Source of the DNA: an uncultured Gemmatimonadales bacterium
GTDB lineage: Bacteria; Gemmatimonadota; Gemmatimonadetes; Gemmatimonadales; GWC2-71-9
DNA length: 64,000 nt
Reading direction: 5' to 3'
Assembly: GCA_963761885.1 (NCBI GenBank)
Contig: CAVXIN010000005.1
Coordinates: 55,734-119,733 of the forward strand
Shown: positions 1 to 64,000 of the stretch, one piece after another
Layout: every line of letters starts with the position of its first letter
Position numbering within the stretch: position 1 is the stretch's first letter
Translations under genes and position numbers: made by a program
The notes under the pieces: model-generated
What the model was told of the DNA's origin: nothing
Databases searched by the model: none
The model's input: the letters and a program-made list of their open reading frames with translations, nothing else

Positions 1-1
1 T

Positions 2-523
2 CCCGGGCTGGCCCTGCGACGCGAGCGCGCCGCCAACCTGGCCGGGGCGCAGCTCCTGGGCTACTCGGCGGACTGGGCGGGCGCGCTGGGGCAGGTGCGC
101 GGCGCCGGCATCGTGGTCGTGCTCGACGCCGACCTCACGCCGGACGACGAGACCGCGCTGGCGGCGGCCCAGGGTCTGGTGGTGGTGATGTCCACCGTGG
201 ACCCCGAGCTCCGGAACGCCGAGCTCATCCTGCCGCTCACCAACATGGCCGAAGAGAACGGCTCCTACGTCAACCGCGACCGGCGGCTGCAGCGATATCA
301 GCAGGCCAAGGCACAGCCGGGCATGGCCCGCCCGGCGTGGTGGATCGCGGGCGAGGTGCTGTCCGGGCCGGGACCCGATGCCGCCGCGCCGGGGACGGCC
401 GCCGAAGCCTTCGCCCTGCTGGGTGAGCGCTGGCCGGTGTTTGCCGGCGTGACGCACGACGATCTGGGGTACACCGGCCGGGTGCTCGCCGACGCACCGG
501 CCGCCGCGGGAGCCGCGCGATGA
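2..523 (+). CDS. nuoG: NADH-quinone oxidoreductase subunit G, C-terminal part (5' end outside window)
   Basis: Open frame from the window edge. The peptide ..GAGIVVVLDADLTPDD..LILPLTNMAEENGSYVNRDRRLQRYQQA.. resembles the C-terminal molybdopterin-oxidoreductase-like part of NuoG. The stop overlaps the nuoH start (ATGA 520-523). Confidence 0.7.
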   Translation, partial: PGLALRRERAANLAGAQLLGYSADWAGALGQVRGAGIVVVLDADLTPDDETALAAAQGLVVVMSTVDPELRNAELILPLTNMAEENGSYVNRDRRLQRYQQAKAQPGMARPAWWIAGEVLSGPGPDAAAPGTAAEAFALLGERWPVFAGVTHDDLGYTGRVLADAPAAAGAAR

Positions 524-1767
524 CGCCGGAGATCAAGGGGTATCTGGTCCTCAGCGCGATCAAGATGCTGATCGTGTTCACCATCATCATGATCGGCGTC
601 GCGCTGCTCACGCTGATGGAGCGGAAGGTCAGCGCCTGGATGCAGAACCGGCACGGACCCAACCGGGTGGGCTGGGCCGGGCTTGCTGCAGCCCGCGGCC
701 GACGGGGTGAAGAACATCCTGAAGGAAGAGACCCTGCCCGCGATGGCCAATCCCTGGCTGTTCACGATCGCGCCGGCCCTCTCCTTCATCCCCGCGCTCC
801 TCCTGTCGGCGGTCATCCCCTTCGCCGCGCCGCTGCCGGTCGACTTCGACGTCACCCTCGGCCCGCTCGGGCGGTTCGTGCACCACGGGCCGATGCCGAT
901 GGTCGTGGCCGACCTGCCCGGTGGGGTTCCTGTTCGTGATCGCGGTGAGCTCGCTCGGTGTCTACGGGATCACGCTGGCGGGGTGGTCGTCCAACAGCAA
1001 GTACGCCCTGCTCGGCGGACTGCGCGCCAGGGCGCAGATGATCTCCTACGAAGTGGCGATGGGGCTGAGCCTCATTCCGGTGCTGCTCATGTCCGGCGAC
1101 GTCTCCTTCTCGACCATCGTGGCCAAGCAGCAGGCGGGTCTCTGGTACGTGATGCCCCTGTTCATCTCGTTCTTCATCTTCACCGTCGCCGGTTTCGCCG
1201 AGACCAACCGGCTGCCGTTCGACCTGCCGGAAGCCGAGTCCGAGCTCATCACCGGCTATCACACCGAATACAGCGCGATGAAGTTCTCCTTCTTCTTCAT
1301 CGCGGAGTATGCCAACGTCGTGACGGTCTGCGCGATGATCACCACGCTCTTCTTCGGCGGCTGGGACATCCCGTTCACCGACTGGGACCAGTCGGGCGGC
1401 ATCCTGCCGACCCTGCTGACGTGGCTGGTCTTCTTCCTCAAGGTCCTGTTCTGGGTCTTCTTCGTGATGTGGATCCGCTGGACGCTGCCGCGGTTCCGCT
1501 ACGACCAGCTGATGGCGCTGGGGTGGAAGGTGATGATGCCGCTGGCGCTGGTCTACATCATGGTGATCTGCGGCGCGATCTATCTGGTGGAGCACGTGTT
1601 CGGGATCACCGGCCCGGTGCTGGGCCCGCTGGTGCTGTTCGGGCTCAACGTCGGGATCGCGCGTCCTGCTCTTCGGGGTGCTCGACAGCGGAGTGTTCAT
1701 CCGGGGCTCCGGCGCCCGGCAGAAGGTTCACACGGCGCGCGGCGAACGAGCCGCAGTGGCGGGCTGA
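520..1767 (+). pseudogene. nuoH: NADH-quinone oxidoreductase subunit H, frame-disrupted as assembled (3 breaks)
   Basis: MTPEIKGYLVLSAIKMLIVF..MERKVSAWMQNRHGPNRVGWAGL continues as [18 protein letters not shown] in the next frame (~684). It then reads [38 protein letters not shown] after ~920. The last ~35 codons lie in a further frame after ~1661, ending at TGA 1765-1767, which overlaps the nuoI ATG. Confidence 0.9.
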
Positions 1768-2292
1768 TGGCCATCGGCGTGAAAGTCATGAAGCGCCCCG
1801 ACAAGCAGGTGAGCTACGTCCGGGCCACCCTCAAGGGCATGGCGCTCACCTTCAAGCACATGCTGGAGAAGAAGGTGACGATGCAGTACCCGGAGCAGAA
1901 GAGCACCGACCAGGATCACGGCATGGGCACCTACACGCTGTCGCCGCGCTGGCGCGGCACCCACCGGATGCTCACCGACGAGCAGGGGCGCTCGAAGTGC
2001 GTGGCGTGCGGCCTCTGTCCCCAGATCTGTCCCGCCAACTGCATCAAGCTGGTGCCGGGCGAGGACGAGGAGGGGAACCGCTATCCGCTCATCTACGAGA
2101 TCGACGAGTTCCGCTGCATCTTCTGCGGCTACTGCCAGGAGGTCTGCCCCGAGGAGGCCATCCACGTCGGCGTGCACTTCGAGAACTCGGAGTACAGCCG
2201 TGGGCCGCTTCGTCTACGATCTGGAGCGGCTCTCCTCGCAGACGCACGCCGTGTCGACGCTGTGGGACCCCTCGGACCCCGAGGGCGAGTAG
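1767..2292 (+). pseudogene. nuoI: NADH-quinone oxidoreductase subunit I (2x[4Fe-4S]), one frame break near the 3' end
   Basis: [18 protein letters not shown].. with ferredoxin motifs [12 protein letters not shown] and [12 protein letters not shown]. The C-terminal [28 protein letters not shown] is read in the next frame after ~2205. Stop is TAG 2290-2292. Confidence 0.9.
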
Positions 2293-2852
2293 ATGACCCA
2301 GGTCGTCTTCTACATCTTCGCCGCGATCGCCGTGCTGAGCGCCGCCCTGTGCATCCTGTCCCGGAGCGCCATCGCCGCGGTCCTCTGGCTCACCGCGACG
2401 ATGCTCTCGCTGGCGGCGATCTACGTCCTCCTCAGCGCCGAGTTCGTCGCCGCCATCCAGGTGCTGGTGTACGCCGGCGCGGTCATGGTGCTCTTCCTCT
2501 TCGTCATCATGCTGCTGAACCTCGGCCATCCCACGACCGACATGCGCGGACCCGCGGCGGTGGCCACGACCATCGTGATCGGCGGCCTGCTGGCGATCCA
2601 GCTCTTCGCGCTGTGGCGCTACACCCCGGCCCGGCTCGCGGCCGAGGTGGCGCAGGCTCCGCAGCTGAGCGACCCGGCAACCGTGTTCGCCGCCGGCCAG
2701 CTCGCGCGGGAAGAGGCCGTGACCAGAGGTGTGGTCGGGCGCGGTCGCCGCGCCGCTCTTCCAGACCTACCTGGTACCCTTCGAGATCACCTCGCATCCT
2801 GCTCCTCGCGGCCATCGTCGGCGCGGTCGTGCTGGCCAAGCGGAAGATCTGA
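2293..2852 (+). pseudogene. nuoJ: NADH-quinone oxidoreductase subunit J, frame-disrupted (2 breaks)
   Basis: [44 protein letters not shown]. The tail [21 protein letters not shown] and then [18 protein letters not shown] lie in two successive frames (breaks at ~2700-2730 and ~2795). Confidence 0.85.
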
Positions 2853-3162
2853 TGCCCGAAGGCCCCGTGCTGCTGGGCCCGGCGCTCGGCCTCTCGGCGA
2901 TCCTCTTCAGCCTCGGGGTCGCGGGGGTCCTGCTGCGCCGCAACGCGATCGTGCTGTTCGTCTGCATCGAGCTGATGCTGAACGCGGTGAACCTGACCTT
3001 CGTGGCCCTGGCCCAGCTCCACGGCGCCGGCGGGCAGGTCATGGTCTTCTTCGTGATGACGGTCGCCGCCGCCGAGGCCGCGGTCGGGCTCGCCATCATC
3101 CTCGCCATCTTCCGGCACAAGCAGTCGGTGGACCTCCAGAACATCAACCTGCTGCGGGGCTG

Positions 3163-3163
<1 letters not shown>
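2852..3163 (+). CDS. nuoK: NADH-quinone oxidoreductase subunit K
   Basis: Intact 103-codon [55 protein letters not shown]... The ATG overlaps the nuoJ stop, and the stop overlaps the nuoL ATG. Confidence 0.9.
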
Positions 3164-5160
<1,997 letters not shown>

Positions 5161-5165
5161 GCGCG

Positions 5166-6746
5166 ATGACCGAGTTCCTCGACTCCATCGGCTATCGGGC
5201 ACTGGATCCTCCACGTCCTGCTCGTCCTCCTGCCGCTCGTCGGCGTCGTGCCGGTCCTGCTGGGCACCGAGCGCGGCGCCAAGCGGACCGCGCTGGTCGT
5301 CACCACGCTCGAGTTCGTGCTGTCGCTCGGGCTCTGGTGGGCGCTCGACCCGACCCGCGGCACCGCTGCAGCTGGTCTCCGACACGCCCTGGATCCCCGG
5401 CTGGGGCATCAGCTACCGGTCGGCATCGACGGCATCTCGCTCTTCATGGTGCTGCTCACGACCGCGCTCATGCCGCTCAGCGTGCTCGGCAGCTGGCGCT
5501 ACATCACCAAGCAGGAGCGCGGCTTCTACGCGCTGCTGCTGCCCTGCTGACCGGGCTGGTCGGCGTCTTCCTCGCGCTCGACCTCTTCGTCTTCTACGTC
5601 TTCTTCGAAGTGATGCTGATCCCGATGTACTTCATCATCGGGATCTGGGGCGGGGCCAACCGGCTCTACGCCGCGATCAAGTTCTTCATCTACACCATGG
5701 CGGGCTCGCTGCTGATGCTGGTGGCGATCGTGGCGCTGGTCTGGCGGATCGAGCGCGTCACCGGGCCAGCTCTCCTTCGCCTACGAGCACCTGCTGGAGC
5801 ACGCCGGCGCCGTCGGGCCGCTGGCGCCGTGGCTCTTCGCCGCCTTCGCGCTCGCCTTCGCGATCAAGGTGCCGATCTTCCCGTTCCACACCTGGCTGCC
5901 CGACGCCCACGTCGAGGCGCCGACCGCGGGCAGCGTGCTGCTGGCCGGCGTGCATGCTCAAGATGGGGACCTACGGCTTCCTCCGGTTCGCGGTCCCGTT
6001 CTTCCCCGAGGTCGCGCTGAGCCCGACGGTCAGCCGCATCGTGGTGGTCCTCGCGGTGATCGGCATCGTCTACGGCGCGCTGGTCGCCATGGTGCAGCCC
6101 GACATCAAGAAGCTGGTGGCCTACTCGTCGGTGAGCCACCTCGGCTTCGTGATGCTGGGCATCTGGGCCGGCACGCGTGCAGAGCGTGCAGGGCGCGCTC
6201 ATGGTGATGATCAGCCACGGGATCTCGACCGGCGCGCTGTTCTTCCTCGATCGGCATGATCTACGAGCGGCGGCACACCCGGCTCGATCGCCGACTTCGG
6301 CGGCATCGCCCGGGTGGTGCCGGTGTTCAGCCTCGGTCTTCACGGTGGTGGCGCTGTCCTCCATCGGCCTGCCCGGCCTCAACGGGTTCGTGGGCGAGTT
6401 CCTGGTGCTGCTCGGCAGCTTCGGCGCCTATCCCGCTGGCCACCGTGCATCGCCACGACCGGCGTCATCTTCGCCGCGGCCTACCTGCTCTGGGCGCTGC
6501 AGCGGATCATCTTCAACCGGCTCGACAACCCGGAGAACGAGACGCTGACGGATCTGACCGCGCGCGAGCTGGCGGTGCATGGTCCCGCTGCTCGTCGGCA
6601 TCGTCTGGCTGGGGCTCTATCCCGGGCCGGTGCTGCAGCCGGATGGAGCCGGCGGCCAGGCGCTACATCGAGCTGACCGCAGCCCGGACGCGATCCGCGT
6701 CGCCGGTCGGCCGTCTCGGGATCGGTCGGGAGGTGCGCGCCGATGA
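5166..6746 (+). pseudogene. nuoM: NADH-quinone oxidoreductase subunit M, heavily frame-disrupted; 3' end approximate
   Basis: [10 protein letters not shown], then [15 protein letters not shown].., [108 protein letters not shown] and [18 protein letters not shown]. These are found by hopping between all three frames (I traced about 12 breaks). A possible stop TGA 6744-6746 overlaps the nuoN ATG. Confidence 0.85.
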
Positions 6747-8278
6747 ACCACTCGATCTCGGCACGCCGTTCGGCGTCACGCTCGCGCTGCTGCCGGAGCT
6801 GCTGCTCTGCCGGCTGGTCGCTGATCGTCCTGCTGGTGGTGAGCTGGCGGCACGAGACCGCCGCGGACAGCCGGCTCGCCGGGGTGGCTCAGCCTCGCGG
6901 GTCTGGTCGTCAGCGGCCGCGCGGCGCTGGCTGGCTCTGGATGGGCGGCGCCCGCCCGGAGGGCTGCCCTCAGATGATCGCGCTCGACGGCGTTCCGCTT
7001 CGCGCGCGCTGGCGCTGATCCTGCTCGCCGCCGGCGGCACGATCCTGCTCTCGCTCGGCTACCTGGAGCGGGAGCGGCTGCTCTGCGCCCGAGTACTACC
7101 CGCTGGTGCTCTTCGCCGACGGCGGGCATGATGTTCCTGGCCGGCGCCGAGGACCTGATCGTGCTCTTCCTCGGCCTCGAGGTCATGTCGGTCGCGGTGT
7201 ACGTGCTGGCCGGGTTCAACCGGCCGAGCCCGTCGTCCGTCCGAGGCGGCGCTCAAGTACTTCCTCATCGGCGCGTTCGCCTCCGGCGTTCCTGCTCTAC
7301 GGCATCGCGCTGGTGTACGGCGCCACCGGCACCACCAACCTGTCGCTCATCGGCGCGCAGCTCGCCGGGCGGCCGCTGCCGCTCATGGCGGCGCTGGGCC
7401 TGGGCCTGCTGCTGATCGGCATCGCCTTCAAGGTCGCCGCCGTGCCGTTCCACATGTGGGCGCCCGACGTGTACGACGGCTCGCCCACGCCGGTCACCGG
7501 GTTCATGGCCACCGGCGTCAAGGCGGCGGCGTTCGCGGCGCTGGTTCGCGTGCTGCTGGTGGCGTTCCCGTCGGCGCACCGAGGTCTGGCAGCCGGTCAT
7601 CGCCGGGCTGGCCATGGCCTCGATGGTGGTGGGCAACCTGGTGGCGCTCGCCCAGCGCTCGCTCAAGCGGATGCTGGCGTACAGCTCGATCGCCCACGCC
7701 GGGTACCTGCTGGTCGCGGTCTGGACCGGGACCCAGGCGGGCGCGGGGGCGGTGCTGCCTGTACCTGCTGGCCTACGCGCTCACCACGCTCGCGAGCTTC
7801 GGGTTCCTGACCGTGCTGGGCCGGGGCGGGGAGCGGGACGTGACCTACGACGCCATCGCGGGGCTCGCCGCCACGCGCCCTGGCATCGCGCTCGGCGCTC
7901 AGCGGTCTGCATGCTGTCGCTGCTGGGCTTCCCCGGCACGTTCGGCTTCATCGGCAAGTGGTACATCCTGACGGCGATGGTCGCCGAGGACCAGATGCTC
8001 CTGCCGGTGATCATCGTGCTCACCAGCGTGCGTCTCGGCAGGCTACTATCTGCCGGTGATCATGGCCATGTACATGCGGTCCGCGCCGAGCGGTGAGCGC
8101 GACGCCGTCGATCGGACTGAGCCCCACGGCCGCCGCCGCGATCGGCCTCTCCGTCGTGGTCGTGCTGCTGCTCGGCGTCTGGCCCCGGAGCGTCGCTCGA
8201 GATCGCCGGGGCGAGCGCTCGGTCCCTGACCCAGACCGCGCTGCCAGCGAGCCGGTGGCCGGCCGCGGAACCCCATGA
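6743..8278 (+). pseudogene. nuoN: NADH-quinone oxidoreductase subunit N, heavily frame-disrupted; ends approximate
   Basis: ATG 6743 is preceded by GGGAGG. Fragments are [133 protein letters not shown] and [10 protein letters not shown], in alternating frames (about 12 breaks). The candidate stop TGA 8276-8278 overlaps the next ATG. Confidence 0.85.
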
Positions 8279-9647
8279 ACGTCCCCAAGTCCATCTTCCG
8301 GCAGTACGACGTCCGAGGCCTGGTGGACAGCCAGCTCACGCCCGAGTTCGCCCGCGCGCTGGGTCGGGCCTTCGCCACGGTCGCGTGGGACCGGATCGGA
8401 CGCGCACCCACGATCGCGGTGGGACGCGACAACCGCCCCTCCGGCCCCGCGCTGTCGCAAGGCGTGCGGCAGGGGATCTCGGATGCCGGCGGCACCGCCG
8501 TGGACGTCGGCACGCTGCCCACGCCGGCGCTCTACTTCGCCGTCTCGGCGCTGAAGACCGACGGCGGCGTGCAGGTGACCGGCTCGCACAATCCACCCGA
8601 GTTCAACGGGTTCAAGATGGTGCTCGCGGGCGAGGCCTTTCACGGCGAGGACATCCTCGGCCTCTGGGAGATCATCACGGCCGAGCGCTGGCGGAGCGCC
8701 CGCGGCGGCGAGGCGACCGACAGCTCGGTGCTGCAGCGCTACCGCGAGGCGATCGTCGCCCGGCACAAGCTCGAGCGCCGGGTCAAGGTCGTCGCCGACT
8801 GCGGCAACGGCGTGGGCGAGCGTGATCGCCGTGTCCACGCTCGAGGCTCTGGGCGCCGAGGTGACGCCGCTCTTCTGCGATTCGGACGGCACCTTCCCCA
8901 ATCACCATCCCGACCCGACGGTGCCCGAGAACCTCGTGGATCTCCAGGCCGCGGTCCGCCGGACCGGCGCCGAGCTGGGCATCGCGTTCGACGGCGACGC
9001 CGACCGGATCGGCGCCGTGGACGAGTCCGGCGAGATCATCTGGGGCGACCAGCTCCTGGTCATCTTCGGCCGCGACGCGGTGAGACGCTTCGGTCCGGGC
9101 ACGCCGATCATCTTCGACGTCAAGTGCTCCGAGGTGCTCCCCACGGCGTTGCGGGAGGCCGGGGCCGAGCCGGTGATGTGGAAGACGGGCCACTCGCTCA
9201 TCAAGTCCAAGATGAAGGAGCTGCACGCGCCGCTCGCGGGCGAGATGAGTGGGCACATGTTCTTCGGCGGCGACTACTTCGGGTTCGACGACGCGATCTT
9301 CGCCGCGGCGCGCCTGCTGGAAATCGTGAGCCGGAAGCCGTTCGGACTCGCCACCCACCTGGCCGACCTTCCCAAGACCTTCGCCACTCCCGAGATGCGG
9401 GTGGACGCGCCGGAGGAGGAGAAGTTCGCGATCGTCGAGCGCGCGGCGAAGCACTTCGCGGCCCTGCTATCCCGTCAACACCATCGACGGGATTCGCATC
9501 ACCTTCCCCAAGGGTTGGGGCCTGGTCCGGGCCTCCAACACCCAGGCGATTCTGGTTCTCCGGTTCGAGGCGACCGATCCGGCCGCGTTGGACGCCTACC
9601 GCGGCGAGGTCGTCGGGTGGCTCGCCGGGCAGGGCGTTCGCGCGTAA
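8275..9647 (+). pseudogene. phosphomannomutase/phosphoglucomutase (alpha-D-phosphohexomutase), 2 frame breaks
   Basis: MNVPKSIFRQYDVRG. Phosphoserine loop TGSHNPPEFNGFK, metal loop FDGDADR, sugar loop GEMSGH. Read across three frames (breaks at ~8815 in a G run and ~9465). Stop is TAA 9645-9647. Confidence 0.85.
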
Positions 9648-9651
9648 CGCC

Positions 9652-12108
9652 GTGAATCGCCGCGGCCGACGGCTGATCGCCGCGATCGCCGGAGTCGTCG
9701 GCCTGCTCTTCCTTGGGCGATGGGTGGCCGGACTCCTGGCCGATCGATGGTGGGCCGACCAGGTCTCGCCGTCCGCCGTCGCATTCCTCACCGACTGGCA
9801 CATCCTTCGACTGACGCTGGATCTCGCCGGCTTCGTCCTCGCGTCCGCCTGGTTCATCGGCCACCTGCTCATCGTCTATCGCGCCGTGGGGTCGGTCCAG
9901 GTGCGCCGCCACGTCGCCAATCTCGAGTTTCGCGAGGCACTGACCCCCGGCGTCCTTCTGGCGATCGCCGTCGGGACCGGTGCCTTGCTGGGCCTCCTGG
10001 TCGGCACCGGCGGTGCCGAGCGCTGGCAACAGGTCGCGCTGGCCTGGCAAGGCGTCAGCTACGGACTGGTCGATCCTCTGCTGCAGAACGACGCGGGGCT
10101 GTACGTGGCCCAGCTGCCCGCGTGGCGGCTGGCCCACGGCTTCGCGTTGCTCCTGGTCATCCTCGGGCTCGGCGTCGTGTTCGGCCTCTACGTCCTCGTG
10201 GGCGCCGTCCGCTGGCTCGAAGGCCGTCCCGCCATCAACGACCACGCGCGGTCGCACCTCGGCTGGCTCTTGACCGGGCTCGCGCTCTGCCTGGTATGGG
10301 GCTACACCCTCGAGCCGTACGAGCTGGTGGCGGGTCTGGGGCGGCCGCTGGACCTCGCGGCCTGGCGCGCCACTACGCTGGTATCGCCGTTGCTCATCGG
10401 CGTCGGACTCGCGACCGCGGCGCTCAGCGCGACCTGGGCCATCCGCCCACGGCATGCGCTGGCGGCCGCGGGGTGGATCGTGCTGTCCTTCGCCTCGCTG
10501 GTCGGGCATTGGATGGTACCTCCCGCGATGGACGGCGATGGGGAGCCGGCCGCACCCACGGTGATCACGGAACGGCTCAACCGGGCGGCGTATCGCCTCG
10601 AGGCCTTCTCCGAGGAGCGACAGCCGCCACGCAGTCCCCCCGCACCGCCTCCGGTGCCGGCCCTCTGGAGCGTCGACGCGGTCCGCAGAATCGCGGCCGC
10701 CGATTCGGCCGAGATGCTTTCGGTGGATCCGTCCGTGCTGATGATGGTGCAGGGACGCCCCGGCCCGTGTGGCTGGCGGTGCGCGGGTCGGCCCCAGGGC
10801 CGTGCCACGGTGGCGGCGATCGCGGACGATCGCGTCGGGTCGCGGGGCCAGCCCCTCTTCTATTCGCCGAGCGACACGATTCCGGAGCCCGACGGGGCGT
10901 CCTACCTCGAGCTCGGAGCAGAGAGCTACCGGCCTGATGCGGCGGCCTACCGGATCGGGACCGCCGACCGCCGAGGCATCCAGGTCGGCGGGTGGCCTCG
11001 GCGACTGTTGCTGGCCTGGGCACTACAGGCGGGCGGGCTGCTTCGTCACGTGCCGCCCCAGGCCAAGGTGGACTGGCGGCTCTCGCCTGCGGAACGCCTC
11101 GCGGCGCTCGCCCCGTTCGCGCGCTGGGGGCAGCCGGCGCCGCGGCTGGTGAACCGTGGGCTGGTGTGGGTATTGGACGGGTACCTGGCCCCGCGCACGT
11201 TTCCCCTCAGTACCAGGCTCTCGTGGCGCGGCCGGGACGTCGGCGCACTGCAGGCCGGGTTCCTCGGCACGGTGGATGCCTCGACCGGCGCCACGCGGGT
11301 CTACCTTCGCCCCGGTGCGGACGGACTCGCCGCAGCGTGGGCCGCCGTGGCCAGCGGCTTGGTGGAGCCCGCATCGGCAATTCCGGAGGCCGTGCAGAGC
11401 GCGGCACCGTATCCGGTCGAGTTGTTCCAGGCCCAGGCGAGCTACCTCGAGCAATGGCTCCCGGATATCGGCAGCCTGGGCGGCCCACCCGGCTCGCGCG
11501 GTGGCGAGGTACCGGCCACGGACTTCGCCTGGACCGCCGACACCGCGGGGCCGATGCGCGTCGCCGTGTACGAGCGCGCCAACGAGCGGGTGCTGGGCGG
11601 GGTCCTGACGGGGGTCCGCTCCGGCTCGGGCGAGGAGCTGCGACTCACCCGCTTCGATTCGGCCGGTGCGCTGCCGACGCGCGCGGCGCTGGAGGGTCGC
11701 TGGGGCCGATTCCCCACCTACGACGCCTTGCGTGACTCCATCGGCGATGACGGGGGCAAGCTCGAGCAGGGGCCGGTGCGCATCGATCTCGGGAACGGCG
11801 GTGCGGTTGCCTATCAGTCGCACTTCGCGGTCCATCCCCGCCGCGGGGTCATCCTCTCCTGGGTGAGCGTCGCCGCTCGCGGGGATCTGGGCGCGGGCCG
11901 CACGCTGCCGGAAGCGTGGAACAACCTGCTGGGCGAGTCGGTGCCGTCCGTCGCGGGGACCGCGCAGGCCACGCGACTCGAAGAAGCACGACGCTGGCTC
12001 GAGCGCGCCGATTCCGCCCTCCGTGACGGCGACTGGACCGTCTTCGGCCAGGCGTGGCGCGGGCTGCGCGATGCACTCGGCCTCCCCGCGGACACGGCGG
12101 GCCGATGA
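9652..12108 (+). CDS. large polytopic membrane protein, UPF0182-like (family call from memory)
   Basis: 818-codon uninterrupted ORF starting at GTG 9652. The N-terminal half has about 7 hydrophobic helices and the C-terminal half is large and soluble, ending ..EARRWLERADSALRDGDWTVFGQAWRGL. The architecture recalls UPF0182 proteins. Confidence 0.5.
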   Translation: MNRRGRRLIAAIAGVVGLLFLGRWVAGLLADRWWADQVSPSAVAFLTDWHILRLTLDLAGFVLASAWFIGHLLIVYRAVGSVQVRRHVANLEFREALTPGVLLAIAVGTGALLGLLVGTGGAERWQQVALAWQGVSYGLVDPLLQNDAGLYVAQLPAWRLAHGFALLLVILGLGVVFGLYVLVGAVRWLEGRPAINDHARSHLGWLLTGLALCLVWGYTLEPYELVAGLGRPLDLAAWRATTLVSPLLIGVGLATAALSATWAIRPRHALAAAGWIVLSFASLVGHWMVPPAMDGDGEPAAPTVITERLNRAAYRLEAFSEERQPPRSPPAPPPVPALWSVDAVRRIAAADSAEMLSVDPSVLMMVQGRPGPCGWRCAGRPQGRATVAAIADDRVGSRGQPLFYSPSDTIPEPDGASYLELGAESYRPDAAAYRIGTADRRGIQVGGWPRRLLLAWALQAGGLLRHVPPQAKVDWRLSPAERLAALAPFARWGQPAPRLVNRGLVWVLDGYLAPRTFPLSTRLSWRGRDVGALQAGFLGTVDASTGATRVYLRPGADGLAAAWAAVASGLVEPASAIPEAVQSAAPYPVELFQAQASYLEQWLPDIGSLGGPPGSRGGEVPATDFAWTADTAGPMRVAVYERANERVLGGVLTGVRSGSGEELRLTRFDSAGALPTRAALEGRWGRFPTYDALRDSIGDDGGKLEQGPVRIDLGNGGAVAYQSHFAVHPRRGVILSWVSVAARGDLGAGRTLPEAWNNLLGESVPSVAGTAQATRLEEARRWLERADSALRDGDWTVFGQAWRGLRDALGLPADTAGR

Positions 12109-12110
12109 GC

Positions 12111-12139
12111 TTGCTCGCCCCTGGAGCCAGGACTAGCTT
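12111..12139 (+). promoter_or_regulatory. sigma-70-like promoter candidate TTGCTC-N17-TAGCTT upstream of carbamate kinase
   Basis: Hexamers at 12111-12116 and 12134-12139 with 17-nt spacing, 27 nt upstream of GTG 12167. This is the only intergenic gap between the UPF0182-like gene and arcC. Confidence 0.35.
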
Positions 12140-12166
12140 GCAGCGCGTTTTGGGGGGGCGGGTCGC

Positions 12167-13108
12167 GTGAGCACGGCCGTCCTCGCGCTCGGCGGCAACG
12201 CGCTGTCGCGCGCCGACGAACCGGCGACGATCGCGAATCAGTTCCGGCGGGCGCGGGAGAGCATGGCCGCGGTGGTCACGCTCGCGCGGCAGGGATGGCG
12301 GATCGTCATCGTGCACGGGAACGGCCCGCAGGTGGGCGACTCCCTGGTCCGGAACGAAGTCGCCCGCCGCCTGGTCGAGCCCCACCCTCTCGGGATCCTG
12401 GTGGCGGAGACGGCGGGCTGGATCGGATACATGCTCCAGCAGACGCTCCAGAACGCACTCGCCGCGGGTCAGGTTCGCCGGCAGGTGGTCACCGTGGTGA
12501 CGCAGACGCTGGTAGACCAGTTCGATCCCGCCCTCGGCCTGCCCACGAAGCCGATCGGCCAACCGCTGTCCGACGCCGAGGCGGCACGGCTGACGGAGGC
12601 GGGGCGCGCGGTGGCCCGGGACGGCTCCGGTGCGTGGCGGCGGGTGACGACCAGCCCGACGCCGCTCGCCGTGATCGAGTTCCCGGTCGTGCGGAAACTG
12701 CTCGACGCGGACGTCATCGTGATCGCGGCGGGAGGCGGGGGGCCGCCGGTCTACGACGATCCCCTGCTGGGGCTCGAGGGCGTGGATGCGGTGGTGGACA
12801 AGGACAGAGTCGCGGCCGTCTTCGCCAGGCAGCTCGAGGCGGATGTATTGATGATTCTCACCAACGTGGACGCGGTCTACGAGGGTTGGGGCACGCCGGC
12901 GGCCCGGCCGATCCGCCGCATGACCGTGTCCCGCGCGAATGCCATGATCGCGGCCGGCGCCTTCGACGTCGGCGGCATGCGGCCCAAGGTCGAAGCGGCC
13001 GCCGCCTTCGCCCAGGGCGGAGAAGGACGGGCGATCATCGCCCATCTGGCATCAGGACCGGCCGCCCTCGAGGGCGCTTCCGGCACCACGATCGTGAGGG
13101 ATGCGTGA
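12167..13108 (+). CDS. arcC: carbamate kinase
   Basis: 313 aa with LALGGNAL, IVHGNGPQVG, VVDKD and GGMRPKVEAA motifs of the carbamate kinase / amino-acid kinase fold. Confidence 0.85.
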   Translation: MSTAVLALGGNALSRADEPATIANQFRRARESMAAVVTLARQGWRIVIVHGNGPQVGDSLVRNEVARRLVEPHPLGILVAETAGWIGYMLQQTLQNALAAGQVRRQVVTVVTQTLVDQFDPALGLPTKPIGQPLSDAEAARLTEAGRAVARDGSGAWRRVTTSPTPLAVIEFPVVRKLLDADVIVIAAGGGGPPVYDDPLLGLEGVDAVVDKDRVAAVFARQLEADVLMILTNVDAVYEGWGTPAARPIRRMTVSRANAMIAAGAFDVGGMRPKVEAAAAFAQGGEGRAIIAHLASGPAALEGASGTTIVRDA

Positions 13109-14244
13109 ACCTGCATGAGTATCAGGCGCGGACGCTGCTGAAGAATGTGGGCATCGCCATGTTCGAAGGCGACGTCGCCTCCACGCCCACCGAAGCCGAG
13201 GCCATCGCGCGACGGATCGGCGGGACGGTGGTGATCAAGGCCCAGGTGCACTCCGGCGGCCGCGGCAAGGCGGGCGGAGTCAAGCTCGCGCGCAATCCCG
13301 CGGAAGCCATGGACGAGGCGGCCCAGATCCTGGGCATGACCATCAAGGGCCTCACCGTCCACAAGGTGCTGGTGGTTCCGGCCGCGGAGATCGTCACCGA
13401 GAGCTATGTCGGCCTCATCATGGATCGGGAGACGCAGCAGCCGGTGTTCATGGTCAGCTCCGCCGGTGGCGTCGACATCGAGGAGGTGGCGGCCAAGACA
13501 CCGGAGAAGATCGTCCGGCTGCCGGTGGATCCCACGCACGGCCTGTTCCCGCATCAGGCGCTCGCGCTCGCCTTCGTGCTGTATCGCGATTTCGCGCAGG
13601 TCAAGGCGGCGGCCAAGATGATGGAACAGCTCTATCGGGCCTTCATCGACAACGGCGCGTCGCTCGCCGAGATCAATCCCCTGGTCACCACGCCCGACGG
13701 CAGGGTGCTGGCCCTCGACGCCAAGATCGTCATCGACGACAACGAGCTCTTCTGGCGCCCCGACCTGGGCTTGCTGCGTGACGACTCCGCGGAAGAGCCC
13801 AGCGAAGCCGCGGCCCGCCGGGCCAACCTGTCCTTCATCAAGCTCGACGGCAACGTGGGGTGCGTGGTCAACGGCGCCGGGCTCGCCATGGCGACGATGG
13901 ACCTGGTGAAGTACTACGGTGGCGAGCCGGCCAACTTCCTCGACATCGGCGGCAGCTCGAGCCCGGAGAAGGTGATCAACGCGCTCAAGATCATCACCGC
14001 CGACCCCCACGTGAAGGCGATTCTGTTCAACATCTTCGGAGGCATCACCCGAACCGACGACGTGGCGAACGGCCTCGTGGCCGCCACCAAACAGTTCAAG
14101 GTGAATGTGCCGATCGTCATCCGCCTCACCGGCACCAACGAGGCCGAGGCCATTCGGATCCTCAACGAGGTTGGCATGACCGCTCTGAGCGACATGGACG
14201 AGGCGGTGCAGCGAGTGGTGAAGCTGGCCCAGGGGGCCGCGTGA
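13105..14244 (+). CDS. sucC: succinyl-CoA synthetase beta subunit
   Basis: [47 protein letters not shown]. The GTG start overlaps the arcC stop (GTGA). Confidence 0.95.
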
Positions 14245-15134
14245 GCATCTTCGCCGACAGCGCGACGCGGCTCGTCATTCAGGGGATCACCGGGCGGGAA
14301 GGATCCTTTCACGCCCGCCAGATGATCGAGTACGGGACCAACGTCGTGGCGGGGGTCACGCCGGGTAAGGGCGGCCAGACGTTCGAAGGCAAGGTGCCGG
14401 TGTATAACACCGTGGCCGACGCCGTGAAGGCCACCCAGGCCAACACGGCCGTCATCTACGTGCCACCGATGGGCGCGGCCGCCGCGGTCATCGAGGCGGT
14501 TGACTCGGGCATCCCGCTGGTCGTCTGCATCACCGAGGGCATCCCGGTCCTGCACATGAGCCGGGCGATGCCGTTCGTCCGGAGTCGCGGCGCCCGGCTC
14601 ATCGGACCCAACTGCCCCGGGCTCATCACGCCGGGCGCGCGGGCCAAGATCGGCATCATTCCCGGCAACATCTGCTCGCCCGGCCGAGTCGGCCTGGTGT
14701 CGCGCAGCGGCACGCTGACCTACGAGGTGGTGAATCATCTCACCCGGAACGGCATCGGTCAGAGCACCTGTGTCGGCATCGGCGGAGATCCCATCATCGG
14801 GACCAATTTCATCGACTGCCTGGCCGCGTTTCAGGACGACCCGGAAACCGAGGCGATCGTGATGATCGGGGAGATCGGTGGCACCGACGAGCAGAACGCC
14901 GCCGCCTTCGTCAAGGCGAAGGTGACGAAGCCCGTGGTCGGGTTCATCGCCGGGCAGACCGCGCCCAAGGGGCGGCGGATGGGCCACGCCGGCGCGATCA
15001 TCTCGGGCTCGTCCGGCACCGCGGAAGAGAAGCTGGCGGCGTTCGAGGCGGCGGGCATCGCCATCATGCGTCGGCCGGTGGACGTGGTGGAGCTGCTCAA
15101 GGCCAAGACCGGGGCCAAGCCCACCAGGAAGTAG
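14241..15134 (+). CDS. sucD: succinyl-CoA synthetase alpha subunit
   Basis: ..[41 protein letters not shown] (catalytic His loop). GTG overlaps the sucC stop. Confidence 0.95.
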
Positions 15135-15156
15135 CTCACTCGCTCAGGAGACCAGC

Positions 15157-15591
15157 TTGGTATCACACTCCCTCACGCTCGGCATCGTCAAGCCGGACGC
15201 CGTCGCCGGCAACAAGGCCGGCAAGATCGTCGCCCATCTGGAACAGGCCGGCTTCGTGCTGCGCGCGGCGCGGCTCACCCGGCTGACCACGGCGCAGGCG
15301 GGCGCGTTCTACGAAGTCCACCGGGGCCGCCCGTTCTACGACGAGCTGGTCAAGTTCATGACCAGCGGCCCCTGCCTCCCCATGGCGCTGGAGCGCGAAG
15401 AGGCCGTGGCGCATCTCCGCACCGTGATCGGCGCGACCGACCCGGCAGAGGCTGCCGCCGGCACCATCCGGAAACTCTATGCCGAGTCCAAGGGCCGGAA
15501 CGCGATTCACGCCTCGGACAGCCAGGACAACGCCGACCGGGAAGTGCGCTTTTTCTTCAGCGAGGGCGAGGTCGCAGGACTCTGGTCGTAG
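15157..15591 (+). CDS. ndk: nucleoside-diphosphate kinase
   Basis: [43 protein letters not shown] (active-site His). AGGAG precedes the TTG start. Confidence 0.9.
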
Positions 15592-15592
15592 G

Positions 15593-15621
15593 TTGCTTCA
15601 AGTGATTGTCCCGGTTACGTT
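15593..15621 (+). promoter_or_regulatory. sigma-70-like promoter candidate TTGCTT-N17-TACGTT upstream of yceD-rpmF-plsX-fab operon
   Basis: Hexamers at 15593-15598 and 15616-15621. The ATG at 15630 lies only 8 nt after the -10-like hexamer and has no Shine-Dalgarno sequence, which suggests a leaderless or near-leaderless transcript. Confidence 0.35.
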
Positions 15622-15629
15622 AAGCGGCT

Positions 15630-16106
15630 ATGCTGCGCGTGGACATTCGGGACCTCCAGCGGGGGCCTGTCCGGACGGTCGGCGAGCTGCCGCCGGAGGA
15701 TCCGACGTTCGATGGGCTGGGGCTCGACCTGATCGGTCCGGTCACGGTCGAGGGTCAGCTGCAGGCCACCGGGGATGGGGAGTATCTCTGGCGGGGCGAT
15801 GTGCACGGATCGGTGCGGGGGGAATGCCGCCGCTGCCTGGTCGAGGTCATCGACGAGGTGGATGTCGCGGTGGACGCCGCCGTGTTCAGCTCCGACCCTG
15901 AAGCGGCCGACGATCCCGATTTCTATCCCCTACCGGAACGAGCGGGAGCGGTGGACGTAGCGGCGGTGGTGCGCGAAGAGCTCGCCCTGGCCGCCCATGC
16001 GCATCTGCTGCTCTGTCGGGATGATTGTGCGGGACTGTGCCCCAAATGCGGGGCCGATTTGAACGCGGGGCCGTGCGCCTGTCACACTCCCGCCGAACCA
16101 GTCTGA
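15630..16106 (+). CDS. yceD: DUF177 / YceD-family protein (23S rRNA accumulation protein)
   Basis: 158 aa, acidic, with C-terminal Cys clusters (ECRRCL .. CAGLCPKCGADLNAGPCAC). It occupies the conserved position directly upstream of rpmF. Confidence 0.8.
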   Translation: MLRVDIRDLQRGPVRTVGELPPEDPTFDGLGLDLIGPVTVEGQLQATGDGEYLWRGDVHGSVRGECRRCLVEVIDEVDVAVDAAVFSSDPEAADDPDFYPLPERAGAVDVAAVVREELALAAHAHLLLCRDDCAGLCPKCGADLNAGPCACHTPAEPV

Positions 16107-16113
16107 GGGTCAC

Positions 16114-16296
16114 ATGGCAGTTCCGAAGCGCCGTACCTCCAAGATGAAGAAGCGCCTGCGGCGGGGTCACCATGCGGCCGCCAGCATGCGCACCCAGGCG
16201 TGTCCCCGGTGCAGCTCGCCCAAGCTGCCGCACCGGGTCTGCGATTCCTGCGGTTACTACGCCGGCAAGAAGCGGGTCGAGGTCGAGGACGCCTGA
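16114..16296 (+). CDS. rpmF: 50S ribosomal protein L32
   Basis: MAVPKRRTSKMKKRLRRGHH..CPRCSSPKLPHRVCDSCGYY. Confidence 0.95.
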   Translation: MAVPKRRTSKMKKRLRRGHHAAASMRTQACPRCSSPKLPHRVCDSCGYYAGKKRVEVEDA

Positions 16297-16298
16297 GC

Positions 16299-17311
16299 GT
16301 GATTCGCGTCGCGCTGGACGCGATGGGGGGGACAGCGCTCCGCGGACCGAGATCGCGGGGATGGTGCAGGCACTCAAGGAGCTGCCTGACGGCTTCCTGA
16401 TCCAGCTGGTGGGGCGCACGAGCGCGATCGAGGCGGAGCTGGCGCGACATCCTGAAATCGATCGGGCACGCGTCGAGCTGCACGAGGCGCCCGACGTCAT
16501 CGGCATGAGTGAAAAGCCGCTCCAGGCCGTCCGGAAGAAGCCCAAGTCGAGTCTGGTCGTCGGGCTCGGCCTGCAGCGCGACGGCCGCTCCGACGCCTTC
16601 ATCTCCGCAGGCAATACCGGCGCGATGCTCGCCGGCTCCACCATGCTCCTCGGGCTCCATGACGGCGTCGATCGCGCCACCGTGGCCACGCTGTTTCCCA
16701 CCGGATCCGAACCCGTCCTGGTCCTCGATGGTGGCGCCAATCTCGACTGCTCCCCCCGCGAGCTGCTCGGCTTCGCCTATCTGGGAACCGTCTACATGCG
16801 CGATCTCATGGGGCGGCCCAACCCGGTCGTCGGACTCCTCAACATCGGTGAGGAAGAAGAGAAGGGCACCGCCATCGTGCGCGAGGCGCACCAGCTCCTG
16901 AAACAGGCCCCTCGAATCAACTACGCCGGCAACATCGAAGGCCGGGATATCCTCCCCGGCCCGCAGCAGCGCATTCCGGTGGACGTGGTCGTCTGTGACG
17001 GGTTCGTGGGCAATGTCGTCCTCAAGTTCTACGAGTCCTCGGCTCGGGTGTTCGTCGGCCTTCTCAAGGAGCGGATCCCGGACGTGTTCGATCGGCCCGA
17101 AATGGCCGATCTCAACCGGATCCTGGACTACTCGACCTACGGCGGCGCGCCCCTGCTCGGCGTGAAGGGCGTGTCCATCGTGGGCCACGGCGCGTCCAGC
17201 CCCAATGCCATCAAGAACGCCATCCGGGTTGCGGTGCAGGCGGCAAGCGCCGGCCTCAGCCAGCACATCGGCGCCGAGTTCGCGCAGCGCCAGACGGTGG
17301 CCCCGGCGTGA
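16299..17311 (+). pseudogene. plsX: phosphate acyltransferase PlsX, one frame break in a G homopolymer
   Basis: VIRVALDAMGG is in one frame. After the G7 run at 16325-16331 (G8 would keep the frame) the rest of the protein (..DSAPRTEIAGMVQAL..ISAGNTGA..CDGFVGNVVLK..) is in the -1 frame. Confidence 0.9.
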
Positions 17312-18300
17312 TCCCGCGTCCGTTCGCCGAGCTGGCGAGTGTCGGCATCGCGGTGCCGGACCGGGTCCTGACTAACCACGACCTCACCCAGATGCTCGAC
17401 ACCTCCGACGAGTGGATCGTGGAGCGCACCGGCATCCGGGAGCGTCGGATCGCGCGGCAGGACGAGAGCGTCGCCATGCTCAGCTGCTCCGCGGCGGAGA
17501 TCGCGCTGGAGCGAGCCGGCGTGACAGCGAGTGAGCTGGACAGCATCGTGCTGGCGACCGCCAGCCCTGACCGTCTCCTGCCGTCCACCGCGTGCGACGT
17601 ACAGGCCCTGCTCGGCGCCGACAACGCCGCGGCGTTCGACATCGGTGCCGCCTGCCCCGGCTATCTGTATGCCCTCACCGTCGCCGAAGGGCTCATCGCC
17701 TCGGGGCAGAGCCGGACCGTGCTGGTGATCGGCGCGGAGAAGCTCTCCACCATCACGGACTTCACCGATCGCTCGACGGCCATTCTCTTCGGTGACGGCG
17801 CCGGGGCGTCGGTCGTACGCCGGTCATCGACGCCGGGACGGGGACTGCTCTCGACCTTTCTCAAGTCGGACGGCCGCCTCGCCCCGCTCCTCTATCGCCC
17901 CGGGGGCGGGTCGTCCGATCCGATCAGCGAGAAGGTGGTCTGCGACCGGTCGCACTACATGAAGATGGCCGGTCGGGAGGTGTTCAAAGCCGCGGTGCTC
18001 GCCATGGCGGAGGCGTGCGATGAAGCCCTCACTCGGGCCGGGGTGACCGCCGAGCAGATCGACCTCCTGATCCCGCACCAGGCGAACCTCCGAATCATCG
18101 ATGCCACCGCGAAGCACGCGGGCATCCCGATGTCCAAGGTGATGGTCAACCTGGACCGCTACGGGAACACGTCCTCCGCGTCCATCCCCCTCGCGCTCGA
18201 CCAGGCGGTGGCCGAGGGTCGGGTCGGTCCGGGATCGCTGGTGCTGCTGGTCGCGTTCGGCGCCGGCTTCACCTGGGGCAGCGCCGTCGTCCGGTGGTAA
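17308..18300 (+). CDS. fabH: 3-oxoacyl-ACP synthase III
   Basis: ..TSDEWIVERTGIRERR..AACPGYLYAL..PHQANLRII..YGNTSSASIPLAL... Intact 330 aa. Confidence 0.95.
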   Translation: MIPRPFAELASVGIAVPDRVLTNHDLTQMLDTSDEWIVERTGIRERRIARQDESVAMLSCSAAEIALERAGVTASELDSIVLATASPDRLLPSTACDVQALLGADNAAAFDIGAACPGYLYALTVAEGLIASGQSRTVLVIGAEKLSTITDFTDRSTAILFGDGAGASVVRRSSTPGRGLLSTFLKSDGRLAPLLYRPGGGSSDPISEKVVCDRSHYMKMAGREVFKAAVLAMAEACDEALTRAGVTAEQIDLLIPHQANLRIIDATAKHAGIPMSKVMVNLDRYGNTSSASIPLALDQAVAEGRVGPGSLVLLVAFGAGFTWGSAVVRW

Positions 18301-19221
18301 CGGTCCTGATGTGTCCGGGCCAGGGCGCGCAGCGCGTCGGCATGGGGAAGGATCTCGCCGAGCGATTTCCGGCCGCGCGCGACACCTTCGGCGCCATCGA
18401 CGAGACGCTCGGGGTCCCGCTGTCCCGCATCATGTGGGAAGGGCCCGAGGAGGAGCTGACCCGCACCCATAACGCGCAGCCGGCGATCCTCGCCCACACG
18501 GCCGCGGTGCTCGCGGTCGTGGGTGAGCGGATCGGATCGGTGGCCGCGGCGGCGGGGCACAGCCTGGGGGAGTACAGTGCCCATGTGGCCGCCCGAGCCC
18601 TCACCGTCACCGACGGGGCAGCGGCTGGTCCGGCGTCGCGGCGAGCTCATGCTCGCCGCGGGCAAGGCCCGCCCCGGCGCGATGGCCGCGGTGCTCGGCC
18701 TCGCCACCGCAGAGGTCGAGCTCGCCTGCAACGGGGCGTCCGGTGAGCGCGGCGTCGCTGTGGCCGCCAATCTCAATGCCCCCGACCAGACCGTCATCTC
18801 GGGCGATCCGGATGCGGTCGCCGCTGCGGGTGAGGCCTGCAAGACGCGCGGGGCCAAGCGCGTCATCGCCCTGAAGGTCAGCGGCGCGTTCCACTCCCCC
18901 TCATGGCTCCGTCGGTGGACGGCCTGCGCGAGGCACTCGCGGCGGTCGCTTTCGCCGATCCGGCATTTCCGGTGATCGCGAACGCGAGCGGGACCGCAGT
19001 CCGTACCGGAGTCGACGCCAAGCGCCTGCTCGCCGATCAGCTCACCGCCCCGGTGCGCTGGGTCGCCTGCATGCGGGCGGCCGCCGAGCTCGCGCCCGGC
19101 GCGAGGTTCATCGAGGTCGGGCCCGGGCGCCGTGCTCGCCGGCCTGCTCAAGCGCATCGTCCCCGAAGCGCGCGCGGTGACGCTCGGGACCGCCGACGAA
19201 GTGGAGAAGTTCCTCGCATGA
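18294..19221 (+). pseudogene. fabD: malonyl-CoA:ACP transacylase, 3 frame breaks
   Basis: CPGQGAQRVGMG and GHSLGEYSA are in the first frame. LVRRRGELMLAAG..ANLNAPDQTVISG..VSGAFHSP follow after the G run at 18615-18618. LMAPSVDGL..VRWV follow after the C5 run at 18896-18900 (C6 would be needed). The tail VLAGLLKRIVPEARAVTLGTADEVEKFLA follows after ~19130. Confidence 0.9.
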
Positions 19222-19231
19222 GACTTCCGTC

Positions 19232-19975
19232 ATGTCGATGACGATCGATCTCACCGGCAAGGTCGCCTTCATCACCGGCAGCACGCGGGGCATCGGCCTC
19301 GCGATCGCGCGGGCCTACCACGGCGCCGGCGCCAAGGTGGCCATCGTCGGGCGGGATCCGGAGCGGGCCCGCGCCGTTGCCGCGGAGTTCGGCGAGCGCA
19401 CCACCGGCGTCGGCTGCGACGTCGCGCGGGCCGAGCAGGTCGAGGCGGCGCTCACGGCGGTGGAAGCCGCGCTCGGTCCGCTCGACATCCTGGTGAACAA
19501 CGCGGGCCTCACCCGGGACAACATCCTGCTGCGACTCACCGAGGCCGATTGGGACGCGGTGCTCGACGCCAACCTGAAGGGCGCGTTCCATACGACCCGC
19601 GCCGCGGTCAAGGGCATGATGAAGCGGCGGAGCGGCCGGATCATCAACGTCACGAGCATCGTGGGGCTGGTGGGCAACAAGGGACAGGCGAACTACGCCG
19701 CGAGCAAGGCCGGCCTGATCGGCTTCACCAAGTCGGTCGCGAAGGAGTATGCCGGCCGCGGTATCCTGGCCAATTGCATCGCCCCGGGGTATATCGAGAC
19801 CGACATGACCCGCGGCTTGCCCGACGCCGCCAAGGCCACATTATTACAGGACATCGCGTTGGGGCGTCTGGGACGGCCCGAGGATGTGGCCGGTGCGGCG
19901 CTGTTTCTCGCCTCCGATCTCGCCGCCTACATCACCGGCCAGGTCCTGGTGGTCGACGGCGGTATGGTCATCTGA
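19232..19975 (+). CDS. fabG: 3-oxoacyl-ACP reductase
   Basis: SDR motifs [23 protein letters not shown]; 247 aa. Confidence 0.95.
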
Positions 19976-20004
19976 ATGCGCTTGAAACTCCAATCGAGGA
20001 TCAC

Positions 20005-20244
20005 ATGAGCAACGTCGAAGAGAAGGTCAAGGACATCATCGTCGAGGAGCTGGGCGTGGAACGCGAGAAGCTGACCGGTGAAGCGAGCTTCATGGAGGAT
20101 CTCGGCGCGGACAGCCTTGACACCGTCGAGCTGGTCATGGCCTTCGAGAAGGAATTCGACATCGACATCCCCGACGAAGATGCGGAAAAGCTCCGCACGG
20201 TGGGCGACGCGATGAATTACCTGCACGAGAAGATCGGGAAGTAG
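20005..20244 (+). CDS. acpP: acyl carrier protein
   Basis: [35 protein letters not shown] (phosphopantetheine Ser). GAGGA precedes the ATG. Confidence 0.95.
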
Positions 20245-20245
20245 C

Positions 20246-21488
20246 TTGGCGAAACGTGTCGTCGTCACCGGCCTCGGGCTGGTGACCCCGGTCGGGAACG
20301 ACGTCGATTCCACCTGGTCCGCGCTGCTGGCGGGCACGCCCGGCGCCGCCCCGATCAAGAAGTTCGACCCCGCCGCGCTCTCGGTCCGATTCGCGTGCGA
20401 GGTCAAGGGCTTCGATCCGCTGCAGTACATCGACAGGAAGGAAGCGCGAAGGTACGACCTCTTCGCGCAGTTCGCCCTGGCGGCGGCGCACCAGGCCGTC
20501 ACCCAGGCCGGGCTCGATCGCGACGTGCCCGCCCCCGAGCGCACCGGTGTGGTGATCGGAAGCGGCATCGGTGGCATGCAGACCTACGAGGACAACTGCC
20601 GGGCGTACATCACCAAGGGCCCCGACCGGGTCTCTCCATTCTTCGTGCCGATGTTCATCCCCGACATCGCCGCCGGCCTGGTGTCCATTCGGTACGGGCT
20701 CAAGGGACCGAACTTCGCCACGGTGTCGGCCTGCGCGTCGTCGGCGCACGCGATCGGCGAGTCGTTCAACCTCATCCGCAATGGCATGGCCGACGCCATG
20801 GTCACCGGCGGGGCCGAGGCCTCGATCACGGGGCTGACCGTCGCCGCCTTCTCCAACATGAAGGCGCTGTCGGCGCGCAACGACAGTCCCGAGACCGCCA
20901 GTCGCCCGTTCGACCGCGACCGCGATGGCTTCGTGCTGGCCGACGGCGGCGCGATCGTGGTGCTCGAGAGCCTCGAGCACGCGGAACGGCGGGGCGCCAC
21001 GATCCTCGGCGAGGTGCTCGGGTACGGCGCCAGCGGCGACGCCTACCACATCACCTCGCCGGCCGAGCATGGCGAGGGCGCGCAGCGCGCGATGCGCGCC
21101 TCTCTTGCCGACGGAGGCATCGACCCGGCGCGCGTGGACTACATCAACGCCCACGGCACCTCGACCCAGCAGGGCGACGTCGCGGAGACCGAGGCGGTCA
21201 AGGCGGTGTTCGGGGAACAGGCGCGCAAGCTCGTGTTCGGGTCCACCAAGTCGATGACCGGCCACCTGCTAGGCGCCGCCGGTGCGCTCGAGTTCGGCGT
21301 CTGCCTCCTGGTCACCAGCTGCGGCGTCCTCCCTCCGACGATCAACCAGTTCACGTCCGATCCCGAGTGCGATCTCGACTGCGCGCCCAACCACAAGATC
21401 GAGCGCAAGGTGGATGTCGCGGTGTCCAACTCCTTCGGATTCGGCGGGCACAACGTCTCCCTCGCTCGTGAGCGCCTTCCGAGCCTGA
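20246..21488 (+). pseudogene. fabF: 3-oxoacyl-ACP synthase II, one frame break about 8 codons before the stop
   Basis: ..VVVTGLGLVTPVG..SACASSAHAIG..NAHGTSTQQGD..GHLLGAAGALE..SFGFGGHNVSL. The natural-looking end LVSAFRA-stop (TGA 21486-21488) is in the next frame after ~21463. As assembled, the ORF instead runs on to 21670. Confidence 0.9.
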
Positions 21489-21585
21489 GTCCCCTCCCGC
21501 CAACAGCCCGGGAGCGCGCTGGCACGCCGCGCCGCACCGGGTGTACATTCCGGCATCGTTACCTCCGCAGCCGCAAGGAGATAGG

Positions 21586-22782
21586 ATGTCCGGCACCATC
21601 GATGGCGGCCGTCTGCGCGACCCCGTTCTGCGCCCCATCGCCGACAAGGTCCTGGCGGGCCTGCGCCTGACGGCGGAGGAGGGAGTGGCTCTCTACGCCA
21701 CAACCGACCTCCTCGGCCTCGGCACCATCGCGGATTTCGCCAATCGGCGGCGGAACGGGGACCGGGTGTACTTCTCCGCCAACCAGCACATCAACCCCAC
21801 CAACGTATGCATCCTCCGGAACACCTGCGTGTTCTGCTCCTTCGCGCGGATGCCCAAGGAGGAGGGGTCCTATACCCGGTCGCTGGAAGAGGTGTTCCAC
21901 GAGGCGGAGCAGGCGCGCGGCATGCCGACACGGGAGTTCCACATCGTCGGCGGGTTGCACCCGAAGCTCCGGCTCTCGTACTACACCGACATGATCCGCG
22001 GCCTGAAGGAGCGCCATCCGCAGGTGCACATCAAGGCGCTCACCGCGGTGGAGATCGCCCACCTGGCACGTATCGAGAAGGTCTCCGAGCGGGAGGTGCT
22101 GCTGGCCATGAAGGAGGCCGGCCTCACCAGCCTGCCCGGGGGCGGTGCCGAAGTGTTCAGCACCGCGGTGCGCGCCACCATCGCCGAGCGCAAGCTGACC
22201 GGCGAAGAGTGGCTCCGGGTGCATCGCGTCGCCCACGAGCTGGGCATACCTACCAACTGCACCATGCTCTACGGTCACGTGGAGACCCCCGAGGACCGGA
22301 TCGCTCATCTGTCCCAGCTCCGCGCGCTGCAGGACGACACCGGTGGATTCCTGACCTACATCCCGCTGGCCTATCACCCCGACCACAACGAGCTGGGCGA
22401 GGAGATGGGACGGGTCGGCACCGCGACCACGGGGTACGAGGATCTCAAGAACATCGCGGTGGCGCGATTGTTCCTCGACAATATTCCCCACGTCAAGACA
22501 CACTGGCCGATGGTCACCCCGTTTCTGTCGCAGATCGCGCTGGACTTCGGCTGTGACGACGTGGAAGGCACGGTCGTGTACGAGCGGATCTATCACGAGG
22601 CGGGCGCGCTCACGGACATGCACCTCCCGTATCTCGAGCTGGTTCGGCTCATCCGGGGTGCGGGGAAGCGGCCCGAGGAGCGGGACAGTCTCTACCGAAC
22701 GGTCCGCGACCAGTTCGACGATCCGCCACCCGAGCCGTCCCTGCGGCGGGGGGCGTCCCTTCCCGTGGTCCACGCGGCATGA
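21586..22782 (+). CDS. mqnE: radical-SAM aminofutalosine synthase (MqnE-like; MqnE/MqnC family)
   Basis: AAGGAG precedes ATG 21586. ..NQHINPTNVCILRNTCVFCSFAR (radical-SAM Cys triad), ..HIVGGLHP.., ..CTMLYGHVE... Clustered with mqnA and a second family member. Confidence 0.8.
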   Translation: MSGTIDGGRLRDPVLRPIADKVLAGLRLTAEEGVALYATTDLLGLGTIADFANRRRNGDRVYFSANQHINPTNVCILRNTCVFCSFARMPKEEGSYTRSLEEVFHEAEQARGMPTREFHIVGGLHPKLRLSYYTDMIRGLKERHPQVHIKALTAVEIAHLARIEKVSEREVLLAMKEAGLTSLPGGGAEVFSTAVRATIAERKLTGEEWLRVHRVAHELGIPTNCTMLYGHVETPEDRIAHLSQLRALQDDTGGFLTYIPLAYHPDHNELGEEMGRVGTATTGYEDLKNIAVARLFLDNIPHVKTHWPMVTPFLSQIALDFGCDDVEGTVVYERIYHEAGALTDMHLPYLELVRLIRGAGKRPEERDSLYRTVRDQFDDPPPEPSLRRGASLPVVHAA

Positions 22783-23600
22783 AGCTGGGTCGGATTCCCT
22801 GGATCAACTGCTACCCGATCTATGCCGCGATCGACCGCGGACTGGTGTCGGTGCCGGCGGATCTGGTGAGCGGCACCGCCTCCGAGTTGAACGACCTGCT
22901 CGCGGCCGGTGAGCTGCAGGTGAGTGTGGTCTCGGCCGTCGAGTACGCCCGCAACGCCGTCGAGTACCATCTGCTGCCCGACCTGGCGATCTCCTGCGAC
23001 GGCCCAGTGCACAGCGTCGCCCTCTTCAGCCGTCGGCCCCCGACCGAGCTGGAGGGACGGACGATCCTGATCACGGCTTCGTCCCGGACCAGCGTTCTCC
23101 TGCTCGAGCTGCTCTGCCGGCATCGGTGGGGCGTGCGCCCGCACTTCGTCTCGGCCCGAGCCGAGGCGCCTGATCTCGCGGGCCTCGAGGGACTGCCGCA
23201 CGAAGCGGTGCTGGTAATAGGCGACGCCGCACTGATGCTGGCGGCGAAATCGCAGTATCCGGTGCGGGTGGATCTCGGTGCGGAGTGGAAGGACTGGACC
23301 GGCCTCCCGTTCGTCTTCGCGGTATGGGCCGCGAGACGCGACGCGCGAGCGGAGGGGGTCAAGGCGGTCCACCGGGGCCTGCTCGACTCTCGCGCCTGGG
23401 GGCTGACTCACCTGGACCAGCTGGCCCAGGAGGCCCATCGCCGGACCGGTGTGAGCGAGCCGGCGTGCCGGGCCTATCTGGACGATCTGGACTACGCCCT
23501 GTCCTACCGCCACCTCGCGGGCCTGACCGACTTCTTCCGCCGCCTTGCCGCCGAAGGCATGGTGCCCGACGGCTCGCTGTCGTTCATTTCGGCTGCGTAA
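22779..23600 (+). CDS. mqnA: MqnA/MqnD-family menaquinone (futalosine pathway) protein, probably chorismate dehydratase MqnA
   Basis: MKLGRIPWINCYPIYAAI..GELQVSVVSAVEY..PFVFAVWAAR..; 273 aa. The ATG overlaps the mqnE stop. Confidence 0.7.
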   Translation: MKLGRIPWINCYPIYAAIDRGLVSVPADLVSGTASELNDLLAAGELQVSVVSAVEYARNAVEYHLLPDLAISCDGPVHSVALFSRRPPTELEGRTILITASSRTSVLLLELLCRHRWGVRPHFVSARAEAPDLAGLEGLPHEAVLVIGDAALMLAAKSQYPVRVDLGAEWKDWTGLPFVFAVWAARRDARAEGVKAVHRGLLDSRAWGLTHLDQLAQEAHRRTGVSEPACRAYLDDLDYALSYRHLAGLTDFFRRLAAEGMVPDGSLSFISAA

Positions 23601-23618
23601 CCATAAAGGCTTGCAGAT

Positions 23619-24677
23619 ATGAGCGTTGTAGATCGCACCTCAAGTGAGTTCGTAGATCTTCTCGACCTCTATCAGCGAGCGCCCCTGCTGGAGCTGGGAC
23701 AACTGGCCGACGCCGAGCGGTGGCGCCAGCATCCCGAGCCCGTGGTCACCTACATCATCGATCGCAACATCAACTACACCAACGTCTGCGTCGCGGACTG
23801 CAAGTTCTGCGCGTTTTATCGCCGGCCGCGCCACGCCGAGGGATACGTGCTCAGCTTCGAGGAGATCGGCGCCAAGATCGACGAGTGCAAGTCGATCGGC
23901 GGGGTGCAGATTCTTCTGCAAGGCGGGCACAACCCCTACATCCCGTTCGACTGGTACCTCGAGCTGATGCGCTACATCAAGCGGCATCACCCGATCCACA
24001 TCCACGGATTCTCCCCCAGCGAAGTGGTCTTCTTCAGCGAGCGCTTCGGACTGTCGGTACCGGATGTCGTCCGTGAGCTGCGCGAAGCCGGCCTGGACAG
24101 CATCCCTGGGGGAGGCGGCGAGATCCTGGTGGACGAGATCCGCGAGCGGGTGGCCAGGAAGAAGGCCCAGACCGAGGAGTGGCTCGGAGTTCAGGAGGAA
24201 GCGCACCGGCAAGGTATGAAGACCTCCGTCACCATGATGTACGGCCTCGGTGAGAGCGACGCGGACCGCCTCGAGCACCTTTTCCGGGTGCGCGAGGTAC
24301 AGGCGCGCACTGGCGGTTTCACCGCGTTCATCTGCTGGCCGCTCCAGCCGGAGGGGACGCCGGAGATGTCGCACTATCAGAAGACCGATGCCGTCACTTA
24401 CCTCCGGACCCTCGCGCTGGCGCGCATCGTCCTCCGGAACGTGCCGAATCTCCAGTCGTCCTGGGTGACGATGGGACACAAGGTGGGGCAGGTGGCGCTC
24501 CGGTTCGGTGCGAACGACTATGGCAGCCTGATGATGGAAGAGAACGTCGTATCCGCGGCGGGTACCACCTACCGCACCACCCTGGGTGAGATCGACCGGA
24601 TCATCCGCGATGCCGGGTATCAGCCGCGGCGGCGGCGGCAGGATTATGTGGTCATCGAGGACAGCGTAGCTGCATGA
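23619..24677 (+). CDS. mqnC: radical-SAM cyclic dehypoxanthine futalosine synthase (MqnC-like)
   Basis: ..YIIDRNINYTNVCVADCKFCAFYR..ILLQGGHNP..TMMYGLGE..ANDYGSLMMEENV..; 352 aa. Confidence 0.8.
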   Translation: MSVVDRTSSEFVDLLDLYQRAPLLELGQLADAERWRQHPEPVVTYIIDRNINYTNVCVADCKFCAFYRRPRHAEGYVLSFEEIGAKIDECKSIGGVQILLQGGHNPYIPFDWYLELMRYIKRHHPIHIHGFSPSEVVFFSERFGLSVPDVVRELREAGLDSIPGGGGEILVDEIRERVARKKAQTEEWLGVQEEAHRQGMKTSVTMMYGLGESDADRLEHLFRVREVQARTGGFTAFICWPLQPEGTPEMSHYQKTDAVTYLRTLALARIVLRNVPNLQSSWVTMGHKVGQVALRFGANDYGSLMMEENVVSAAGTTYRTTLGEIDRIIRDAGYQPRRRRQDYVVIEDSVAA

Positions 24678-24679
24678 GA

Positions 24680-24782
24680 GGCGGACGGGCGGACGGGCGG
24701 ACGGGCGGACAACGGCTCCGAACACAGAGGGTCGGTGCGCACCGCGAACCCGTCCGCCCTTCCGCCTGTCCGCCCGTCCGCC
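24680..24782. repeat. hairpin element copy A: 4x GGCGGACG-type octamers, 39-nt spacer, 4x inverted octamers; flanked by direct repeat CATGAGA(G)
   Basis: The left arm (24680-24711) and right arm (24751-24782) are complementary at 29 of 32 positions. The spacer contains the palindrome GGTGCGCACC (24734-24743). Direct repeats lie at 24673-24680 and 24783-24790. Confidence 0.85.
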
Positions 24783-24783
24783 C

Positions 24784-25257
24784 ATGAGAGTCGGCATCGG
24801 CTACGACTCGCACCGGTTCACCGACGGCAGGCCCCTGGTCCTGGCCGGTGTTCGCATTCCGGGCGAGCGGGGACTCGCCGGTCACTCGGATGCGGACGCC
24901 GTCGCTCACGCCCTCACCGACGCCATTCTGGGGGCCGCGGCGGCGGGCAACATCGGGCAACTCTTTCCCGACACCGACCCGCAGTGGAAGGACGCGGACT
25001 CGATGGAGCTCCTGCGGACCGCACATGAGCTGGTGCGCGGGCGCGGCTTCGCCTTCGTGCAGGCCGATCTGACCGTCATCACCGAGGCGCCGAGGCTTGC
25101 CCCTCATCTCGTGGCCATGGCGGCGTCGCTCGCGGGGCGGCTCGGCGTCTCGGCCGGCGCCGTCGGCGTCAAGGCGAAGACCAACGAAGGCATGGGCTTC
25201 ATCGGCCGGGGCGAGGGGCTCGCCGTCATCGCCGTGGCGGTGCTGGAGGCACGCTGA
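24784..25257 (+). CDS. ispF: 2-C-methyl-D-erythritol 2,4-cyclodiphosphate synthase
   Basis: [40 protein letters not shown]; 157 aa. Confidence 0.95.
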
Positions 25258-25310
25258 TCGAAAGTCTGCTCGCCTGGGTCTCGAGTCTCCACCCGGCGGC
25301 GGTCTACGGC

Positions 25311-26324
25311 GTGCTCGCCCTGCTCGCCGCAGTGGAGAACGTGATTCCGCCCGTACCCTCCGACGCGGCCGTGGGCCTGGGGGCGTTTCTCTCCCATCGC
25401 GGTCTCACCAAGCCCTTCGTCGTCTTCCTGGTGACCTGGATCGCCAATCTCATCGGCGCCGGCCTGGTGTACCTCGCCGCCCATCAGTACGGACATCGGC
25501 TCTTCGCCGGTCGCACCGGCCGCCGCCTCCTCGCACCGCGCTCCCTGGCCGTGATCGAGCGCGAGTACCTCCGCTTCGGCATGGCCGGGATCTTCTTCAG
25601 CCGCTTCCTGCCGGGCATCCGCGCCGTCGTCCCGCCGTTCGCGGGGCTCGTCCGGCTAGGCGCCGCGCGCACGCTGATCCCCATGGCCGCCGCCTCGGCC
25701 ATCTGGTATGGAGGCATCACGCTCATCGGTTCGCTGATCGGAGCGCAGTGGGAGCGGATCGTCGCGATCCTGAACGGCGTCAACCGCACCATGGGTATCG
25801 TGACGGCGCTGCTCGTCCTCGTAGGTGGAACCTGGTATTGGACGGTTCGACGCCGGCGGGCTCGCGAGCGTCTCTGGCATGCCACCCGCATGGCGCTCGA
25901 CCCCGCGGCGCCCACCTTTCTGCAGGGGACCGACATCGCCGAGGGATCGGCGAGGGAAGCCGCTGCGCTGCTGGTGCTCGAGCTGGCGTACGCCGACCCG
26001 GTGCTGACCCCGGCCGACCGCGAGCTGGTGGCCGACCATCTCCGCGAACGCTGGGGGCTCGGTGCCGCACGTCCCAGCCTCGATCCGGCCCCCGAGGAGG
26101 AGCGCCGGACGCGATTCGCGCTGTACGCCGACCGGCTCCGTCAACGTTTCGGCCGGGGGCAGCGTCTCGAGCTGGTAGAGCGCATGTGGACCGTTGCCTT
26201 CGGCGACGGAGCCATCGGCGCGCAGGAGGATCGCCTGATGGCCGTGGCGGCCGAGCTGCTCGGGGTGGGCCCCGCGGAAGTGGCCGAGATCCGGCGCCGG
26301 CAGCAGCATCGGATGGCCCCGTGA
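25311..26324 (+). CDS. DedA/VTT-domain membrane protein fused to a TerB-like C-terminal domain; start uncertain
   Basis: The N-terminal ~200 aa form a DedA core ([10 protein letters not shown].., [18 protein letters not shown]). The C-terminal ~130 aa have two TerB-like half repeats ([20 protein letters not shown]; [29 protein letters not shown]). The frame is open back to 25254 and encodes a plausible first helix ([20 protein letters not shown]), but no ATG/GTG/TTG is present there. Confidence 0.6.
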
Positions 26325-27241
26325 CGGTACCGGCGATTCGGGACGAGATCGAGCGCCAGTTCTGGCTCGAAGGCTTTCGTGATTTCCTCGCGCTCGAGGC
26401 GGGGCACAGTCCCAATACCGTCGAAGCCTACCTGCGCGACCTCCGCCGGATGGGGGAGTTCGCCTTCTCGCGCGGCGTCCGCGATCCGGGGCGGGTGGGC
26501 CGTCCCCTGCTTCGCGATTTCGTCTACCTGCTCAAGGATCTCGGGCTAAGCGCCGCCACGATCCGCCGCGAGGTTTCCGCGATCCGCACCTACTACGCAT
26601 TCCTGGTGGGCGAGGGACGGGTCGCGGACGATCCCAGCGACAGATTGGAGACGCCACGCCGCGGCCGCACGCTCCCCGATACGCTCTCCGTCCTGGAGGT
26701 GGAGGGTCTGCTGGCGGCCCCGGGCATCGATGACCCGCTGGGCTGGCGCGACCGGGCCCTCCTGGAGCTGGCCTACGGCGCCGGCCTCCGCGTGTCGGAG
26801 CTGTGCGGGCTCGTCCTCACCGATCTGCTCCTGCCCGACAACCTGGTTCGCGTGTTGGGGAAGGGAGGCAAGCAGCGACTCGTGCCGATCGGGCGGAACA
26901 CCATCGGCGGGGTGTCGGTCTACCTGCACACACTTCGTCCGACTCTCGATCGCGGCCGCTCGGGGGGGCGGGTGCTGCTCAACGCGCGCGGCGAGCCGCT
27001 CTCGCGCGTCGGCGCCTGGGGAGTGGTGAAGAAAGCGACCCAGCGCGCCGGCATCCGGAAGCGCGTAACTCCACACACCCTGCGGCACAGCTTCGCCACC
27101 CATCTGCTCGAAGGGGGCGCCGATCTTCGCGCGGTGCAGGAGATGCTCGGCCACGCCGACCTGTCCACCACTCAGATTTATACCCACGTGGACCGCGAGT
27201 ATCTGCGCTCGATCCACAAACAGTTCCACCCCCGCGGCTGA
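26321..27241 (+). CDS. xerD: tyrosine site-specific recombinase, XerD-like
   Basis: ..[78 protein letters not shown] overlaps the preceding stop. This is only the last 306 codons of the 714-codon track ORF. Confidence 0.8.
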
Positions 27242-27245
27242 CCAG

Positions 27246-28631
27246 GTGATCCGCCTCGCGGTGGGCCTCGCCGTGGCTTGCACCGCGTGCGCGAGGTACG
27301 AGGCTCGACCGATCGACCCGGCGCGGCACCCGCTGGAGCTTCGCACTCGGAGCCTGGCCGACAGCGCAGTCCGGACGAGGGTCTCGCGATACGCGGGATC
27401 GCCCAACGGGAGCCGTTGGACCGACCGCCAGCTTGCGGTGGCAGCTCTCTATTTCCGGAGCGACCTTCGACGTTTGCGTGCCGACTGGCGCGCCGCCGAG
27501 GCTGGCCTGCAGCGAGCCCGAGGCCGCCCCGGCGTGGGCCTCGAGACCGAGCTGGAGCGACGGGTCAGCGGACGTGATGAAGGCAGTCCGTGGGTGGTCG
27601 GCGTCGCGACGCTCTTCACCCTGGAACTCGGCGGCAAGCGGGCTGCGCGTCTCCAGGCTGCCCGCGCGGCCGTGGTCCTCGCGGAGAGCCGGCTCCTGGG
27701 TGCCGTGTGGAGCGCCGTGGCCGATACCCGCCGGGCCACCACCGAGCTGGCCGGCGCGCTTGGCGCCGCCGTCGACGCCGGTGAAGAGCTTCGCCTGCTG
27801 CAGCGGGTGGAGTCACTCGAGCGGGCGCGTTACGCCGAGGCGGCACTGGGCGCCTCCGACCTGGCCCGCACCGCATCCGACGTCCAGAGTGCGCGGCTCT
27901 CGCTGGCCCAGGCGGAGCGCGAGGTACTGGCTGGCCGCGCGTCACTCGCGGCGGCGCTGGCCGTGCCGGTTCAGGCGATCGTGACGATCGAGCCCGAGCT
28001 CGGCGCCGGCGACTGCGTCCGGCTCGACTCCATATCGGTGGACACGTTCGTCACCCGCGCCATGGAACGTCGCCACGAGGTATCTCGCGCGCTGGGCGAG
28101 TATGCCCTGACCGAGGCCCGCGTGCGCGAGCAAGTCGCCCGACAGCTCCCCGACCTCGAGCTGGGCCCGGGCTTCGTGTGGGACCAGGGCGTGAATCGCT
28201 GGACGCTTGCGCTGGCACTTCCCGCGCTGCTCGGCAGCCGGAACCGCGGCGCCATTCGCGAGGCGGAGGCGGAGCGCGAGGCGGCCGGCCTGGGCGTCGC
28301 TGCCGTCCAGGATTCGGTATTCGCCGACATCGAGACGGCGGTGCAGGGATGTCGGGGCGCCGCGCTCGAGCTGGCGGCCGCCGACTCCGTGGTAGCCGCC
28401 GCCGATCGACAGCTGGAGCGCGAGCGAGACGCCTACTCCCGGGGGGAATCGTCGCGCCTCGAGCCGGCCCGGGCAGAGCTCCAGCATTACCGCGCTCTGG
28501 CGGCCCGCCGCTCAGCCGAGCGGCGCGCGAAGGTTGCCGGGCTGCACTTGGCGCGAGCGGGCGGCGGTCCCGAGGCGGGCGAAGCATGGCCCGACCCGCG
28601 GCAGGACGAAGGCGAGGAGGTGGACCCGTGA
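27246..28631 (+). CDS. outer-membrane efflux lipoprotein (CzcC/TolC family)
   Basis: Lipoprotein-like N-terminus [15 protein letters not shown]. Two Ala/Arg/Glu-rich coiled-coil OEP-type repeats. Located upstream of MFP and RND genes. Confidence 0.7.
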
Positions 28632-29609
28632 GATCCCGGTGGCCGCTGGTCCTGATCATCGTGGTCGCGCTCCTGGCCGCCGTCGTGCTCCTCCGTCGCG
28701 GCGACGACGCAGGCGCAGACGCCGAAGCGGACGGTGAGGACTCCGACGCTCCAATCGTGGCACCGAGCCGAGTGCGGAGCGACGCGGGCGAGACCCGGGT
28801 CGTGCTGGACACCGGTGAGATTCGTCGGATCGCGCTCGCGACCGCCGTGCTCCAGCCGGCGGCGGTGGGAACCGGGCAACGGCTGACGGCGCAGGTGGTG
28901 CCCGAGCCGGAGCGCGCGGTCACCCTCCGGGCGCCGGTCGCGGGACGCCTCAATCCAATCCAGGGCCGCCGGTGGCCCGCGCTCGGAGAGCGGGTCGCCG
29001 CCGGCACGGCCATCGGCCGCGTGTCCGACGCGCAGCCGCTCTCGGTGCCGATGGCTGGCGTCGTCACCCGGGTCGAGGCCAGGCCAGGGGAGATCGTCGA
29101 GGCGGGCCAGGTCCTGCTCGAGATCGCGGACAACAGCCGGCCCGTGGTCCGCGTCTCCTGGCCCGACGACACCACCCGCGCCCCGCGCCCGAGTGACGCT
29201 CCTTCCACCGGGCGGGGCAGCGATCGGCGCCACCCTGATTGGACCGGCACCCGAGGCAGACCCGCTGACGCGTCTGCCGGCCTACCTCTACCGGGCTCGG
29301 GGTCGCTGGTCGGGGGCGGTACCCGGCACCGTGGTCACGTTGTGGGTGGCCGGTGACAAGCGGGTCGACGGCGTCCTGATCCCGGACGGAGCCGTGGTGC
29401 AGTGGGAGGGACTCGCGTGGGCCTATGTCCAGCGTGCGCCCGGCGTCTATGCACGCGTGCGCGTCTCCACCGATCGACCCGTGCAGGGCGGCTGGCTGGC
29501 GAGCAAATCGCTCGCGGCCGGCGACACGGTCGTCGTCGCCGGCGTCCAGGAGCTGCTCTCCGAGGAGTTCCGGTCGCGGGTAACGGTGGGCGAAGAGTCG
29601 GGCGAATGA
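28628..29609 (+). pseudogene. RND efflux membrane-fusion protein (CzcB-like), one frame break
   Basis: N-terminal anchor [21 protein letters not shown], lipoyl/beta-barrel-like APVAGRL..MAGVVTRVEARPGEIVEAGQVLLEI. The C-terminal third (VTLLPPGGAAIGATL..VVVAGVQELLSEEF) is in the next frame after ~29185. Confidence 0.7.
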
Positions 29610-29625
29610 CGCGAGCCTCCCGCTC

Positions 29626-32600
29626 GTGCTGAATGCGCTGGTCCGCGGAGCCATCCGCCACCGCGGGGTGGTGCTCGGACTCGCGGCATTCCTTGTTGTT
29701 GTGGGCGCCAGGACGCTGGACCGTGCCCCGCTCGACGTGTTCCCCGAGTTCGCCCCGCCGCAGGTCTCCATTCAAACCGAGGCCCCGGGACTCTCCCCGG
29801 AACAGGTGGAGCTCCAGGTCACCAAGCCGATCGAGGATGCCATCAACGGGGTCCAGGGCATAGCGGCCGTACGCTCGCAATCCATTCAGGGGCTGTCCGT
29901 CGTGACCGCTGTCCTCGCCGAGCGGGTGGACATTCATCAGGCCCGACAGGCCCTCGCCGAGCGCCTCGGTGAAGTCGCGATCCGGCTGCCGGTGACGGTG
30001 GAGCCGCCCGTCCTGACCCCGCTCACCTCGTCGTCCAGTACCGTCCTCGTCGTCGGCTTCACCTCTGAGTCGCTCGGGTCGATGGAGCAGCGCGGCTTCG
30101 TCGACTGGGTGGTCAAGCCCCGTCTCCTGGCGGTCCCCGGAGTCGGCAAGGTGGCGGTCTTCGGCGGGGAGGTCCGTCAGGTGCAGGTCCAGCTCGATCC
30201 CGAGCGCCTGCGACTGCACGGCATCGGCATCGCCGAGGTCACGGAGGCCGCGGCGCGCTCGACCGGGGTGCGAGGCGGCGGCGTGCTCGATCAGTCCAAC
30301 CAACGGATCACGGTGCGCGCGGAAGGGCAAACCGCCTCCCTCGAGGACCTGGGCGCCACGGTGGTTCGCGAGCGCGAGGGCGCCGCGCTCCGTCTCCAGG
30401 ATCTGGGCCGTGTGGTGTACGCCCCGGACACCCGGTTCGGCGAAGGCGGCGTCAACGGCGAGCGGGGGCTGGTGGTGGTGGTCTCGGCCCAGCTCGGCGC
30501 CAACACCAAGGTCGTCGCCGCCCGGGTAGAGGCGGCGCTGGCCCGTCTGCGGCCGACCATCACGTCCGCGGGCATGACCCTCCACCCGAACCTCTTCCGA
30601 CCATCGGAGTTCATCGACCTCGCGCTCCACAACATCAGCACCTCGCTGGTCCTGGGCGCGGTGCTGGTCGCGATCGTGCTCGTGCTCTTCCTCGCGGATG
30701 CCCGCGCCGCCGCCATCTCGCTGACCGCGATCCCGCTCTCGCTGCTCGCGGCGATTCTCGCGCTCGACTACCTCGGCCTTGGCATCAACACGCTGACCCT
30801 CGGCGGGCTCGCCATCGCCCTGGGGGAGGTAGTGGACGACGCGATCATCGACGTAGAGAATATTGCGCGTCGCCTCCGGCTCAATCGGATGCGGCCGGAC
30901 CCCGAGCCGGTTGCGCGCGTCGTGTTGGACGCCTCGATCGAGGTCCGGAGCAGCGTGGTGTACGCGACATTCGTGGTCGCGCTGGTGTTCGTCCCGGTCC
31001 TGCTGCTCACCGGCGTGCAAGGCGCGCTCTTCCGGCCCCTTTCCCTGGCCTACATCCTGGCCACGCTGGCGTCGCTCGTCGTCGCGCTGACGGTCACTCC
31101 GGCAATGACGTTGCTGCTCCTCGGCGGGCGCGAAGGCCGACAGCAGGAGGCGCCGATGCTCGGGTGGCTCAAGACCCGGTACCGGCAAGCCTCTGAGGTG
31201 GAGTCTCCCGCGTCCGGCCATGGTGACCGGCGTGGCCGCACTGGTGTGCGTGGCGGCGGTGGTGGTGATGCCGACCTTCGGCGCCACCTTTCTGCCGGAG
31301 TTTCGGGAGGGGCACTACCTCATCCACATGAGTGCCGTTCCCGGTACCTCGCTCGATGAGTCGCTCCGGCTCGGCCAGCGCGTCACCGCCGTTCTGCGGG
31401 CCGATTCGCGGGTTCGCAGCGTGGCTCAGCGTATCGGCCGAGCGGAGCTGTCCGAGGATACGTGGGGACCCCACTACACCGAGTTCGAGGTGAGCCTCGT
31501 CCCGCTGACCGGCGAGGCCGCCGAGACCGTCGAGCACGATCTCCGCGTGCTGCTGGCCGGGTTCCCCGGCGTGAACTTCGCTATCCGCGGATTTCTCTCG
31601 GAGCGAATCGAGGAGACCCTGACCGGATCGACCGCGGAGCTGGTGGTGCGCGTGTTCGGCGACGATCTCGACAGCCTCGATCTCGCCGCGCGCACCGTGG
31701 CCGAGGCGGTGGCCGACGTCCCGGGAGCGATCGACGTCCAGTACGATCCGCCCCCGGTCGCGCCCGAAGTCGCCGTCCGCCTACGTCCCCGCGACGTGGC
31801 CACATTCGGGCTTCGCCCCGACGACGTGCTGGGCGCGGTGGAGGTGGCGACCCGAGGCGTGCGGGTGGCCCAGCTCTACGACGGCAATCGAAGCACCGAC
31901 GTCATGGTGACTCTGCATACCCGAGCGGCGCGCCCGACCCGAGGACCTGCGCAGTCTTCCGCTCGTCTCGGAGACCGGCCGCATGGTGGAGCTGCAGCAG
32001 GTGGCGGACGTGGCGCGGACCACCGGGAGGTCGCTGATCATGCACGTGGGGACCCGCCGAGTGCAGACCGTCACGGCCAACGTCTCGGGGGGCGACACCG
32101 AAGGCGCGACTCGTGCGATCGAGCGCCGGCTGGAAGAGGGAACGCTCCCGGCGGGCGTCTACGCCGAGGTGGGAGGATCAGGCACCGCGCAGCGTGAGGC
32201 GCGGCGCGAGCTGCTGCGGAACAGCCTCCTGGCCGCCGGCGGCATCGTGATGCTGTTGTGGCTCGCTTTCGGCGAAGCCTCCCGGCTGGCCCTCGTCCTG
32301 GCAAATCTGCCCTTCGCGCTGGTAGGGGGCGTGCTCGCGGTGTTCGCCACCGGGGGGCTCCTGTCGCTTGGATCGCTCGTGGGCTTCGTCACGCTGTTCG
32401 GCATCGCCACTCGCAACGCGGTGATGCTGGTATCGCACTACGATCACCTGGTCGGGCGGGAGGGGGTGCCGTGGGGCCCGGAGGCCGCCATCCGGGGCGC
32501 CATGGAGCGGTTGGGCCCGATTCTGATGACCGCGCTCGTCACCGGCCTGGGGCTCCTGCCGCTCGCCGTCGGCAGCGGGGATCCCGGACGCGAGATCGAG

Positions 32601-32738
32601 GGTCCCATGGCCGTGGTCATCCTGGGCGGCCTCGTGACTTCGACGCTGCTGACGCTGTTCGTCCTTCCCACGCTGGCCTTGCGCATCGGCCGATTCACCG
32701 ACCGCCGCGACTTCGACGCCGAGGAGGCACTTCGATGA
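29626..32738 (+). pseudogene. heavy-metal-efflux type RND transporter (CzcA/CusA-like), 2 frame breaks
   Basis: MLNALVRGAIRHRGVVL..FPEFAPPQVSIQTEAPGLSPEQVELQVTKPIE..LGEVVDDAIIDVENI... It continues in the next frame after ~31186 (KPLRWSLPRPAMVTG..FLPEFREGHYLIHM) and again after ~31935 (..GFVTLFGIATRNAVMLVSHY..). Confidence 0.85.
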
Positions 32739-33700
32739 CCTGGCTCCACGTGTTGACGGTTCTGTTGGTTCCCGGGGCAGCGGTCGCGCAGGACACGGTG
32801 CGGTTCACGCCCAAAGTGCAGCAGCCGACCTTCGCCGTGCGCGAGCCCGTTCTGCGGGTACGTCCCGGCACCGTGCTCGTCAGCAAGACGCACTTCGGGC
32901 CGTACTACAGCGAGGCGGGCGGTGCGTTCCCCGGCGAGGTGGGACCGATCTACGTCGAGGGCGCGACCACGAAGGACATGCTCAAGATCCAGATCCTTCG
33001 CGTGCATCCCAACGGACCGCTGGCCGCGTCACAGGTCTACTCGGACTTCGGCGGCCTCGCGAGCGACAGCCGGGTTCGGATGCTCAACGAGCCGATCCCC
33101 GCGCGGCGCTATCTCTGGCGTCTCGATACCACCCGTATGGTCGGCACGACGGAGATGCCTAGGAGCAAGGTCAAGCGCATGGAGATCGACCTGCAGCCGA
33201 TGCTCGGCCGGCTGGCAGTGGCACCCCAGGGCGAGGAGGCCTTCGCCGGCCTCTGGCCCGGCGATTTCGGCGGCAACATGGATGCACAGGAAGTGCGGGA
33301 GGGTACCACCGTATACCTGCCGGTGTTTCACGACGGCGCCTACCTCTACTTCGGCGACGGCCACGCACGCCAGGGCCACGGTGAGGTCGCAGGCACCGGC
33401 CTGGAGACCAGCATGGACGTGGTGCTGAAGATCGATGTGGTCAAGAACAAGACGATCGACTGGCCCCGCCTCGAGGATGGGGACCACATCATGGTGGTGG
33501 GCAGCGGGCGTCCGCTGATCGATGCGTTCCGGCTGGCCCACGTGGAGCTGATCGAGTGGATGGAGCAGGAGTACGGGTTCGACCGGTTGGACGCGTACAC
33601 CGTGCTGGGCCAGGTCGGAGAGAGCACGGTCGCCAATATCGTGGACCCCGCTTACAGCGTGGTGGCCAAGATTCGGAAGCGGTATCTCACCGCACGCTAG
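32735..33700 (+). CDS. secreted acetamidase/formamidase-family protein
   Basis: Signal peptide MTWLHVLTVLLVPGAAVA-QD. ..GPIYVEGATTKDMLKIQIL..GNMDAQEVREGTTVYLPV..YFGDGHARQGHGEVAGTGLE... The ATG overlaps the RND stop (ATGA 32735-32738). Confidence 0.7.
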   Translation: MTWLHVLTVLLVPGAAVAQDTVRFTPKVQQPTFAVREPVLRVRPGTVLVSKTHFGPYYSEAGGAFPGEVGPIYVEGATTKDMLKIQILRVHPNGPLAASQVYSDFGGLASDSRVRMLNEPIPARRYLWRLDTTRMVGTTEMPRSKVKRMEIDLQPMLGRLAVAPQGEEAFAGLWPGDFGGNMDAQEVREGTTVYLPVFHDGAYLYFGDGHARQGHGEVAGTGLETSMDVVLKIDVVKNKTIDWPRLEDGDHIMVVGSGRPLIDAFRLAHVELIEWMEQEYGFDRLDAYTVLGQVGESTVANIVDPAYSVVAKIRKRYLTAR

Positions 33701-33712
33701 CGTCCGGCGATC

Positions 33713-35422
33713 TCACGGTCGCTCCACCGGCGGCACCGCGACTGGATCGGTGCGCTCGAAAATGCCGCCGAGCCAGGAGAGAATGAGCCGCGCTTCGATC
33801 CCGATGGTCGCGATTCCGGCGGCGCCGGCGGGAACCGCCGCCCACCAGCCGATCCCGCGCTGGAGCGCAATGAAGGTGGCGCCGGCGGCCGCCGCGGGCA
33901 GCAGCAGCAGCGTGCCGAGCACCACCAGAAAACCGGTCATCACCAGCATGTTCTGCCCCAGCGCTTCGACGCCGATCGGGCGTTCGGGGCCGACCCGGAT
34001 CCAGGCGGGGAGCAGAAGCGCCGACCCGTTCTGGACCAGCATTGCCAGGAAATTGACGGCGGGAAGTCCCGCCACGGCGCCTGCCAGGATCGCCGTCCGG
34101 AAGTCGGGGTCCGGGTTGTCTACCCGCCCGCCCCAGAGCGCCAGGTACGCCACGACCAGAAAACCCACCTGCATCAGCGTCAAGGTCGCGGTTGACCCGG
34201 CCGCCTCGGCGGCGACGATGGACGCGCCGCGCAGCGGGTAGCTGCGCAGCAGCGCCAGCCGGGAGAGGTCGGAGCGCAGGTCGTTTCTCACCCACTGCGG
34301 TCCGAGAAACATGAGGAATCCCACCCACATCGCCGCCAGCCATCCGGCGCCCTCGAGCAGCCCCGTCGCCACCTCGGCGACCGAGAGAGTCAGGATCGCC
34401 ATGACCGCCACCAGAAAAGCGATCGCCGCAGTTCGCGCAGGCCCGGTGCGCACGACGGCCGCCAGGTTCTTCCAGAACAGGGCTCCCGCGGGCCAACCGG
34501 TCTGGGCGAGCATGGGCACCCGTCTGGCCGTGAACCGCGGCGCTCGCGCCGTCCCGGCCCCGCGCCGCCCACGCGCGAGCGCGGTCTCCGCCGCGGACTC
34601 CTCGAACGCGGCGTCGGACCGGACCACCCAGATGTAGTGCGCGACGAGCAGCGCGATTGCCGGAAGCAGCGCCCGGCCCCAGTCGAGCCAGTGCGGCGTC
34701 ACCAGGGGTCTGACCAGGAGTCGGGCAGGCCACAGGACCGCGGCCATCACCGGACGGGCGGCCGCGGCTTCCGCGCCCGACAGAAATTCGCGGAATCCCA
34801 TCGCCCACGCGGCGCGCAATGCGGGGAATACGGCTCGAAGCTCCAAGACCCCGATCGCCGCAACGCAGGCGAACACCGCGAGGGTGAGCGCGCGGGCCCG
34901 AGCTGCACGCATCCCATGCTCGACCAGACTGCCGCGCAGCAGCGCGACACCGAGTCGGTGCAGGGCGAGCGTGGTGAGCAGGGTCCAGATCGCGAGCGCG
35001 CGACGCCAGGGCGCCGCGCCATGCCAGCCGCCGGTGAGGAGGACCGTCCAGAGAACCGTGTTGAAGAGGATGACGAGCTGTCCGCGCAGCAACTTGTAGT
35101 GGACCAGCTCACGGCGCGTCAGCGGGGCAGGGAAGAGGAGAGTGACCTCCGCGCGCGAGAAGGCCAGCGCCCCGCGATCCGCACCGAACACCCAGACCCA
35201 GGTTATCACTCCGAGCACGGCAGTCGCCGCGATCAGCTCGAGCCCCGCGGCCGATATGTCAGGCGGGGCCGAAGTCGAACGCTGGTAGATCCCCACGAAC
35301 CACAGGTAGGCCAGGCCCAGGAGGAGGGCGACCACATAGCGTGGGGTTCTGAGGCGACGGATCTGCCGGACGAGTCGGTTACGGATGGAGCGCCCGGCGA
35401 GATACCAGAGCGGACTCGTCAC
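33713..35422 (-). CDS. polytopic membrane protein of the 'putative ABC exporter' type
   Basis: 569 aa. N-terminus MTSPLWYLAGRSIRNRLVRQIRRLRTPRYVVALLLGL, followed by many hydrophobic helices. Its start overlaps the stop of the upstream ABC ATPase. Confidence 0.6.
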   Translation of the reverse strand: MTSPLWYLAGRSIRNRLVRQIRRLRTPRYVVALLLGLAYLWFVGIYQRSTSAPPDISAAGLELIAATAVLGVITWVWVFGADRGALAFSRAEVTLLFPAPLTRRELVHYKLLRGQLVILFNTVLWTVLLTGGWHGAAPWRRALAIWTLLTTLALHRLGVALLRGSLVEHGMRAARARALTLAVFACVAAIGVLELRAVFPALRAAWAMGFREFLSGAEAAAARPVMAAVLWPARLLVRPLVTPHWLDWGRALLPAIALLVAHYIWVVRSDAAFEESAAETALARGRRGAGTARAPRFTARRVPMLAQTGWPAGALFWKNLAAVVRTGPARTAAIAFLVAVMAILTLSVAEVATGLLEGAGWLAAMWVGFLMFLGPQWVRNDLRSDLSRLALLRSYPLRGASIVAAEAAGSTATLTLMQVGFLVVAYLALWGGRVDNPDPDFRTAILAGAVAGLPAVNFLAMLVQNGSALLLPAWIRVGPERPIGVEALGQNMLVMTGFLVVLGTLLLLPAAAAGATFIALQRGIGWWAAVPAGAAGIATIGIEARLILSWLGGIFERTDPVAVPPVERP

Positions 35423-36153
35423 CCGTCGCCGTCCTGGTCCCCCACGATCCCCAGGAACACGTCCTCGAGGCCTCTGCCGGCCAGGTCGGGTCTCGCCTGG
35501 ACGATCTCACCGATGGTCCCCAAGGCCAGAACCCGGCCCCGGCGCATGATCAGAACCCGGGTGCAGATTTCCTCGACCAGATGCAACAGGTGGGAGCTCA
35601 GCAGCACGGCTGCTCCACCTCGGGCATGCTCCACGATCGTGGTCTTCATCCGGCGGATCCCCACCGGGTCGAGGCCGGTGAGCGGCTCGTCCAGAATCAG
35701 GGCCTTGGGATCGTGGATCAGGGCGCACCCGATGGCCAGCTTCTGTCGCATGCCGCGCGAGAGCTCCTCCGGCAGCGACCCTCGGCGATCCTCCAGGTCG
35801 AGCTCGCGGAGCACACCCGGGAGCCTCGCCGAGACGTCCGTCACCCGATACAGCCGGGCGACGAAGCGGAGGTGCTCCTCCACGGTCAGGTATTCGAAGA
35901 GGTGCGGCTCGTCGGGCACGAAGGCGAGTGCGGCCTTGGCGGCCACCGCGTCGGTCGCGAGATCGTGGCCGGCAATACTGATCTTCCCCCCACTTGGCAC
36001 CGTGATCCCGGCCATGCACTGGAGGGTGGTGGTCTTGCCGGCCCCGTTGGGGCCAACCAGGCCGATGACCTCCCCCGGTCCGACCCGGAACGACAGGTCC
36101 TGGACCGCGGTCAGCTCGCCATACACCTTGTGGAGACCCTCGACCACGATCAC
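35419..36153 (-). CDS. ABC transporter ATP-binding protein
   Basis: Walker [10 protein letters not shown], signature LSRGMRQKL, Walker B LILDEP, H-loop SSHLL; 244 aa. Confidence 0.9.
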   Translation of the reverse strand: MIVVEGLHKVYGELTAVQDLSFRVGPGEVIGLVGPNGAGKTTTLQCMAGITVPSGGKISIAGHDLATDAVAAKAALAFVPDEPHLFEYLTVEEHLRFVARLYRVTDVSARLPGVLRELDLEDRRGSLPEELSRGMRQKLAIGCALIHDPKALILDEPLTGLDPVGIRRMKTTIVEHARGGAAVLLSSHLLHLVEEICTRVLIMRRGRVLALGTIGEIVQARPDLAGRGLEDVFLGIVGDQDGDG

Positions 36154-36185
36154 TGAAACTTTCCCATGCTCTCTGGCGTCTCTAG

Positions 36186-36214
36186 TTGAAACATCGGGGC
36201 CAAGGCCCTATACA
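36186..36214 (+). promoter_or_regulatory. sigma-70-like promoter candidate TTGAAA-N17-TATACA
   Basis: Hexamers at 36186-36191 and 36209-36214, in the divergent intergenic region. GGAG at 36253-36256 precedes ATG 36263. Confidence 0.45.
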
Positions 36215-36262
36215 TGAGGCTGCCCGTTTACCCACGCGCTGGCCCGATCGCTCGGAGTAACT

Positions 36263-36973
36263 ATGCGGAACTACTGGCTGAAAATCCTCCTTGGGGCCCT
36301 CGGCATCTTCGCGTTGGGCATGATCGGGGTGTCGCTCGTCCGAGGCGGAGTCGCCAAGGTCAACAGCGTCGTCGAAGGCGACGGCCCCATCACCATCCCC
36401 CTGGGTCTGATCCCGTTCGTCCTGGGCGGCGAGCGGCTCGGCAAGCTCGACCACGTGACGCTCAATCGGGAGTCCCCATCCAACGTCAGCGACGTGGAGC
36501 TGACCATCGACCTCTCGGACTCCCTGTTGGCACAGGGGCTCGCGGGCTGCCGGCTGGTGGCCAACCTCGAAGACGGCGGCGGTGATCGCGGGATGAACAT
36601 CCGCGTCGGCCGCGAGGGCGAGGGGGCCTTTCACTGCCTGGCGGGTGACTCGACACCGGCCGACCTGCAGGAGTACGGTGTCGCGATCTTCCAGCCGGGA
36701 GAGGTCGAGGTCCCACTGCTCCTGGCGACCGAGCTGGTCCAGGAGCTTCAGTCGCTCGACTTCGCCCACGATTCCACGACGGCGGATGGTGACTCGATGC
36801 AGATTCAGATTCCCAATACCGACTCGATCGAGGCGGAGGTGACTCGCCAGCTGGCCGCCACCGATTCCATTCGTGCGGCCACCGACTCGATCGTTCGCTC
36901 GACCATGAAAGTGCGCGACTCCCTCATCGGGGAAGCGAAAAAGCGGATGGCGGAGGACGCGAAGGACCAATAG
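36263..36973 (+). CDS. hypothetical membrane-anchored protein
   Basis: 236 aa with an N-terminal TM helix (NYWLKILLGALGIFALGMIGVSLV) and an acidic C-terminal region with a thrice-repeated (A)TDSI motif. Coding-like G/C third positions. I recognise no family. Confidence 0.5.
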   Translation: MRNYWLKILLGALGIFALGMIGVSLVRGGVAKVNSVVEGDGPITIPLGLIPFVLGGERLGKLDHVTLNRESPSNVSDVELTIDLSDSLLAQGLAGCRLVANLEDGGGDRGMNIRVGREGEGAFHCLAGDSTPADLQEYGVAIFQPGEVEVPLLLATELVQELQSLDFAHDSTTADGDSMQIQIPNTDSIEAEVTRQLAATDSIRAATDSIVRSTMKVRDSLIGEAKKRMAEDAKDQ

Positions 36974-36985
36974 CTTCCGCGGACG

Positions 36986-37588
36986 ATGCTCCTCGTCCTC
37001 GACAACTACGACAGCTTCACCTATAACCTCGTCCAGTACGCGGGAGAACTGGGCGCGGACCCGGTAGTCTACCGCAACGATACCCTGGGCGTCGAGGAGG
37101 CACTCGCGCTCCGACCCCGCGCGATCATTGTCTCCCCCGGACCCTGTACCCCAACCGAAGCCGGGATCTCCGTTGCCCTCATCCGGGCGGCCGCCGGCAG
37201 AATCCCGGTGCTCGGCGTGTGTCTGGGTCACCAGGCCATCGGTGAGGCGTTTGGCGGCCGTGTGGTCCGCGCCAGTCGGCTGATGCACGGCAAGACGACG
37301 CCCGTCGCCCACAACGGCCATCCGCTGTTCCGGGACATACCCGCGCCGTTCGAGGCGATGCGCTATCACTCCCTCGTCGTGTCGCCGGAGGAATTGCCAG
37401 CGGAGCTCGAGGTGACCGCCTGGTCGGACGACCGCGCGGCGGGCTCCGAGATCATGGCGCTCTGCCACCGCGAGCTGCCGGTCTTCGGAGTGCAATTTCA
37501 CCCCGAATCGGTGGGCACGGCCCCGGGCAAGCGGCTCCTCGCGAACTTCCTCGCGCCTCGTAGCATAAGCCTTTCGTTCTCAAGCTGA
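36986..37588 (+). CDS. glutamine amidotransferase component II of anthranilate/aminodeoxychorismate synthase (TrpG/PabA)
   Basis: [38 protein letters not shown]; 200 aa. Confidence 0.9.
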
Positions 37589-37629
37589 TACAAGCTTTCT
37601 TCCAAGAGGCCTGCGGCACGGCACGGGTT

Positions 37630-37658
37630 TTGACTCCACCCCAGCCCTCTGTTAGCTT
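37630..37658 (+). promoter_or_regulatory. sigma-70-like promoter candidate TTGACT-N17-TAGCTT upstream of kdsB
   Basis: Hexamers at 37630-37635 and 37653-37658. GTG 37661 and ATG 37664 follow within 2-5 nt and there is no Shine-Dalgarno sequence, so a leaderless start at ATG 37664 is plausible. Confidence 0.4.
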
Positions 37659-37660
37659 CC

Positions 37661-40876
<3,216 letters not shown>

Positions 40877-40887
<11 letters not shown>

Positions 40888-41435
40888 CGCGGGCAAGGCG
40901 TCCCGGGTCCGCGTGCTCGCATTGGACGTGGACGGTGTGCTGACCGACAATGGGATCTGGATCGGGCCGGTGCAGGGTGCGCGGATCGAGCTCAAGCGGT
41001 TCGACATCCAGGACGGCCTCGGCCTCCGACTAGTGCGCACGGCGGGCATTCCGATCGTGTGGCTGAGCGGGCGGCATTCCGAGGCTACGGCAATGCGCGC
41101 CGCCGAGCTGCAGATGGACGAGGTGCTGCAGGTCCCCGGCCCGGAAAAGCTGGCGGCCATGGAGGGCGTGCGCGCACGGCGCGGCCTCGAGTGGGAGGAG
41201 CTGGCCTTCGTGGGCGACGACCTGGCCGACCTCCAGGTGATGCGCAGGGTGGGTCTGCCCATAGCCGTGGCCAACGCCGTGCTCGAAATCCGCGCGGTCG
41301 CGGACTGCGTGACCAGCGCGCGAGGGGGCTACGGCGCCGTGCGTGAGGTCGCCGATGCGCTGCTCAGGGCGCGCGGCGTGTGGCCCGAGATGCTCGAGCG
41401 CTACTTCAGCGATCACGCCGCACGCAATGCGCTGA
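40877..41435 (+). CDS. kdsC: Kdo-8-phosphate phosphatase (HAD-IIIA); 3' end uncertain
   Basis: ..[51 protein letters not shown]... As assembled the frame stays open to 41569. A stop at 41433-41435 is reached only after a one-base shift, so the end is a guess based on family length. Confidence 0.65.
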
Positions 41436-42390
41436 TACCGGGGCGCTGGTGGAGCTGGGCCGGCGGGTGCTGCGCCTGGAGGCCTCCGCGGTCGCCGCGA
41501 TCGCCGACCGGCTCGATAGCAGGTTCGCGGAGGCGGCGCTGCTCATTCAGCAGGCGAAGGGGCGGGTGATCGTGTCTGGTGTGGGGAAGTCCGGGCTGGT
41601 GGCGCGCAAGATCGCCTCGACACTGACATCGACCGGCACGCCGGCGAGCTACCTGCATCCGATCGATTCGCTCCATGGCGATCTGGGCATCGTCGGGGCC
41701 GACGACGTGGCGATCGTGCTGAGCAAGAGCGGGCATTCCCAGGACCTGTTCGGCCTGCTCGGATCGCTCCAGCGTCTGGGCGTGCCGATCATCGCGGTGA
41801 CGGGCGGGATCGAGTCGGGGCTCGCGCGCGTGGCCCGAGTGGTCCTCGATGCATCCGTGGCCGAGGAGGCCTGCCCCCACGACCTGGCGCCGACGTCCAG
41901 CACGACGGCCGCCCTGGCGGTGGGCGACGCGCTCGCGATGGCGGTACTCGAGCTCAAGGGATTTCGGCGGGAGCAGTTCGCCGAGCTGCATCCGGGAGGC
42001 AGCCTCGGCCGCCGACTGTTGCTGCGCGTCCGGGATGTCATGCTGCCCCCGGGTCGTCTGCTGGCGCCCCAGGCCACGATGCGCGAGGCCGTCGTCAGCC
42101 TGGCCCGCGATCGCGGGATCGCCCTGGTCGGCGAGGGCGGGCAGCTCCGAGGCGTGGTCACCACCGGCGACCTCACCCGGCTGGCCGAGCGGGATCCCGA
42201 CTTTCTGGGTCGCCCGGTGTCGCAGGTGATGTCCTCCGATCCCAAGACCGCCGGCCCCGACGATCTCGCGGCCGCCGCGGTGGGGACGATGCAGGCGAAG
42301 GGCGTGATCGTACTGCCCGTCGTCTCCGGCGGCGGCGCGGTCGAGGGCGTGGTCCACCTCCACGACCTGATGCGCGCGGGGGCGGTGTGA
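41380..42390 (+). CDS. kdsD: arabinose-5-phosphate isomerase (KdsD/KpsF/GutQ)
   Basis: SIS domain ..GRVIVSGVGKSGLVARKIASTLTSTGTPASYLHP..GDLG.. plus two CBS repeats. The start is uncertain: ATG 41380 overlaps the kdsC tail, and GTG 41449 is an alternative. Confidence 0.85.
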   Translation: MARDARALLQRSRRTQCADTGALVELGRRVLRLEASAVAAIADRLDSRFAEAALLIQQAKGRVIVSGVGKSGLVARKIASTLTSTGTPASYLHPIDSLHGDLGIVGADDVAIVLSKSGHSQDLFGLLGSLQRLGVPIIAVTGGIESGLARVARVVLDASVAEEACPHDLAPTSSTTAALAVGDALAMAVLELKGFRREQFAELHPGGSLGRRLLLRVRDVMLPPGRLLAPQATMREAVVSLARDRGIALVGEGGQLRGVVTTGDLTRLAERDPDFLGRPVSQVMSSDPKTAGPDDLAAAAVGTMQAKGVIVLPVVSGGGAVEGVVHLHDLMRAGAV

Positions 42391-42392
42391 GG

Positions 42393-42519
42393 GGCGGACG
42401 GGCGGACGGGCGGACGGGCGGAAGGAACAGTCGTGCCGCTCGGAAGGGCTGCGGCCGGAGAGGACGCTCGGGCGCGTAGAGCATGCGTTTCCGCCCTTCC
42501 GCCCTTCCGCCCGTCCGCC
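42393..42519. repeat. hairpin element copy B: GGCGGACG x3 + GGCGGAAG, 63-nt spacer, 4 inverted octamers
   Basis: Left arm 42393-42424 and right arm 42488-42519 are complementary at 29 of 32 positions. The arms are near-identical to copy A but the spacer is unrelated. It begins 2 nt after the kdsD stop. Confidence 0.85.
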
Positions 42520-43068
42520 GCGTTACTGTCAGCGCTCTTGGCCCTCAGCCCCCTCGTCGCCTGCGAGGACCCCGGCGCCCGGCCGACCACGACGATTCAG
42601 GCTCCCGACAGCGCGGACCAGATCCTCGAGGGGTTCTCGCACTACGTGACCAACGACGGGATCCGCCGGAGCCGGGTGGAGGCGGACACGGCCTACTTCT
42701 ACGAGGCAACGCAGATCACCAACCTCGCGAAGCTCAAGGTCACGTTCTACGATCTCAAGGGCGCCGAGAGCTCGACGCTGACCGCCAAGCGCGGCCTGTA
42801 CCGATGGCAGGACGGATCGATGGAAGCGAACGACAACGTGGTAGTCGTGGCTCCCGATGGCAGGCGGCTCGCCACCGAGCGGCTGCGCTACGACAACGGC
42901 AGCAATCAGATCTCCACCGACCGGAAGTTTACCTTCGACCGCGGCGAGGAACACCTGGAAGGCAACAGCTTCCGCTCGGACCCGGACTTCCGGAACGTGG
43001 TCACTGACCGCCCCCGAGGCACCGCGGGCGACGGAATGCTCCTTCCCGGTCAGGAGGGCAAGCCGTGA
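42433..43068 (+). CDS. lptC: LptC-like periplasmic LPS-transport protein (lipoprotein-type signal); start lies inside repeat copy B
   Basis: Body ..ILEGFSHYVTNDGIRRSRVEADTAYFYE..LKVTFYDLKG..LTAKRGLYRWQDGSMEANDNVVVV.. has the LptC/OstA-like beta-jellyroll pattern. It sits between kdsD and an lptA-like gene. The signal peptide ALLSALLALSPLVAC is preceded by 29 element-encoded codons counted from GTG 42433. Confidence 0.6.
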   Translation: MPLGRAAAGEDARARRACVSALPPFRPSAALLSALLALSPLVACEDPGARPTTTIQAPDSADQILEGFSHYVTNDGIRRSRVEADTAYFYEATQITNLAKLKVTFYDLKGAESSTLTAKRGLYRWQDGSMEANDNVVVVAPDGRRLATERLRYDNGSNQISTDRKFTFDRGEEHLEGNSFRSDPDFRNVVTDRPRGTAGDGMLLPGQEGKP

Positions 43069-44452
43069 GCGGGCGGGCGGGGGTTCTCGGTATCGCTCTG
43101 CTAGTGGCTGCGTCCCCCCTCGCGGCTCAGAGCGAGCGCTGCGTCTTCCAGATCGACAACGTCGACCGCCAGGGCAGTGTGGTCGAGACCTCGCAAGGCA
43201 CCAACTATTTCGCGGGCGGAAACGTCAAGCTCAGCTGCCGCGGCACCAAGATTTCCATGCAGAGCGACAGCGTGGCGGCCTACGGCGGGAACGTGGTGCA
43301 GTTCATCGGCCGGGTGAAGTATCGCGACTCCACTCTGACGATGGATGCGGACCGGGGCATCTACTACAAGAACCGGGAGCGGTGGGAAGCCCGGGGCAAC
43401 GTGACGACGCAGAACATGAAGACCGGATCCACCCTGACCGGCCCGGCGCTGGACTACATGCGGGTGGTGAAGGGCGTTCGCGACACCCTCGAGATGTACT
43501 CCACCGGCCGACCCACGATCAAGTATTTCCCGACCGACTCGGGCGGGAAGCCGGCGGAGCCGTACGTGATCGTCGGCGACCGGGTGCGCTTCAAGGGGGA
43601 CGACCGGATCTTCGCGGGCGGCAAGGTCACGGTCGACCGGAGCGATTTTACCTCGCGCTCGGACTCGCTGCGGCTCGATACCGGGGCCGGGAGCGACGGC
43701 ACGCTGCTCGGCGGCATGCCTACCCTCCGGGGCGTCGGCGCCGACAGCTTCTCGATCACCGGCACCCGGATCGACCTGACCCTGGAGCAGCGCGACCTGA
43801 CCTATCTCCTGGCCAAGGGGAAGGCGCGCGCCATCAGCAAGGAGTGGGATCTGGTCGCCGACACGATCGCCCTCGACGTCAATCAGCGAAAGCTGGAGCA
43901 GACGCTGGCCTGGGGCGACGGCACCCGACCCTCGGCTACGTCGACCGCCTATGCGATGAAGGCCGACTCGCTCGCCCTGGACACGCCGAACCAGAAGCTG
44001 CGCGAAGTGCGAGGGTTCGGGAAAGCCTGGCTGGGCGGGAGCGTCTACGCCCCGACCCAGGACCGCGACTGGATGCGCGGCGATACGATCGTCGCCCGGT
44101 TTGCCAGCCTCGACTCGGCCGGCGCGCCAGCGGGCCGTCCTGAGCCGGATCGACGCCCGCCAGGCCGCCCAATCGTATCACATCGAGCCCAACAAGCGCC
44201 TGCCGCAGCGGCCGTCGATCAACTACGCGCGGGGCGACGCGATCACGGTCACGATGAAGTCGGGAACGCGCCACGGGGTCGGGCGTGGACCGGGTGGACG
44301 TGCGCGGGAAGGTGGATGGGGTCCAGCTCGAGGCCGACGCCGGACCAGCCGGCGATCCAGCCGCGACGCCGGGCACGCCGACCCCGACCCCCGGCGCTCG
44401 GCCGGCGCCGTCGCGGGCGGACTCCACGCCGGGCAGGCGCGTCGCCCGATGA
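43065..44452 (+). pseudogene. lptA: large OstA/LptA-like periplasmic protein, 2 frame breaks
   Basis: Signal peptide MSGRAGVLGIALLVAASPLAAQS, then repeated OstA-type strands (..NYFAGGNVKLS..VAAYGGNVVQFIGRVKY..ARGNVT..). It continues after ~44125 ([22 protein letters not shown]..) and after ~44285 ([18 protein letters not shown], then a Pro/Thr/Ala-rich tail). Stop is TGA 44450-44452. Confidence 0.6.
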
Positions 44453-45615
44453 GCGCCCCGGAATGGATCGCCTCACTCGGCGACCGCGATCCTTCGGTGC
44501 CCATTGCGCTGGCGGCGATCACTCGCGCGGCCGGTGTCACGGACACGGTGGACTTCGGCGACCTCGTGATGAGCTACCGCGAGGCCCATATCGCCTGCCA
44601 CCGGCCGCTCAACGGCCCGGTCCAGGTCGAGATCACCGGCGACGAGGTGCGCGATCACCTGACGCGCTCCGTGCTGCCCCGCCTGGCCACCGAGGGCTGG
44701 ATCCTCGATGCGCCGGGCGCGGACTGGAATCCGGTGCGCCCGCGGGTACCCTGGTGGGGACAGACACCGGAGGCGCGCCAGGGCGTCTACGAAGCGTTGC
44801 TGGACTCCGCCCGCCGGGCGGCCCAGCGCGGCGCCAAGCCGATCGTGGCCCAGGCCCCCTCGGCGAGCGTGCTGGAGGGGATGGACCTGCTCAAGAGCTT
44901 CAAGGGCCGCAAAGTGGTGGACAACGTCACCGTCCGGGTGCAGCAGGGCGAGATCGTCGGCCTGCTCGGTCCGAACGGGGCGGGAAAGACCACGACGTTC
45001 TACCTTATAACGGGCCTGATCCGGCCTGATCACGGCCGGGTCCTGCTGGACGGTCTCGATCTGACGCGCGCGCCGATGTATCGCCGGGCGCGCTCCGGAA
45101 TCGGTTACCTGGCGCAGGAACCCTCGATCTTCCGGAAAATGACGGTCGAGGAAAATATTCTGGCTATCCTGGAGACCCGCGACCTCGGCCGCACCGAGCG
45201 GCACCAGCGGCTCGACCGGATGCTGGATGAGCTCTCGATCAAGCATCTCCGCCGGAGCAAGGCATACTCGTTGAGTGGCGGAGAGCGGCGCAGGCTGGAG
45301 ATCACCCGGGCGCTGGTGAGCGAGCCGAAATTCATGTTGCTCGACGAGCCGTTCGCGGGCGTGGATCCGATTGCGGTGCACGACATTCAAACCATCGTCG
45401 CAGGGCTGCGGCATCGCGGCATCGGTGTGCTGATCACCGACCACAACGTCGAGCAGACGCTCGACATCGTCGACCGGGCCTACATCATGTTCGAGGGCAA
45501 AGTGCAGGCATCGGGGAGCGTGCGCGATCTCGTGTATGACGACCGCGTCGCCCAACTCTATCTGGGTCCCACCCTGACCGCGCGCTTGCGAGCGCGTCTC
45601 GAGGCGGTGGCATGA
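44449..45615 (+). CDS. lptB: LPS export ABC ATPase LptB with a 140-codon N-terminal extension of unknown function
   Basis: The core from GTG 44869 is [72 protein letters not shown]... The upstream 140 codons ([16 protein letters not shown]..) are in the same frame with no stop and have coding-like G/C third positions. Confidence 0.85.
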
Positions 45616-47201
45616 AGACCGGTCTCTCCCAGCACACGAGTCTCCGCCAGGAGCTGCGGGTCAATCCGCGGCTCTATCAGGCGATGGACATGCTGTACAT
45701 GCCCATGATGGACCTGCAGCAGCACCTGAAGCAGGAGCTGCTCTCCAACCCGTTCCTCGAGCTGCTCGAGCCCGAGGAGGAGACGCCGGAGCAGAAGGAC
45801 TCCGAGCAGGAGAAGGAGCAGAAGGAGAAGGAAGAGGAGATGGACTGGGAGGAGATCCTGCTCAACGGGTTCGAGGTCGGCGGCACCCGCGAGCAGTTCG
45901 AGCAGCTGGAGTACACCGAGCCGGTGACGGTCGAGACCAAAGACCTCATCGACCACCTGCGCGAGCAGCTGCAGATGCTGACGCTGAACCCCCGGCAACT
46001 GCTGCTGGCGGAGGAGTTCCTCGGCAACATCAACGAGGAGGGTTACCTCGCGGCTTCGGTGGAGGAGATCCGCGCGTCCGTGAATCAGCTGGTCGCCGCA
46101 CACGTGCGGCGGTCTGCTCCCGATGAGGACGGCGAGGGTCCCGGCGCCGAGCTCGACACCGAGGCGGTCACCGCCGAATTCGAGCCGGCGGCGCTGATCG
46201 GCGTGGTCGAGGATCCCATCGACGGAGCGCCACTCGAAGAGAACGTCCCGCTCCCGGAGGACCTGCCCTCCCCGCCGTATTACTCGGTGGCCGAGATGGA
46301 GGAGATGCTCGGCGTCATCCAGAAGCTCGATCCACCAGGCATCGGGGCCCGCGACCTGCGCGAGTGCCTCCTGATCCAGTTGCGCGAGGACAAGGACGTC
46401 GACTCCCTGACGTTCCGGCTGGTGGATGAGGCGTTCTCCGACCTGATCGCACACCGCTGGAACGATCTCGCCAAGCGGTTCGGCGTGGACCCTGCGGGGG
46501 TGCAGGGTGCTGCCGACGGCCTCGCGCGGCTCGACCCCAAACCCGGCCTCAAGTACGCCAATCAGAACGACGGGTACATCATCCCCGACCTGATCGTCGA
46601 GAAGATCGGCACCCGCTATCAGGTCTTCCTGAACGACACCGGGATGCCGAGGCTCCGGCTGAGCCGCTCCTATCAGGAGATCGCGCGGGACAAGAAGAAG
46701 ATGACGCCGGAGAACCGCGAGTTCATCGCCTCCAAGATGAACAGCGCGAACTGGATGATTCAGGCGATCGAGCAGCGGCGCCAGACCATGCTGAAGGTGA
46801 TGAACTTCATCGTCGACCGGCAGCGCGACTTCTTCGAGAAGGGAATCGAGTACCTGAAGCCGCTCACCCTGCGCGAGGTGGCCGAGGTCATCAACATGCA
46901 CGAGTCGACGGTGAGCCGGGTGACCAACGAGAAATACGTGCAGACGCCGCGCGGCGTGCTCCCGCTCAAGTTCTTCTTCTCCAGCGCACTCGCCACGGCC
47001 TCCGGCGAAGAGGCGAGCGCGCGGTCCATCCGCGCCAAGCTGCAGAAGATGGTCGGCGACGAGGACAGCGGGAAGCCGCTCACCGACCAGCAGATCGTCC
47101 ATCTCTTCCAGGAGCAGGGCATCCAGATCGCTCGGCGCACGGTGGCCAAGTACCGGGACCAGTTGGGGATCCTGCCGGCGCGCATGCGGAAGCGCGTATG
47201 A
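45612..47201 (+). CDS. rpoN: RNA polymerase sigma-54 factor
   Basis: Region I ([27 protein letters not shown]), acidic region II, C-terminal HTH (..[20 protein letters not shown]..) and RpoN box ARRTVAKYR; intact 529 aa. Confidence 0.95.
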
Positions 47202-48151
47202 CCCTTCCCGCCGAGGCGCTGGATGTCAGCGTCCTCGTACCGGCCAAGGACGAGGCACCCAATCTTCCCGAGTTCGTCCGGCTCTGCGCCGAGGCCCTCG
47301 TCCCGGCCGGGTTCTCCTTCGAAGTGGTGATCGTGAATGACGGCTCCCGTGACGACAGCGCGCGCGTCCTGCGCGACCTCGAGCGGGAGTACTCGTTCCT
47401 GCGCGTCGTCACCCACCGGCGGCAGCGCGGCATCGCCGATGCGCTGCGGTCCGCCGGCGACATGGCGCGAGGCGACATCTTCGTTTTCTACCCGGCCGAC
47501 CTGCAGTATCTCCCCGCCGACATCCCCGGCCTGGTGGCGCCCATCCTGCAGGGCCGCGCCGACATCGTGACGGGCACCAAGCAAGGCAAGTACGAGCGCG
47601 CCTTCGTCTCACGGGTCTACAACGCGCTCTGCCGCTGGCTCTTCGGGGTGCGGGTCACCGATCTCAATTCGGTCAAGGCCTACCGGCGGGAAGTGATGCT
47701 GAACGTGCCGCTCCGCCCGGACTGGCACCGCTATATGGTGGTGATCGCCGCGGCCGACGGCTTCAGGCTCGACGCGCTGCCGGTGCCGCTGTACCCGCGC
47801 AAGGCGGGGATCTCGAAATTCAACTGGCGCCGGATCCCGGTCGGCGTCTTCGATCTGGTATCGGTCTGGTTCCAGCTCCGCTTCGGCCGCAAGCCCATGC
47901 TCTTCTTCGGCGTGGTCGGCGCGGTGCTGTTCCTCATCGGTCTGGCCGCCGGCATCACCGCGCTGGTGCTCCGCTTCGGGTACGGCATCGGCCTCCGCCC
48001 GCTCCTCAATCTGGTCGAGACCATGGTCATCAGCGGTATCGTCCTCTTCGGCTTCGGCCTCCTGGGGGAGATGATCGCCGGGATCCAGGAGGAGACCCGC
48101 GAGGTGGCGCGGACCCTCGCCCGCCTGGATAAACTCGACGTGCGGGATTGA
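47198..48151 (+). CDS. family-2 glycosyltransferase with C-terminal TM hairpin (GtrB/CsbB/ArnC-like polyprenyl-phosphate glycosyltransferase)
   Basis: ..VSVLVPAKDEAPNLP..NDGSRDDS..FYPADLQY.. plus two C-terminal helices (MLFFGVVGAVLFLIGLAAGI; ETMVISGIVLFGFGLLGEMI). The ATG overlaps the rpoN stop (ATGA 47198-47201). Confidence 0.7.
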   Translation: MTLPAEALDVSVLVPAKDEAPNLPEFVRLCAEALVPAGFSFEVVIVNDGSRDDSARVLRDLEREYSFLRVVTHRRQRGIADALRSAGDMARGDIFVFYPADLQYLPADIPGLVAPILQGRADIVTGTKQGKYERAFVSRVYNALCRWLFGVRVTDLNSVKAYRREVMLNVPLRPDWHRYMVVIAAADGFRLDALPVPLYPRKAGISKFNWRRIPVGVFDLVSVWFQLRFGRKPMLFFGVVGAVLFLIGLAAGITALVLRFGYGIGLRPLLNLVETMVISGIVLFGFGLLGEMIAGIQEETREVARTLARLDKLDVRD

Positions 48152-48154
48152 GCG

Positions 48155-49299
48155 GTGCGGGTAGTCTTCCTCACGCATAACTATCCTCGGTGGGCGGGCG
48201 ACGTGTCGGGTGGCTTCCTCGCCACGCTCGCCACGGCGCTGTCGCGCCGGGGCCATGCCGTCCGTGTCGTGGCGCCGAGCGACGAGGGCAGGGGAGGCGA
48301 GGACGAGCTGGACGGCATCCCGGTGCGCCGGGTGCGCTACGCGCCGGCGGCCGCCGAAACCCTCGCCTATCGCGGCACCATGCAGGCCGCGCTCAAGGCG
48401 CCAACCGGACTGGGTGCGCTCGCCGGGCTCTGGCGCGCGCTCCGCCGCGCGGCCCGCGAGGAGGCCGAGGCCGGCGCCGAGGTCTTCCATGCGCATTGGT
48501 GGGTGCCCGGCGGCATGGCGCTGCCCAAGGACGCGCCGAGCGTGCTCACCGTACACGGTACCGACGCAGCACTGCTCCGGCGCTCCCGCATCGCCCGCAC
48601 GCTCGCGCGGCCGGTGTTCCGGCGCGCCAACGTGGTGACCGCGGTCTCTCGCGAGCTGGCCGCCTGGGTCCAGACCCATACCGGCCGGTTCGTGGACCCC
48701 GGTCACGTGCAGCCGATGCCGGTGGACAGCCGCAACCATCCCTGGTCCACCGGGGGCGGCGGCGCCGTCGTCATCGCGCGCCTCACCGCTCAGAAGCGGG
48801 TGGGCCTGGCGATCGAGACGGTGGCATTCCTCGCCTCCTGCGGCCACGAGATGCCGCTGACGGTCGTGGGCGACGGTCCGGAGCGCGCCGCGCTCGAGAA
48901 ACTGGTCGAGAAGCTCGGCGTCACGGCCTTCGTCCGATTCACCGGGGCGGTCTCGGCAAGTGAGGTTCCCGGCGTATCTGGCGCAGGCGGATCTCATGAT
49001 CTTTCCCGCGCAGGGGGAGGGCTTCGGACTGGTCGCCGCGGAGGCGCTTGATGGCGGGGGTGCCTGTGGTGGCGTGCTGGGACGGCGGCGGGGTCCTCGA
49101 CATCGTCCCGCCCACCGGCGCGGGCCGCCTCACCCTCCCGTCTCCCGAGGCCATGGGTGACGCGATCCTCGGGCTGCTCGCGGAGCACGACCATCGCGAC
49201 ATGGCGCGGCTCGTGGGGGAGTCGTGGCGCGCGCGGCTCAATCCCGATCACGTGGCCGAGGCATGCGAAGGCTGGTATCGCGAGGCCGTGGGTGGGTGA
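48155..49299 (+). pseudogene. GT-B (family 4-like) glycosyltransferase, 2 frame breaks
   Basis: MRVVFLTHNYPRWAGDVSGGFLATLATAL..HAHWWVPGG... After ~48955: PAYLAQADLMIFPAQGEGFGLVAAEAL (the E-x7-E region). After ~49050: MAGVPVVACWDGGG... Stop is TGA 49297-49299. Confidence 0.7.
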
Positions 49300-50215
49300 T
49301 CGCCGGCTCCGCGTCCTGCAGGCGGTGCTCGGTGTCGCGATCATCGGCTTCGCGGCCCGGTCGCTCGCCCGGAATTGGGAGCAGCTCCGGGTTCAGTCGC
49401 TGGACTGGAAGGTCGAGCCCGGCTGGATCCTCCTGAGCGCGGTGGTGACCTGGCTGATGTATGCGCTGCTGATCCTCGCGTGGCGCCGGATGCTCACCGC
49501 CTGGGGACGGGGCCTCGACCTCTGGTCGGCCAGCCGAATCTGGACCGTGTCGAGTCTGGGCAAGTACGTCCCCGGGAAGGTCTGGGCGGTTGCCGGGATG
49601 GCGATGATGGCGCAGCAGGCCGGCGTCGGGGCGGGGGCCGCGACCGGCTCGGCGGTGATCCTGCAGGTCCTGGCGATCGGCACCGGCGCGGCCGTCGCGG
49701 CCGCGACTGGGTGGACCGTTCTCGGGAATACCTATCCCGGGGCCACGACCGGTCTGCTCGCTCTTCTCGTTGCCTCCCTCGCCGCAATCGGACTCGTGCT
49801 CTGGCCGCCGCTGATCAGCCGCGTGCTCCGACTGGCCGCGCCGCAGGCGGGGCCGATCGCGCCGCCGGTCGGCGCGGTCGCGTTCGGGATCGTCGCGAAC
49901 ACCGTCGCATGGCTCGGCTACGGACTGGCGCTCTGGCTGCTCGCACGCGGACTGCTGCCGGGTGCCGGGCTGGGCCTGCTGTCTTCGATTGCGGTGTTCA
50001 CGGTGTCGTATCTGGCCGGCTTTCTGGCGCTGTTCGCGCCAGGTGGGATCGGCGTTCGGGAGAGTGTATTCATTCTCATGTTACAGGGACCCATCGGCAT
50101 CGGCGCCGCCACGGCGCTCGCGATCGCCTCCCGGCTCCTGTTGACCGTGACCGAGCTCGGCGCTGCGGTTCCGTTCCTCATGGCCCCGCGCGGGAGAGCC
50201 CGTGTCGCCCACTGA
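49292..50215 (+). CDS. flippase-like polytopic membrane protein (lysyl-PG synthase TM-region / UPF0104-like)
   Basis: About 8 predicted helices. ..SLGKYVPGKVWAVAGMAMM.. and ..FAPGGIGVRESVFILML.. are motifs I associate with this family. GTG 49292 overlaps the upstream stop. Confidence 0.5.
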   Translation: MGDRRLRVLQAVLGVAIIGFAARSLARNWEQLRVQSLDWKVEPGWILLSAVVTWLMYALLILAWRRMLTAWGRGLDLWSASRIWTVSSLGKYVPGKVWAVAGMAMMAQQAGVGAGAATGSAVILQVLAIGTGAAVAAATGWTVLGNTYPGATTGLLALLVASLAAIGLVLWPPLISRVLRLAAPQAGPIAPPVGAVAFGIVANTVAWLGYGLALWLLARGLLPGAGLGLLSSIAVFTVSYLAGFLALFAPGGIGVRESVFILMLQGPIGIGAATALAIASRLLLTVTELGAAVPFLMAPRGRARVAH

Positions 50216-52542
50216 CGAAGCTCAAGTATCACTTGAACCACCGTACCCCAACCTGCTGGCATTTGGTGTCTTCGTATTAGCAGCGCTGACGCTATGCTGG
50301 CCCATCCTCGCGGGCCGCTTCCTGCTCGGCGACGACCAGTACGTGGCCGGCTACAGCTTTCGGCTCTACGGCGCCGAGATGTTTCGCGAGACCGGCGCCA
50401 TCCCTCAATGGAATCCGTATCTGTTCGGGGGCCTGCCGTTCATCGCCGCGATGCATGGCGACATCTTCTATCCCACCGCCTGGCTGCGCTGGATCCTGCC
50501 GGTGGATCTCGGCATGAGCCTGGGCCTCGCGCTCCACCTGATCCTGGCCGGATGCGCGATGTACCTCTTCCTCCGTGCCCTCAGGCTGGAGTGGACCGCC
50601 TCGCTCGTGGGCGGACTCGCCTATGAGCTCACGGGGATCGTCGCGTCTCTCGTGAAGCCCGGTCACGATGGCAAGCTGTTCGTGTCGGCCCTCGCCCCGC
50701 TGGCACTCCTCGCCCTTCTCAAGGCGATCCGCGGTCGCAACCCGGCGGGGTACGCGCTCTTCGCGCTGACGGTCGGCCTCACCATCCTCAGCCCGCAGTT
50801 CCAGATGGCGTACTACCTGCTCGTGGCCTGCGGCATCTGGACCGTCTACCTCACCTTCTTCGACCCCGAGCGGCCACGGGAGACGCGCTGGCCCGTCGCG
50901 CTTGGTCTCGCCCTGGCGGCGGTCGTGCTCGGTGTGGGGGTCGCGGCGATTCAGATGCTCCCATTCCTGGCCTACGTGCCGTTCTCGCCGCGCGGTGAAG
51001 GCGGACCCAGCGGTGGGTGGGAGTACGCCATAGCGTATTCCATGCCGCCGGAGGAAGTGCTCACCACGATTCTGCCGCAGTTCAACGGCGTGCTGCAAAA
51101 GTATTGGGGCCGCAACTTCTTCAAGCTGCACACCGAGTATCTCGGGGCCGCGGTGGTCGCGCTGGCCGTGATCGGGGTGGGGGCTCGGAGCCGGCGAAGG
51201 CTGGTCCAGGTGCTGGGAGCCATCGCGGTACTGTTCCTCCTCATCTCGCTCGGCGGTCACACGCCGTTCTATCGGCTGTGGTACGAGGTGATGCCGATGA
51301 TGAAGAAGGTGCGAGCGCCGGGCATGGCGTTCTATCTCGTGGCGCTCCCGGTGTGCGTCTACGCCGCGTTCGGCGTCGAGCGGCTGCTTCGTCGCGACGT
51401 GTCGCTGCGTGCCCTGATGACGCCGCTGGGGGTGCTGGGAGGCGTGGCCCTCCTCGGCGCCACCGGCGTGCTCGAGAGCGTAGCCACGCTGCTGGCGTCC
51501 CCGGAGCAGGCGCCGAGAGTGCTGGCGAATGCCCCGGACTTGCGGAGCGGGAGGCCTCCGGCTGCTGGTGGTCGTCGCGCTGACCGGCGCCGCGTTCTGG
51601 GCGGTGTGGACCGGCAGGATCCGCGGCGCTTCGGCGGCGGGGGCACTCGCGATCATCACGGTGGGCGACCTCTGGACCATCGACCGCCGGTTCTTCGACT
51701 TCAAGCCGCCCGCGGCGGAGCTCTTTGCCGACGACCCGGTCACCTCCGTGCTTCGGCAGGAGCCACCCCCGTTCCGGGTGCTCGACGCCGGCGTCTATCC
51801 CGGCGCGGTGCTCATGGCGTCGCGGATCCAGACCGTGCTAGGCTATCACGGCGTCGAGGTGCGCTACTACGACGAGCTGCTCGGCGGCAAGAACGAGTGG
51901 CGCAATCTGGGGAACCCGACCCTGCACGACCTGCTCGCCGTCCGCTACCTCGTCCTGCCGGACACCCAGACAGTGCCGGGCTTCCAACAGGTCGCCGGGC
52001 CCGTCGCCACGAACCACGGAGCGACCGCGGTGCTGTACCGCCGTGACACGGCGCCGGACTACGTCCGAATCGTGCCGGCCGCCGCCAAACTGCCCGATGA
52101 CCAACTCGTCCCGACGGTTCTCGATCCCCGCTTTCCACGCAACGGCGTGGTCGTCGTTTCGGACACGGCCTCGCTGTCGCCGGCCCCCATCCGCACCGGT
52201 GGTGCGGACACCACGGCCGTCAGGGCGACGCTCGCCGAGTGGAAGCCCGGCGACATGCGTGTGACATTGTCGGGCAGCGACACCAGGCCCACCTACCTGC
52301 TGGTCAGCGAGACGTGGTACAAGGACTGGGTCGCGACGATCGACGGGAAGCCGGCGCCGGTCTACCGCGGCGACCACGCCCTGCTCATGGTCGAGGTCCC
52401 GCCCGGCGCGCGCGAGGTGAGCCTGCGCTTCGAGTCGCCCGAATACGCCCGCGGCAAGCTGGTGAGCCTCCTGGCCCTCATCGCCATCGCCGGGTTGTAC
52501 GGCGGAACCCTCGCGGCGCGCCGGCGAGGCGCTCATGTCTGA
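50202..52542 (+). pseudogene. large GT-C-like polytopic membrane protein (YfhO-like), one frame break
   Basis: The ~450-aa multi-helix N-terminus has an early periplasmic-loop acidic pair (LLGDDQYVAGYSF) and ..NPYLFGGLPFIAAMHGDIFYP... After ~51552 the frame shifts (GLRLLVVVALTGAAFWAVW..) into a ~300-aa soluble region and a final TM helix. Confidence 0.5.
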
Positions 52543-53254
52543 GCGGGCGCTGGTCGTGGTGCCGACCTACAACGAAGCCGTCAACCTTCCCCTGATCGTT
52601 CCTCAGATCCTGGTGCAGGACCAGCGTCTCGATGTGCTGGTCGTGGATGACAATTCTCCCGACGGCACCGGGCAAATGGCCGACGAGATGGCCGCCGCAA
52701 ATCCGCGCATCCACGTGATGCATCGGCCGGGCAAGGCCGGACTGGGCAAGGCCTACCTCGCCGGGTTCCGCTGGGCCCTGGAGCGGGACTACGAGTTCGT
52801 CTTCGAGATGGATGCGGACTTCAGCCACGATCCCCGGTTCCTGACGATCTTCCTTGACGCCGCGAAGGACGCGGACCTGGTCATCGGCTCGCGCTACAAG
52901 ACCGGCGTCAACGTCATCAACTGGCCGATCTCCCGGCTCCTGCTCTCGCTCGGCGCCAACCAGTACGCCCAATGGATCACCGGACTGCCGATCGTGGATT
53001 CCACCGGCGGCTTCAAGTGTTTTCGCCGCCGCGTGCTGGAGGCGATCGATTTCGAGCAGGTGCGATCCAACGGGTATTCCTTTCAGATCGAGATGAGCTT
53101 TCGGGCCTGGAAGAAGGGGTTCCGCCTGAAGGAGATCCCCATCGTGTTCACCGATCGCGTCGAAGGGCAGAGCAAGATGAACAAGCGGATCGTGCGGGAG
53201 GCCATCTGGATGGTCTGGTGGCTCCGGGCGAAGTCCCTGGTGGGCCAGCTGTGA
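52535..53254 (+). CDS. polyprenol-phosphate mannose/glucose synthase-like family-2 glycosyltransferase (Dpm1/Ppm1-like)
   Basis: ..LVVVPTYNEAVNLP..VVDDNSPDGTG..GLGKAYLAGF..EMDADFSHDP..GSRY..; 239 aa with no TM segment. Confidence 0.8.
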   Translation: MSERALVVVPTYNEAVNLPLIVPQILVQDQRLDVLVVDDNSPDGTGQMADEMAAANPRIHVMHRPGKAGLGKAYLAGFRWALERDYEFVFEMDADFSHDPRFLTIFLDAAKDADLVIGSRYKTGVNVINWPISRLLLSLGANQYAQWITGLPIVDSTGGFKCFRRRVLEAIDFEQVRSNGYSFQIEMSFRAWKKGFRLKEIPIVFTDRVEGQSKMNKRIVREAIWMVWWLRAKSLVGQL

Positions 53255-54079
53255 GAGGCACCGTCATCTACAAGATGACCGGCTCGGGCAACGATTTCGT
53301 GATGCTCGACGGCCGCTTCACGTCGGCGGAGCGCTGGCCGGCCACCCGCGTCGCCACGATCTGCGACCGGCGCTCCGGCGTGGGCGCCGACGGGCTGGTG
53401 ATCCTGACGCCGGACGGCCCGGGCCGGGTGCGGATGACGTACTGGAACTCGGACGGCTCGCGGGCGGCCATGTGCGGGAACGCGGCGCTCTGCAGCTCCA
53501 GGCTCGCCGTGTACCTCGAGCTCGCTCAGCCGGGCGACCTCTGCCTGCTGACGGACGCCGGTGTGATTCCGGCCCGCTGCGAGGGGGTGGGAGATGCCGC
53601 CGAGATCCGCCTTCCGGACGTGGAGCTGCCGGCCGAAGTACCCGACCTCGAGCCCGCCGAGGGAGAGCGCTGGCTGGCCTTCGGCACGGTGGGCGTGCCA
53701 CACCTGATCATCCGGGTGGACGATATCGAGGCGATCCAGGTACCGACTCGCGGCCGGGCACTCCGGTTCGACCGCTCGCCTGGGTGAGGCGGGCGCCAAC
53801 GTGAACTGGGTGGCCCCCGGGGTGTCGGCGGGAGACCCCTGGTCCATCCGGACCTACGAGCGTGGAGTCGAAGGCGAGACGCTGGCCTGCGGGACCGGAA
53901 CGGTGGCCGCCGCGATCGCCCTGGCGGGCCGAGGGGAGGTCACGCTGCCGCTGCGGTTCCGGAGCAGGGGAGGGCCGGAGCTGGTGGTCCGGGCGGAGCT
54001 GTCGGCAGGTCGGGCTCACGACGTCTGGCTGGGTGGTCAGGGCCGGCTGCTGTTTCGGGGGGTGTGGGAGGGTATCTGA
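53251..54079 (+). pseudogene. dapF: diaminopimelate epimerase, one frame break
   Basis: ..KMTGSGNDFVMLD..NSDGSRAAMCGNAA (first catalytic Cys). After ~53775: ..RLGEAGANVNWV..ERGVEGETLACGTGTVAAA (second catalytic Cys). Confidence 0.85.
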
Positions 54080-54230
54080 TCGCGGTCTTTTCCACGTTGG
54101 TAGCAAGTCTCCCAAGTCTAGCGGTGTCAATCAATTACAAGTCAGGGTACCGCTGAGCCAACCACTTCCCCACAGTTTTCCCCAGACCTACTTAACATAA
54201 CATATCTTATACGTCGTTGGCTGCAGGCAC

Positions 54231-54265
54231 GCGAAAGAGGGGTCCACTCGCCCCTCGTGGACCCC
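54231..54265 (-). terminator. candidate intrinsic terminator of the minus-strand TPR gene
   Basis: 9-bp GC stem GGGGTCCAC / GTGGACCCC (54239-54247 and 54257-54265) with a 9-nt loop. On the minus strand it is followed by TCTTTCGC (a short, imperfect U tract). Confidence 0.4.
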
Positions 54266-54301
54266 CGACCCCGGTGCTGACCGCGCGTCGCCCCGGACGA
54301 C

Positions 54302-54964
54302 CTACATCTTCCCGTCCGTCATCTCCGCCAGCCGAACCTGGGCCTCCGTGAAGCTCGCGCTCTTGGGGAGCTTCTGGATGACCTCGCGGTACGCTGCGGC
54401 GGCCTCCGCCGTCTTACCGGCTGACCGGTATGCGCGGCCGGCGTCGATCAGATACCGGGCCCGGAGGTAGTCCACATCGGCCGACTTGGAGGCGTTCGTA
54501 AATGCTTCCGCAGCCTCCCCCGGCCGCTTCGAGTTCTCCAGCGCGGTGCCCAGCAGCCCGTACGCGGGCGCCAGGTACTTCCGGGCCGGTTTCTTGGCTA
54601 TGAAGTCGCGGATCCCTACCGCCGCCAGCTCGCTCTGGCCGTTGACCATCCGGACCTGGTTCAGCGTGATGACCGCCTCGGTGGCCGCATCGGTGCCCCG
54701 GTAGGTGTCGATCAGGCGCTGGAGCTCGCTGGACGCCAGCGGGAGATTGCCGGCCTCCGCGGTAGCCCGCGCCTGGTTCAGACTGCGGGCGGCAAATTCC
54801 TCCTTGCGCCGCCCGCTGCTCACCACCAGCCATGCCACCACGCCGAGCAGCAACAGCCCCAGGGTCACCGCCCCGGCCAGTCGCCGCTTGTCGCGGTACC
54901 AGACCACCGTCGTTCCGTCCGCAGCCGATTGTCTTGCCGTCGAAGCTTCAACCATCGTTGCCAT
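54302..54964 (-). CDS. membrane-anchored TPR-like protein (YfgM-like architecture)
   Basis: MATMVEAST.., one TM helix (LAGAVTLGLLLLGVVAWLVVS), then Ala-rich TPR-like helices. I place the start at ATG 54964 because the longer track ORF would run into the tRNA. Confidence 0.5.
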   Translation of the reverse strand: MATMVEASTARQSAADGTTVVWYRDKRRLAGAVTLGLLLLGVVAWLVVSSGRRKEEFAARSLNQARATAEAGNLPLASSELQRLIDTYRGTDAATEAVITLNQVRMVNGQSELAAVGIRDFIAKKPARKYLAPAYGLLGTALENSKRPGEAAEAFTNASKSADVDYLRARYLIDAGRAYRSAGKTAEAAAAYREVIQKLPKSASFTEAQVRLAEMTDGKM

Positions 54965-55017
54965 GTCGAGTCGCAGGTGAAGTTGAAAAGAAGCCGGTCG
55001 AGCTGCCCACGTCCGAG

Positions 55018-55091
55018 TGCCCCCGGCGTGACTCGAACACGCGGCCAACAGTTTAGGAAACTGCTGCTCTATCCATCTGAGCTACGGGGGC
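55018..55091 (-). tRNA. tRNA-Arg (anticodon CCT)
   Basis: The reverse complement GCCCCCGTAGCTCAGATGGATAGAGCAGCAGTTTCCTAAACTGTTGGCCGCGTGTTCGAGTCACGCCGGGGGCA folds by hand into a full cloverleaf. It has a 7-bp acceptor stem, GCTC/GAGC D stem, anticodon loop TTCCTAA, GCGTG/CACGC T stem, TTCGAGT T loop and discriminator A. CCA is not encoded. Confidence 0.95.
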
Positions 55092-55157
55092 CGGGAGCCA
55101 CCTGCTCCGCAGCCTGTAAACATGCCATGCCGGGAGGTCTTCGGGCAACCCGCCCCT

Positions 55158-55694
55158 CTACACCGCCGTTACGACCTGGCACCGGGCGCCTTCGAGGCGC
55201 TCGCGCCCCTTGAGGACGGCGATCTCGAGCAGGAACGACCATCCTGCGACCTCCGCGCCCAGCTTGCGGGTCAACAACCCGGCGGCCCTCGCGGTGCCCC
55301 CGGTGGCCAGGACGTCGTCCACGATCAGTGCCCGGCTGCCCGATCCCAGCCCGTCGCGATGGCACTCCAGGGCGTCGGTGCCGTACTCCAGCGCGTATTC
55401 CTCGGTCACCCGCTCCCAAGGCAGCTTGCCGGGCTTCCGGACCGGGACGAAACCCGCTCCCAGCGCGGTCGCCACCGCGCCGCCGAGGATGAACCCTCGC
55501 GCCTCGATCCCCACCACGTGCGTCACGCCAGCCCGCGCAAAGGGATCGGCCAGCGCCTGGATGACGTCCCGCAGCAAGGGGCCGTCACCGAGCACCGGCG
55601 TGATGTCCTGAAAGAGGATGCCCGGCTTGGGATAGTCCTGGATCGGCCGCAGCGCTTCGCGGACTCGCTGCTCCACCGTCATCGTCGCGCTCAT
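55158..55694 (-). CDS. apt: adenine phosphoribosyltransferase
   Basis: ..[37 protein letters not shown] (PRPP loop); 178 aa. Confidence 0.9.
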
Positions 55695-55963
55695 CGGATG
55701 TCGAAGCTCCTCGGGGATACGGTTTCGTCCACGTCGTCCTCGCGATCCAGCCGGTCCACCTTCGAATGGGCCGGTCCCGACCGCAGCAGCTCCTCCAGCC
55801 GGGTGAGCGCGGCCGGCTCCCCACCCGAGGCCACCACCTCGACTCGGCCGTCGGGGAGGTTCTGGGCATACCCGCCCAGACCGAGCGCACGCGCATGGCG
55901 CGCCACGAACCAGCGGAACCCGACGCCCTGTACCACACCCGTCACGAGAAACCTGGTCGTCAC
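55691..55963 (-). CDS. acyP: acylphosphatase
   Basis: [20 protein letters not shown].. signature; about 90 aa starting at a GTG. Overlaps the apt start and the dedA stop. Confidence 0.8.
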
Positions 55964-56601
55964 GCGGGCCGGCTCCTTCTCGCCTTGATCGCCTCGATCG
56001 CGATCGGCAGCACGGAGAGCGCGACGATCGCCAGGATCACCAGCGTGAAGTTCTTCTGTACCACCGGGATCGTGCCGAAGAAGTACCCGGCCGGCACGAA
56101 CAGCCCCACCCACAGAACGGCGCCGATGATGTTGTAGGTGATGAACTTCGAGTAACTCATCGCCCCGACGCCCGCCACGAACGGCGCAAAGGTCCGGATG
56201 ATGGGCACGAAGCGCGCAAGGATAATCGTCTTGCCGCCGTGCTTCTCATAGAACGCGTGGGTGCGGTCGAGGTAGTCCTTCCGCAGGAATCGCATGTTGC
56301 CGCTGAAGGCACGCGGCCCGATCCACGCCCCAACCCAATAGTTGACCGTGTCGCCCAGGATGGCGGCTCCGATCAGCAGTACGACGAGCAGACCGAGGTC
56401 CAGCGAGCCGAGGGCGGCGAAGGTGCCGGCGGCGAAGAGCAGCGAGTCGCCGGGCAGGAACGGTGTCACCACCAATCCCGTCTCGGCGAAGACGATGAGA
56501 AAGAGGATGAGGTGCGTCCAGACGCCGTAGTCGGCGATGACGCGACTCAGGTGCTGGTCGAGATGCAGGAACAGGTCGACGACGGACCGGAACAGATCCA
56601 T
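55960..56601 (-). CDS. DedA-family membrane protein
   Basis: ..[43 protein letters not shown]..; 213 aa. Confidence 0.85.
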
Positions 56602-56618
56602 GCCAAATCTCCGAAATG

Positions 56619-57281
56619 CTAGCGGAAGCCGAATTCACCGAGCAGCGGCACGAAACGGACATCGGCCACGGTGCTGGTCTGCAGCGCGCCGCCTTCGCGT
56701 CGCACCAGCGTGAGCGTCTGGGCATTCCGGTCGCCCAGGGGAATCACCATCCGGCCGGTCGGGCCCATCTGCTCGACCAGCGGCGCGGGAACCTCGGGAG
56801 ATGCCGCGGCGACCAGGATGGCATCGTAGGGGGCGAACGGCCTCCACCCGAGAGTGCCGTCGCCCACCAGCACGGTGACGTTGCGGATGCCCGACGACTC
56901 CAGCGCCTCACGCGCCCGGTGGGCCAGTGCCGGGATCCGCTCGACGCTGAACACCGCGTCACAGAGCAGCGCCAGCAGCGCCGTCTGATACCCCGACCCG
57001 GTGCCGATCTCCAGCACCCGCTCCCGGCCGGTGAGGCCCAGCAGCTCCAGATAGCGCGCCTGCACCCACGGCTGGGAGATGGTCTGGCTGCTCCCGATCG
57101 GGAGCGCCGCATCGTCGTAGGCCCGGTGCCTCACGCTCTCGGGCACAAAAAGATGACGCGGCACCATCTGGACCGCGCGCAGCACCGCGAGGTCGCGGAT
57201 ACCCTTCTGCCGCAGGGTCTCGACGAGCTGGCTGCGGTATCCACCGTAGCCGTCGCCCTCCCCTACCCCTCCAGCGACCAT
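56619..57281 (-). CDS. pcm: protein-L-isoaspartate O-methyltransferase
   Basis: ..[31 protein letters not shown]... I prefer the start MVAGG (57281), which overlaps the surE stop, to the longer track ORF. Confidence 0.85.
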
Positions 57282-58012
57282 CCGCGTACGGTCTCGAGCA
57301 GCGAGTAGTTGGTGAGATCCATGTGGAGCGGTGTCACCGAGATGAATCCTTCGGCCACCGCGAGGTGATCCGAGTTCTCGGTGCCGGTCCAGGTGATCGT
57401 GCCGCCGCCGATCCAGTAGATCTCCCGGCCCCACGGATCCTTCATCCGGGTGAGCGACTCGGAGAAGAATCGGCTGCCCAGCTTGGTCACCTGGATGCCG
57501 CGCACCTCGGAGGCGGGGATCTTCGGCAGATTGATGTTGAGCAGCGTCTGCTCCGGGAAATCAGGCACGCTCACCACGCGGCGCACCAGCTGAATCAGCA
57601 GGTCCTTGTACGTCTCCATGGTCTCGGGATGATTGCCCGAGAACGAGATGCCGATCCCCGGCACACCGAGAGTCACCGCCTCCATAGCGGCGGCCACGGT
57701 GCCGGAATAGAGCACGTCCTCGCCCATGTTCGGCCCGTGGTTCACCCCGGAGAAGACGAAGTCGGGCCGCTCGGTCATCAGCGCCTGGATGGCCAGCATG
57801 GCGCAGTCGGTCGGGGTGCCGTCGATCTGCCAGGCCCCATCGGGCCGCCGCGCGGGACGCAACGGCCGGTGCAGCGTCAACGAGTGCGAGGTTCCGCTCT
57901 GCTCCCGGTCCGGCGCCACCACCGTGACATCGCCGACCTCGCGGCAAACCTCGGCCAGCAGGGCCAGACCGGGCGCGAGGATGCCGTCGTCGTTGGTGAC
58001 GAGAATGTTCAT
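57263..58012 (-). CDS. surE: 5'/3'-nucleotidase SurE
   Basis: MNILVTNDDGILAPGL..SGVNHGPNMGEDVLYSGTVAAAME..; 249 aa. Confidence 0.9.
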   Translation of the reverse strand: MNILVTNDDGILAPGLALLAEVCREVGDVTVVAPDREQSGTSHSLTLHRPLRPARRPDGAWQIDGTPTDCAMLAIQALMTERPDFVFSGVNHGPNMGEDVLYSGTVAAAMEAVTLGVPGIGISFSGNHPETMETYKDLLIQLVRRVVSVPDFPEQTLLNINLPKIPASEVRGIQVTKLGSRFFSESLTRMKDPWGREIYWIGGGTITWTGTENSDHLAVAEGFISVTPLHMDLTNYSLLETVRGWSLEG

Positions 58013-58039
58013 GGGGGAACAAGATAGCGGAGGGGAAGC

Positions 58040-58471
58040 CTATCGGCCCGACTTGCCGCCTCGCGGTGTCGCCGGCGCGGCCGCCACAGGTGGCGCCCCC
58101 GAGGTGGGCGGCACTTTGCCGTCGAGGATGGCGATGATCGTGTCCACCGCGGCCCTGGCCTCGCCCGCCACCTCCGCCTCGAACGCCTTCCGCGCGCTGG
58201 CCTTGAGCTCACCCGTGCGGCGTTGCTGGTCGATGCGCTGCCGGGCGCCGTCGATGGTGAATTTCTCGGTGTAGAGCAGATGCTTCACCAGCATGATCAG
58301 CTCGACCTCCCGGCTCTTGTAGACCCGGTTGCCCGACCGATTCTTCGCCGGATTGAGAAAGCGGAACTGACTCTCCCAGTAGCGGAGCACGTGGGGCTTG
58401 AGGTCGGTCAGCGAGCACACCTCGCCGATCGAATAGAACTCCTGCACCTGACGGGTGGTGCTCATCGCCAT
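58040..58471 (-). CDS. MerR-family transcriptional regulator
   Basis: MAMSTTRQVQEFYSIGEVCSLTDLKPHVLRYWESQFRFLNPAKNRSGNRVY (winged HTH), then a coiled-coil; 143 aa. Only the 3' third of the 452-codon track ORF. Confidence 0.75.
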   Translation of the reverse strand: MAMSTTRQVQEFYSIGEVCSLTDLKPHVLRYWESQFRFLNPAKNRSGNRVYKSREVELIMLVKHLLYTEKFTIDGARQRIDQQRRTGELKASARKAFEAEVAGEARAAVDTIIAILDGKVPPTSGAPPVAAAPATPRGGKSGR

Positions 58472-59460
58472 TGCTCCGCCTTGAGCTCTCGGCTCATCAG
58501 CTCGGTGATCGCATCGCGGGGAGGCTTGTCGTCGAACAGCACGGCGCAGACCTGCTCGGTGATGGGCAGCTCGATGCCGAGTCGCCGCCCCAGCGCCGCG
58601 CCGGCGAGCGACGTATTCGCGCCCTCGGCCACGCTGCGGTGGCTGGCCCGATAGTCCTCGAAACGCTGTCCTTCGGCCATCGCTACGCCGAGCGCGCGGT
58701 TGCGGCTCAGGCTGCCGGTGGTGGTGAGCACCAGGTCGCCCATCCCGGCGAGACCGGCGAAGGTGAGCGGGTCCGCGCCCATCGCCACGCCGAGGCGGGT
58801 GATCTCCGCGAGACCGCGGGTGATCAGCGCCGCCCGCGGGTTGTGGCCGAGGCCGAGCCCTTCGGCAATCCCGGCCGCGACCGCGATCACGTTCTTGAGC
58901 GCGCCGGCCAGCTCCACTCCGATCACGTCGAGGTTGCTGTAGACCCGGAAGGTGGCGGTCGCGAAGACCCCCTGCACCGCACGAGCCGTCTCGATGTCTC
59001 CTGCCGCCGCGACCACCGCGGTGGGTTGGCCCTGGCACACCTCGGCCGCGAAGCTCGGCCCCGACAGCGCCGCGAAGCGGACCGAAGGCAGGCACTCGGC
59101 GAAGACCTGCGACATGAGCGCCAGGGTGTCGGTCTCGATCCCCTTGGTGGCGCTCACGACCAGCGTGTCCGTCCGGACGGCGCCCACCAGGCCCCGCACT
59201 ACCGAGCGGACCGCATGGCTGGGCGGAGCGGAGACGATGACCTCGGCGCCGGCCACGGCCTCGCGCGCGTCGCCAAGGGCCCGGACCCGGGCCGACAGCG
59301 GCACGCCGGGGAGGAAGAGCACGTTCTCCCGATCCCGGTTGACGGACTCGACCACGTCCGCCTCGTACGCCCAGAGGCGCACCTCGTGTCCCTTGCACCC
59401 GAGCAGATTGGCGAGCGTGGTGCCCCAGCTCCCCGCCCCCAGCACCGCGATCGCGGTCAC
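58462..59460 (-). CDS. gpsA: NAD(P)H-dependent glycerol-3-phosphate dehydrogenase
   Basis: VTAIAVLGAGSWGTTLA..SATKGIE..GALKNVIAVAAG... The GTG start overlaps the plsY stop (GTGA). Confidence 0.9.
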   Translation of the reverse strand: MTAIAVLGAGSWGTTLANLLGCKGHEVRLWAYEADVVESVNRDRENVLFLPGVPLSARVRALGDAREAVAGAEVIVSAPPSHAVRSVVRGLVGAVRTDTLVVSATKGIETDTLALMSQVFAECLPSVRFAALSGPSFAAEVCQGQPTAVVAAAGDIETARAVQGVFATATFRVYSNLDVIGVELAGALKNVIAVAAGIAEGLGLGHNPRAALITRGLAEITRLGVAMGADPLTFAGLAGMGDLVLTTTGSLSRNRALGVAMAEGQRFEDYRASHRSVAEGANTSLAGAALGRRLGIELPITEQVCAVLFDDKPPRDAITELMSRELKAEQWR

Positions 59461-60080
59461 GGCTGCGCCCGAGATGCCGCGCGGCGCCCGAAACGAGTCT
59501 CCGTTCCGTTGAGCAGACGCCGGATGTTGGCGCGATGGAACCAGATGATCGCCGCGGCTACCAGCGCGTCGAGCCAGAGGATCTCGGGATGGTCGAGCCG
59601 CTCCAGCAAGCGCACCGCCAGCGGCAGGATCGCGGCGGCGGTGATGCTCGCGAGGGAGACGTAGCCCGTCAGCGTGAGCACGGCGACCCAGGCCGCCGCC
59701 GCGATGCCCAGGGCGAGCGGCGTAAGTCCGAGCATGACACCCGCGGCCGTGGCCACACCCTTGCCTCCACGGAAGCGCACGAACACCGAGAACACGTGGC
59801 CGAGGATGGCGGCGATCCCGCAGGCCAGCGCGAAGAGCTGGGAATCGCTGGCGCGAGGCGCGAAGACGAGCACGGGCACGGCGCCCTTGGCGATGTCCAC
59901 CAGCGCGACCGGAATCGCGTACCGCCAGCCGAGCGTGCGGTAGACGTTGGTGGCGCCGAGATTCTTGCTGCCGTGTTCGCGGAGATCGATGCCTCGAAAC
60001 AGCCGCCCGGCGAGGTAGCTGGTCGGAATCGCTCCCAGGAGGTAGGAGAGAGCGATCCAGACGGCCGCCGTCGCGTTCAC
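59457..60080 (-). CDS. plsY: glycerol-3-phosphate acyltransferase PlsY
   Basis: ..LLGAIPTSYL..HGSKNLGATNVYR..FRGGKGVATAAG... I place the start at GTG 60080, which overlaps the der stop. Confidence 0.85.
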   Translation of the reverse strand: MNATAAVWIALSYLLGAIPTSYLAGRLFRGIDLREHGSKNLGATNVYRTLGWRYAIPVALVDIAKGAVPVLVFAPRASDSQLFALACGIAAILGHVFSVFVRFRGGKGVATAAGVMLGLTPLALGIAAAAWVAVLTLTGYVSLASITAAAILPLAVRLLERLDHPEILWLDALVAAAIIWFHRANIRRLLNGTETRFGRRAASRAQP

Positions 60081-61399
60081 CGCTTCGCGCCTCGGCTGGT
60101 GAACTTGAGCCGCAGCGGCGAGCCCGGGAACGGCCACACCTCGCGAAACCCGTTGCTGAGGTACCGCTGGTAGGACTCGGGCACGTCATCCGGGCGGTTG
60201 CTGACGATCGCGAAGGTGGGCGGAGCGGTGCCGATCTGCGAGGCGTAGAGCAGCTTGACTTCCTCGCCCGGCTTCTGCGGCGGCGCGCTCCGCTCCAGCA
60301 GCGAGTTCAACACCCGATTGACTTCGGCCGTGGGAATGCGCTGGTCCCGCGCGTCGGCGACCTCGAGGATATGGTCGAGCACCTTCCGCGCCCGTTGTCC
60401 GGTGAGGGCCGAGAGATAGAGGAAGGGTACGTGTCGGAGAAACGGGGCCTTGGCGATGAGCTCCTCCTGACCGCGGTGCGCCGTGTTCGCGTCCTTCTCC
60501 TCGACCAGATCCCACTTGTTGACCGCGATGACGAGGCCGCACCCGCGGTCCCACGCTTCGGTGGCGATCCGGAGATCCTGGTTGTGCAGTCCCAGCGTCG
60601 CATCCACCACCAGCACGCAGACCTCGGCGCGCTCGACCGCCCGCTCGGTGCGCAGCGTGGAATAGAACTCCAGATCATCCTGTACTTTAGCCTTGCGTCG
60701 TAACCCCGCTGTATCAATGAAGTTGAGATTCTTGCCCTGATAGCGCAAGAGGGAATCGATCGCGTCGCGCGTGGTGCCGGCCTCGGGCGCGACCACGTGG
60801 CGCTCTTCGCCGAGCAGCTTGTTCACCAGCGAGGACTTCCCCGCGTTGGGCCGGCCGACCACCGCGACGCCGATGGTGTCCTCGGATTCCGCCGGGTCGT
60901 AGGGCGGCAGCAACGCCACCACCGCGTCGAGCAGGTCGCCGCTTCCCTTCCCGATGGCCGCGCTCACGCCGATCGGCTCCCCGAACCCCAGCTCGTAGAA
61001 GTCGAGCTGCGCCGTGCTGCGCTCCAGGTCATCGAGCTTGTTCACCGCGAGGACCACCGGCGATCCGGCTCGCCGGAGCCGCTCGGTGATCGCCTGATCC
61101 ACCGGCTGCACGCCCTCCTTGCCGTCCACCAGAAAGAGCACCACATCCGACTCCGCCAGCGCGAACTCCACCTGCTGGCGAATGGCGCGATCCATCGAGT
61201 CACTCGACTCCGGCACCAGTCCGCCGGTGTCGACCAGCCAGAAGCGCCGCCCCTGCCACTCCGCGTCGCCGAAGTGTCGGTCGCGCGTGGTGCCCGGCCG
61301 GTCGGATACGATCGCCGGCCGCCCGCCCAGGATGCGATTGAACAGCGTGGACTTCCCGACGTTGGGGCGCCCGACGATGGCCACGGTCGGCTTGCTCAC
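60077..61399 (-). CDS. der: ribosome-biogenesis GTPase Der (EngA)
   Basis: Two G domains (GRPNVGKSTLFN..DTGG; GRPNAGKSSLVN..DTAG) plus a KH-like C-terminus; 440 aa. Confidence 0.95.
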   Translation of the reverse strand: MSKPTVAIVGRPNVGKSTLFNRILGGRPAIVSDRPGTTRDRHFGDAEWQGRRFWLVDTGGLVPESSDSMDRAIRQQVEFALAESDVVLFLVDGKEGVQPVDQAITERLRRAGSPVVLAVNKLDDLERSTAQLDFYELGFGEPIGVSAAIGKGSGDLLDAVVALLPPYDPAESEDTIGVAVVGRPNAGKSSLVNKLLGEERHVVAPEAGTTRDAIDSLLRYQGKNLNFIDTAGLRRKAKVQDDLEFYSTLRTERAVERAEVCVLVVDATLGLHNQDLRIATEAWDRGCGLVIAVNKWDLVEEKDANTAHRGQEELIAKAPFLRHVPFLYLSALTGQRARKVLDHILEVADARDQRIPTAEVNRVLNSLLERSAPPQKPGEEVKLLYASQIGTAPPTFAIVSNRPDDVPESYQRYLSNGFREVWPFPGSPLRLKFTSRGAKR

Positions 61400-62673
61400 G
61401 CGGCCACCCCCAGGTCCAGCGCGTCGGCGAAGTCCTTGCTGAAGCGAATCTCCATCGGCGAAGCCACGGCCAGCAGCTCCGCGCTCATCCCGTCGATGAA
61501 GAGCCCGTCGTCGTTCACCGACTCGCCGGGCAACAGCGCCAGGTCGAGATCGCTGCGGCCGCGGAGCGCCTCCTGCACCGCCGTCCCCGGCAGCAGGCCG
61601 GCGGTCGTGACCGACGCGCCGAACACCGTGTTGACCACGGGAAGCAGCTCGAAGTGCGCACCGGTCACCCGCGCCAGCGGCTCCAGCACCATGGGCATCA
61701 GACGCCCCATGGCGGTGCCCGTGACGACACCGACCTTACGGCCCTCCCAGCCCCTGATCGCCTCCGCGCGCGACTCGATCCTCCGCTGCAGCCAGCGGAC
61801 CGATCCGACGCCATTCTCCACCTGATCGAATCCGTCGTAGATCTCCGCGGGCGGCAGGTCGAGCTCCGCGCGGAGATAGAGCTCATCCGCACCGAAGGCC
61901 CAGTGACCGCCCCGCTCCGCCAGTGCAATCGCGCCGCGCTCCTCGACCAGCGCGACCGCGGCGCGGCATTCCGCCGCCGTCGGCTCCCGGACCAGATGGT
62001 GCTTGCTGTACTCCGTGAGACCCACCGGCACCACCGAGCAGCCCAGGATCGACGGCCCGAATTCATACAGCTCGCGCAGGGTCTGCCGGAGCACGTCCCC
62101 GTCGTTCACGCCGGGCGACATGACCACCTGGGTGTGGAACTCGATGCCGTGCTCAGCGAACCGGCGGAGCTGAGGCAGGATGTCGGGGGCGGTGGGATTG
62201 CGCAGCAGGTAGCGGCGCACCGTCGGATCGGTGGCGTGCACCGACACGTAGAGCGGCGACAGCCGATACTCGATGATGCGCTCGGCGTCTCGTTCCTTGA
62301 GGTTCGTCAGCGTCGCGAAGTTGCCGTAGCGGAAGGAAAGTCTGTAGTCGTCGTCGCGGATGTAGAGGACGTCGCGCAGACCGTCGGGCAGGCCGTCCAC
62401 GAAACAGAAGTCACATCGGTTGGCGCAGCGGCGGATGCGGGCGGGCTCCAGCGAGAGGCCCATCGGCTCGTTGAGGGGACGCTCGATGTCGAACTCGATC
62501 TCTTCGCCGTCCGGCTGGCGCACGTGCAGCACGATCTGCTCGTCCGCCGAGAGAAATTCCCAGTCGAGAAAGTCCTCGAGCTCGCGGCCGTTCACCGACA
62601 GCAGCTCGGTCCCGGCGCGGAGCCCGAGCTCCTGGGCGATCGAATCCGGCTGTACCGCGGTGACCCTGATCAT
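61396..62673 (-). CDS. DUF512 protein (N-terminal PDZ-like domain plus radical-SAM-like Cys cluster)
   Basis: ..AQELGLRAGTELLSVNG.. (PDZ-like), ..CANRCDFCFVDG.., ..YVSVHATDP..; 425 aa. It sits in the usual position upstream of der. Confidence 0.7.
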   Translation of the reverse strand: MIRVTAVQPDSIAQELGLRAGTELLSVNGRELEDFLDWEFLSADEQIVLHVRQPDGEEIEFDIERPLNEPMGLSLEPARIRRCANRCDFCFVDGLPDGLRDVLYIRDDDYRLSFRYGNFATLTNLKERDAERIIEYRLSPLYVSVHATDPTVRRYLLRNPTAPDILPQLRRFAEHGIEFHTQVVMSPGVNDGDVLRQTLRELYEFGPSILGCSVVPVGLTEYSKHHLVREPTAAECRAAVALVEERGAIALAERGGHWAFGADELYLRAELDLPPAEIYDGFDQVENGVGSVRWLQRRIESRAEAIRGWEGRKVGVVTGTAMGRLMPMVLEPLARVTGAHFELLPVVNTVFGASVTTAGLLPGTAVQEALRGRSDLDLALLPGESVNDDGLFIDGMSAELLAVASPMEIRFSKDFADALDLGVAA

Positions 62674-62786
62674 GCGTCCTCGTTCCGGCGTCGTCTCTGA
62701 TTTCCTGGCCGGCGGGGAAGATCGCCCCTTAGAACGCTAAATTCAAGATCGGCGGACACTTCAGGTCGAAGGTCGAAAGTACCTTC

Positions 62787-64000
62787 TCAGGTCCGGTCGC
62801 CTCCGCCCGCCCGTCGGTAGCCGCCGTCCGACCCCAGCTCCCAGGCGGCGGGGTCGGCGAGCTCCCTGGTGAGCATGTCGTCCAGCGTCGCGCGAGCCTG
62901 GGGATCGCTCACGGGCGCCACGACCTCGACGCGCACGCGGAGGTTCCGCGGGCGCCAATCGGCGGACCCGATCCAGAACTCGTCCTCCCCGCCATTCCCG
63001 AACTGGTAGATGCGCGCGTGCTCCAGGTAGCGGCCGAGCCGGCTCACTACCCGGATGCGCTCGGAATGACCGGGAACGCCGGGCCTCAGGGTGCAGAGTC
63101 CGCGCACGACGAGCTCGACTGTCACACCGGCGCGTGACGCCCGGTAGAGCGCCTGGATGACCTCGGTGTCGGCCAGCCCGTTCAGTTTCGCCCGGATGCG
63201 TCCGGGCCGTCCGGCACCGGCGTGCTCGATCTCACGCTCGATCCGGCCGAGCACCCACGGCAGCAGGCCCTCGGGAGCGACGGCGATCCGCCGGAAGGAT
63301 CCGGCCGGAGCACGGCTGGAGCCGGTGAGCTGATTGAAGAGGTCGTGCACGTCGGCGCCGAGATCCGGATCGGCGGAGAAGAGCGAGAGATCGGTGTAGA
63401 CCTTGGCCGTCGCGGCGTTGTAGTTGCCGGTGCCGATGTGGACGTACCGGCGGAGCCCATCCTCCTCCCTCCGCAACACGAGGCCCACCTTCGCGTGGTT
63501 CTTGAGCCCCACCACACCGTAGACCACCGTGGCGCCGGCTTCCTCGAGCCGGCGAACCCAGCCGACGTTGCGGGTCTCGTCGAAGCGGGCCTTGAGCTCG
63601 ACGAACAGCGCCACCTCCTTTTTCCGATCGAGGGCGCGCGTAAGCGCCTCGACGATCGGGGAGCGCTCCCCCACCCGGTACAGCGTCACCCGAATGGCCA
63701 CCACCGCCGGATCATCCGCCGCGTCCGAGAAGAAGCGAGCTGTGGTGTCGGCGAAGCGCTCGTACGGATGGTAGACCAGCACGTCGCGCTGGCGGAGCGC
63801 GCTCCAGATCTCCCGGTCCGGCGGCCATGGATTTCGGCCTTCGAACGGCGGATACCTCCCCCCCGGGACCGGCGCCCCCATGAGCTCGCGCAGCGCGCGC
63901 AGATCCAGCATCCCGTCGATCTCGACCAGATCCTGCTCCCGCACGGCGCGAGCGTCCGCGCCCCGCTCGAAGCGCAGCTCCCAGAGGAGGCGCTCCCGGA
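62787..64000 (-). CDS. ppk: polyphosphate kinase 1, C-terminal part (5' end outside window)
   Basis: ..VYGVVGLKNHAKVGLV..HIGTGNYN.. and ..GRYLEHARIY..GSADWRPRN (two PLD-like HKD-type domains). The frame is open to the window edge. Confidence 0.9.
   Translation of the reverse strand, partial: RERLLWELRFERGADARAVREQDLVEIDGMLDLRALRELMGAPVPGGRYPPFEGRNPWPPDREIWSALRQRDVLVYHPYERFADTTARFFSDAADDPAVVAIRVTLYRVGERSPIVEALTRALDRKKEVALFVELKARFDETRNVGWVRRLEEAGATVVYGVVGLKNHAKVGLVLRREEDGLRRYVHIGTGNYNAATAKVYTDLSLFSADPDLGADVHDLFNQLTGSSRAPAGSFRRIAVAPEGLLPWVLGRIEREIEHAGAGRPGRIRAKLNGLADTEVIQALYRASRAGVTVELVVRGLCTLRPGVPGHSERIRVVSRLGRYLEHARIYQFGNGGEDEFWIGSADWRPRNLRVRVEVVAPVSDPQARATLDDMLTRELADPAAWELGSDGGYRRAGGGDRT

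Follow-up and report, generated by a model that had tools for sequence, protein, structure and literature searches.

Operons with many broken genes are known from reductive evolution, of which the pseudogene-rich operons of Mycobacterium leprae are an example. Gene decay in bacteria proceeds by deletions of varied length and in random phase. The classical errors of Nanopore sequencing, for their part, are deletions in homopolymers. Frames may also be broken during assembly: in long-read assemblies, frameshifts and premature stop codons pseudogenize genes (PMC12007338). A near-finished R10.4 consensus requires about 40x coverage (PMC9262707), and long-read MAGs are known to suffer from microdiversity (PMC9262707, PMC12313526). 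Among the relatives of the bacterium studied here, those with MFD names (L002, L051, L011, L047, L058 and L062) come from a Nanopore-only catalogue built with metaFlye and one round of Medaka, whose authors note that Nanopore-associated errors occur when coverage is lower (PMC12313526). We analysed a window of 64,000 nucleotides from a Gemmatimonadales bacterium, in which the complex I genes nuoH-I-J-K-L-M-N are interrupted by dozens of frame breaks.

Extent and density of the frame breaks

Frames were called by frameshift-aware protein-to-DNA alignment against L001, an intact relative assembled from short reads, and were tracked with a GC3 frame plot and a 7-state GC3 HMM. The events in nuoL were cross-checked with three references, all of which agreed. 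Expectations for homopolymers and codon phase were taken from a matched simulation in which random insertions were run through the localisation pipeline. The closest DNA to the window was that of L081 (92% identity) and L082 (87%); among the nearest other proteins, identity was 85% for NuoM and 93% for RpoN (45612-47198).

The alignment to L001 revealed about 57 frame breaks between 682 and 9466 of the forward strand, a span of 8.8 kb (Table 1). A preliminary description of the same DNA had reported the breaks from nuoH to nuoN, and the sites lay where it had placed them. Its counts for nuoH (3), nuoI (1) and nuoJ (2) and its intact nuoK were reproduced exactly. For nuoL, nuoM and nuoN it had estimated about a dozen breaks each; the alignment gave about 15-18 each. 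It had bounded the dense stretch at 520-8278; the breaks are indeed dense there, but they go on into the following manB-like gene, which has two and forms the tail of the hot spot. It had also noted indels in both directions, among them a missing G at about 5419 (the alignment placed a deletion at 5421), but insertions strongly predominate.

Table 1. Genes and single-base frame events in the window, with properties of the frame-corrected products
Feature	Coordinates	Strand	Frame events	Remarks
nuoG, 3' end (last 173 codons)	2..523	+	0 frameshifts vs L001 NuoG residues 367-539	stop codon at 521
nuoH	520..1767	+	three +1: 682, 917-919, 1662	Pfam NADHdh positions 1-297 of 298, E = 5.6e-121
nuoI	1767..2292	+	one +1: T at 2201	two 4Fe-4S domains (Pfam Fer4 x2); 159/177 residues identical to L001
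nuoJ	2293..2852	+	two +1: 2736, 2794	Pfam Oxidored_q3 positions 1-146 of 146
nuoK (103 codons)	2852..3163	+	0	sole unbroken membrane-arm ORF; Pfam Oxidored_q2; 96/106 identical to L001
nuoL	3163..5160	+	about 16-18 extra bases	Pfam Proton_antipo_N + Proton_antipo_M
nuoL extra bases, first part			3242-3254 (x2), 3336-3343, 3591-3599 (x2), 3780-3784, 4083, 4155, 4169-4173	
nuoL extra bases, second part			4344, 4478-4491, 4660, 4705, 4726-4746 (x2), 4771, 4781, 4967	
nuoM	5166..6746	+	12 insertions, 2 deletions	Pfam Proton_antipo_M positions 1-286 of 294; junction with nuoN placed only to within 6738-6746
nuoM insertions, first part			5195, 5365, 5763-5769, 5953, 6176, 6249	
nuoM insertions, second part			6286, 6335-6340, 6434-6436 (x2), 6578, 6636-6640	
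nuoM deletions			5421, 5543	
nuoN	6743..8278	+	about 15 insertions, 2 deletions	Pfam Proton_antipo_M positions 1-293 of 294; stop TGA 8276-8278 overlaps ATG of next gene
nuoN insertions, first part			6808, 6881-6884, 6991, 7004-7019, 7084, 7118, 7239, 7287	
nuoN insertions, second part			7577, 7757, 7895-7904 (x2), 8031, 8110, 8183-8195	
nuoN deletions			6934, about 8252 (C run)	
phosphomannomutase/phosphoglucomutase-like (manB-like)	8275..9647	+	two +1: G at 8818, G at 9466	four PGM_PMM domains
fabD			+1: 18614, 19118	
RND pump			+1: 31204, 31910	
kdsB			+1: 37883	
kdsA			+1: 40700	
further site			+1: 41431	stop codon abolished
further sites			+1: 44126, 44269, 48958, 49048, 51552	

The density is 6.5 breaks/kb over 680-9470 and about 9/kb within nuoL-N. 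As deposited, only nuoK among nuoH-N has an uninterrupted reading frame, which is unremarkable because 312 nt at 6.5 breaks/kb would be expected to hold only about 2 breaks. The GC3 plot and the HMM divided positions 500-8300 into about 45 frame segments, and segments of gene size were found further along the window. No break occurs in the 9.1 kb that follow the hot spot. The rest of the window contains about 14 breaks (0.26/kb), so the hot spot is about 25-fold denser (Poisson p about 1e-58); the density had been described beforehand as far above that of the rest, which is correct, but the rest is not clean. These outside breaks have the same signature, 11-12 of them being +1, and fall in fabD, the RND pump, kdsA, kdsB, glycosyltransferases and others. 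A uniform error process cannot explain such a local excess, which counts against an artefact in that an additional local cause is needed.

Error spectrum and conservation of the corrected proteins

All events in the hot spot involve one base, and about 53 insertions stand against 4 deletions (binomial p = 6e-12). The inserted bases are mostly G or C and usually differ from both neighbours. An identical neighbouring base was found at 6/37 insertions, compared with 49% in the matched simulation (p = 3e-5), which means that homopolymers are avoided; all four deletions, on the other side, fit homopolymer contraction. The dominance of insertions outside homopolymers departs from the classical Nanopore pattern, and this counts against an artefact. 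With respect to codon phase, 26 of 30 insertions in the nuo region were adjacent to a third position against 76% in the simulation, a trend only (p = 0.13); when sites outside nuo were pooled with them, the figure became 40 of 44 resolved sites (p = 0.012). A local stutter, in which the extra base completes a short nearby repeat (e.g. TCG-A-TCG), was considered, and its excess over matched pseudo-insertions was not significant (p = 0.16). Inspection of the site contexts revealed no evident single sequence motif, such as a methylation site, around the insertions.

Once the frames were corrected, the seven genes nuoH-I-J-K-L-M-N were found in canonical order, each matching its own subunit family in Pfam, and the locus was collinear with L001, L002 and L051. 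The corrected subunits span their Pfam models from one end to the other and are equal in length to those of L001. Corrected NuoH, NuoL, NuoM and NuoN share 83, 80, 83 and 78% identity with L001, values matched by the intact orthologues of the sister genomes L002 and L051. In the true frame, GC3 amounts to 0.9-1.0, and no large deletions were detected from nuoH to nuoN (a span of 7759 nt, compared with about 7680 nt for L001), in agreement with the earlier remarks on G/C-rich third positions and on the lack of such deletions. One lesion is of another kind: at 4478-4480, nuoL reads TAG in frame, and relatives carry the Tyr codon TAC; this is a substitution and not an indel, and it counts against the artefact reading.

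The assemblies of relatives were compared for the same genes. In ten short-read assemblies (30 genes), nuoL, nuoM and nuoN contain 0 frameshifts, against 39 in 8 long-read assemblies (34 in L011, 2 each in L047 and L058, 1 in L062). In addition, the long-read assemblies L002, L051 and L082 have 3, 2 and about 6 frame breaks, respectively. Nearly all breaks in the long-read relatives are +1. In L002, L051 and L011, whose contexts were read, the insert is mostly a G or C at a codon boundary, which matches the window. Between the window and L011 (CAWHXS010000002.1, nuoL-N at locus 13157-17291), 5 break sites were common to both, with 4.4 expected by chance. The break signature follows the sequencing platform, not phylogeny.

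Origin of the frame breaks

Taken together, the above results suggest, with a probability that we put at about 93%, that the frame breaks arose as errors of consensus calling in a long-read (Nanopore-type) metagenome assembly and that the organism itself does not carry them as mutations. In this Gemmatimonadales bacterium the nuoH-I-J-K-L-M-N operon is most likely normal and intact. Over the stretch of about 9 kb from 682 to 9466, read support would have been poor or mixed when the consensus was made; the outcome would be about 53 spurious extra bases, mostly G or C unlike both neighbours and usually beside a codon third position, and 4 missing bases in short homopolymers. The error signature alone leads us to infer that the contig was sequenced with long reads. 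Either low coverage or the joint polishing of reads from two co-occurring strains may have caused the hot spot. The preliminary description had likewise preferred indel errors of the consensus, in a part of the assembly with weak support, to an inactivated operon, and every indirect test possible backed that choice.

A variant of the artefact that we regard as possible but somewhat doubtful is that reads from two strains, or from a segment common to two genomes, were collapsed and that, wherever they differ, both alleles were retained one after the other during polishing; in that case the hot spot would show where two populations resemble each other closely enough for their reads to be merged. 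The sharply local character of the hot spot and the known effect of microdiversity on long-read MAGs are consistent with this, and the extra base is almost always unlike its neighbour and adjoins a third codon position, which lets the pair be read as two synonymous codons (e.g. CTC-G-ATC, GTG-C-ATG, TA(T)C, CG(T)G). The pooled excess beside third positions also argues for it, though within the nuo region alone that excess was not significant. The composition of the pairs speaks against it: 81% of them are C/G, against only 38-42% among real differences from relatives at 8-13% divergence (p = 7e-6); transitions account for 39-45% of those real differences. In addition, the TAG at 4478 cannot be the allele of a functional strain.

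A real and very recent inactivation of complex I, with the indels present in the DNA of the organism and the operon consisting of young pseudogenes, seems very improbable. The concentration of breaks in one operon and the one nonsense codon would fit such an event, as would the finding that the 64-kb window holds no second nuo locus to compensate. An artefact is preferred to decay because the spectrum is technical, with its 53 single-base insertions to 4 deletions quite unlike bacterial decay; because genes elsewhere in the window that are unrelated to nuo, including the essential fabD, kdsA and kdsB, bear the same signature; because it depends on platform, recurring in other long-read assemblies and in nuoL, nuoM and nuoN of 0 of 10 short-read ones; and because protein conservation is undiminished, there being no excess amino-acid divergence and codon bias having been kept.

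Collapse of paralogues within the genome, either among nuoL, nuoM and nuoN or between them and another nuo or mrp locus, had been offered earlier as a reason for the poor assembly, and NuoL, NuoM and NuoN do share one Pfam family, Proton_antipo_M. This reading is very improbable, and for the three genes among themselves it is excluded: their amino-acid identity is only 25-43%, well below what would allow reads to be merged. Moreover, the window has no second nuo locus, and nuoH, nuoI, nuoJ and the manB-like gene are also broken and have no paralogues in the window.

It is scarcely credible that the extra bases are real in the nuoL-M-N region of one soil Gemmatimonadales lineage (and independently in that of L011), whether as a just-inactivated complex I or as genes whose expression needs dozens of +1 recodings. 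In particular, bypass of real extra bases by +1 ribosomal frameshifting or RNA editing would suit events that are nearly all +1 and a similar nuoL-N cluster in L011, but it may be dismissed as negligible given heterogeneous contexts with no shared slippery or stimulatory motif seen around the sites, coincidence with L011 at the level of chance, and the same events in many unrelated genes, only in long-read assemblies; we know of no bacterial precedent for some 50 recoding sites within a single operon.

If consensus-calling error is the correct reading, the biological importance of the breaks is nil, as complex I of the organism is almost certainly normal. Automatic annotation would call nuoH, nuoI, nuoJ, nuoL, nuoM, nuoN, fabD, kdsA, kdsB and the RND pump pseudogenes or fragments, and NADH dehydrogenase could then be wrongly taken to be missing from the lineage. 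The signature, that is, single G/C insertions outside homopolymers that cluster in hot spots of several kilobases, may help to flag and repair long-read MAGs.

Comparison with reductive decay and with long-read assemblies

With the pseudogene operons of reductive evolution, as in M. leprae, the locus shares many frame breaks in respiratory genes. Reductive decay, however, shows deletions of mixed size, a load of nonsense and missense changes and a loss of codon bias, a pattern from which the window departs. It stands closer to the gene-fragmenting errors of long-read assemblies (e.g. PMC12007338), which likewise produce apparent pseudogenes that vanish after frame correction against relatives. 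Long-read errors in general are usually genome-wide, whereas those of the window form a sharply bounded hot spot. In the Nanopore-only MAGs of the Microflora Danica long-read catalogue, single-base indels likewise split otherwise normal genes, and the error rate is set by coverage and microdiversity (PMC12313526, PMC9262707). The likeness to that catalogue is drawn from the signature; the window may come from it, and its data are presumably Nanopore. Unlike the homopolymer-related errors stressed in those studies (PMC12313526, PMC9262707), the errors of the window are predominantly insertions outside homopolymers, packed 25-fold into one stretch of 9 kb.

Frame breaks from nuoH to the manB-like gene

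The G+C content of the window is 69%, and GC3 in its coding frames reaches 90-100% (frame plot), so that the coding frame can be read straight from composition. Judged by the nearest relatives, the DNA belongs to a Gemmatimonadales bacterium. In a 7-state GC3 HMM, 500-8300 broke up into short frame segments, about 45 in number and all of them on the + strand; past about 9640 the segments were gene-sized and terminated at stop codons. Three-frame translation of the region gave textbook-like NuoH, I, J, K, L, M and N peptides that switched frames. With the intact NuoH fragment as query, 80 related loci were gathered, and breaks were mapped by a purpose-written dynamic-programming protein-to-DNA alignment in which frameshifts are allowed. 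The reference was L001, a megahit contig from a Gemmatimonadales MAG and the best short-read relative (NuoH 86% identical), with a complete and intact operon. When proteins of L002 and L051, from MFD-named Nanopore-only catalogue genomes, were used as references, the break sites were identical.

This alignment confirmed the break coordinates and examples of the preliminary description. The cluster, however, does not end at 8278 as had been proposed there: the hot spot spans 682-9466 and takes in two breaks in the manB-like gene, while the gene after it showed essentially no frame breaks in the alignment to L001. Over the whole hot spot, about 53 bases are extra and 4 are missing. Apparent +2 events proved to be two adjacent +1 events, for example at 3591-3599, where CCCG GTGC corresponds to CC{C,G} GT{G,C}.

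Features and frame breaks of the window (nuoH to the manB-like gene: alignment to L001)
Feature	Coordinates	Frame breaks
nuoG 3' end	2-523	
nuoH		3
nuoI		1
nuoJ		2
nuoK		0
nuoL		15
nuoM		13
nuoN		15-16
Phosphomannomutase-like (manB-like) gene, after nuoN	from 8275	2 (8818, 9466)
Missing bases, each consistent with a shortened G or C run		5421, 5543, 6934, ~8252
fabD	18300-19215	18614, 18894, 19118
CzcA-like RND pump	29606-32738	31204, 31910
kdsB	37723-38408	37883
kdsA	40071-40943	40700
KdsC-like gene		+1 at 41431, abolishes stop codon (L082 alignment)
+1 insertions (L082 alignment)		44126, 44269
Glycosyltransferase		48958, 49048
Membrane protein		51552

At the nuoM/nuoN junction (6738-6746), the expected overlapping ATGA (nuoN ATG at 6743, TGA at 6744-6746) is out of frame with the aligned nuoM end and nuoN start, and one or two additional indels probably lie there. 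A single nonsense codon was found in the corrected nuo genes, an in-frame TAG at 4478-4480 of nuoL where L001 and relatives have TAC (Tyr); it is a substitution-type error amid the indels.

For every frame-corrected protein the Pfam match ran the full length of the model: NADHdh 1-297 of 298 for NuoH, Oxidored_q3 1-146 of 146 for NuoJ, Oxidored_q2 3-95 of 95 for NuoK, and Proton_antipo_M, matched three times, at about 1-290 of 294. Identities to L001 (NuoH 83%, I 90%, J 76%, K 91%, L 80%, M 83%, N 78%) could not be distinguished from the values for the L002 and L051 orthologues, which are intact, and codon bias was undiminished. The broken nuo genes are not decaying. The nearest NuoM elsewhere is 85% identical. 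RpoN (45612-47198) matches one protein in NCBI and ENA at 100% identity, and the next match is at 93%.

Character of the inserted bases

Each +1 event was positioned at the nucleotide level against L001. The inserted base was C or G in 25 of 30 uniquely placed cases, and only 6 of 37 insertions had an identical neighbouring base. As a null model, random composition-weighted insertions were run through the identical localisation step; 49% of them were homopolymer-adjacent (p = 3e-5), so the observed avoidance of homopolymers is strong. Most insertions adjoin a third codon position, the third base and the extra base giving two synonymous codons. The same appearance was seen in 76% of resolvable simulated insertions, and the excess in the nuo region (26/30, p = 0.13) is therefore a trend only; it became modestly significant after pooling of non-nuo sites (40/44, p = 0.012). 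These pairs of third base and extra base are 81% C/G; where this genome truly differs from relatives that are 8-13% diverged, C/G makes up only about 40% of the differences and transitions about 40%. A seeming preference for inserted bases that complete a short repeat nearby was not significant.

Related assemblies and the rest of the window

The aligner used for the window also scored nuoL, nuoM and nuoN in 18 related loci. The 10 short-read assemblies (k141/NODE contigs) had 0 frameshifts in 30 genes; the 8 long-read assemblies had 39, 34 of them in L011 (MFD02242.bin.2.15, CAWHXS010000002.1). There the breaks are mostly +1 and crowded in 13157-17291, from mid-nuoL to the nuoN end; the alignment shows none in the first 900 nt of nuoL, and its nuoA-K frames are gene-sized by GC3 segmentation, which is weakly informative at 64% G+C. 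L011, a different long-read Gemmatimonadales MAG with NuoH 66% identical to that of the window, is one independent case of a nuoL-N hot spot. Breaks of L011 and of the window coincide in 5 cases, where chance alone would give 4.4, which indicates that they are not conserved sites. L002 and L051 carry 3 and 2 insertions, all G/C and at codon boundaries.

Outside the hot spot, the GC3 HMM gave about 14 additional frame changes without a coincident stop codon, and translation showed single genes divided between frames at such sites. Exact placement came from L082, a syntenic 'contig_N' assembly (ENA ERZ25039516 contig_75935) 87% identical over 21.6 kb: like those of the hot spot, nearly all are +1 G/C insertions, the exception being 18894, where a C6 run has lost one base. 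No break was found in 9467-18613 or among the genes on the minus strand at 54-64 kb. Breaks thus number about 0.26/kb in the background and 6.5/kb in the hot spot (25-fold). L082 itself has about six breaks resembling those of the window: at 2777-5251 a +1 insertion fuses pyrG to kdsA in an 824-residue 'CTP synthase + DAHP_synth_1' ORF, and at 5791-6754 a KpsF-like gene is split by the same kind of error.

A large membrane-protein gene (9638-12108) shares 60% identity with its L001 neighbour; its GC3 signal, about 0.85, is weaker than in adjacent genes. The -1/+1 pair at 10760/10785, in which the two shifts cancel, may reflect natural divergence or be two further errors.

Origin of the frame breaks

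The hot-spot breaks are not a real genomic feature; they are best explained as a consensus artefact, to which we give a probability of roughly 0.93. Such an error had been preferred in the preliminary description, and it is supported by the near insertion-only spectrum, the breaks in essential genes, the restriction to long-read assemblies and the conserved proteins. A biological origin would have to combine a mutational process yielding almost exclusively single-base insertions, breaks in essential genes window-wide and confinement to long-read assemblies.

Why the artefact piles up in 682-9466 has two possible answers. Read support may be locally low or poor. Alternatively, the reads used to polish the region may have come from two co-occurring strains or from a segment that more than one genome carries. 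This second answer fits the local boundaries of the hot spot and the trend at wobble positions; neither the C/G-dominated spectrum nor the TAG codon agrees with it. Collapse of paralogues, for which the relatedness of nuoL, nuoM and nuoN had been offered as a rationale, failed on a prediction that was tested: identity among NuoL, M and N is only 25-43%, and there is no second locus within the window. Real gene decay and programmed frameshifting each failed a tested prediction as well.

The MFD genomes rest on Nanopore reads alone; metaFlye was the assembler, polishing was by one Medaka round, and the authors report Nanopore-associated errors in lower-coverage MAGs (PMC12313526). With R10.4 data a near-finished consensus is reached only from about 40x, and MAG quality is affected by microdiversity (PMC9262707).

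Follow-up and report, generated by a model that had tools for sequence, protein, structure and literature searches.

A hairpin-forming element, here copy A, separates mqnC and ispF in an uncultured Gemmatimonadales bacterium; by comparison with close relatives, it is a lineage-specific insertion into an ancestral 4-nt overlap (NTGA) of the two genes. Copy A belongs to a class of hairpins that is common in Gemmatimonadota, in which an array of 6–8-nt units, usually G-rich, is followed by a non-conserved loop and by the complementary array. The insert is bridged by a 37-codon open reading frame (ORF), the relay ORF, which runs from the mqnC stop codon to the ispF start codon. The reading that we favour, and consider rather probable, is that copy A is an insertion of a dispersed hairpin of this class, that the relay ORF bridges it, and that the element is likely selfish or neutral. 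Overlapping stop and start codons are the commonest device of translational coupling, and an insertion there should be damaging.

The insert at the mqnC–ispF junction

Within the window, as we call the whole 64,000-nt stretch of DNA analysed, the junction comprises the following features.

23619..24677, + strand: mqnC (cyclic dehypoxanthinyl futalosine synthase); stop codon TGA at 24675-24677; TIGR03699, 460 bits against a cut-off of 428
24673..24680, + strand: left copy of the duplicated target CATGAGA(G), CATGAGAG; contains the mqnC stop and the relay-ORF ATG, as ATGA
24674..24787, + strand: relay mini-ORF, 37 codons and a stop; overlaps the mqnC TGA with its ATG and the ispF ATG with its TGA (24785-87)
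24680..24711, + strand: 5' arm of copy A, three units of GGCGGACG and one of GGCGGACA; G-rich, without T
24712..24750, + strand: loop of copy A, a 39-nt spacer with the palindrome GGTGCGCACC at 24734-24743
24751..24782, + strand: 3' arm of copy A, four inverted octamers NNTCCGCC; without A
24783..24790, + strand: right copy of the duplicated target CATGAGA(G), CATGAGAG; contains the ispF ATG (24784) and the relay-ORF stop
24784..25257, + strand: ispF (MEcPP synthase); TIGR00151, 193 bits

Homologues of the mqnC product at 93–94% identity carry the name MqnC. Direct reading together with a script bore out what the first-pass annotation had described of the element, namely the octamer arms, the 39-nt spacer, the palindrome, the coordinates of each and the pairing of the arms at 29 of 32 positions; the units of the 3' arm follow one another as CGTCCGCC CTTCCGCC TGTCCGCC CGTCCGCC. 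Copy A is predicted to fold as RNA at −89.9 kcal/mol (z = −7.5 relative to shuffled sequences). The ispF start lies 1 nt past the last paired base of the stem, and reading of the sequence upstream of this start found no purine-rich Shine-Dalgarno sequence. The insert measures 103 nt, or 110 nt (2 mod 3) with the duplication. The octamer pattern has 13 matches in the window where 2.0 are expected, 12 of them within copy A and a second element, copy B; a 7-mer direct repeat at the spacing seen at copy A occurs at 18 of 62,000 window positions.

Searches of Rfam gave no match at threshold for the element, the sole above-threshold match in the window being a tRNA, and relaxed searches returned miRNA-precursor matches only, far under threshold (e.g. 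39.7 vs 97 bits). As regards an intrinsic terminator, the stem is followed by CATGAGAGTCGGC with no T/U run, and a terminator scan was empty at the element. The canonical G-quadruplex (G4) motif (G3+N1-7 x4) is absent from both strands of copy A. An asymmetry in G·U wobbles, considered as a sign of RNA-level selection, was set aside as uninformative because one wobble is possible on either strand.

In the first-pass annotation, the element was taken to have entered a former 4-nt overlap and the flanking CATGAGA(G) repeat to be a duplication of its target, and relatives bear out both points. Removal of positions 24680-24789 in silico yields GCTGCATGAGAGTCGGC. The predicted empty site is present in three relatives (L199, L200 and L212), where mqnC and ispF meet at GCGTGAGAGTCGGC, a 4-nt stop/start overlap with G replacing A; its sequence context in L212 and L199/L200 is GCGGCGTGAGAGTCGGCATCGGC. 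The MqnC protein of L212 is 94% identical to that of the window; for L199/L200, which are fully syntenic and share ~82% DNA identity with the window, the value is 93%. When L199 and L212 are aligned by BLAST, the alignments on the two sides of the insert share 10 nt, and in all three relatives one target copy aligns with both flanks of the insert. Because the target is single in L199, L200 and L212, the flanking repeat is a real 7–8-nt target duplication; and since three close syntenic relatives carry the empty site, copy A is, on this comparison, specific to its lineage. Among 80 metagenomic relatives, overlapping mqnC–ispF junctions likewise occur in ~25 more distant ones.

Probable translation across the insert

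The insert had been thought to separate two formerly coupled genes; the junction points instead to a relay. With ATGA at both ends, a length of 110 nt (2 mod 3) and a frame free of stops, a 37-codon ORF spans the element exactly. This ORF was overlooked in the first-pass annotation. For one insert alone, the frame condition has a chance probability of one in three. At least eight unrelated hairpin inserts occupy the mqnC–ispF junction in different lineages, and where no gene intervenes, close to half of the related junctions hold a hairpin of some kind. Relay ORFs cross such unrelated inserts with 43 codons in L119 (unit CAGCGGGG), 50 in L201-203, 38 in L189, 10 in L195 and 5 in L122/130. In a series with identical flanks (L134, L123, L135 and L128), the relay has 7, 14, 28 and 60 codons, respectively, its frame having been kept through three length changes. 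An alternative arrangement, in which the insert is in frame with ispF from a GTGA start, is found in L158, L186, L165 and L146.

Altogether, coupling is possible for ~15 of the 17 inserts that follow an NTGA overlap, as compared to a roughly estimated chance expectation of 0.5–0.55, a statistic in which the alleles counted are not fully independent. One relative, L129, has lost the relay (length 1 mod 3, early TAG) and nonetheless retained the insert; in L148, L160 and L176 the inserts lie behind a TAG or CTGA stop without an overlapping start. ORFs that begin at an NTGA start and cross a hairpin into the next gene occur in L070, L063, L021 and L204. Comparison of the relay peptide, a short and compositionally biased query, with 1.84 billion protein representatives returned one weak match.

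Because independent inserts keep the relay or the in-frame arrangement, translational coupling between mqnC and ispF is probably relayed across the insert, not broken; that the relay ORF itself is translated we infer from its geometry. In the mechanism that we propose, ribosomes ending mqnC would re-initiate at the overlapping AUG, and their translation of the relay ORF would melt the hairpin and terminate at the UGA that overlaps the ispF AUG. Re-initiation would follow on ispF, which lacks its own Shine-Dalgarno sequence and whose start codon is at the base of the −90 kcal/mol stem. The element would then most likely be selfish or neutral DNA whose compatibility with translation has let it persist, and effects on the mRNA, by way of an RNase III site or a barrier to 3'-exonucleases, may be by-products. 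We infer this neutrality, as we do the way in which copies arise.

Paired-array hairpins in Gemmatimonadota

The search for further copies that the first-pass annotation had suggested was productive: copy B lies in the same window, and many more are found in Gemmatimonadales MAGs. Hairpins built on GGCGGANG occur at ~16 loci of Gemmatimonadales/Gemmatimonadota MAGs, and the collection amounts to ~40 paired-array hairpins with 22 different units, several per genome. Other units also repeat within the same genome (CGGTGAA in L056 and L070; CGGGAAA twice in L003), and contigs of Gemmatimonadales MAGs frequently end within arrays. In all 15 cases that could be evaluated, the array starts −2 to +5 nt from the upstream stop codon, the gap being 2 nt at copies A and B. 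A minority of the hairpins are intragenic, and in-frame insertions were identified in the Lon protease, in a radical SAM and a protein kinase domain, in the linker of a 2-oxoacid dehydrogenase and in the stretch that joins two ALDH domains. Of the encoded peptides, only the segments from the arms (GGRADGRTGG / RPPVRPSA) recur; those from the loops differ. Loops differ among copies within one genome too, and those of copies A and B could not be aligned with one another and had no match in ~1.5 Mb of fetched loci. The arms are often unequal in copy number (e.g. 3.9 vs 13.5), and in L001 and L100 the arrays are nested within longer unique palindromes. In 27 of 31 hairpins, whichever strand is read, the purine/G-rich arm comes first (5').

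Two candidate regularities were discarded. Whether the G-rich arm points along or against the gene carries no meaning, as any inverted repeat has the form 5'-X...rc(X)-3' whichever strand is read, which leaves only convergent versus divergent geometry informative; and the absence of stop codons from the units, regarded as a design feature, is not significant (18 of 22 units, against 0.74–0.81 expected from base composition). The pattern is nearly absent from viral contigs (2 contigs only), and a search of the literature on Gemmatimonadetes/Gemmatimonas found nothing relevant on such repeats.

Copy B, situated at the kdsD–lptC junction, comprises the following features.

42393..42519, + strand: copy B, of the same family as copy A; begins 2 nt past the kdsD stop (TGA 42388-90)
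42393-42424, + strand: 5' arm of copy B, three units of GGCGGACG and one of GGCGGAAG
42420..42435, + strand: Shine-Dalgarno-like GGAAGGAA (42420-27) and GTG at 42433, within copy B
42488-42519, + strand: 3' arm of copy B, the loop being ~63-65 nt

The GTG at 42433 appears to be the only plausible in-frame start before the LptC signal peptide and lies in the loop of copy B, so that the 3' arm would encode part of the LptC N-terminus; the product matches TIGR04409. A canonical G3+N5 x4 motif is present on the + strand of copy B. Shorter or degenerate orthologues of copy B are found in L204, L207/208 and L209-211, and the number of units is graded, from 3 with a mini-partner (L209-211) through 3+1 (L207/208) and 3+2 (L204) to 4+4 in the window; the unit variants ACC, AAC and ACG are lineage-specific. 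The genome of L204, 86% identical to the window DNA, is the closest relative by DNA. In the orthologous series of copy B and of the ALDH element, the arms remain near the unit consensus and the loops have diverged, a pattern that hints at constraint on the arms or their homogenisation and that a purely neutral view leaves unexplained.

We regard the family as a soil-phylum variant of repeats that are known from Xanthomonas, Mycobacterium and Rickettsia; the paired inverted heptamers of Xanthomonas are closest to it in architecture, and MIRU and RPE in behaviour. The octamer-array architecture had not been recognised as that of a described family, but convergent GGGAATC arrays behind ORF ends are known from Xanthomonas (PMC4692102). 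In Xanthomonas campestris/citri, these repeats are arrays of short tandem units, in most cases four of them (Rehm et al. 2015, PMC4692102); 89–93% are intergenic, close behind the upstream ORF, and 70–75 convergent opposite-strand pairs per genome are capable of forming stem-loops. Their length and sequence vary among close relatives, and no transposase or function is known for them (PMC4692102). The elements described here likewise have tandem 6–8-nt units, ~4 per array, convergent pairs and a location near the end of the upstream ORF, and the Xanthomonas heptamer itself, as (GATTCCC)n, forms one arm of the L158 mqnC–ispF insert. Differences lie in the unit, which is the octamer GGCGGACG here and takes at least 22 different forms in the phylum; in the spacing, the arrays abutting the stop (−2 to +5 nt) whereas those of Xanthomonas lie 28 nt away on average; and in the lack of a canonical G4 motif from copy A, in contrast to the G4-forming Xanthomonas repeats. 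The relay ORF, the in-frame intragenic copies and an insertion verified by empty sites are features of the present elements that we did not find reported in PMC4692102.

MIRUs are located at start codons or intercistronic operon junctions, carry an internal ORF coupled at −4 nt spacing, and are made of 40–100-bp direct tandem units of conserved sequence (PMC12548453). Similarly, the internal ORF of copy A (24674-24787) overlaps the flanking stop and start, ATGA to ATGA, and translational coupling, which survives insertion of a MIRU, would survive here as well. To our knowledge, MIRUs are not hairpins of inverted octamer arrays; judged by eye, the architecture of the present elements, an inverted pair of octamer arrays, differs from theirs, as does the phylum. 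RPEs are palindromic, ~150 bp in length with a conserved internal sequence and encoded peptide, and sit in frame in unrelated protein-coding genes, being translated as extra peptides (PMC10969869, PMC3733652). The present family, although not copy A, shares the in-frame location, in Lon, a protein kinase, a radical SAM enzyme, an ALDH fusion and the LptC N-terminus; only its arms are conserved and its loops are unique, whereas the arms of RPEs are not tandem arrays. REP/BIME/REPIN sequences are RAYT-mobilised extragenic palindromes, mostly downstream of ORFs and between co-directional or convergent genes, frequently in inverted dimers that form larger hairpins, with several families per genome, occasional intragenic copies and proposed roles in mRNA stability and termination; the REP unit is a short stem-loop (8–9 bp, CGTC families) with a GTAG or CGTC tag (PMC3733652). 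Unlike REPs, the arm (GGCGGACG)4 has no self-complementarity, pairing takes place between the arms only, and CGTC lies inside every unit, not in a terminal tag.

Origin and role of the elements

Growth in place is a possible alternative to the insertion of a dispersed element, though one to which we do not incline: a small duplication at the junction would give a short palindrome, replication slippage would lengthen the arms by one unit at a time, and template switching inside the quasi-palindrome would copy arm to arm. The graded kdsD–lptC series with its lineage-specific unit variants is what such a process would leave behind, and the frequent inequality of the arms, the nesting of the L001 and L100 arrays in longer unique palindromes, the uniqueness of each loop, the lack of flanking duplications as a family trait and of any transposase found nearby, and the left junction of copy A, at which 11 of 12 bases match the target, are all in keeping with it. 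Independent growth leaves unexplained, however, that copies A and B and many other loci and genomes share the octamer and its variants, and other units also recur within single genomes (CGGTGAA, CGGGAAA). Copy A appears complete, each arm having four clean units, where relatives that share 82% DNA identity have empty sites, and no intermediate was seen at the mqnC–ispF junction.

We doubt that copy A is a selected regulatory hairpin resembling the REP/BIME sequences of E. coli, that is, a partial terminator, an RNase III site or a 3'-exonuclease barrier that would set separate levels for the menaquinone genes and ispF, uncoupling being an advantage for which such hairpins were recruited time and again. 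The stem is very stable (32 bp, −89.9 kcal/mol), the sharing of one junction by at least eight unrelated inserts across lineages and the presence of hairpins at nearly half of the related junctions could mean selection for structure, and orthologous copies keep their arms while the loops drift; the arrays also abut stops, a position that REPs and the Xanthomonas repeats favour (PMC3733652, PMC4692102). The close relatives L199, L200 and L212, however, are without the element and have a plain 4-nt overlap, and the element has neither a T-run nor an Rfam family match. Two further lines of evidence argue against regulation: i) the family occurs in frame within the essential Lon gene and a kinase domain, places at which termination or processing would do harm, and ii) the kept relay or in-frame arrangement suggests selection for coupling, not against it.

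The first-pass annotation had favoured a small MITE/REP-like element, and a classical non-autonomous MITE, whose inverted arms would be recognised by a transposase and moved by cut-and-paste with a duplication of fixed length, now seems improbable. Bacterial MITEs (Correia/NEMIS, ERIC, RUP, BOX etc.) are small, non-coding and multicopy (reviewed in PMC10969869). Shared with them are the small, non-coding make-up, the inverted ends, with arms that are inverted repeats, transcripts that form hairpins, insertion polymorphism among relatives, the multicopy state, with assemblies that break at the arrays, and, at copy A, a perfect 7–8-nt duplication verified against empty sites; short direct repeats also surround other mqnC–ispF inserts (8 of 9 nt in L195, 6 in L189, 4 in L119). 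Against this, the internal sequences of the copies are unrelated, and the termini, in place of unique TIRs, are tandem arrays whose copy numbers vary and are often unequal. The duplication is no constant feature either: repeat lengths at the junction vary from 4 to 9, and when duplications were sought at each copy, as had been proposed, flanking direct repeats were not enriched over 32 hairpins (mean longest 3.6 vs null 4.0 nt), copy A alone among them having one. Boundaries drawn by RNAfold are unsuitable for this comparison since its stems reach into the flanks. The duplication at copy A may itself reflect survivorship, because at a stop/start overlap only insertions that duplicate the overlap survive. 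All-against-all clustering of ORFs identified no protein family and no candidate transposase that recurs within ~4–8 kb of the 118 array loci, no RAYT was seen near arrays, no partner IS is known, and the near absence of the pattern from viral contigs is a further point against a MITE.

A G4 element in DNA or RNA, as proposed for Xanthomonas and Nostoc heptamers, with the inverted partner secondary, is most improbable: the canonical motif on the + strand of copy B, the modal four units per arm of the Xanthomonas repeats and their G4 formation in vitro (PMC4692102) and the 5' position of the purine/G-rich arm in 27 of 31 hairpins are in its favour, but copy A has no canonical motif on either strand, many units are without G-tracts (e.g. 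CGGTGAA, GGCGATTG, GTTCCGA), the complementary arm yields a far more stable duplex, and no regulatory role could be shown for the Xanthomonas repeats.

A broader proposal, which we put forward tentatively, is that Gemmatimonadota, and perhaps other phyla, may harbour 'palindromic microsatellites' that originate or propagate without a dedicated transposase, are seeded directly behind stops or at stop/start overlaps, grow by slippage and are routinely translated. Hairpin-templated copying or a sequence-specific factor may maintain the complementarity of their arms, and they may be translated as relay ORFs, as N-terminal extensions and as in-frame linkers that even fuse neighbouring genes.

The mqnC–ispF locus provides a natural pair of occupied and empty sites in close relatives. 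With at least eight independent inserts, nearly all of which would restore coupling by a relay ORF or an in-frame arrangement, this one junction is a ready system for tests of termination–reinitiation through a hairpin of great stability. Paired short-unit arrays of the Xanthomonas type, which have been little studied, are extended to a major soil phylum, in which paired-array elements enter essential proteins in frame. In the annotation of Gemmatimonadota MAGs, the elements account for broken contigs, wrongly called starts (lptC, ispF) and gene fusions that are not real. If the tentative proposal holds true, palindromic microsatellites would constitute a separate way in which repeats originate, and one that time and again supplies new peptide segments.

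The insert between mqnC and ispF

The hairpin element separating mqnC from ispF (copy A) is organized as follows, in window positions:

23619-24677: mqnC, TGA at 24675-24677; TIGR03699 match above cut-off
24673-24680 and 24783-24790: direct repeat CATGAGAG, on both sides of copy A
24680-24711: 5' arm of copy A; four octamers, GGCGGACG three times, then GGCGGACA
between the arms: 39-nt spacer, with the palindrome GGTGCGCACC at 24734-24743
24751-24782: 3' arm of copy A; four inverted octamers
24784: ATG of ispF; TIGR00151 match

Sequence reading and a script bore out the first-pass annotation in its coordinates, octamers, palindrome, flanking repeat and arm pairing (29 of 32 positions); deleting 24680-24789 regenerates GCTGCATGAGAGTCGGC, as both approaches demonstrated. 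The RNA hairpin is predicted to be highly stable (-89.9 kcal/mol, z = -7.5). The window contains 13 matches to the octamer pattern where 2 would be expected; 12 of them fall at two sites, copy A and a second family member, copy B. Neither a T-run terminator nor an Rfam family fits copy A or its hairpin family; the only above-threshold Rfam match in the window is a tRNA gene (55018-55091, minus strand).

The best MqnC and KdsD homologues of the window (93-94% identity) belong to MAGs named Gemmatimonadales. The empty site predicted in the annotation is present in three close relatives, but with GTG replacing ATG: L212 (MqnC 94% identical to that of the window), and L199 and L200 (MqnC 93%, DNA ~82%, gene order as in the window) all read ...GCGGCGTGAGAGTCGGCATCGGCTACGAC..., with a 4-nt mqnC/ispF overlap. 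Since the lone TGAGAGTCGG of these relatives aligns by BLAST to both flanks of copy A (24675-24684 and 24785-24794), the proposed target-site duplication is real. Scanning metagenomes for the MqnC C-terminus yielded 80 junctions; in ~25 of these, the stop and start codons overlap by 1-4 nt (for example, GCGTGACCCGGGTGGGG or GCATGATCCGAGTCGG), making the overlap the ancestral state. Elsewhere in this neighborhood, syntenic relatives carry a ~4.1-kb minus-strand gene for a hybrid CheB/CheR-PAS-histidine kinase-receiver protein between fabF and mqnE (L199 3453-7565, L201 3474-7541), where the window has just ~60 nt (21456-21518).

A family of paired-array hairpins

Querying one genome per species with GGCGGAMGGGCGGAMGGGCGGA returned at least 118 loci, mostly in Gemmatimonadales MAGs. 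Among the matches listed, ~16 loci possess the complete hairpin architecture, with dissimilar loops of 42-147 nt; together with copy B, these are the further copies that the mobile-element reading calls for. Many listed contigs terminate within an array, the usual mark of a multicopy repeat, and no recurrent protein family was found beside the listed arrays. Streptomyces and Kitasatospora matches are solo arrays devoid of an inverted partner (up to ~78 nt in the examples checked; L005, L009, L013, L089, L115, L117 and others), and the octamer pattern is nearly absent from viral contigs.

A generic search for TRF arrays with a reverse-complement partner at most 300 nt away detected ~40 paired-array hairpins built from 22 different 6-8-nt units (for example, CGGGAAA, CGGTGAA, GGCGATTG, GAGAAGT and CGGACAGA), several of which may coexist in one genome or even one contig. 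Loops are unique to each hairpin and arms are often unequal in unit number, e.g. 3.9 versus 13.5. The geometry is convergent: in 27 of 31 hairpins, either strand has the purine/G-rich array as its 5' arm. In all 15 evaluable cases, the distance between the preceding gene's stop codon and the 5' array is -2 to +5 nt. Of 32 paired-array hairpins compared, copy A alone had a detectable flanking duplication. In L003, (CGGGAAA)n hairpins (4616-4695 and 7198-7268) lie straight after the stops of paralogous minus-strand genes, so that one element type follows paralogues; the encoded proteins end in ...DPVEALRYE*, an ending typical of FtsX/MacB-type permeases. A second, REP-like palindromic family with the core GTCATCC(C/T)GAGCG(A/G)AGCGA(G/A)GGAT... 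was also observed, in the mqnA-like/mqnC gap of L199 (9922-9966), the mqnC-ispF insert of L201-203 (L201 11096-11165), the loop of a GGCGGAAG hairpin (L079 ~410-520) and L196 (~725-745).

Copy B (42393-42519) lies at the kdsD-lptC junction, beginning 2 nt downstream of the kdsD stop codon. Over 21 kb of 86% identity between L204 and the window, the sole indel of at least 12 nt is in the copy B loop; the L204 element is degenerate (3+2 units), and from its GTGA start the reading frame continues across the element into LptC. More distant loci carry 3+1 units (GGCGGAAC; L207/208) or three tandem GGCGGACC units encoding the LptC N-terminus MGGGPADRRTAV (L209-211). In the window, the ORF opened by the GTGA at 42387 is closed by a TAG at 42477. 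LptC has a single in-frame start ahead of its lipoprotein signal (…LLALSPLVAC), GTG 42433; this lies within the copy B loop and is preceded by GGAAGGAA at 42420-42427, and the 3' arm encodes …VSALPPFRPSAA… (region 42387-42540). In the resident copies, loops and unit numbers change, but the arms depart little from the unit consensus. Copy B is old and evolves in place, and its diverged orthologous versions, set against the gain of copy A, indicate that one family holds both recent gains and old residents. The neighboring KdsD ORF (41380-42390) is listed as 336 aa; its homologues are 320 aa long and align to 95% of it, and translation probably begins ~16 codons further downstream. One homologue, P0124, is identical to it over 274 aa.

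Seven hairpins lie in frame within long ORFs of high GC3, and Pfam matches confirm five contexts. The locations are:

L073 5678-5829: Lon protease; 52-residue insert between N-domain and AAA+ domain
L103 7522-7615: within a Ser/Thr kinase domain (Planctomycetota MAG)
L054 7347-7518: within a radical SAM domain
L040 7148-7244: linker between the 2-oxoglutarate dehydrogenase N-terminal and 2-oxoacid dehydrogenase acyltransferase domains of one protein
L018 3445-3579, L051 5129-5275, L086 3595-3704: at an identical position in three species, separating two aldehyde dehydrogenase domains

The last of these may have fused two genes. At L070, L063, L021 and L204, an ORF from a 4-nt NTGA stop/start overlap crosses the hairpin into the downstream gene. 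Judged by reading frame, the family is seemingly translated as a matter of routine. Rickettsia palindromic elements (RPE), a functional analogue in this respect, show comparable in-frame insertion (PMC10969869, PMC3733652).

Relay reading frames across the junction

That stop and start codons both survive the duplication was correctly anticipated; a reading frame running across the insert was overlooked. The duplicated target places ATGA at both ends of copy A, and the ATG-to-ATG distance of 110 nt equals 2 mod 3. Consequently, a 37-codon relay ORF, stop-free through both arms and the loop, extends from ATG 24674, overlapping the mqnC TGA, to TGA 24785-24787, overlapping the ispF ATG. For one insert alone, this geometry arises by chance in ~1/3 of cases. 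In other lineages, inserts unrelated to copy A occupy exactly the same position:

L119 (93% identity): (CAGCGGGG)4 ... (CTGCCCCG)4; relay ORF of 43 codons
L201-203 (93% identity, syntenic): 145-nt composite with a REP-like hairpin inside; 50 codons
L189, L195, L122/130: shorter GC hairpins; 38, 10 and 5 codons
L134, L123, L135, L128, L129: nested series with identical flanks, inserts of 16 to ~267 nt; 7, 14, 28 and 60 codons in the first four
L158, L186: (GGGAACA)n ... (GATTCCC / GGTTCCC)n; like L165 and L146, these stay in the ispF frame when read from the original GTGA

Several are bracketed by short direct repeats containing (A/G)TGA (8 of 9 nt in L195, 6 in L189, 4 in L119). The L134-L128 series kept frame through three length changes. 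L129 is a counter-example: an additional ~46-nt tandem duplication relative to L128 (~1370-1460, CCGGCGGAGCGC(C/T)CACCGCGCCGCCCC...) shifts it, with 92 nt extra, into the wrong length class, and its relay ORF ends early. Overall, ~15 of the 17 inserts that follow an NTGA overlap could sustain coupling, by relay ORF or in-frame insert, against a rough chance of ~0.5-0.55; as the alleles are partly non-independent, this recurrence is a strong suggestion of retained coupling, not proof. A purine-rich ribosome-binding site is missing from ispF, whose ATG is only 1 nt away from the stem foot; IspF synthesis would therefore depend on ribosomes delivered via the relay ORF, and the same ribosomes would melt the hairpin. 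Mycobacterial MIRUs, functional analogues by virtue of the relay ORF, have the same relay-type arrangement (PMC12548453).

Origin and meaning of copy A

We favor, with reservations, a selfish or neutral insertion of the family, tolerated because the duplication and frame re-create translational coupling via the relay ORF. Whether copy A moved or grew in place is purely a question of origin, and growth in place would not conflict with this reading. Growth in place is a tentative option to which the graded copy B series and unequal arms lend weight, as do arrays nested in longer unique-sequence palindromes (L001 3740-4045 and L100 2122-2237, e.g. CTCGGCCGCGAGGAAGGGG ... CCCCTTCCTCGCGGCCGAG), which suggest that arrays can expand within pre-existing hairpins; one octamer is, however, common to many loci, and copy A appears abruptly at full size. 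A selected regulatory hairpin, consistent with the stem stability and repeated occupation of the junction, is unlikely given its absence from the closest relatives and the family members within essential genes. A classical transposase-driven MITE is more doubtful still: the annotation had read copy A as MITE/REP-like, and the defining features tested place it among neither REP/REPIN elements nor MITEs. Copy A lacks the canonical G-quadruplex motif, making a G-quadruplex function very improbable.

The octamer-array architecture, at first not recognized as a described repeat family, has its closest described counterpart in the GGGAATC repeats of Xanthomonas; these mostly have four units, are 89-93% intergenic, follow the preceding ORF at a mean distance of 28 nt and form 70-75 convergent, stem-loop-capable pairs per genome, their function and mode of spread being without explanation (PMC4692102). 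Our literature search on such repeats in Gemmatimonadetes or Gemmatimonas found nothing relevant. The mqnC-ispF locus offers a clean occupied/empty pair together with a natural series for coupling across a hairpin.

Follow-up and report, generated by a model that had tools for sequence, protein, structure and literature searches.

The segment 42393-42519 of the window (the whole stretch of 64,000 nt that was analysed) is a real pair of inverted, hairpin-forming octamer arrays, which lies between the ancestral start codon of lptC and the hydrophobic core of the encoded signal peptide. The explanation that we favour, with a probability of roughly 0.6, is that such inserts would normally be translated in frame from the ancestral start, that the frame break found in the window would be a +1 error of the assembly, and that the arms would change in place. 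The features are compiled in Table 1; the hairpin at lptC is termed copy B, and a second hairpin of the window is termed copy A.

Table 1. Features of the kdsD-lptC junction, of copy A, and 1-nt insertions elsewhere in the window
Feature	Position	Strand	Remarks
kdsD (arabinose-5-phosphate isomerase; SIS and CBS domains)	41380-42390	+	ORF as listed from GTG 41380
Ancestral lptC start, GTG	42387-42389	+	overlaps the kdsD stop (GTGA); +1 relative to the lptC frame as given
Copy B 5' arm, G-rich array	42393-42424	+	tandem octamers, three times GGCGGACG and GGCGGAAG
Copy B loop, 63 nt	42425-42487	+	contains GTG 42433-42435 (lptC frame) and TAG 42477-42479
Copy B 3' arm, C-rich array	42488-42519	+	TTTCCGCC CTTCCGCC CTTCCGCC CGTCCGCC; pairs with the 5' arm
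Signal-peptide h-region and lipobox	42520-42564	+	translation ALLSALLALSPLVA-C; Cys codon 42562-42564
Mature LptC-like domain	42565-43068	+	PF06835
Copy A	24673-24790	+	between an mqnC/cofH-like radical-SAM gene and ispF
1-nt insertions	~37882 (kdsB-like); 40697 (kdsA); 44127, 44269 (lptA-like)		compared with L142
1-nt insertions	~48966, 49048 (GT4); 51552 (YfhO-like)		compared with L142

The product of kdsD has Pfam matches to SIS (1.3e-22) and CBS (2.9e-14). Its stop codon, TGA, occupies 42388-42390, the C-terminal tail HLHDLMRAGAV* is kept in all relatives, and homology to relatives of 320 aa begins near 41428 (with tblastn, residues 1-320 of KdsD from L147 align with 41428-42387). The 211-aa ORF that is opened by GTG 42433 matches the LptC family PF06835 with E=9e-13 and 48.7 bits, compared with a cut-off of 21. 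The LptC-like domain has 76-96% identity to Gemmatimonadales proteins, several of which are named LptC in their source records, and the gene is flanked by kdsC, kdsD, an OstA-like gene, lptB, and rpoN. The lipobox L-V-A-C in ALLSALLALSPLVA-C identifies a predicted lipoprotein signal peptide of the type cleaved by signal peptidase II, and the lipobox Cys is followed by E-[DE]-x-G-A/V-[RK]-P, a motif that is kept in 120/120 representatives of the LptC homologues.

An earlier note had described copy B from the sequence alone, and its coordinates, the 63-nt loop, and the pairing of the arms at 29 of 32 positions (by inspection) were all reproduced; a repeat search returned 31-nt arms with 94% complementarity. 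The copy B feature is far beyond chance. A 14-mer pattern of the arms has 15 matches in the window compared with 5.3 expected, a number that was reached by none of 100 shuffles, and all matches in the window that are exact or have one mismatch are located within copy A (24680-24782) and copy B. The folds calculated for copy B have energies of -103 kcal/mol (z=-6.0) for RNA and -53.8 kcal/mol (z=-6.05) for DNA. The three frames of (GGCGGACG)n all encode one and the same stop-free cyclic peptide, GGRADGRT, while the complementary array encodes SARPPVRP, so that an extra base inside an arm cannot be placed by protein alignment. In the lptC frame, the 3' arm of copy B is read as VSALPPFRPSA. An AAGGA motif (42422-42426) spans the boundary between the 5' arm and the loop, 6 nt upstream of GTG 42433.

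When 42200-42700 was scanned against Rfam with a permissive threshold, only sub-threshold, miRNA-like hairpins were obtained (the best was mir-H1, with 33 bits compared with a gathering value of 97). A promoter and terminator scan returned nothing, and no site between 42000 and 43000 resembles a terminator. Downstream of the 3' arm comes GCGTTACTG, and not the U tract that follows the GC-rich stem of an intrinsic terminator. A G-quadruplex was discarded as a general explanation, as copy B contains four GGG runs and the 9-mer and 10-mer families contain none. An invertible segment (inverton) was also discarded, because the loops, with 8-65 nt, are not long enough and there are copies in frame within genes.

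The earlier note had interpreted copy B as inserted DNA and had predicted that relatives without it would have a short LptC N-terminus overlapping the kdsD stop. This is what insert-free Gemmatimonadales relatives have: the junction is GTGTGA with a GTG start in L001, L010, and L011, and ATGA with an ATG start in L002, L005, L008, and L009, and the start is followed by a lipoprotein signal peptide of 17-20 residues, e.g. MRRALLSVLSVLSVLAC or MRRGGTAVAILGVATLLAC. The excision of 42393-42519 in silico, likewise repeated here, gives GTG AGG GCG TTA CTG ... TGC, i.e. MRALLSALLALSPLVAC. An ordinary short signal peptide was found in 54 of the 120 LptC cluster representatives, and at least 36 residues precede the Cys in 36 of them. 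Every N-terminal extension of at least 28 residues in this set has a net charge of zero or above.

Ten independent junctions of relatives carry an insert (L003, L012, L141, L142, L144, L145, L147, L153, L154, and L155), with distances of 71-200 nt between the kdsD stop and the Cys codon. In all ten, the ancestral start and the Cys share one frame without an intervening stop codon, the inserts thus being stop-free and a multiple of three in length, as an in-frame insert like the Rickettsia palindromes discussed below would require; the 127 nt in the indel-prone window do not fit this pattern. Seven of the ten junctions were sampled without a bias towards long ORFs, and five of these seven had been picked for truncated gene calls; the chance that seven of seven are in frame is (1/3)^7, or ~5e-4. 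None of the five truncated gene calls checked represented a real out-of-frame relative, and all relatives of the 8-mer family that were examined retain the ancestral start in frame. The further claim of the earlier note, i.e. that the signal peptide has been separated from its start and that lptC has consequently been damaged or the element co-opted, is therefore probably wrong.

Copy B is orthologous in L142 (LptC identity 93%), where it is fully in frame, and it predates the split. The 3' half of the loop can be aligned as homologous (CGCTCGGGCGCGTAGAGCATGCG in the window, CGCTTGGGGGCATAGGTCATTCG in L142), and the lptC frame of the window agrees with the translated frame of L142 from 42442 onward. 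The inserts at the lptC site form a graded series across relatives, i.e. about one unit, a solo array of three units, a mini-hairpin, a full hairpin, and an expanded hairpin, and the stem length ranges from 10 to >50 bp. L154 carries another palindromic repeat at the same spot, and lptC is frame-broken in L004 and L013. In L006, a short-read contig with arms of the 9-mer family, the start that overlaps kdsD has been lost (GTC TGA), and lptC has to start either within the 5' arm or, which is more plausible, within the loop. A loop GTG as start gives MTSHARGIWSRRAVRSVLSVFSVLSVLSC, and the loop segment GAACAG..CGTG is alike in L006 and the window.

With its length of 127 nt, copy B puts the ancestral start +1 out of frame, and the window is the only one among the 8-mer junctions with such a shift. 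As had been noted earlier, the frame of GTG 42387 ends at TAG 42477-42479 after 30 codons. GTG 42433 had also been called the sole canonical in-frame start for lptC, which has to be amended because TTG 42538 is in frame as well; a start there would leave just MALSPLVAC. The net charge of the n-region, counted by inspection, is +1 after excision, +3 from GTG 42433, and +4 for an in-frame reading through the insert. In the window, lptC and kdsD share one frame, which is open from 42391, right after the TGA, across both arms. Read-through of the kdsD stop codon, which this shared frame might bring to mind, was rejected, because the two frames differ in those relatives for which the junction frame was computed. 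Programmed frameshifting was rejected as well, as it would require a +1 shift, without a slippery site, and is not conserved.

At least seven other uncompensated 1-nt insertions were found in the window by comparison with L142 (tblastn and blastn), all of which hit conserved genes that relatives keep intact; the two breaks in the lptA-like gene were confirmed against two short-read relatives. The background error rate, ~0.35-0.5 per kb, corresponds to a prior of just 3-5% for an error within an 89-nt stretch, and the case for an indel therefore rests on the rarity of real out-of-frame relatives. The ten in-frame relatives, the +1 length of the element, and the at least seven further insertions together make a consensus indel the likeliest cause of the break. 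Judged from these sequence comparisons, the frame break in copy B is probably an assembly indel, and a one-base assembly error is more likely than damage to lptC. The extra base would most probably be a 1-nt insertion somewhere in 42390-42441, as delimited by the homology with L142, and the corrected gene would read MRADGRTGGRAEGTVVPLGR...ALLSALLALSPLVAC. The repeat regions of rpoN and lptC are intact in assemblies other than the contigs with MFD names. These names suggest that the latter are long-read contigs, and in these MAG contigs, to which the breaks of rpoN (L001, L004, and L008) and lptC (L004 and L013) belong, the repeat hairpins seem to be places where errors accumulate.

If the +1 shift were real, GTG 42387 would open a dead end of 30 codons and lptC would start at GTG 42433, which is the co-option idea of the earlier note and in our view rather unlikely. 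This start would produce a 44-residue signal peptide, MPLGRAAAGEDARARRACVSALPPFRPSA followed by ALLSALLALSPLVAC, with a plausible n-region charge; it is in frame and located in the single-stranded loop, at a distance of 6 nt from AAGGA, and L006 offers an example of a start that was relocated into the element, plausibly to a GTG in a similar loop segment. However, all examined relatives of the 8-mer family keep the ancestral start in frame, the overlap of GTG with the kdsD stop is still intact in the window, and the break is a +1 shift just like the other frame-breaking insertions on the contig, which affect KDO/LPS-transport genes such as kdsA and kdsB. Real damage, with lptC being a pseudogene or poorly expressed, might be deduced from the termination of the ancestral frame at TAG 42477 and from the neighbouring LPS genes, which look broken, too. 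It is nevertheless highly improbable, as the lptC body is intact in a single frame and 82-96% identical to relatives, the frame is open across the entire element, and the breaks in the neighbours are isolated +1 insertions in highly conserved genes, the signature of consensus errors.

In-frame translation from the ancestral start, the reading that we prefer, would merely lengthen the n-region of the signal peptide by a flexible peptide with a net charge of zero or above. Signal peptidase II would then remove the extension at the lipobox Cys and leave the mature LptC unchanged, so that the cleavable signal peptide may represent a safe harbour in which repeat arrays are translated and subsequently discarded. 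The stem begins 4 nt past the start codon and should block the binding of free 30S subunits, in which case lptC initiation would depend on ribosomes that terminate at kdsD.

The arms of copy A (24680-24710 and 24752-24782) are built from the same octamers as those of copy B, and its 41-nt loop is unrelated to that of copy B. Copy A is flanked by the direct repeat CATGAGA(G) (24673-24679 and 24783-24789). The empty site in the relative L150 has this motif in single copy (GCGTGAGAGTCGGC), and L149 has the duplication with a 24-nt spacer and lacks the arms. The earlier note had reported no flanking duplication at copy B, which was confirmed and proved to be the rule for the repeat class: in a systematic search for target-site duplications, 33 metagenome hairpins were no better than the control, and only copy A has one. 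The loops of the 33 hairpins are also unrelated to one another. An exact 22-mer is present in at least 120 metagenome contigs, with a complementary arm downstream in ~28%. The polarity is strict, i.e. the G-rich array comes first and GGCGGACG points inward from both ends, with a count of 32 to 0.

The class as a whole comprises inverted tandem arrays of fixed polarity, which are built from units of 8-10 nt around a GGCGG core and enclose unrelated loops or native sequence; 8-mers, 9-mers, or 10-mers are used depending on the lineage. Many copies lie right next to a stop codon or surround a start codon together with a signal peptide. In a DUF1501 gene, the native SD motif, the ATG, and the Tat signal peptide lie between the arms; this loop is conserved in 120 homologues, and at this position both arms are 10-mers instead of 8-mers in another lineage. 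Further in-frame copies were found in tgt, in yidC, and in the sigma-54 linker of rpoN. The rpoN gene is frame-broken in the repeat-bearing linker region in L001, L004, and L008, and a hairpin was called there in L004 only. A search of a plasmid collection with the element gave a single, uninformative arm-like match of 37 nt in Streptomyces, and viral contigs gave two matches, a long tandem array and a solo array, without hairpin context. A full-text literature search for the 16-mer and for repeat elements of Gemmatimonadota found no paper, and the repeat class is apparently hitherto undescribed.

Several known systems share some of these features. Rickettsia palindromic elements (RPEs) are short palindromes inside genes that are translated in frame and tolerated in permissive parts of proteins (PMC10969869, citing Ogata et al. 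2000). The in-frame copies in lptC, rpoN, tgt, and yidC of relatives resemble them. However, the copies of an RPE family follow a conserved consensus of ~100-150 bp, and the peptide that it encodes is conserved, too, whereas the arrays share the arms alone, i.e. tandem units of 8-10 nt, have unrelated or native loops, and reside in Gemmatimonadales. Similar to REPs, BIMEs, and REPINs (PMC3116915; for CGTC- and GTAG-tagged REPs see PMC3733652), they are GC-rich hairpins directly after stop codons in operons, their arms are better conserved than the spacer, and the units contain CGTC. In contrast, a REP is a single imperfect palindrome of 20-40 nt that is linked to a RAYT transposase, while each arm described here is a direct tandem array, itself not palindromic, and often intragenic and in frame. 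With MITEs and foldback elements the arrays have terminal inverted repeats of fixed polarity in common (31-32 nt, 94% complementarity), and copy A has its flanking duplication of 7-8 bp. They differ by the lack of a general target-site duplication of fixed length (none at copy B) and of a shared interior, and native gene sequence can lie between the arms, as at DUF1501. Eukaryotic foldback elements have inverted ends that are built from tandem subrepeats. Dispersed short tandem repeats with 7-nt units are represented in a bacterial phylum by the STRR heptamers of cyanobacteria, which to our knowledge have not been described as obligate inverted pairs or in-frame signal-peptide extensions. Template-switch correction of quasipalindromes and slipped-strand repeat dynamics are established mutational mechanisms. 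They would explain how arms at a fixed locus change in size or unit and yet stay complementary, but alone they explain neither why the GGCGG core recurs at unrelated loci nor why the polarity is 32 to 0.

We propose that the arms alone are the conserved element and that they would not move as a cassette. They may expand, contract, and homogenise in place, by slippage and hairpin-templated correction starting from a GGCGG-rich seed. The unrelated loops, the native loop at DUF1501, the graded series at lptC, and the lack of excess duplications point to this arms-only nature. A possibility that we regard with some doubt is a miniature mobile element (MITE, foldback, or REPIN type) with octamer arrays as terminal inverted repeats, which would have inserted independently at kdsD/lptC and mqnC/ispF and would be tolerated wherever it remains in frame. 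The identical octamer in both window copies, the 22-mer in at least 120 contigs with its frequent complementary arm, the strict polarity, and the duplication at copy A with its empty site would fit a transposon-like element, and in-frame palindromic inserts are known from RPEs (PMC10969869). It is at odds with the absence of duplications above control in copy B and the 33 metagenome hairpins, with loops that have nothing in common, with the DUF1501 arms, which enclose the native ribosome binding site and switch from 8-mers to 10-mers in place, and with L149, where duplication and spacer occur without arms. Selection might also maintain the complementarity as part of a cis-regulatory structure, of either RNA or DNA, at the 5' ends of those genes whose products are exported. 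Such a structure could enforce translational coupling, slow early elongation, provide a site for RNase III or for mRNA stability, or form a protein-binding array. The conserved position and the co-variation of arm sequences across lineages at lptC, rpoN, and DUF1501, the arm complementarity of 88-100% in spite of an unconstrained peptide, and the many copies next to stop codons or around starts and signal peptides are compatible with such a role. We nonetheless consider it unlikely: the arrays are patchy among close relatives, nearly half of the LptC representatives (54/120) manage with an ordinary short signal peptide, the stem at lptC is highly variable in length, L154 has a different palindrome there, copies within tgt, yidC, and the sigma-54 linker have no apparent regulatory logic in common, and the scans around copy B revealed neither an Rfam family nor a terminator.

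In what seem to be long-read MAGs, frame errors can fall together with repeat hairpins, so that an apparent disruption or a new start of an LPS-transport gene needs to be checked against relatives and reads first. In soil Gemmatimonadales, the arrays seem to form a repeat class that is both widespread and uncharacterised, and standard MITE and REP models fail on the polarity, the GGCGG core, the co-varying arms, and the copies within rpoN, tgt, and yidC. Tentatively, we suggest that Gemmatimonadales, and perhaps other soil bacteria, might harbour an undescribed class of polar inverted arrays with fixed places at the 5' ends of genes, right past the stop codon of the upstream gene and either within or around the segment that encodes the signal peptide. 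The arrays would remain in frame where they are translated, and their two arms would change sequence and period in concert. If this were true, it would imply dedicated, sequence-specific maintenance or a selected function in the translation or secretion of envelope proteins, and no ordinary transposon. If the arrays are actively maintained or functional, they would be relevant to the initiation and coupling of translation, to the expression of envelope proteins, and to the acquisition of new peptide segments by proteins.

The layout of copy B, the hairpin at the kdsD-lptC junction, was reproduced exactly as the earlier note had given it, i.e. the kdsD stop, the overlapping GTG, both arms, the loop, the TAG at 42477 that ends the frame of GTG 42387, and the product of excising 42393-42519, MRALLSALLALSPLVAC. 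The arms pair at 29 of 32 positions; a repeat search returned arms of 31 nt each with 94% complementarity. The predicted folds reach -103 kcal/mol for RNA (z = -6.0, equalled by none of 200 shuffles) and -53.8 kcal/mol for DNA (z = -6.05). Scans of the site for Rfam families, terminators, and promoters found none. The lptC frame is that of kdsD and is open from 42391 across both arms. GTG 42433 indeed opens the 211-aa LptC ORF (PF06835), but it is not the sole canonical in-frame start, as had been claimed, since TTG 42538 is also present (its peptide is too short). The arm motif has 15 matches in the window, versus 5.3 expected, and the good ones are confined to copy B and a second hairpin, copy A (24680-24782), which has the arms alone in common with copy B.

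Positions of hairpins, arrays, frame breaks, and associated features (window coordinates unless a relative's locus is named)
Feature	Position	Remark
kdsD stop	42388-42390	TGA; SIS + CBS domains
GTG overlapping kdsD stop	42387-42389	
Copy B, 5' arm	42393-42424	2 bases past kdsD stop; GGCGGACG x3 + GGCGGAAG
Copy B, loop	42425-42487	63 nt
Copy B, 3' arm	42488-42519	TTTCCGCC CTTCCGCC CTTCCGCC CGTCCGCC
LptC lipobox region	42562-42580	
Copy A	24673-24790	between mqnC/cofH-like gene and ispF
Copy A empty site	L150 1495-1515	single copy
Copy A duplication	L149 1470-1510	97% IspF identity
1-nt insertion, kdsB-like	~37882	uncompensated
1-nt insertion, kdsA	~40697	uncompensated
1-nt insertions, lptA-like	~44127 and ~44269	uncompensated
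1-nt insertions, GT4 glycosyltransferase	~48966 and ~49048	uncompensated
1-nt insertion, YfhO-like	~51552	uncompensated
LptB	44449-45612	387 aa
rpoN	45612-47201	
rpoN 9-mer hairpin	L009 13505-13630; also L003, L004, L005, L006, L010, L013	~3.5 kb downstream of lptC
Signal-peptide repeat	L009 9957-10006	CTCTCCGTC
DUF1501 arrays	L090 ~12176-12346 (minus strand), L039, L157 1-200	
Second palindromic family, in loops	L038, L065, L108, L111, L128, L138, L140	
Second palindromic family, lptC site	L154 700-825	in frame

More than 1000 LptC homologues were found, and the best 120 (76-96% identical) were examined; source names and contig titles place them in the Gemmatimonadales. Orthologous junctions were taken from 18 species genomes and further contigs, and the KdsD tail HLHDLMRAGAV before the stop is invariant across them. 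At insert-free junctions the start overlaps the kdsD stop, as ATGA (L002, L005, L008, L009) or GTGTGA (L001, L010, L011), and is followed by a lipoprotein signal peptide of 17-20 residues, e.g. MRRALLSVLSVLSVLAC. The predicted short N-terminus and overlap are thus present in these relatives, which bears out the reading of copy B as DNA added to a junction that overlapped ancestrally. LptC of the window and of all 120 homologues is a lipoprotein; its lipobox Cys is conserved, and the motif E-[DE]-x-G-A/V-[RK]-P comes after it. E. coli LptC instead has an N-terminal transmembrane anchor. LptB of this clade carries an N-terminal extension of ~140 residues ahead of its ABC ATPase domain, conserved in the relatives L142 and L147 (94-95% identity).

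Flanked by the ancestral start and the signal-peptide h-region, the insert at the lptC site forms a graded series: ~1 unit (L001), a solo array of 3 units (L153), a 36-nt mini-hairpin (L141, 96% LptC identity), full hairpins, and an expanded hairpin with ~9 units in its 5' arm (L144). Arms are of the GGCGGACG type in L147/L148 and L155/L156, and consist of GGCGGAAC units in L145/L146 and GGGCAGCG units in L003; L012 has a weaker hairpin. The element of L142/L143 (93% LptC identity) has a loop homologous to that of copy B in the window. L154 has a different palindromic repeat, belonging to a second family unrelated to the arrays (core ~GTCATCCCGAGCG...CGCTCGGGATGAC), which is also found at this n-region site in the proteins P0042 and P0076 and is nested in several hairpin loops.

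In all 10 independent insert-bearing relatives the gap between the kdsD stop and the Cys codon leaves a remainder of 2 on division by 3 (71, 80, 95, 116, 134, 140, 143, 146, 152, and 200 nt), and no stop lies between the ancestral start and Cys, which indicates that the entire insert is read through from the ancestral start. Three of the 10 had been selected for their long gene calls, which makes them in frame by default. For the other seven, i.e. L003 and L012 from an unbiased genome scan and five chosen for N-termini truncated by gene callers (L144, L145, L153, L154, L155; all five have a long in-frame ORF), the chance of 7/7 is ~5e-4. Among the 120 representatives, 54 have 14-27 residues before Cys, as in an ordinary signal peptide, 19 have 28-35, 36 have at least 36, and 11, whose gene calls are truncated, have no more than 13. 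None of the extensions of 28 residues or longer carries a net negative charge. With a unit length (8) coprime to the codon length (3), (GGCGGACG)n encodes the same cyclic peptide, GGRADGRT, in all three frames; the complementary array encodes SARPPVRP, and both are stop-free and net positive.

The exceptions to the in-frame rule are the window and three junctions with 9-nt units (L004, L013, L006). L004 and L013 come from MAG contigs with MFD names, which suggest long reads. In the short-read contig L006 the ancestral start is lost (GTC TGA), acidic residues would come from the 5' arm, and the 3' arm encodes the h-region SVLSVLSVL, pointing to a start in the loop or, less plausibly, the 5' arm. 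Within the 9-mer family, it is the C-rich array CTCTCCGTC that codes for the h-region itself (LSVLSVLSV). The signal peptide of L009 contains this repeat with no 5' arm to accompany it, so a hairpin fragment may have been turned into a functional signal peptide.

The earlier note had taken the lptC start to be severed by the element. As insert-bearing relatives keep the start in frame and the window has +1 insertions of the same kind elsewhere, the severed start is most likely an assembly artefact over a real repeat. With the intact genes of L142 as reference, five further genes carry uncompensated 1-nt insertions, those in the lptA-like gene being reproduced against two short-read relatives (L147, L141). 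Protein identity is high on either side of each break, so the insertions resemble consensus errors more than decay, and they call for caution with frame-based inferences anywhere in the window. Copy B, at 127 nt, shows the same type of anomaly (+1). Frame breaks coincide with repeat hairpins in comparable assemblies too: the repeat-bearing linker region of rpoN has a broken frame in L001, L004, and L008 (with a hairpin called in L004 alone), and is intact in L003, L005, L006, L009, L010, and L013. From 42442 on, lptC of the window is in the frame that is translated in the orthologous element of L142 (GGA AGG GCT ... CGT AGA versus CAT AGG), so the surplus base should fall in 42390-42441; within the arm it cannot be placed, because the arm frames are peptide-equivalent. 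We estimate a probability of roughly 65% that the +1 break is an assembly artefact. The background error rate gives a prior of only 3-5% for that stretch, and the balance against a real shift is not overwhelming. A real shift with lptC rescued by GTG 42433, which lies in the loop with AAGGA 6 nt upstream and would give an n-region of net charge +3, is rather unlikely, as none of the five truncated calls checked was a real out-of-frame relative. True damage to lptC in this organism is very improbable.

A metagenome scan with an exact 22-mer returned at least 120 stretches (L021-L140). Among the matches listed, a complementary array lies within 260 nt in 33 of 116 evaluable stretches. Neighbouring arrays are strictly polar, the order being G-rich then C-rich in 32 cases and the reverse in none; a further seven pairs have direct orientation and mostly represent arrays with interruptions. 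The 33 hairpins have mutually unrelated loops of 8-220 nt. Arrays range from 3 to more than 12 units (L107, L110); those units towards the outside are mostly canonical, those towards the inside mostly degenerate. In-frame hairpins of this class were found within tgt (L047), yidC (L113), and a PBP-like gene (L048). The acidic region-II linker of sigma-54 (rpoN) has 9-mer arms (GACGGAGAG)n, in frame as GEDGEDGE...SPSSPPSPSSPP; rpoN of the window has a possible remnant only (EDGEG...LPSPP).

The DUF1501 gene is the most telling case for the nature of the arrays. Its G-rich 5' array begins directly past the upstream stop codon; native sequence, comprising the SD, ATG, and Tat signal peptide and conserved among 120 homologues, takes the place of a loop, and the C-rich 3' array forms the variable linker behind the signal peptide. 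L090 and L039 have 8-mer arms; in another lineage, L157, both arms at the same positions are 10-mers (GGGCGGTAAT and CATTACCGCC). Unrelated or native loops, arms that vary at fixed sites, and the graded lptC series indicate, from sequence comparison, that the conserved entity is a GGCGG-core array pair and not a cassette.

For the origin we favour expansion and contraction in place, in which arrays would be homogenised by hairpin templating. A transposon-like origin would fit one unit common to unrelated loci, the array polarity, and the duplicated CATGAGA(G) flanking copy A, where the upstream TGA and the ispF ATG are both kept. The empty site exists in single copy in L150 (GCGTGAGAGTCGGC / GCGTGAGAGTC), and in L149 the duplication is accompanied by a 24-nt spacer, with octamer arms lacking. 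This origin is nevertheless doubtful, since flanking direct repeats at hairpins show no excess over controls, copy A being the exception, and hairpins compared with controls showed no regular target duplication. A selected structural role is less probable still. No conserved internal consensus was found across the loops compared, and the arrays lack defining features of MITEs, RPEs, and REPs. Rickettsia palindromic elements, inserts translated in frame (PMC10969869), are closest in behaviour, and REP/REPIN hairpins, like copy B, sit past stop codons (PMC3116915, PMC3733652); the arms here are tandem arrays, in contrast to the palindromic units of these systems. The repeat beneath the artefact is real and interesting, and such arrays were not found described in a literature search; that polar, co-varying, position-fixed arrays are mechanistically new is a tentative proposal.

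At lptC, a 31-bp stem starting 4 nt past the start codon should block free 30S binding, so that initiation would need ribosomes terminating at the overlapping kdsD stop. A hypothetical effect of the hairpin on KdsD termination or mRNA stability is also possible. The relatives' inserts are in frame, stop-free, and non-acidic, and the extension would belong to the n-region of a Sec/SPII signal peptide, to be discarded together with it, leaving mature LptC unaffected. IspF homologues are uniformly 157-158 aa and, unlike LptC, lack N-terminal extensions. A disposable extension would explain why various palindromic repeats pile up at this spot of lptC.
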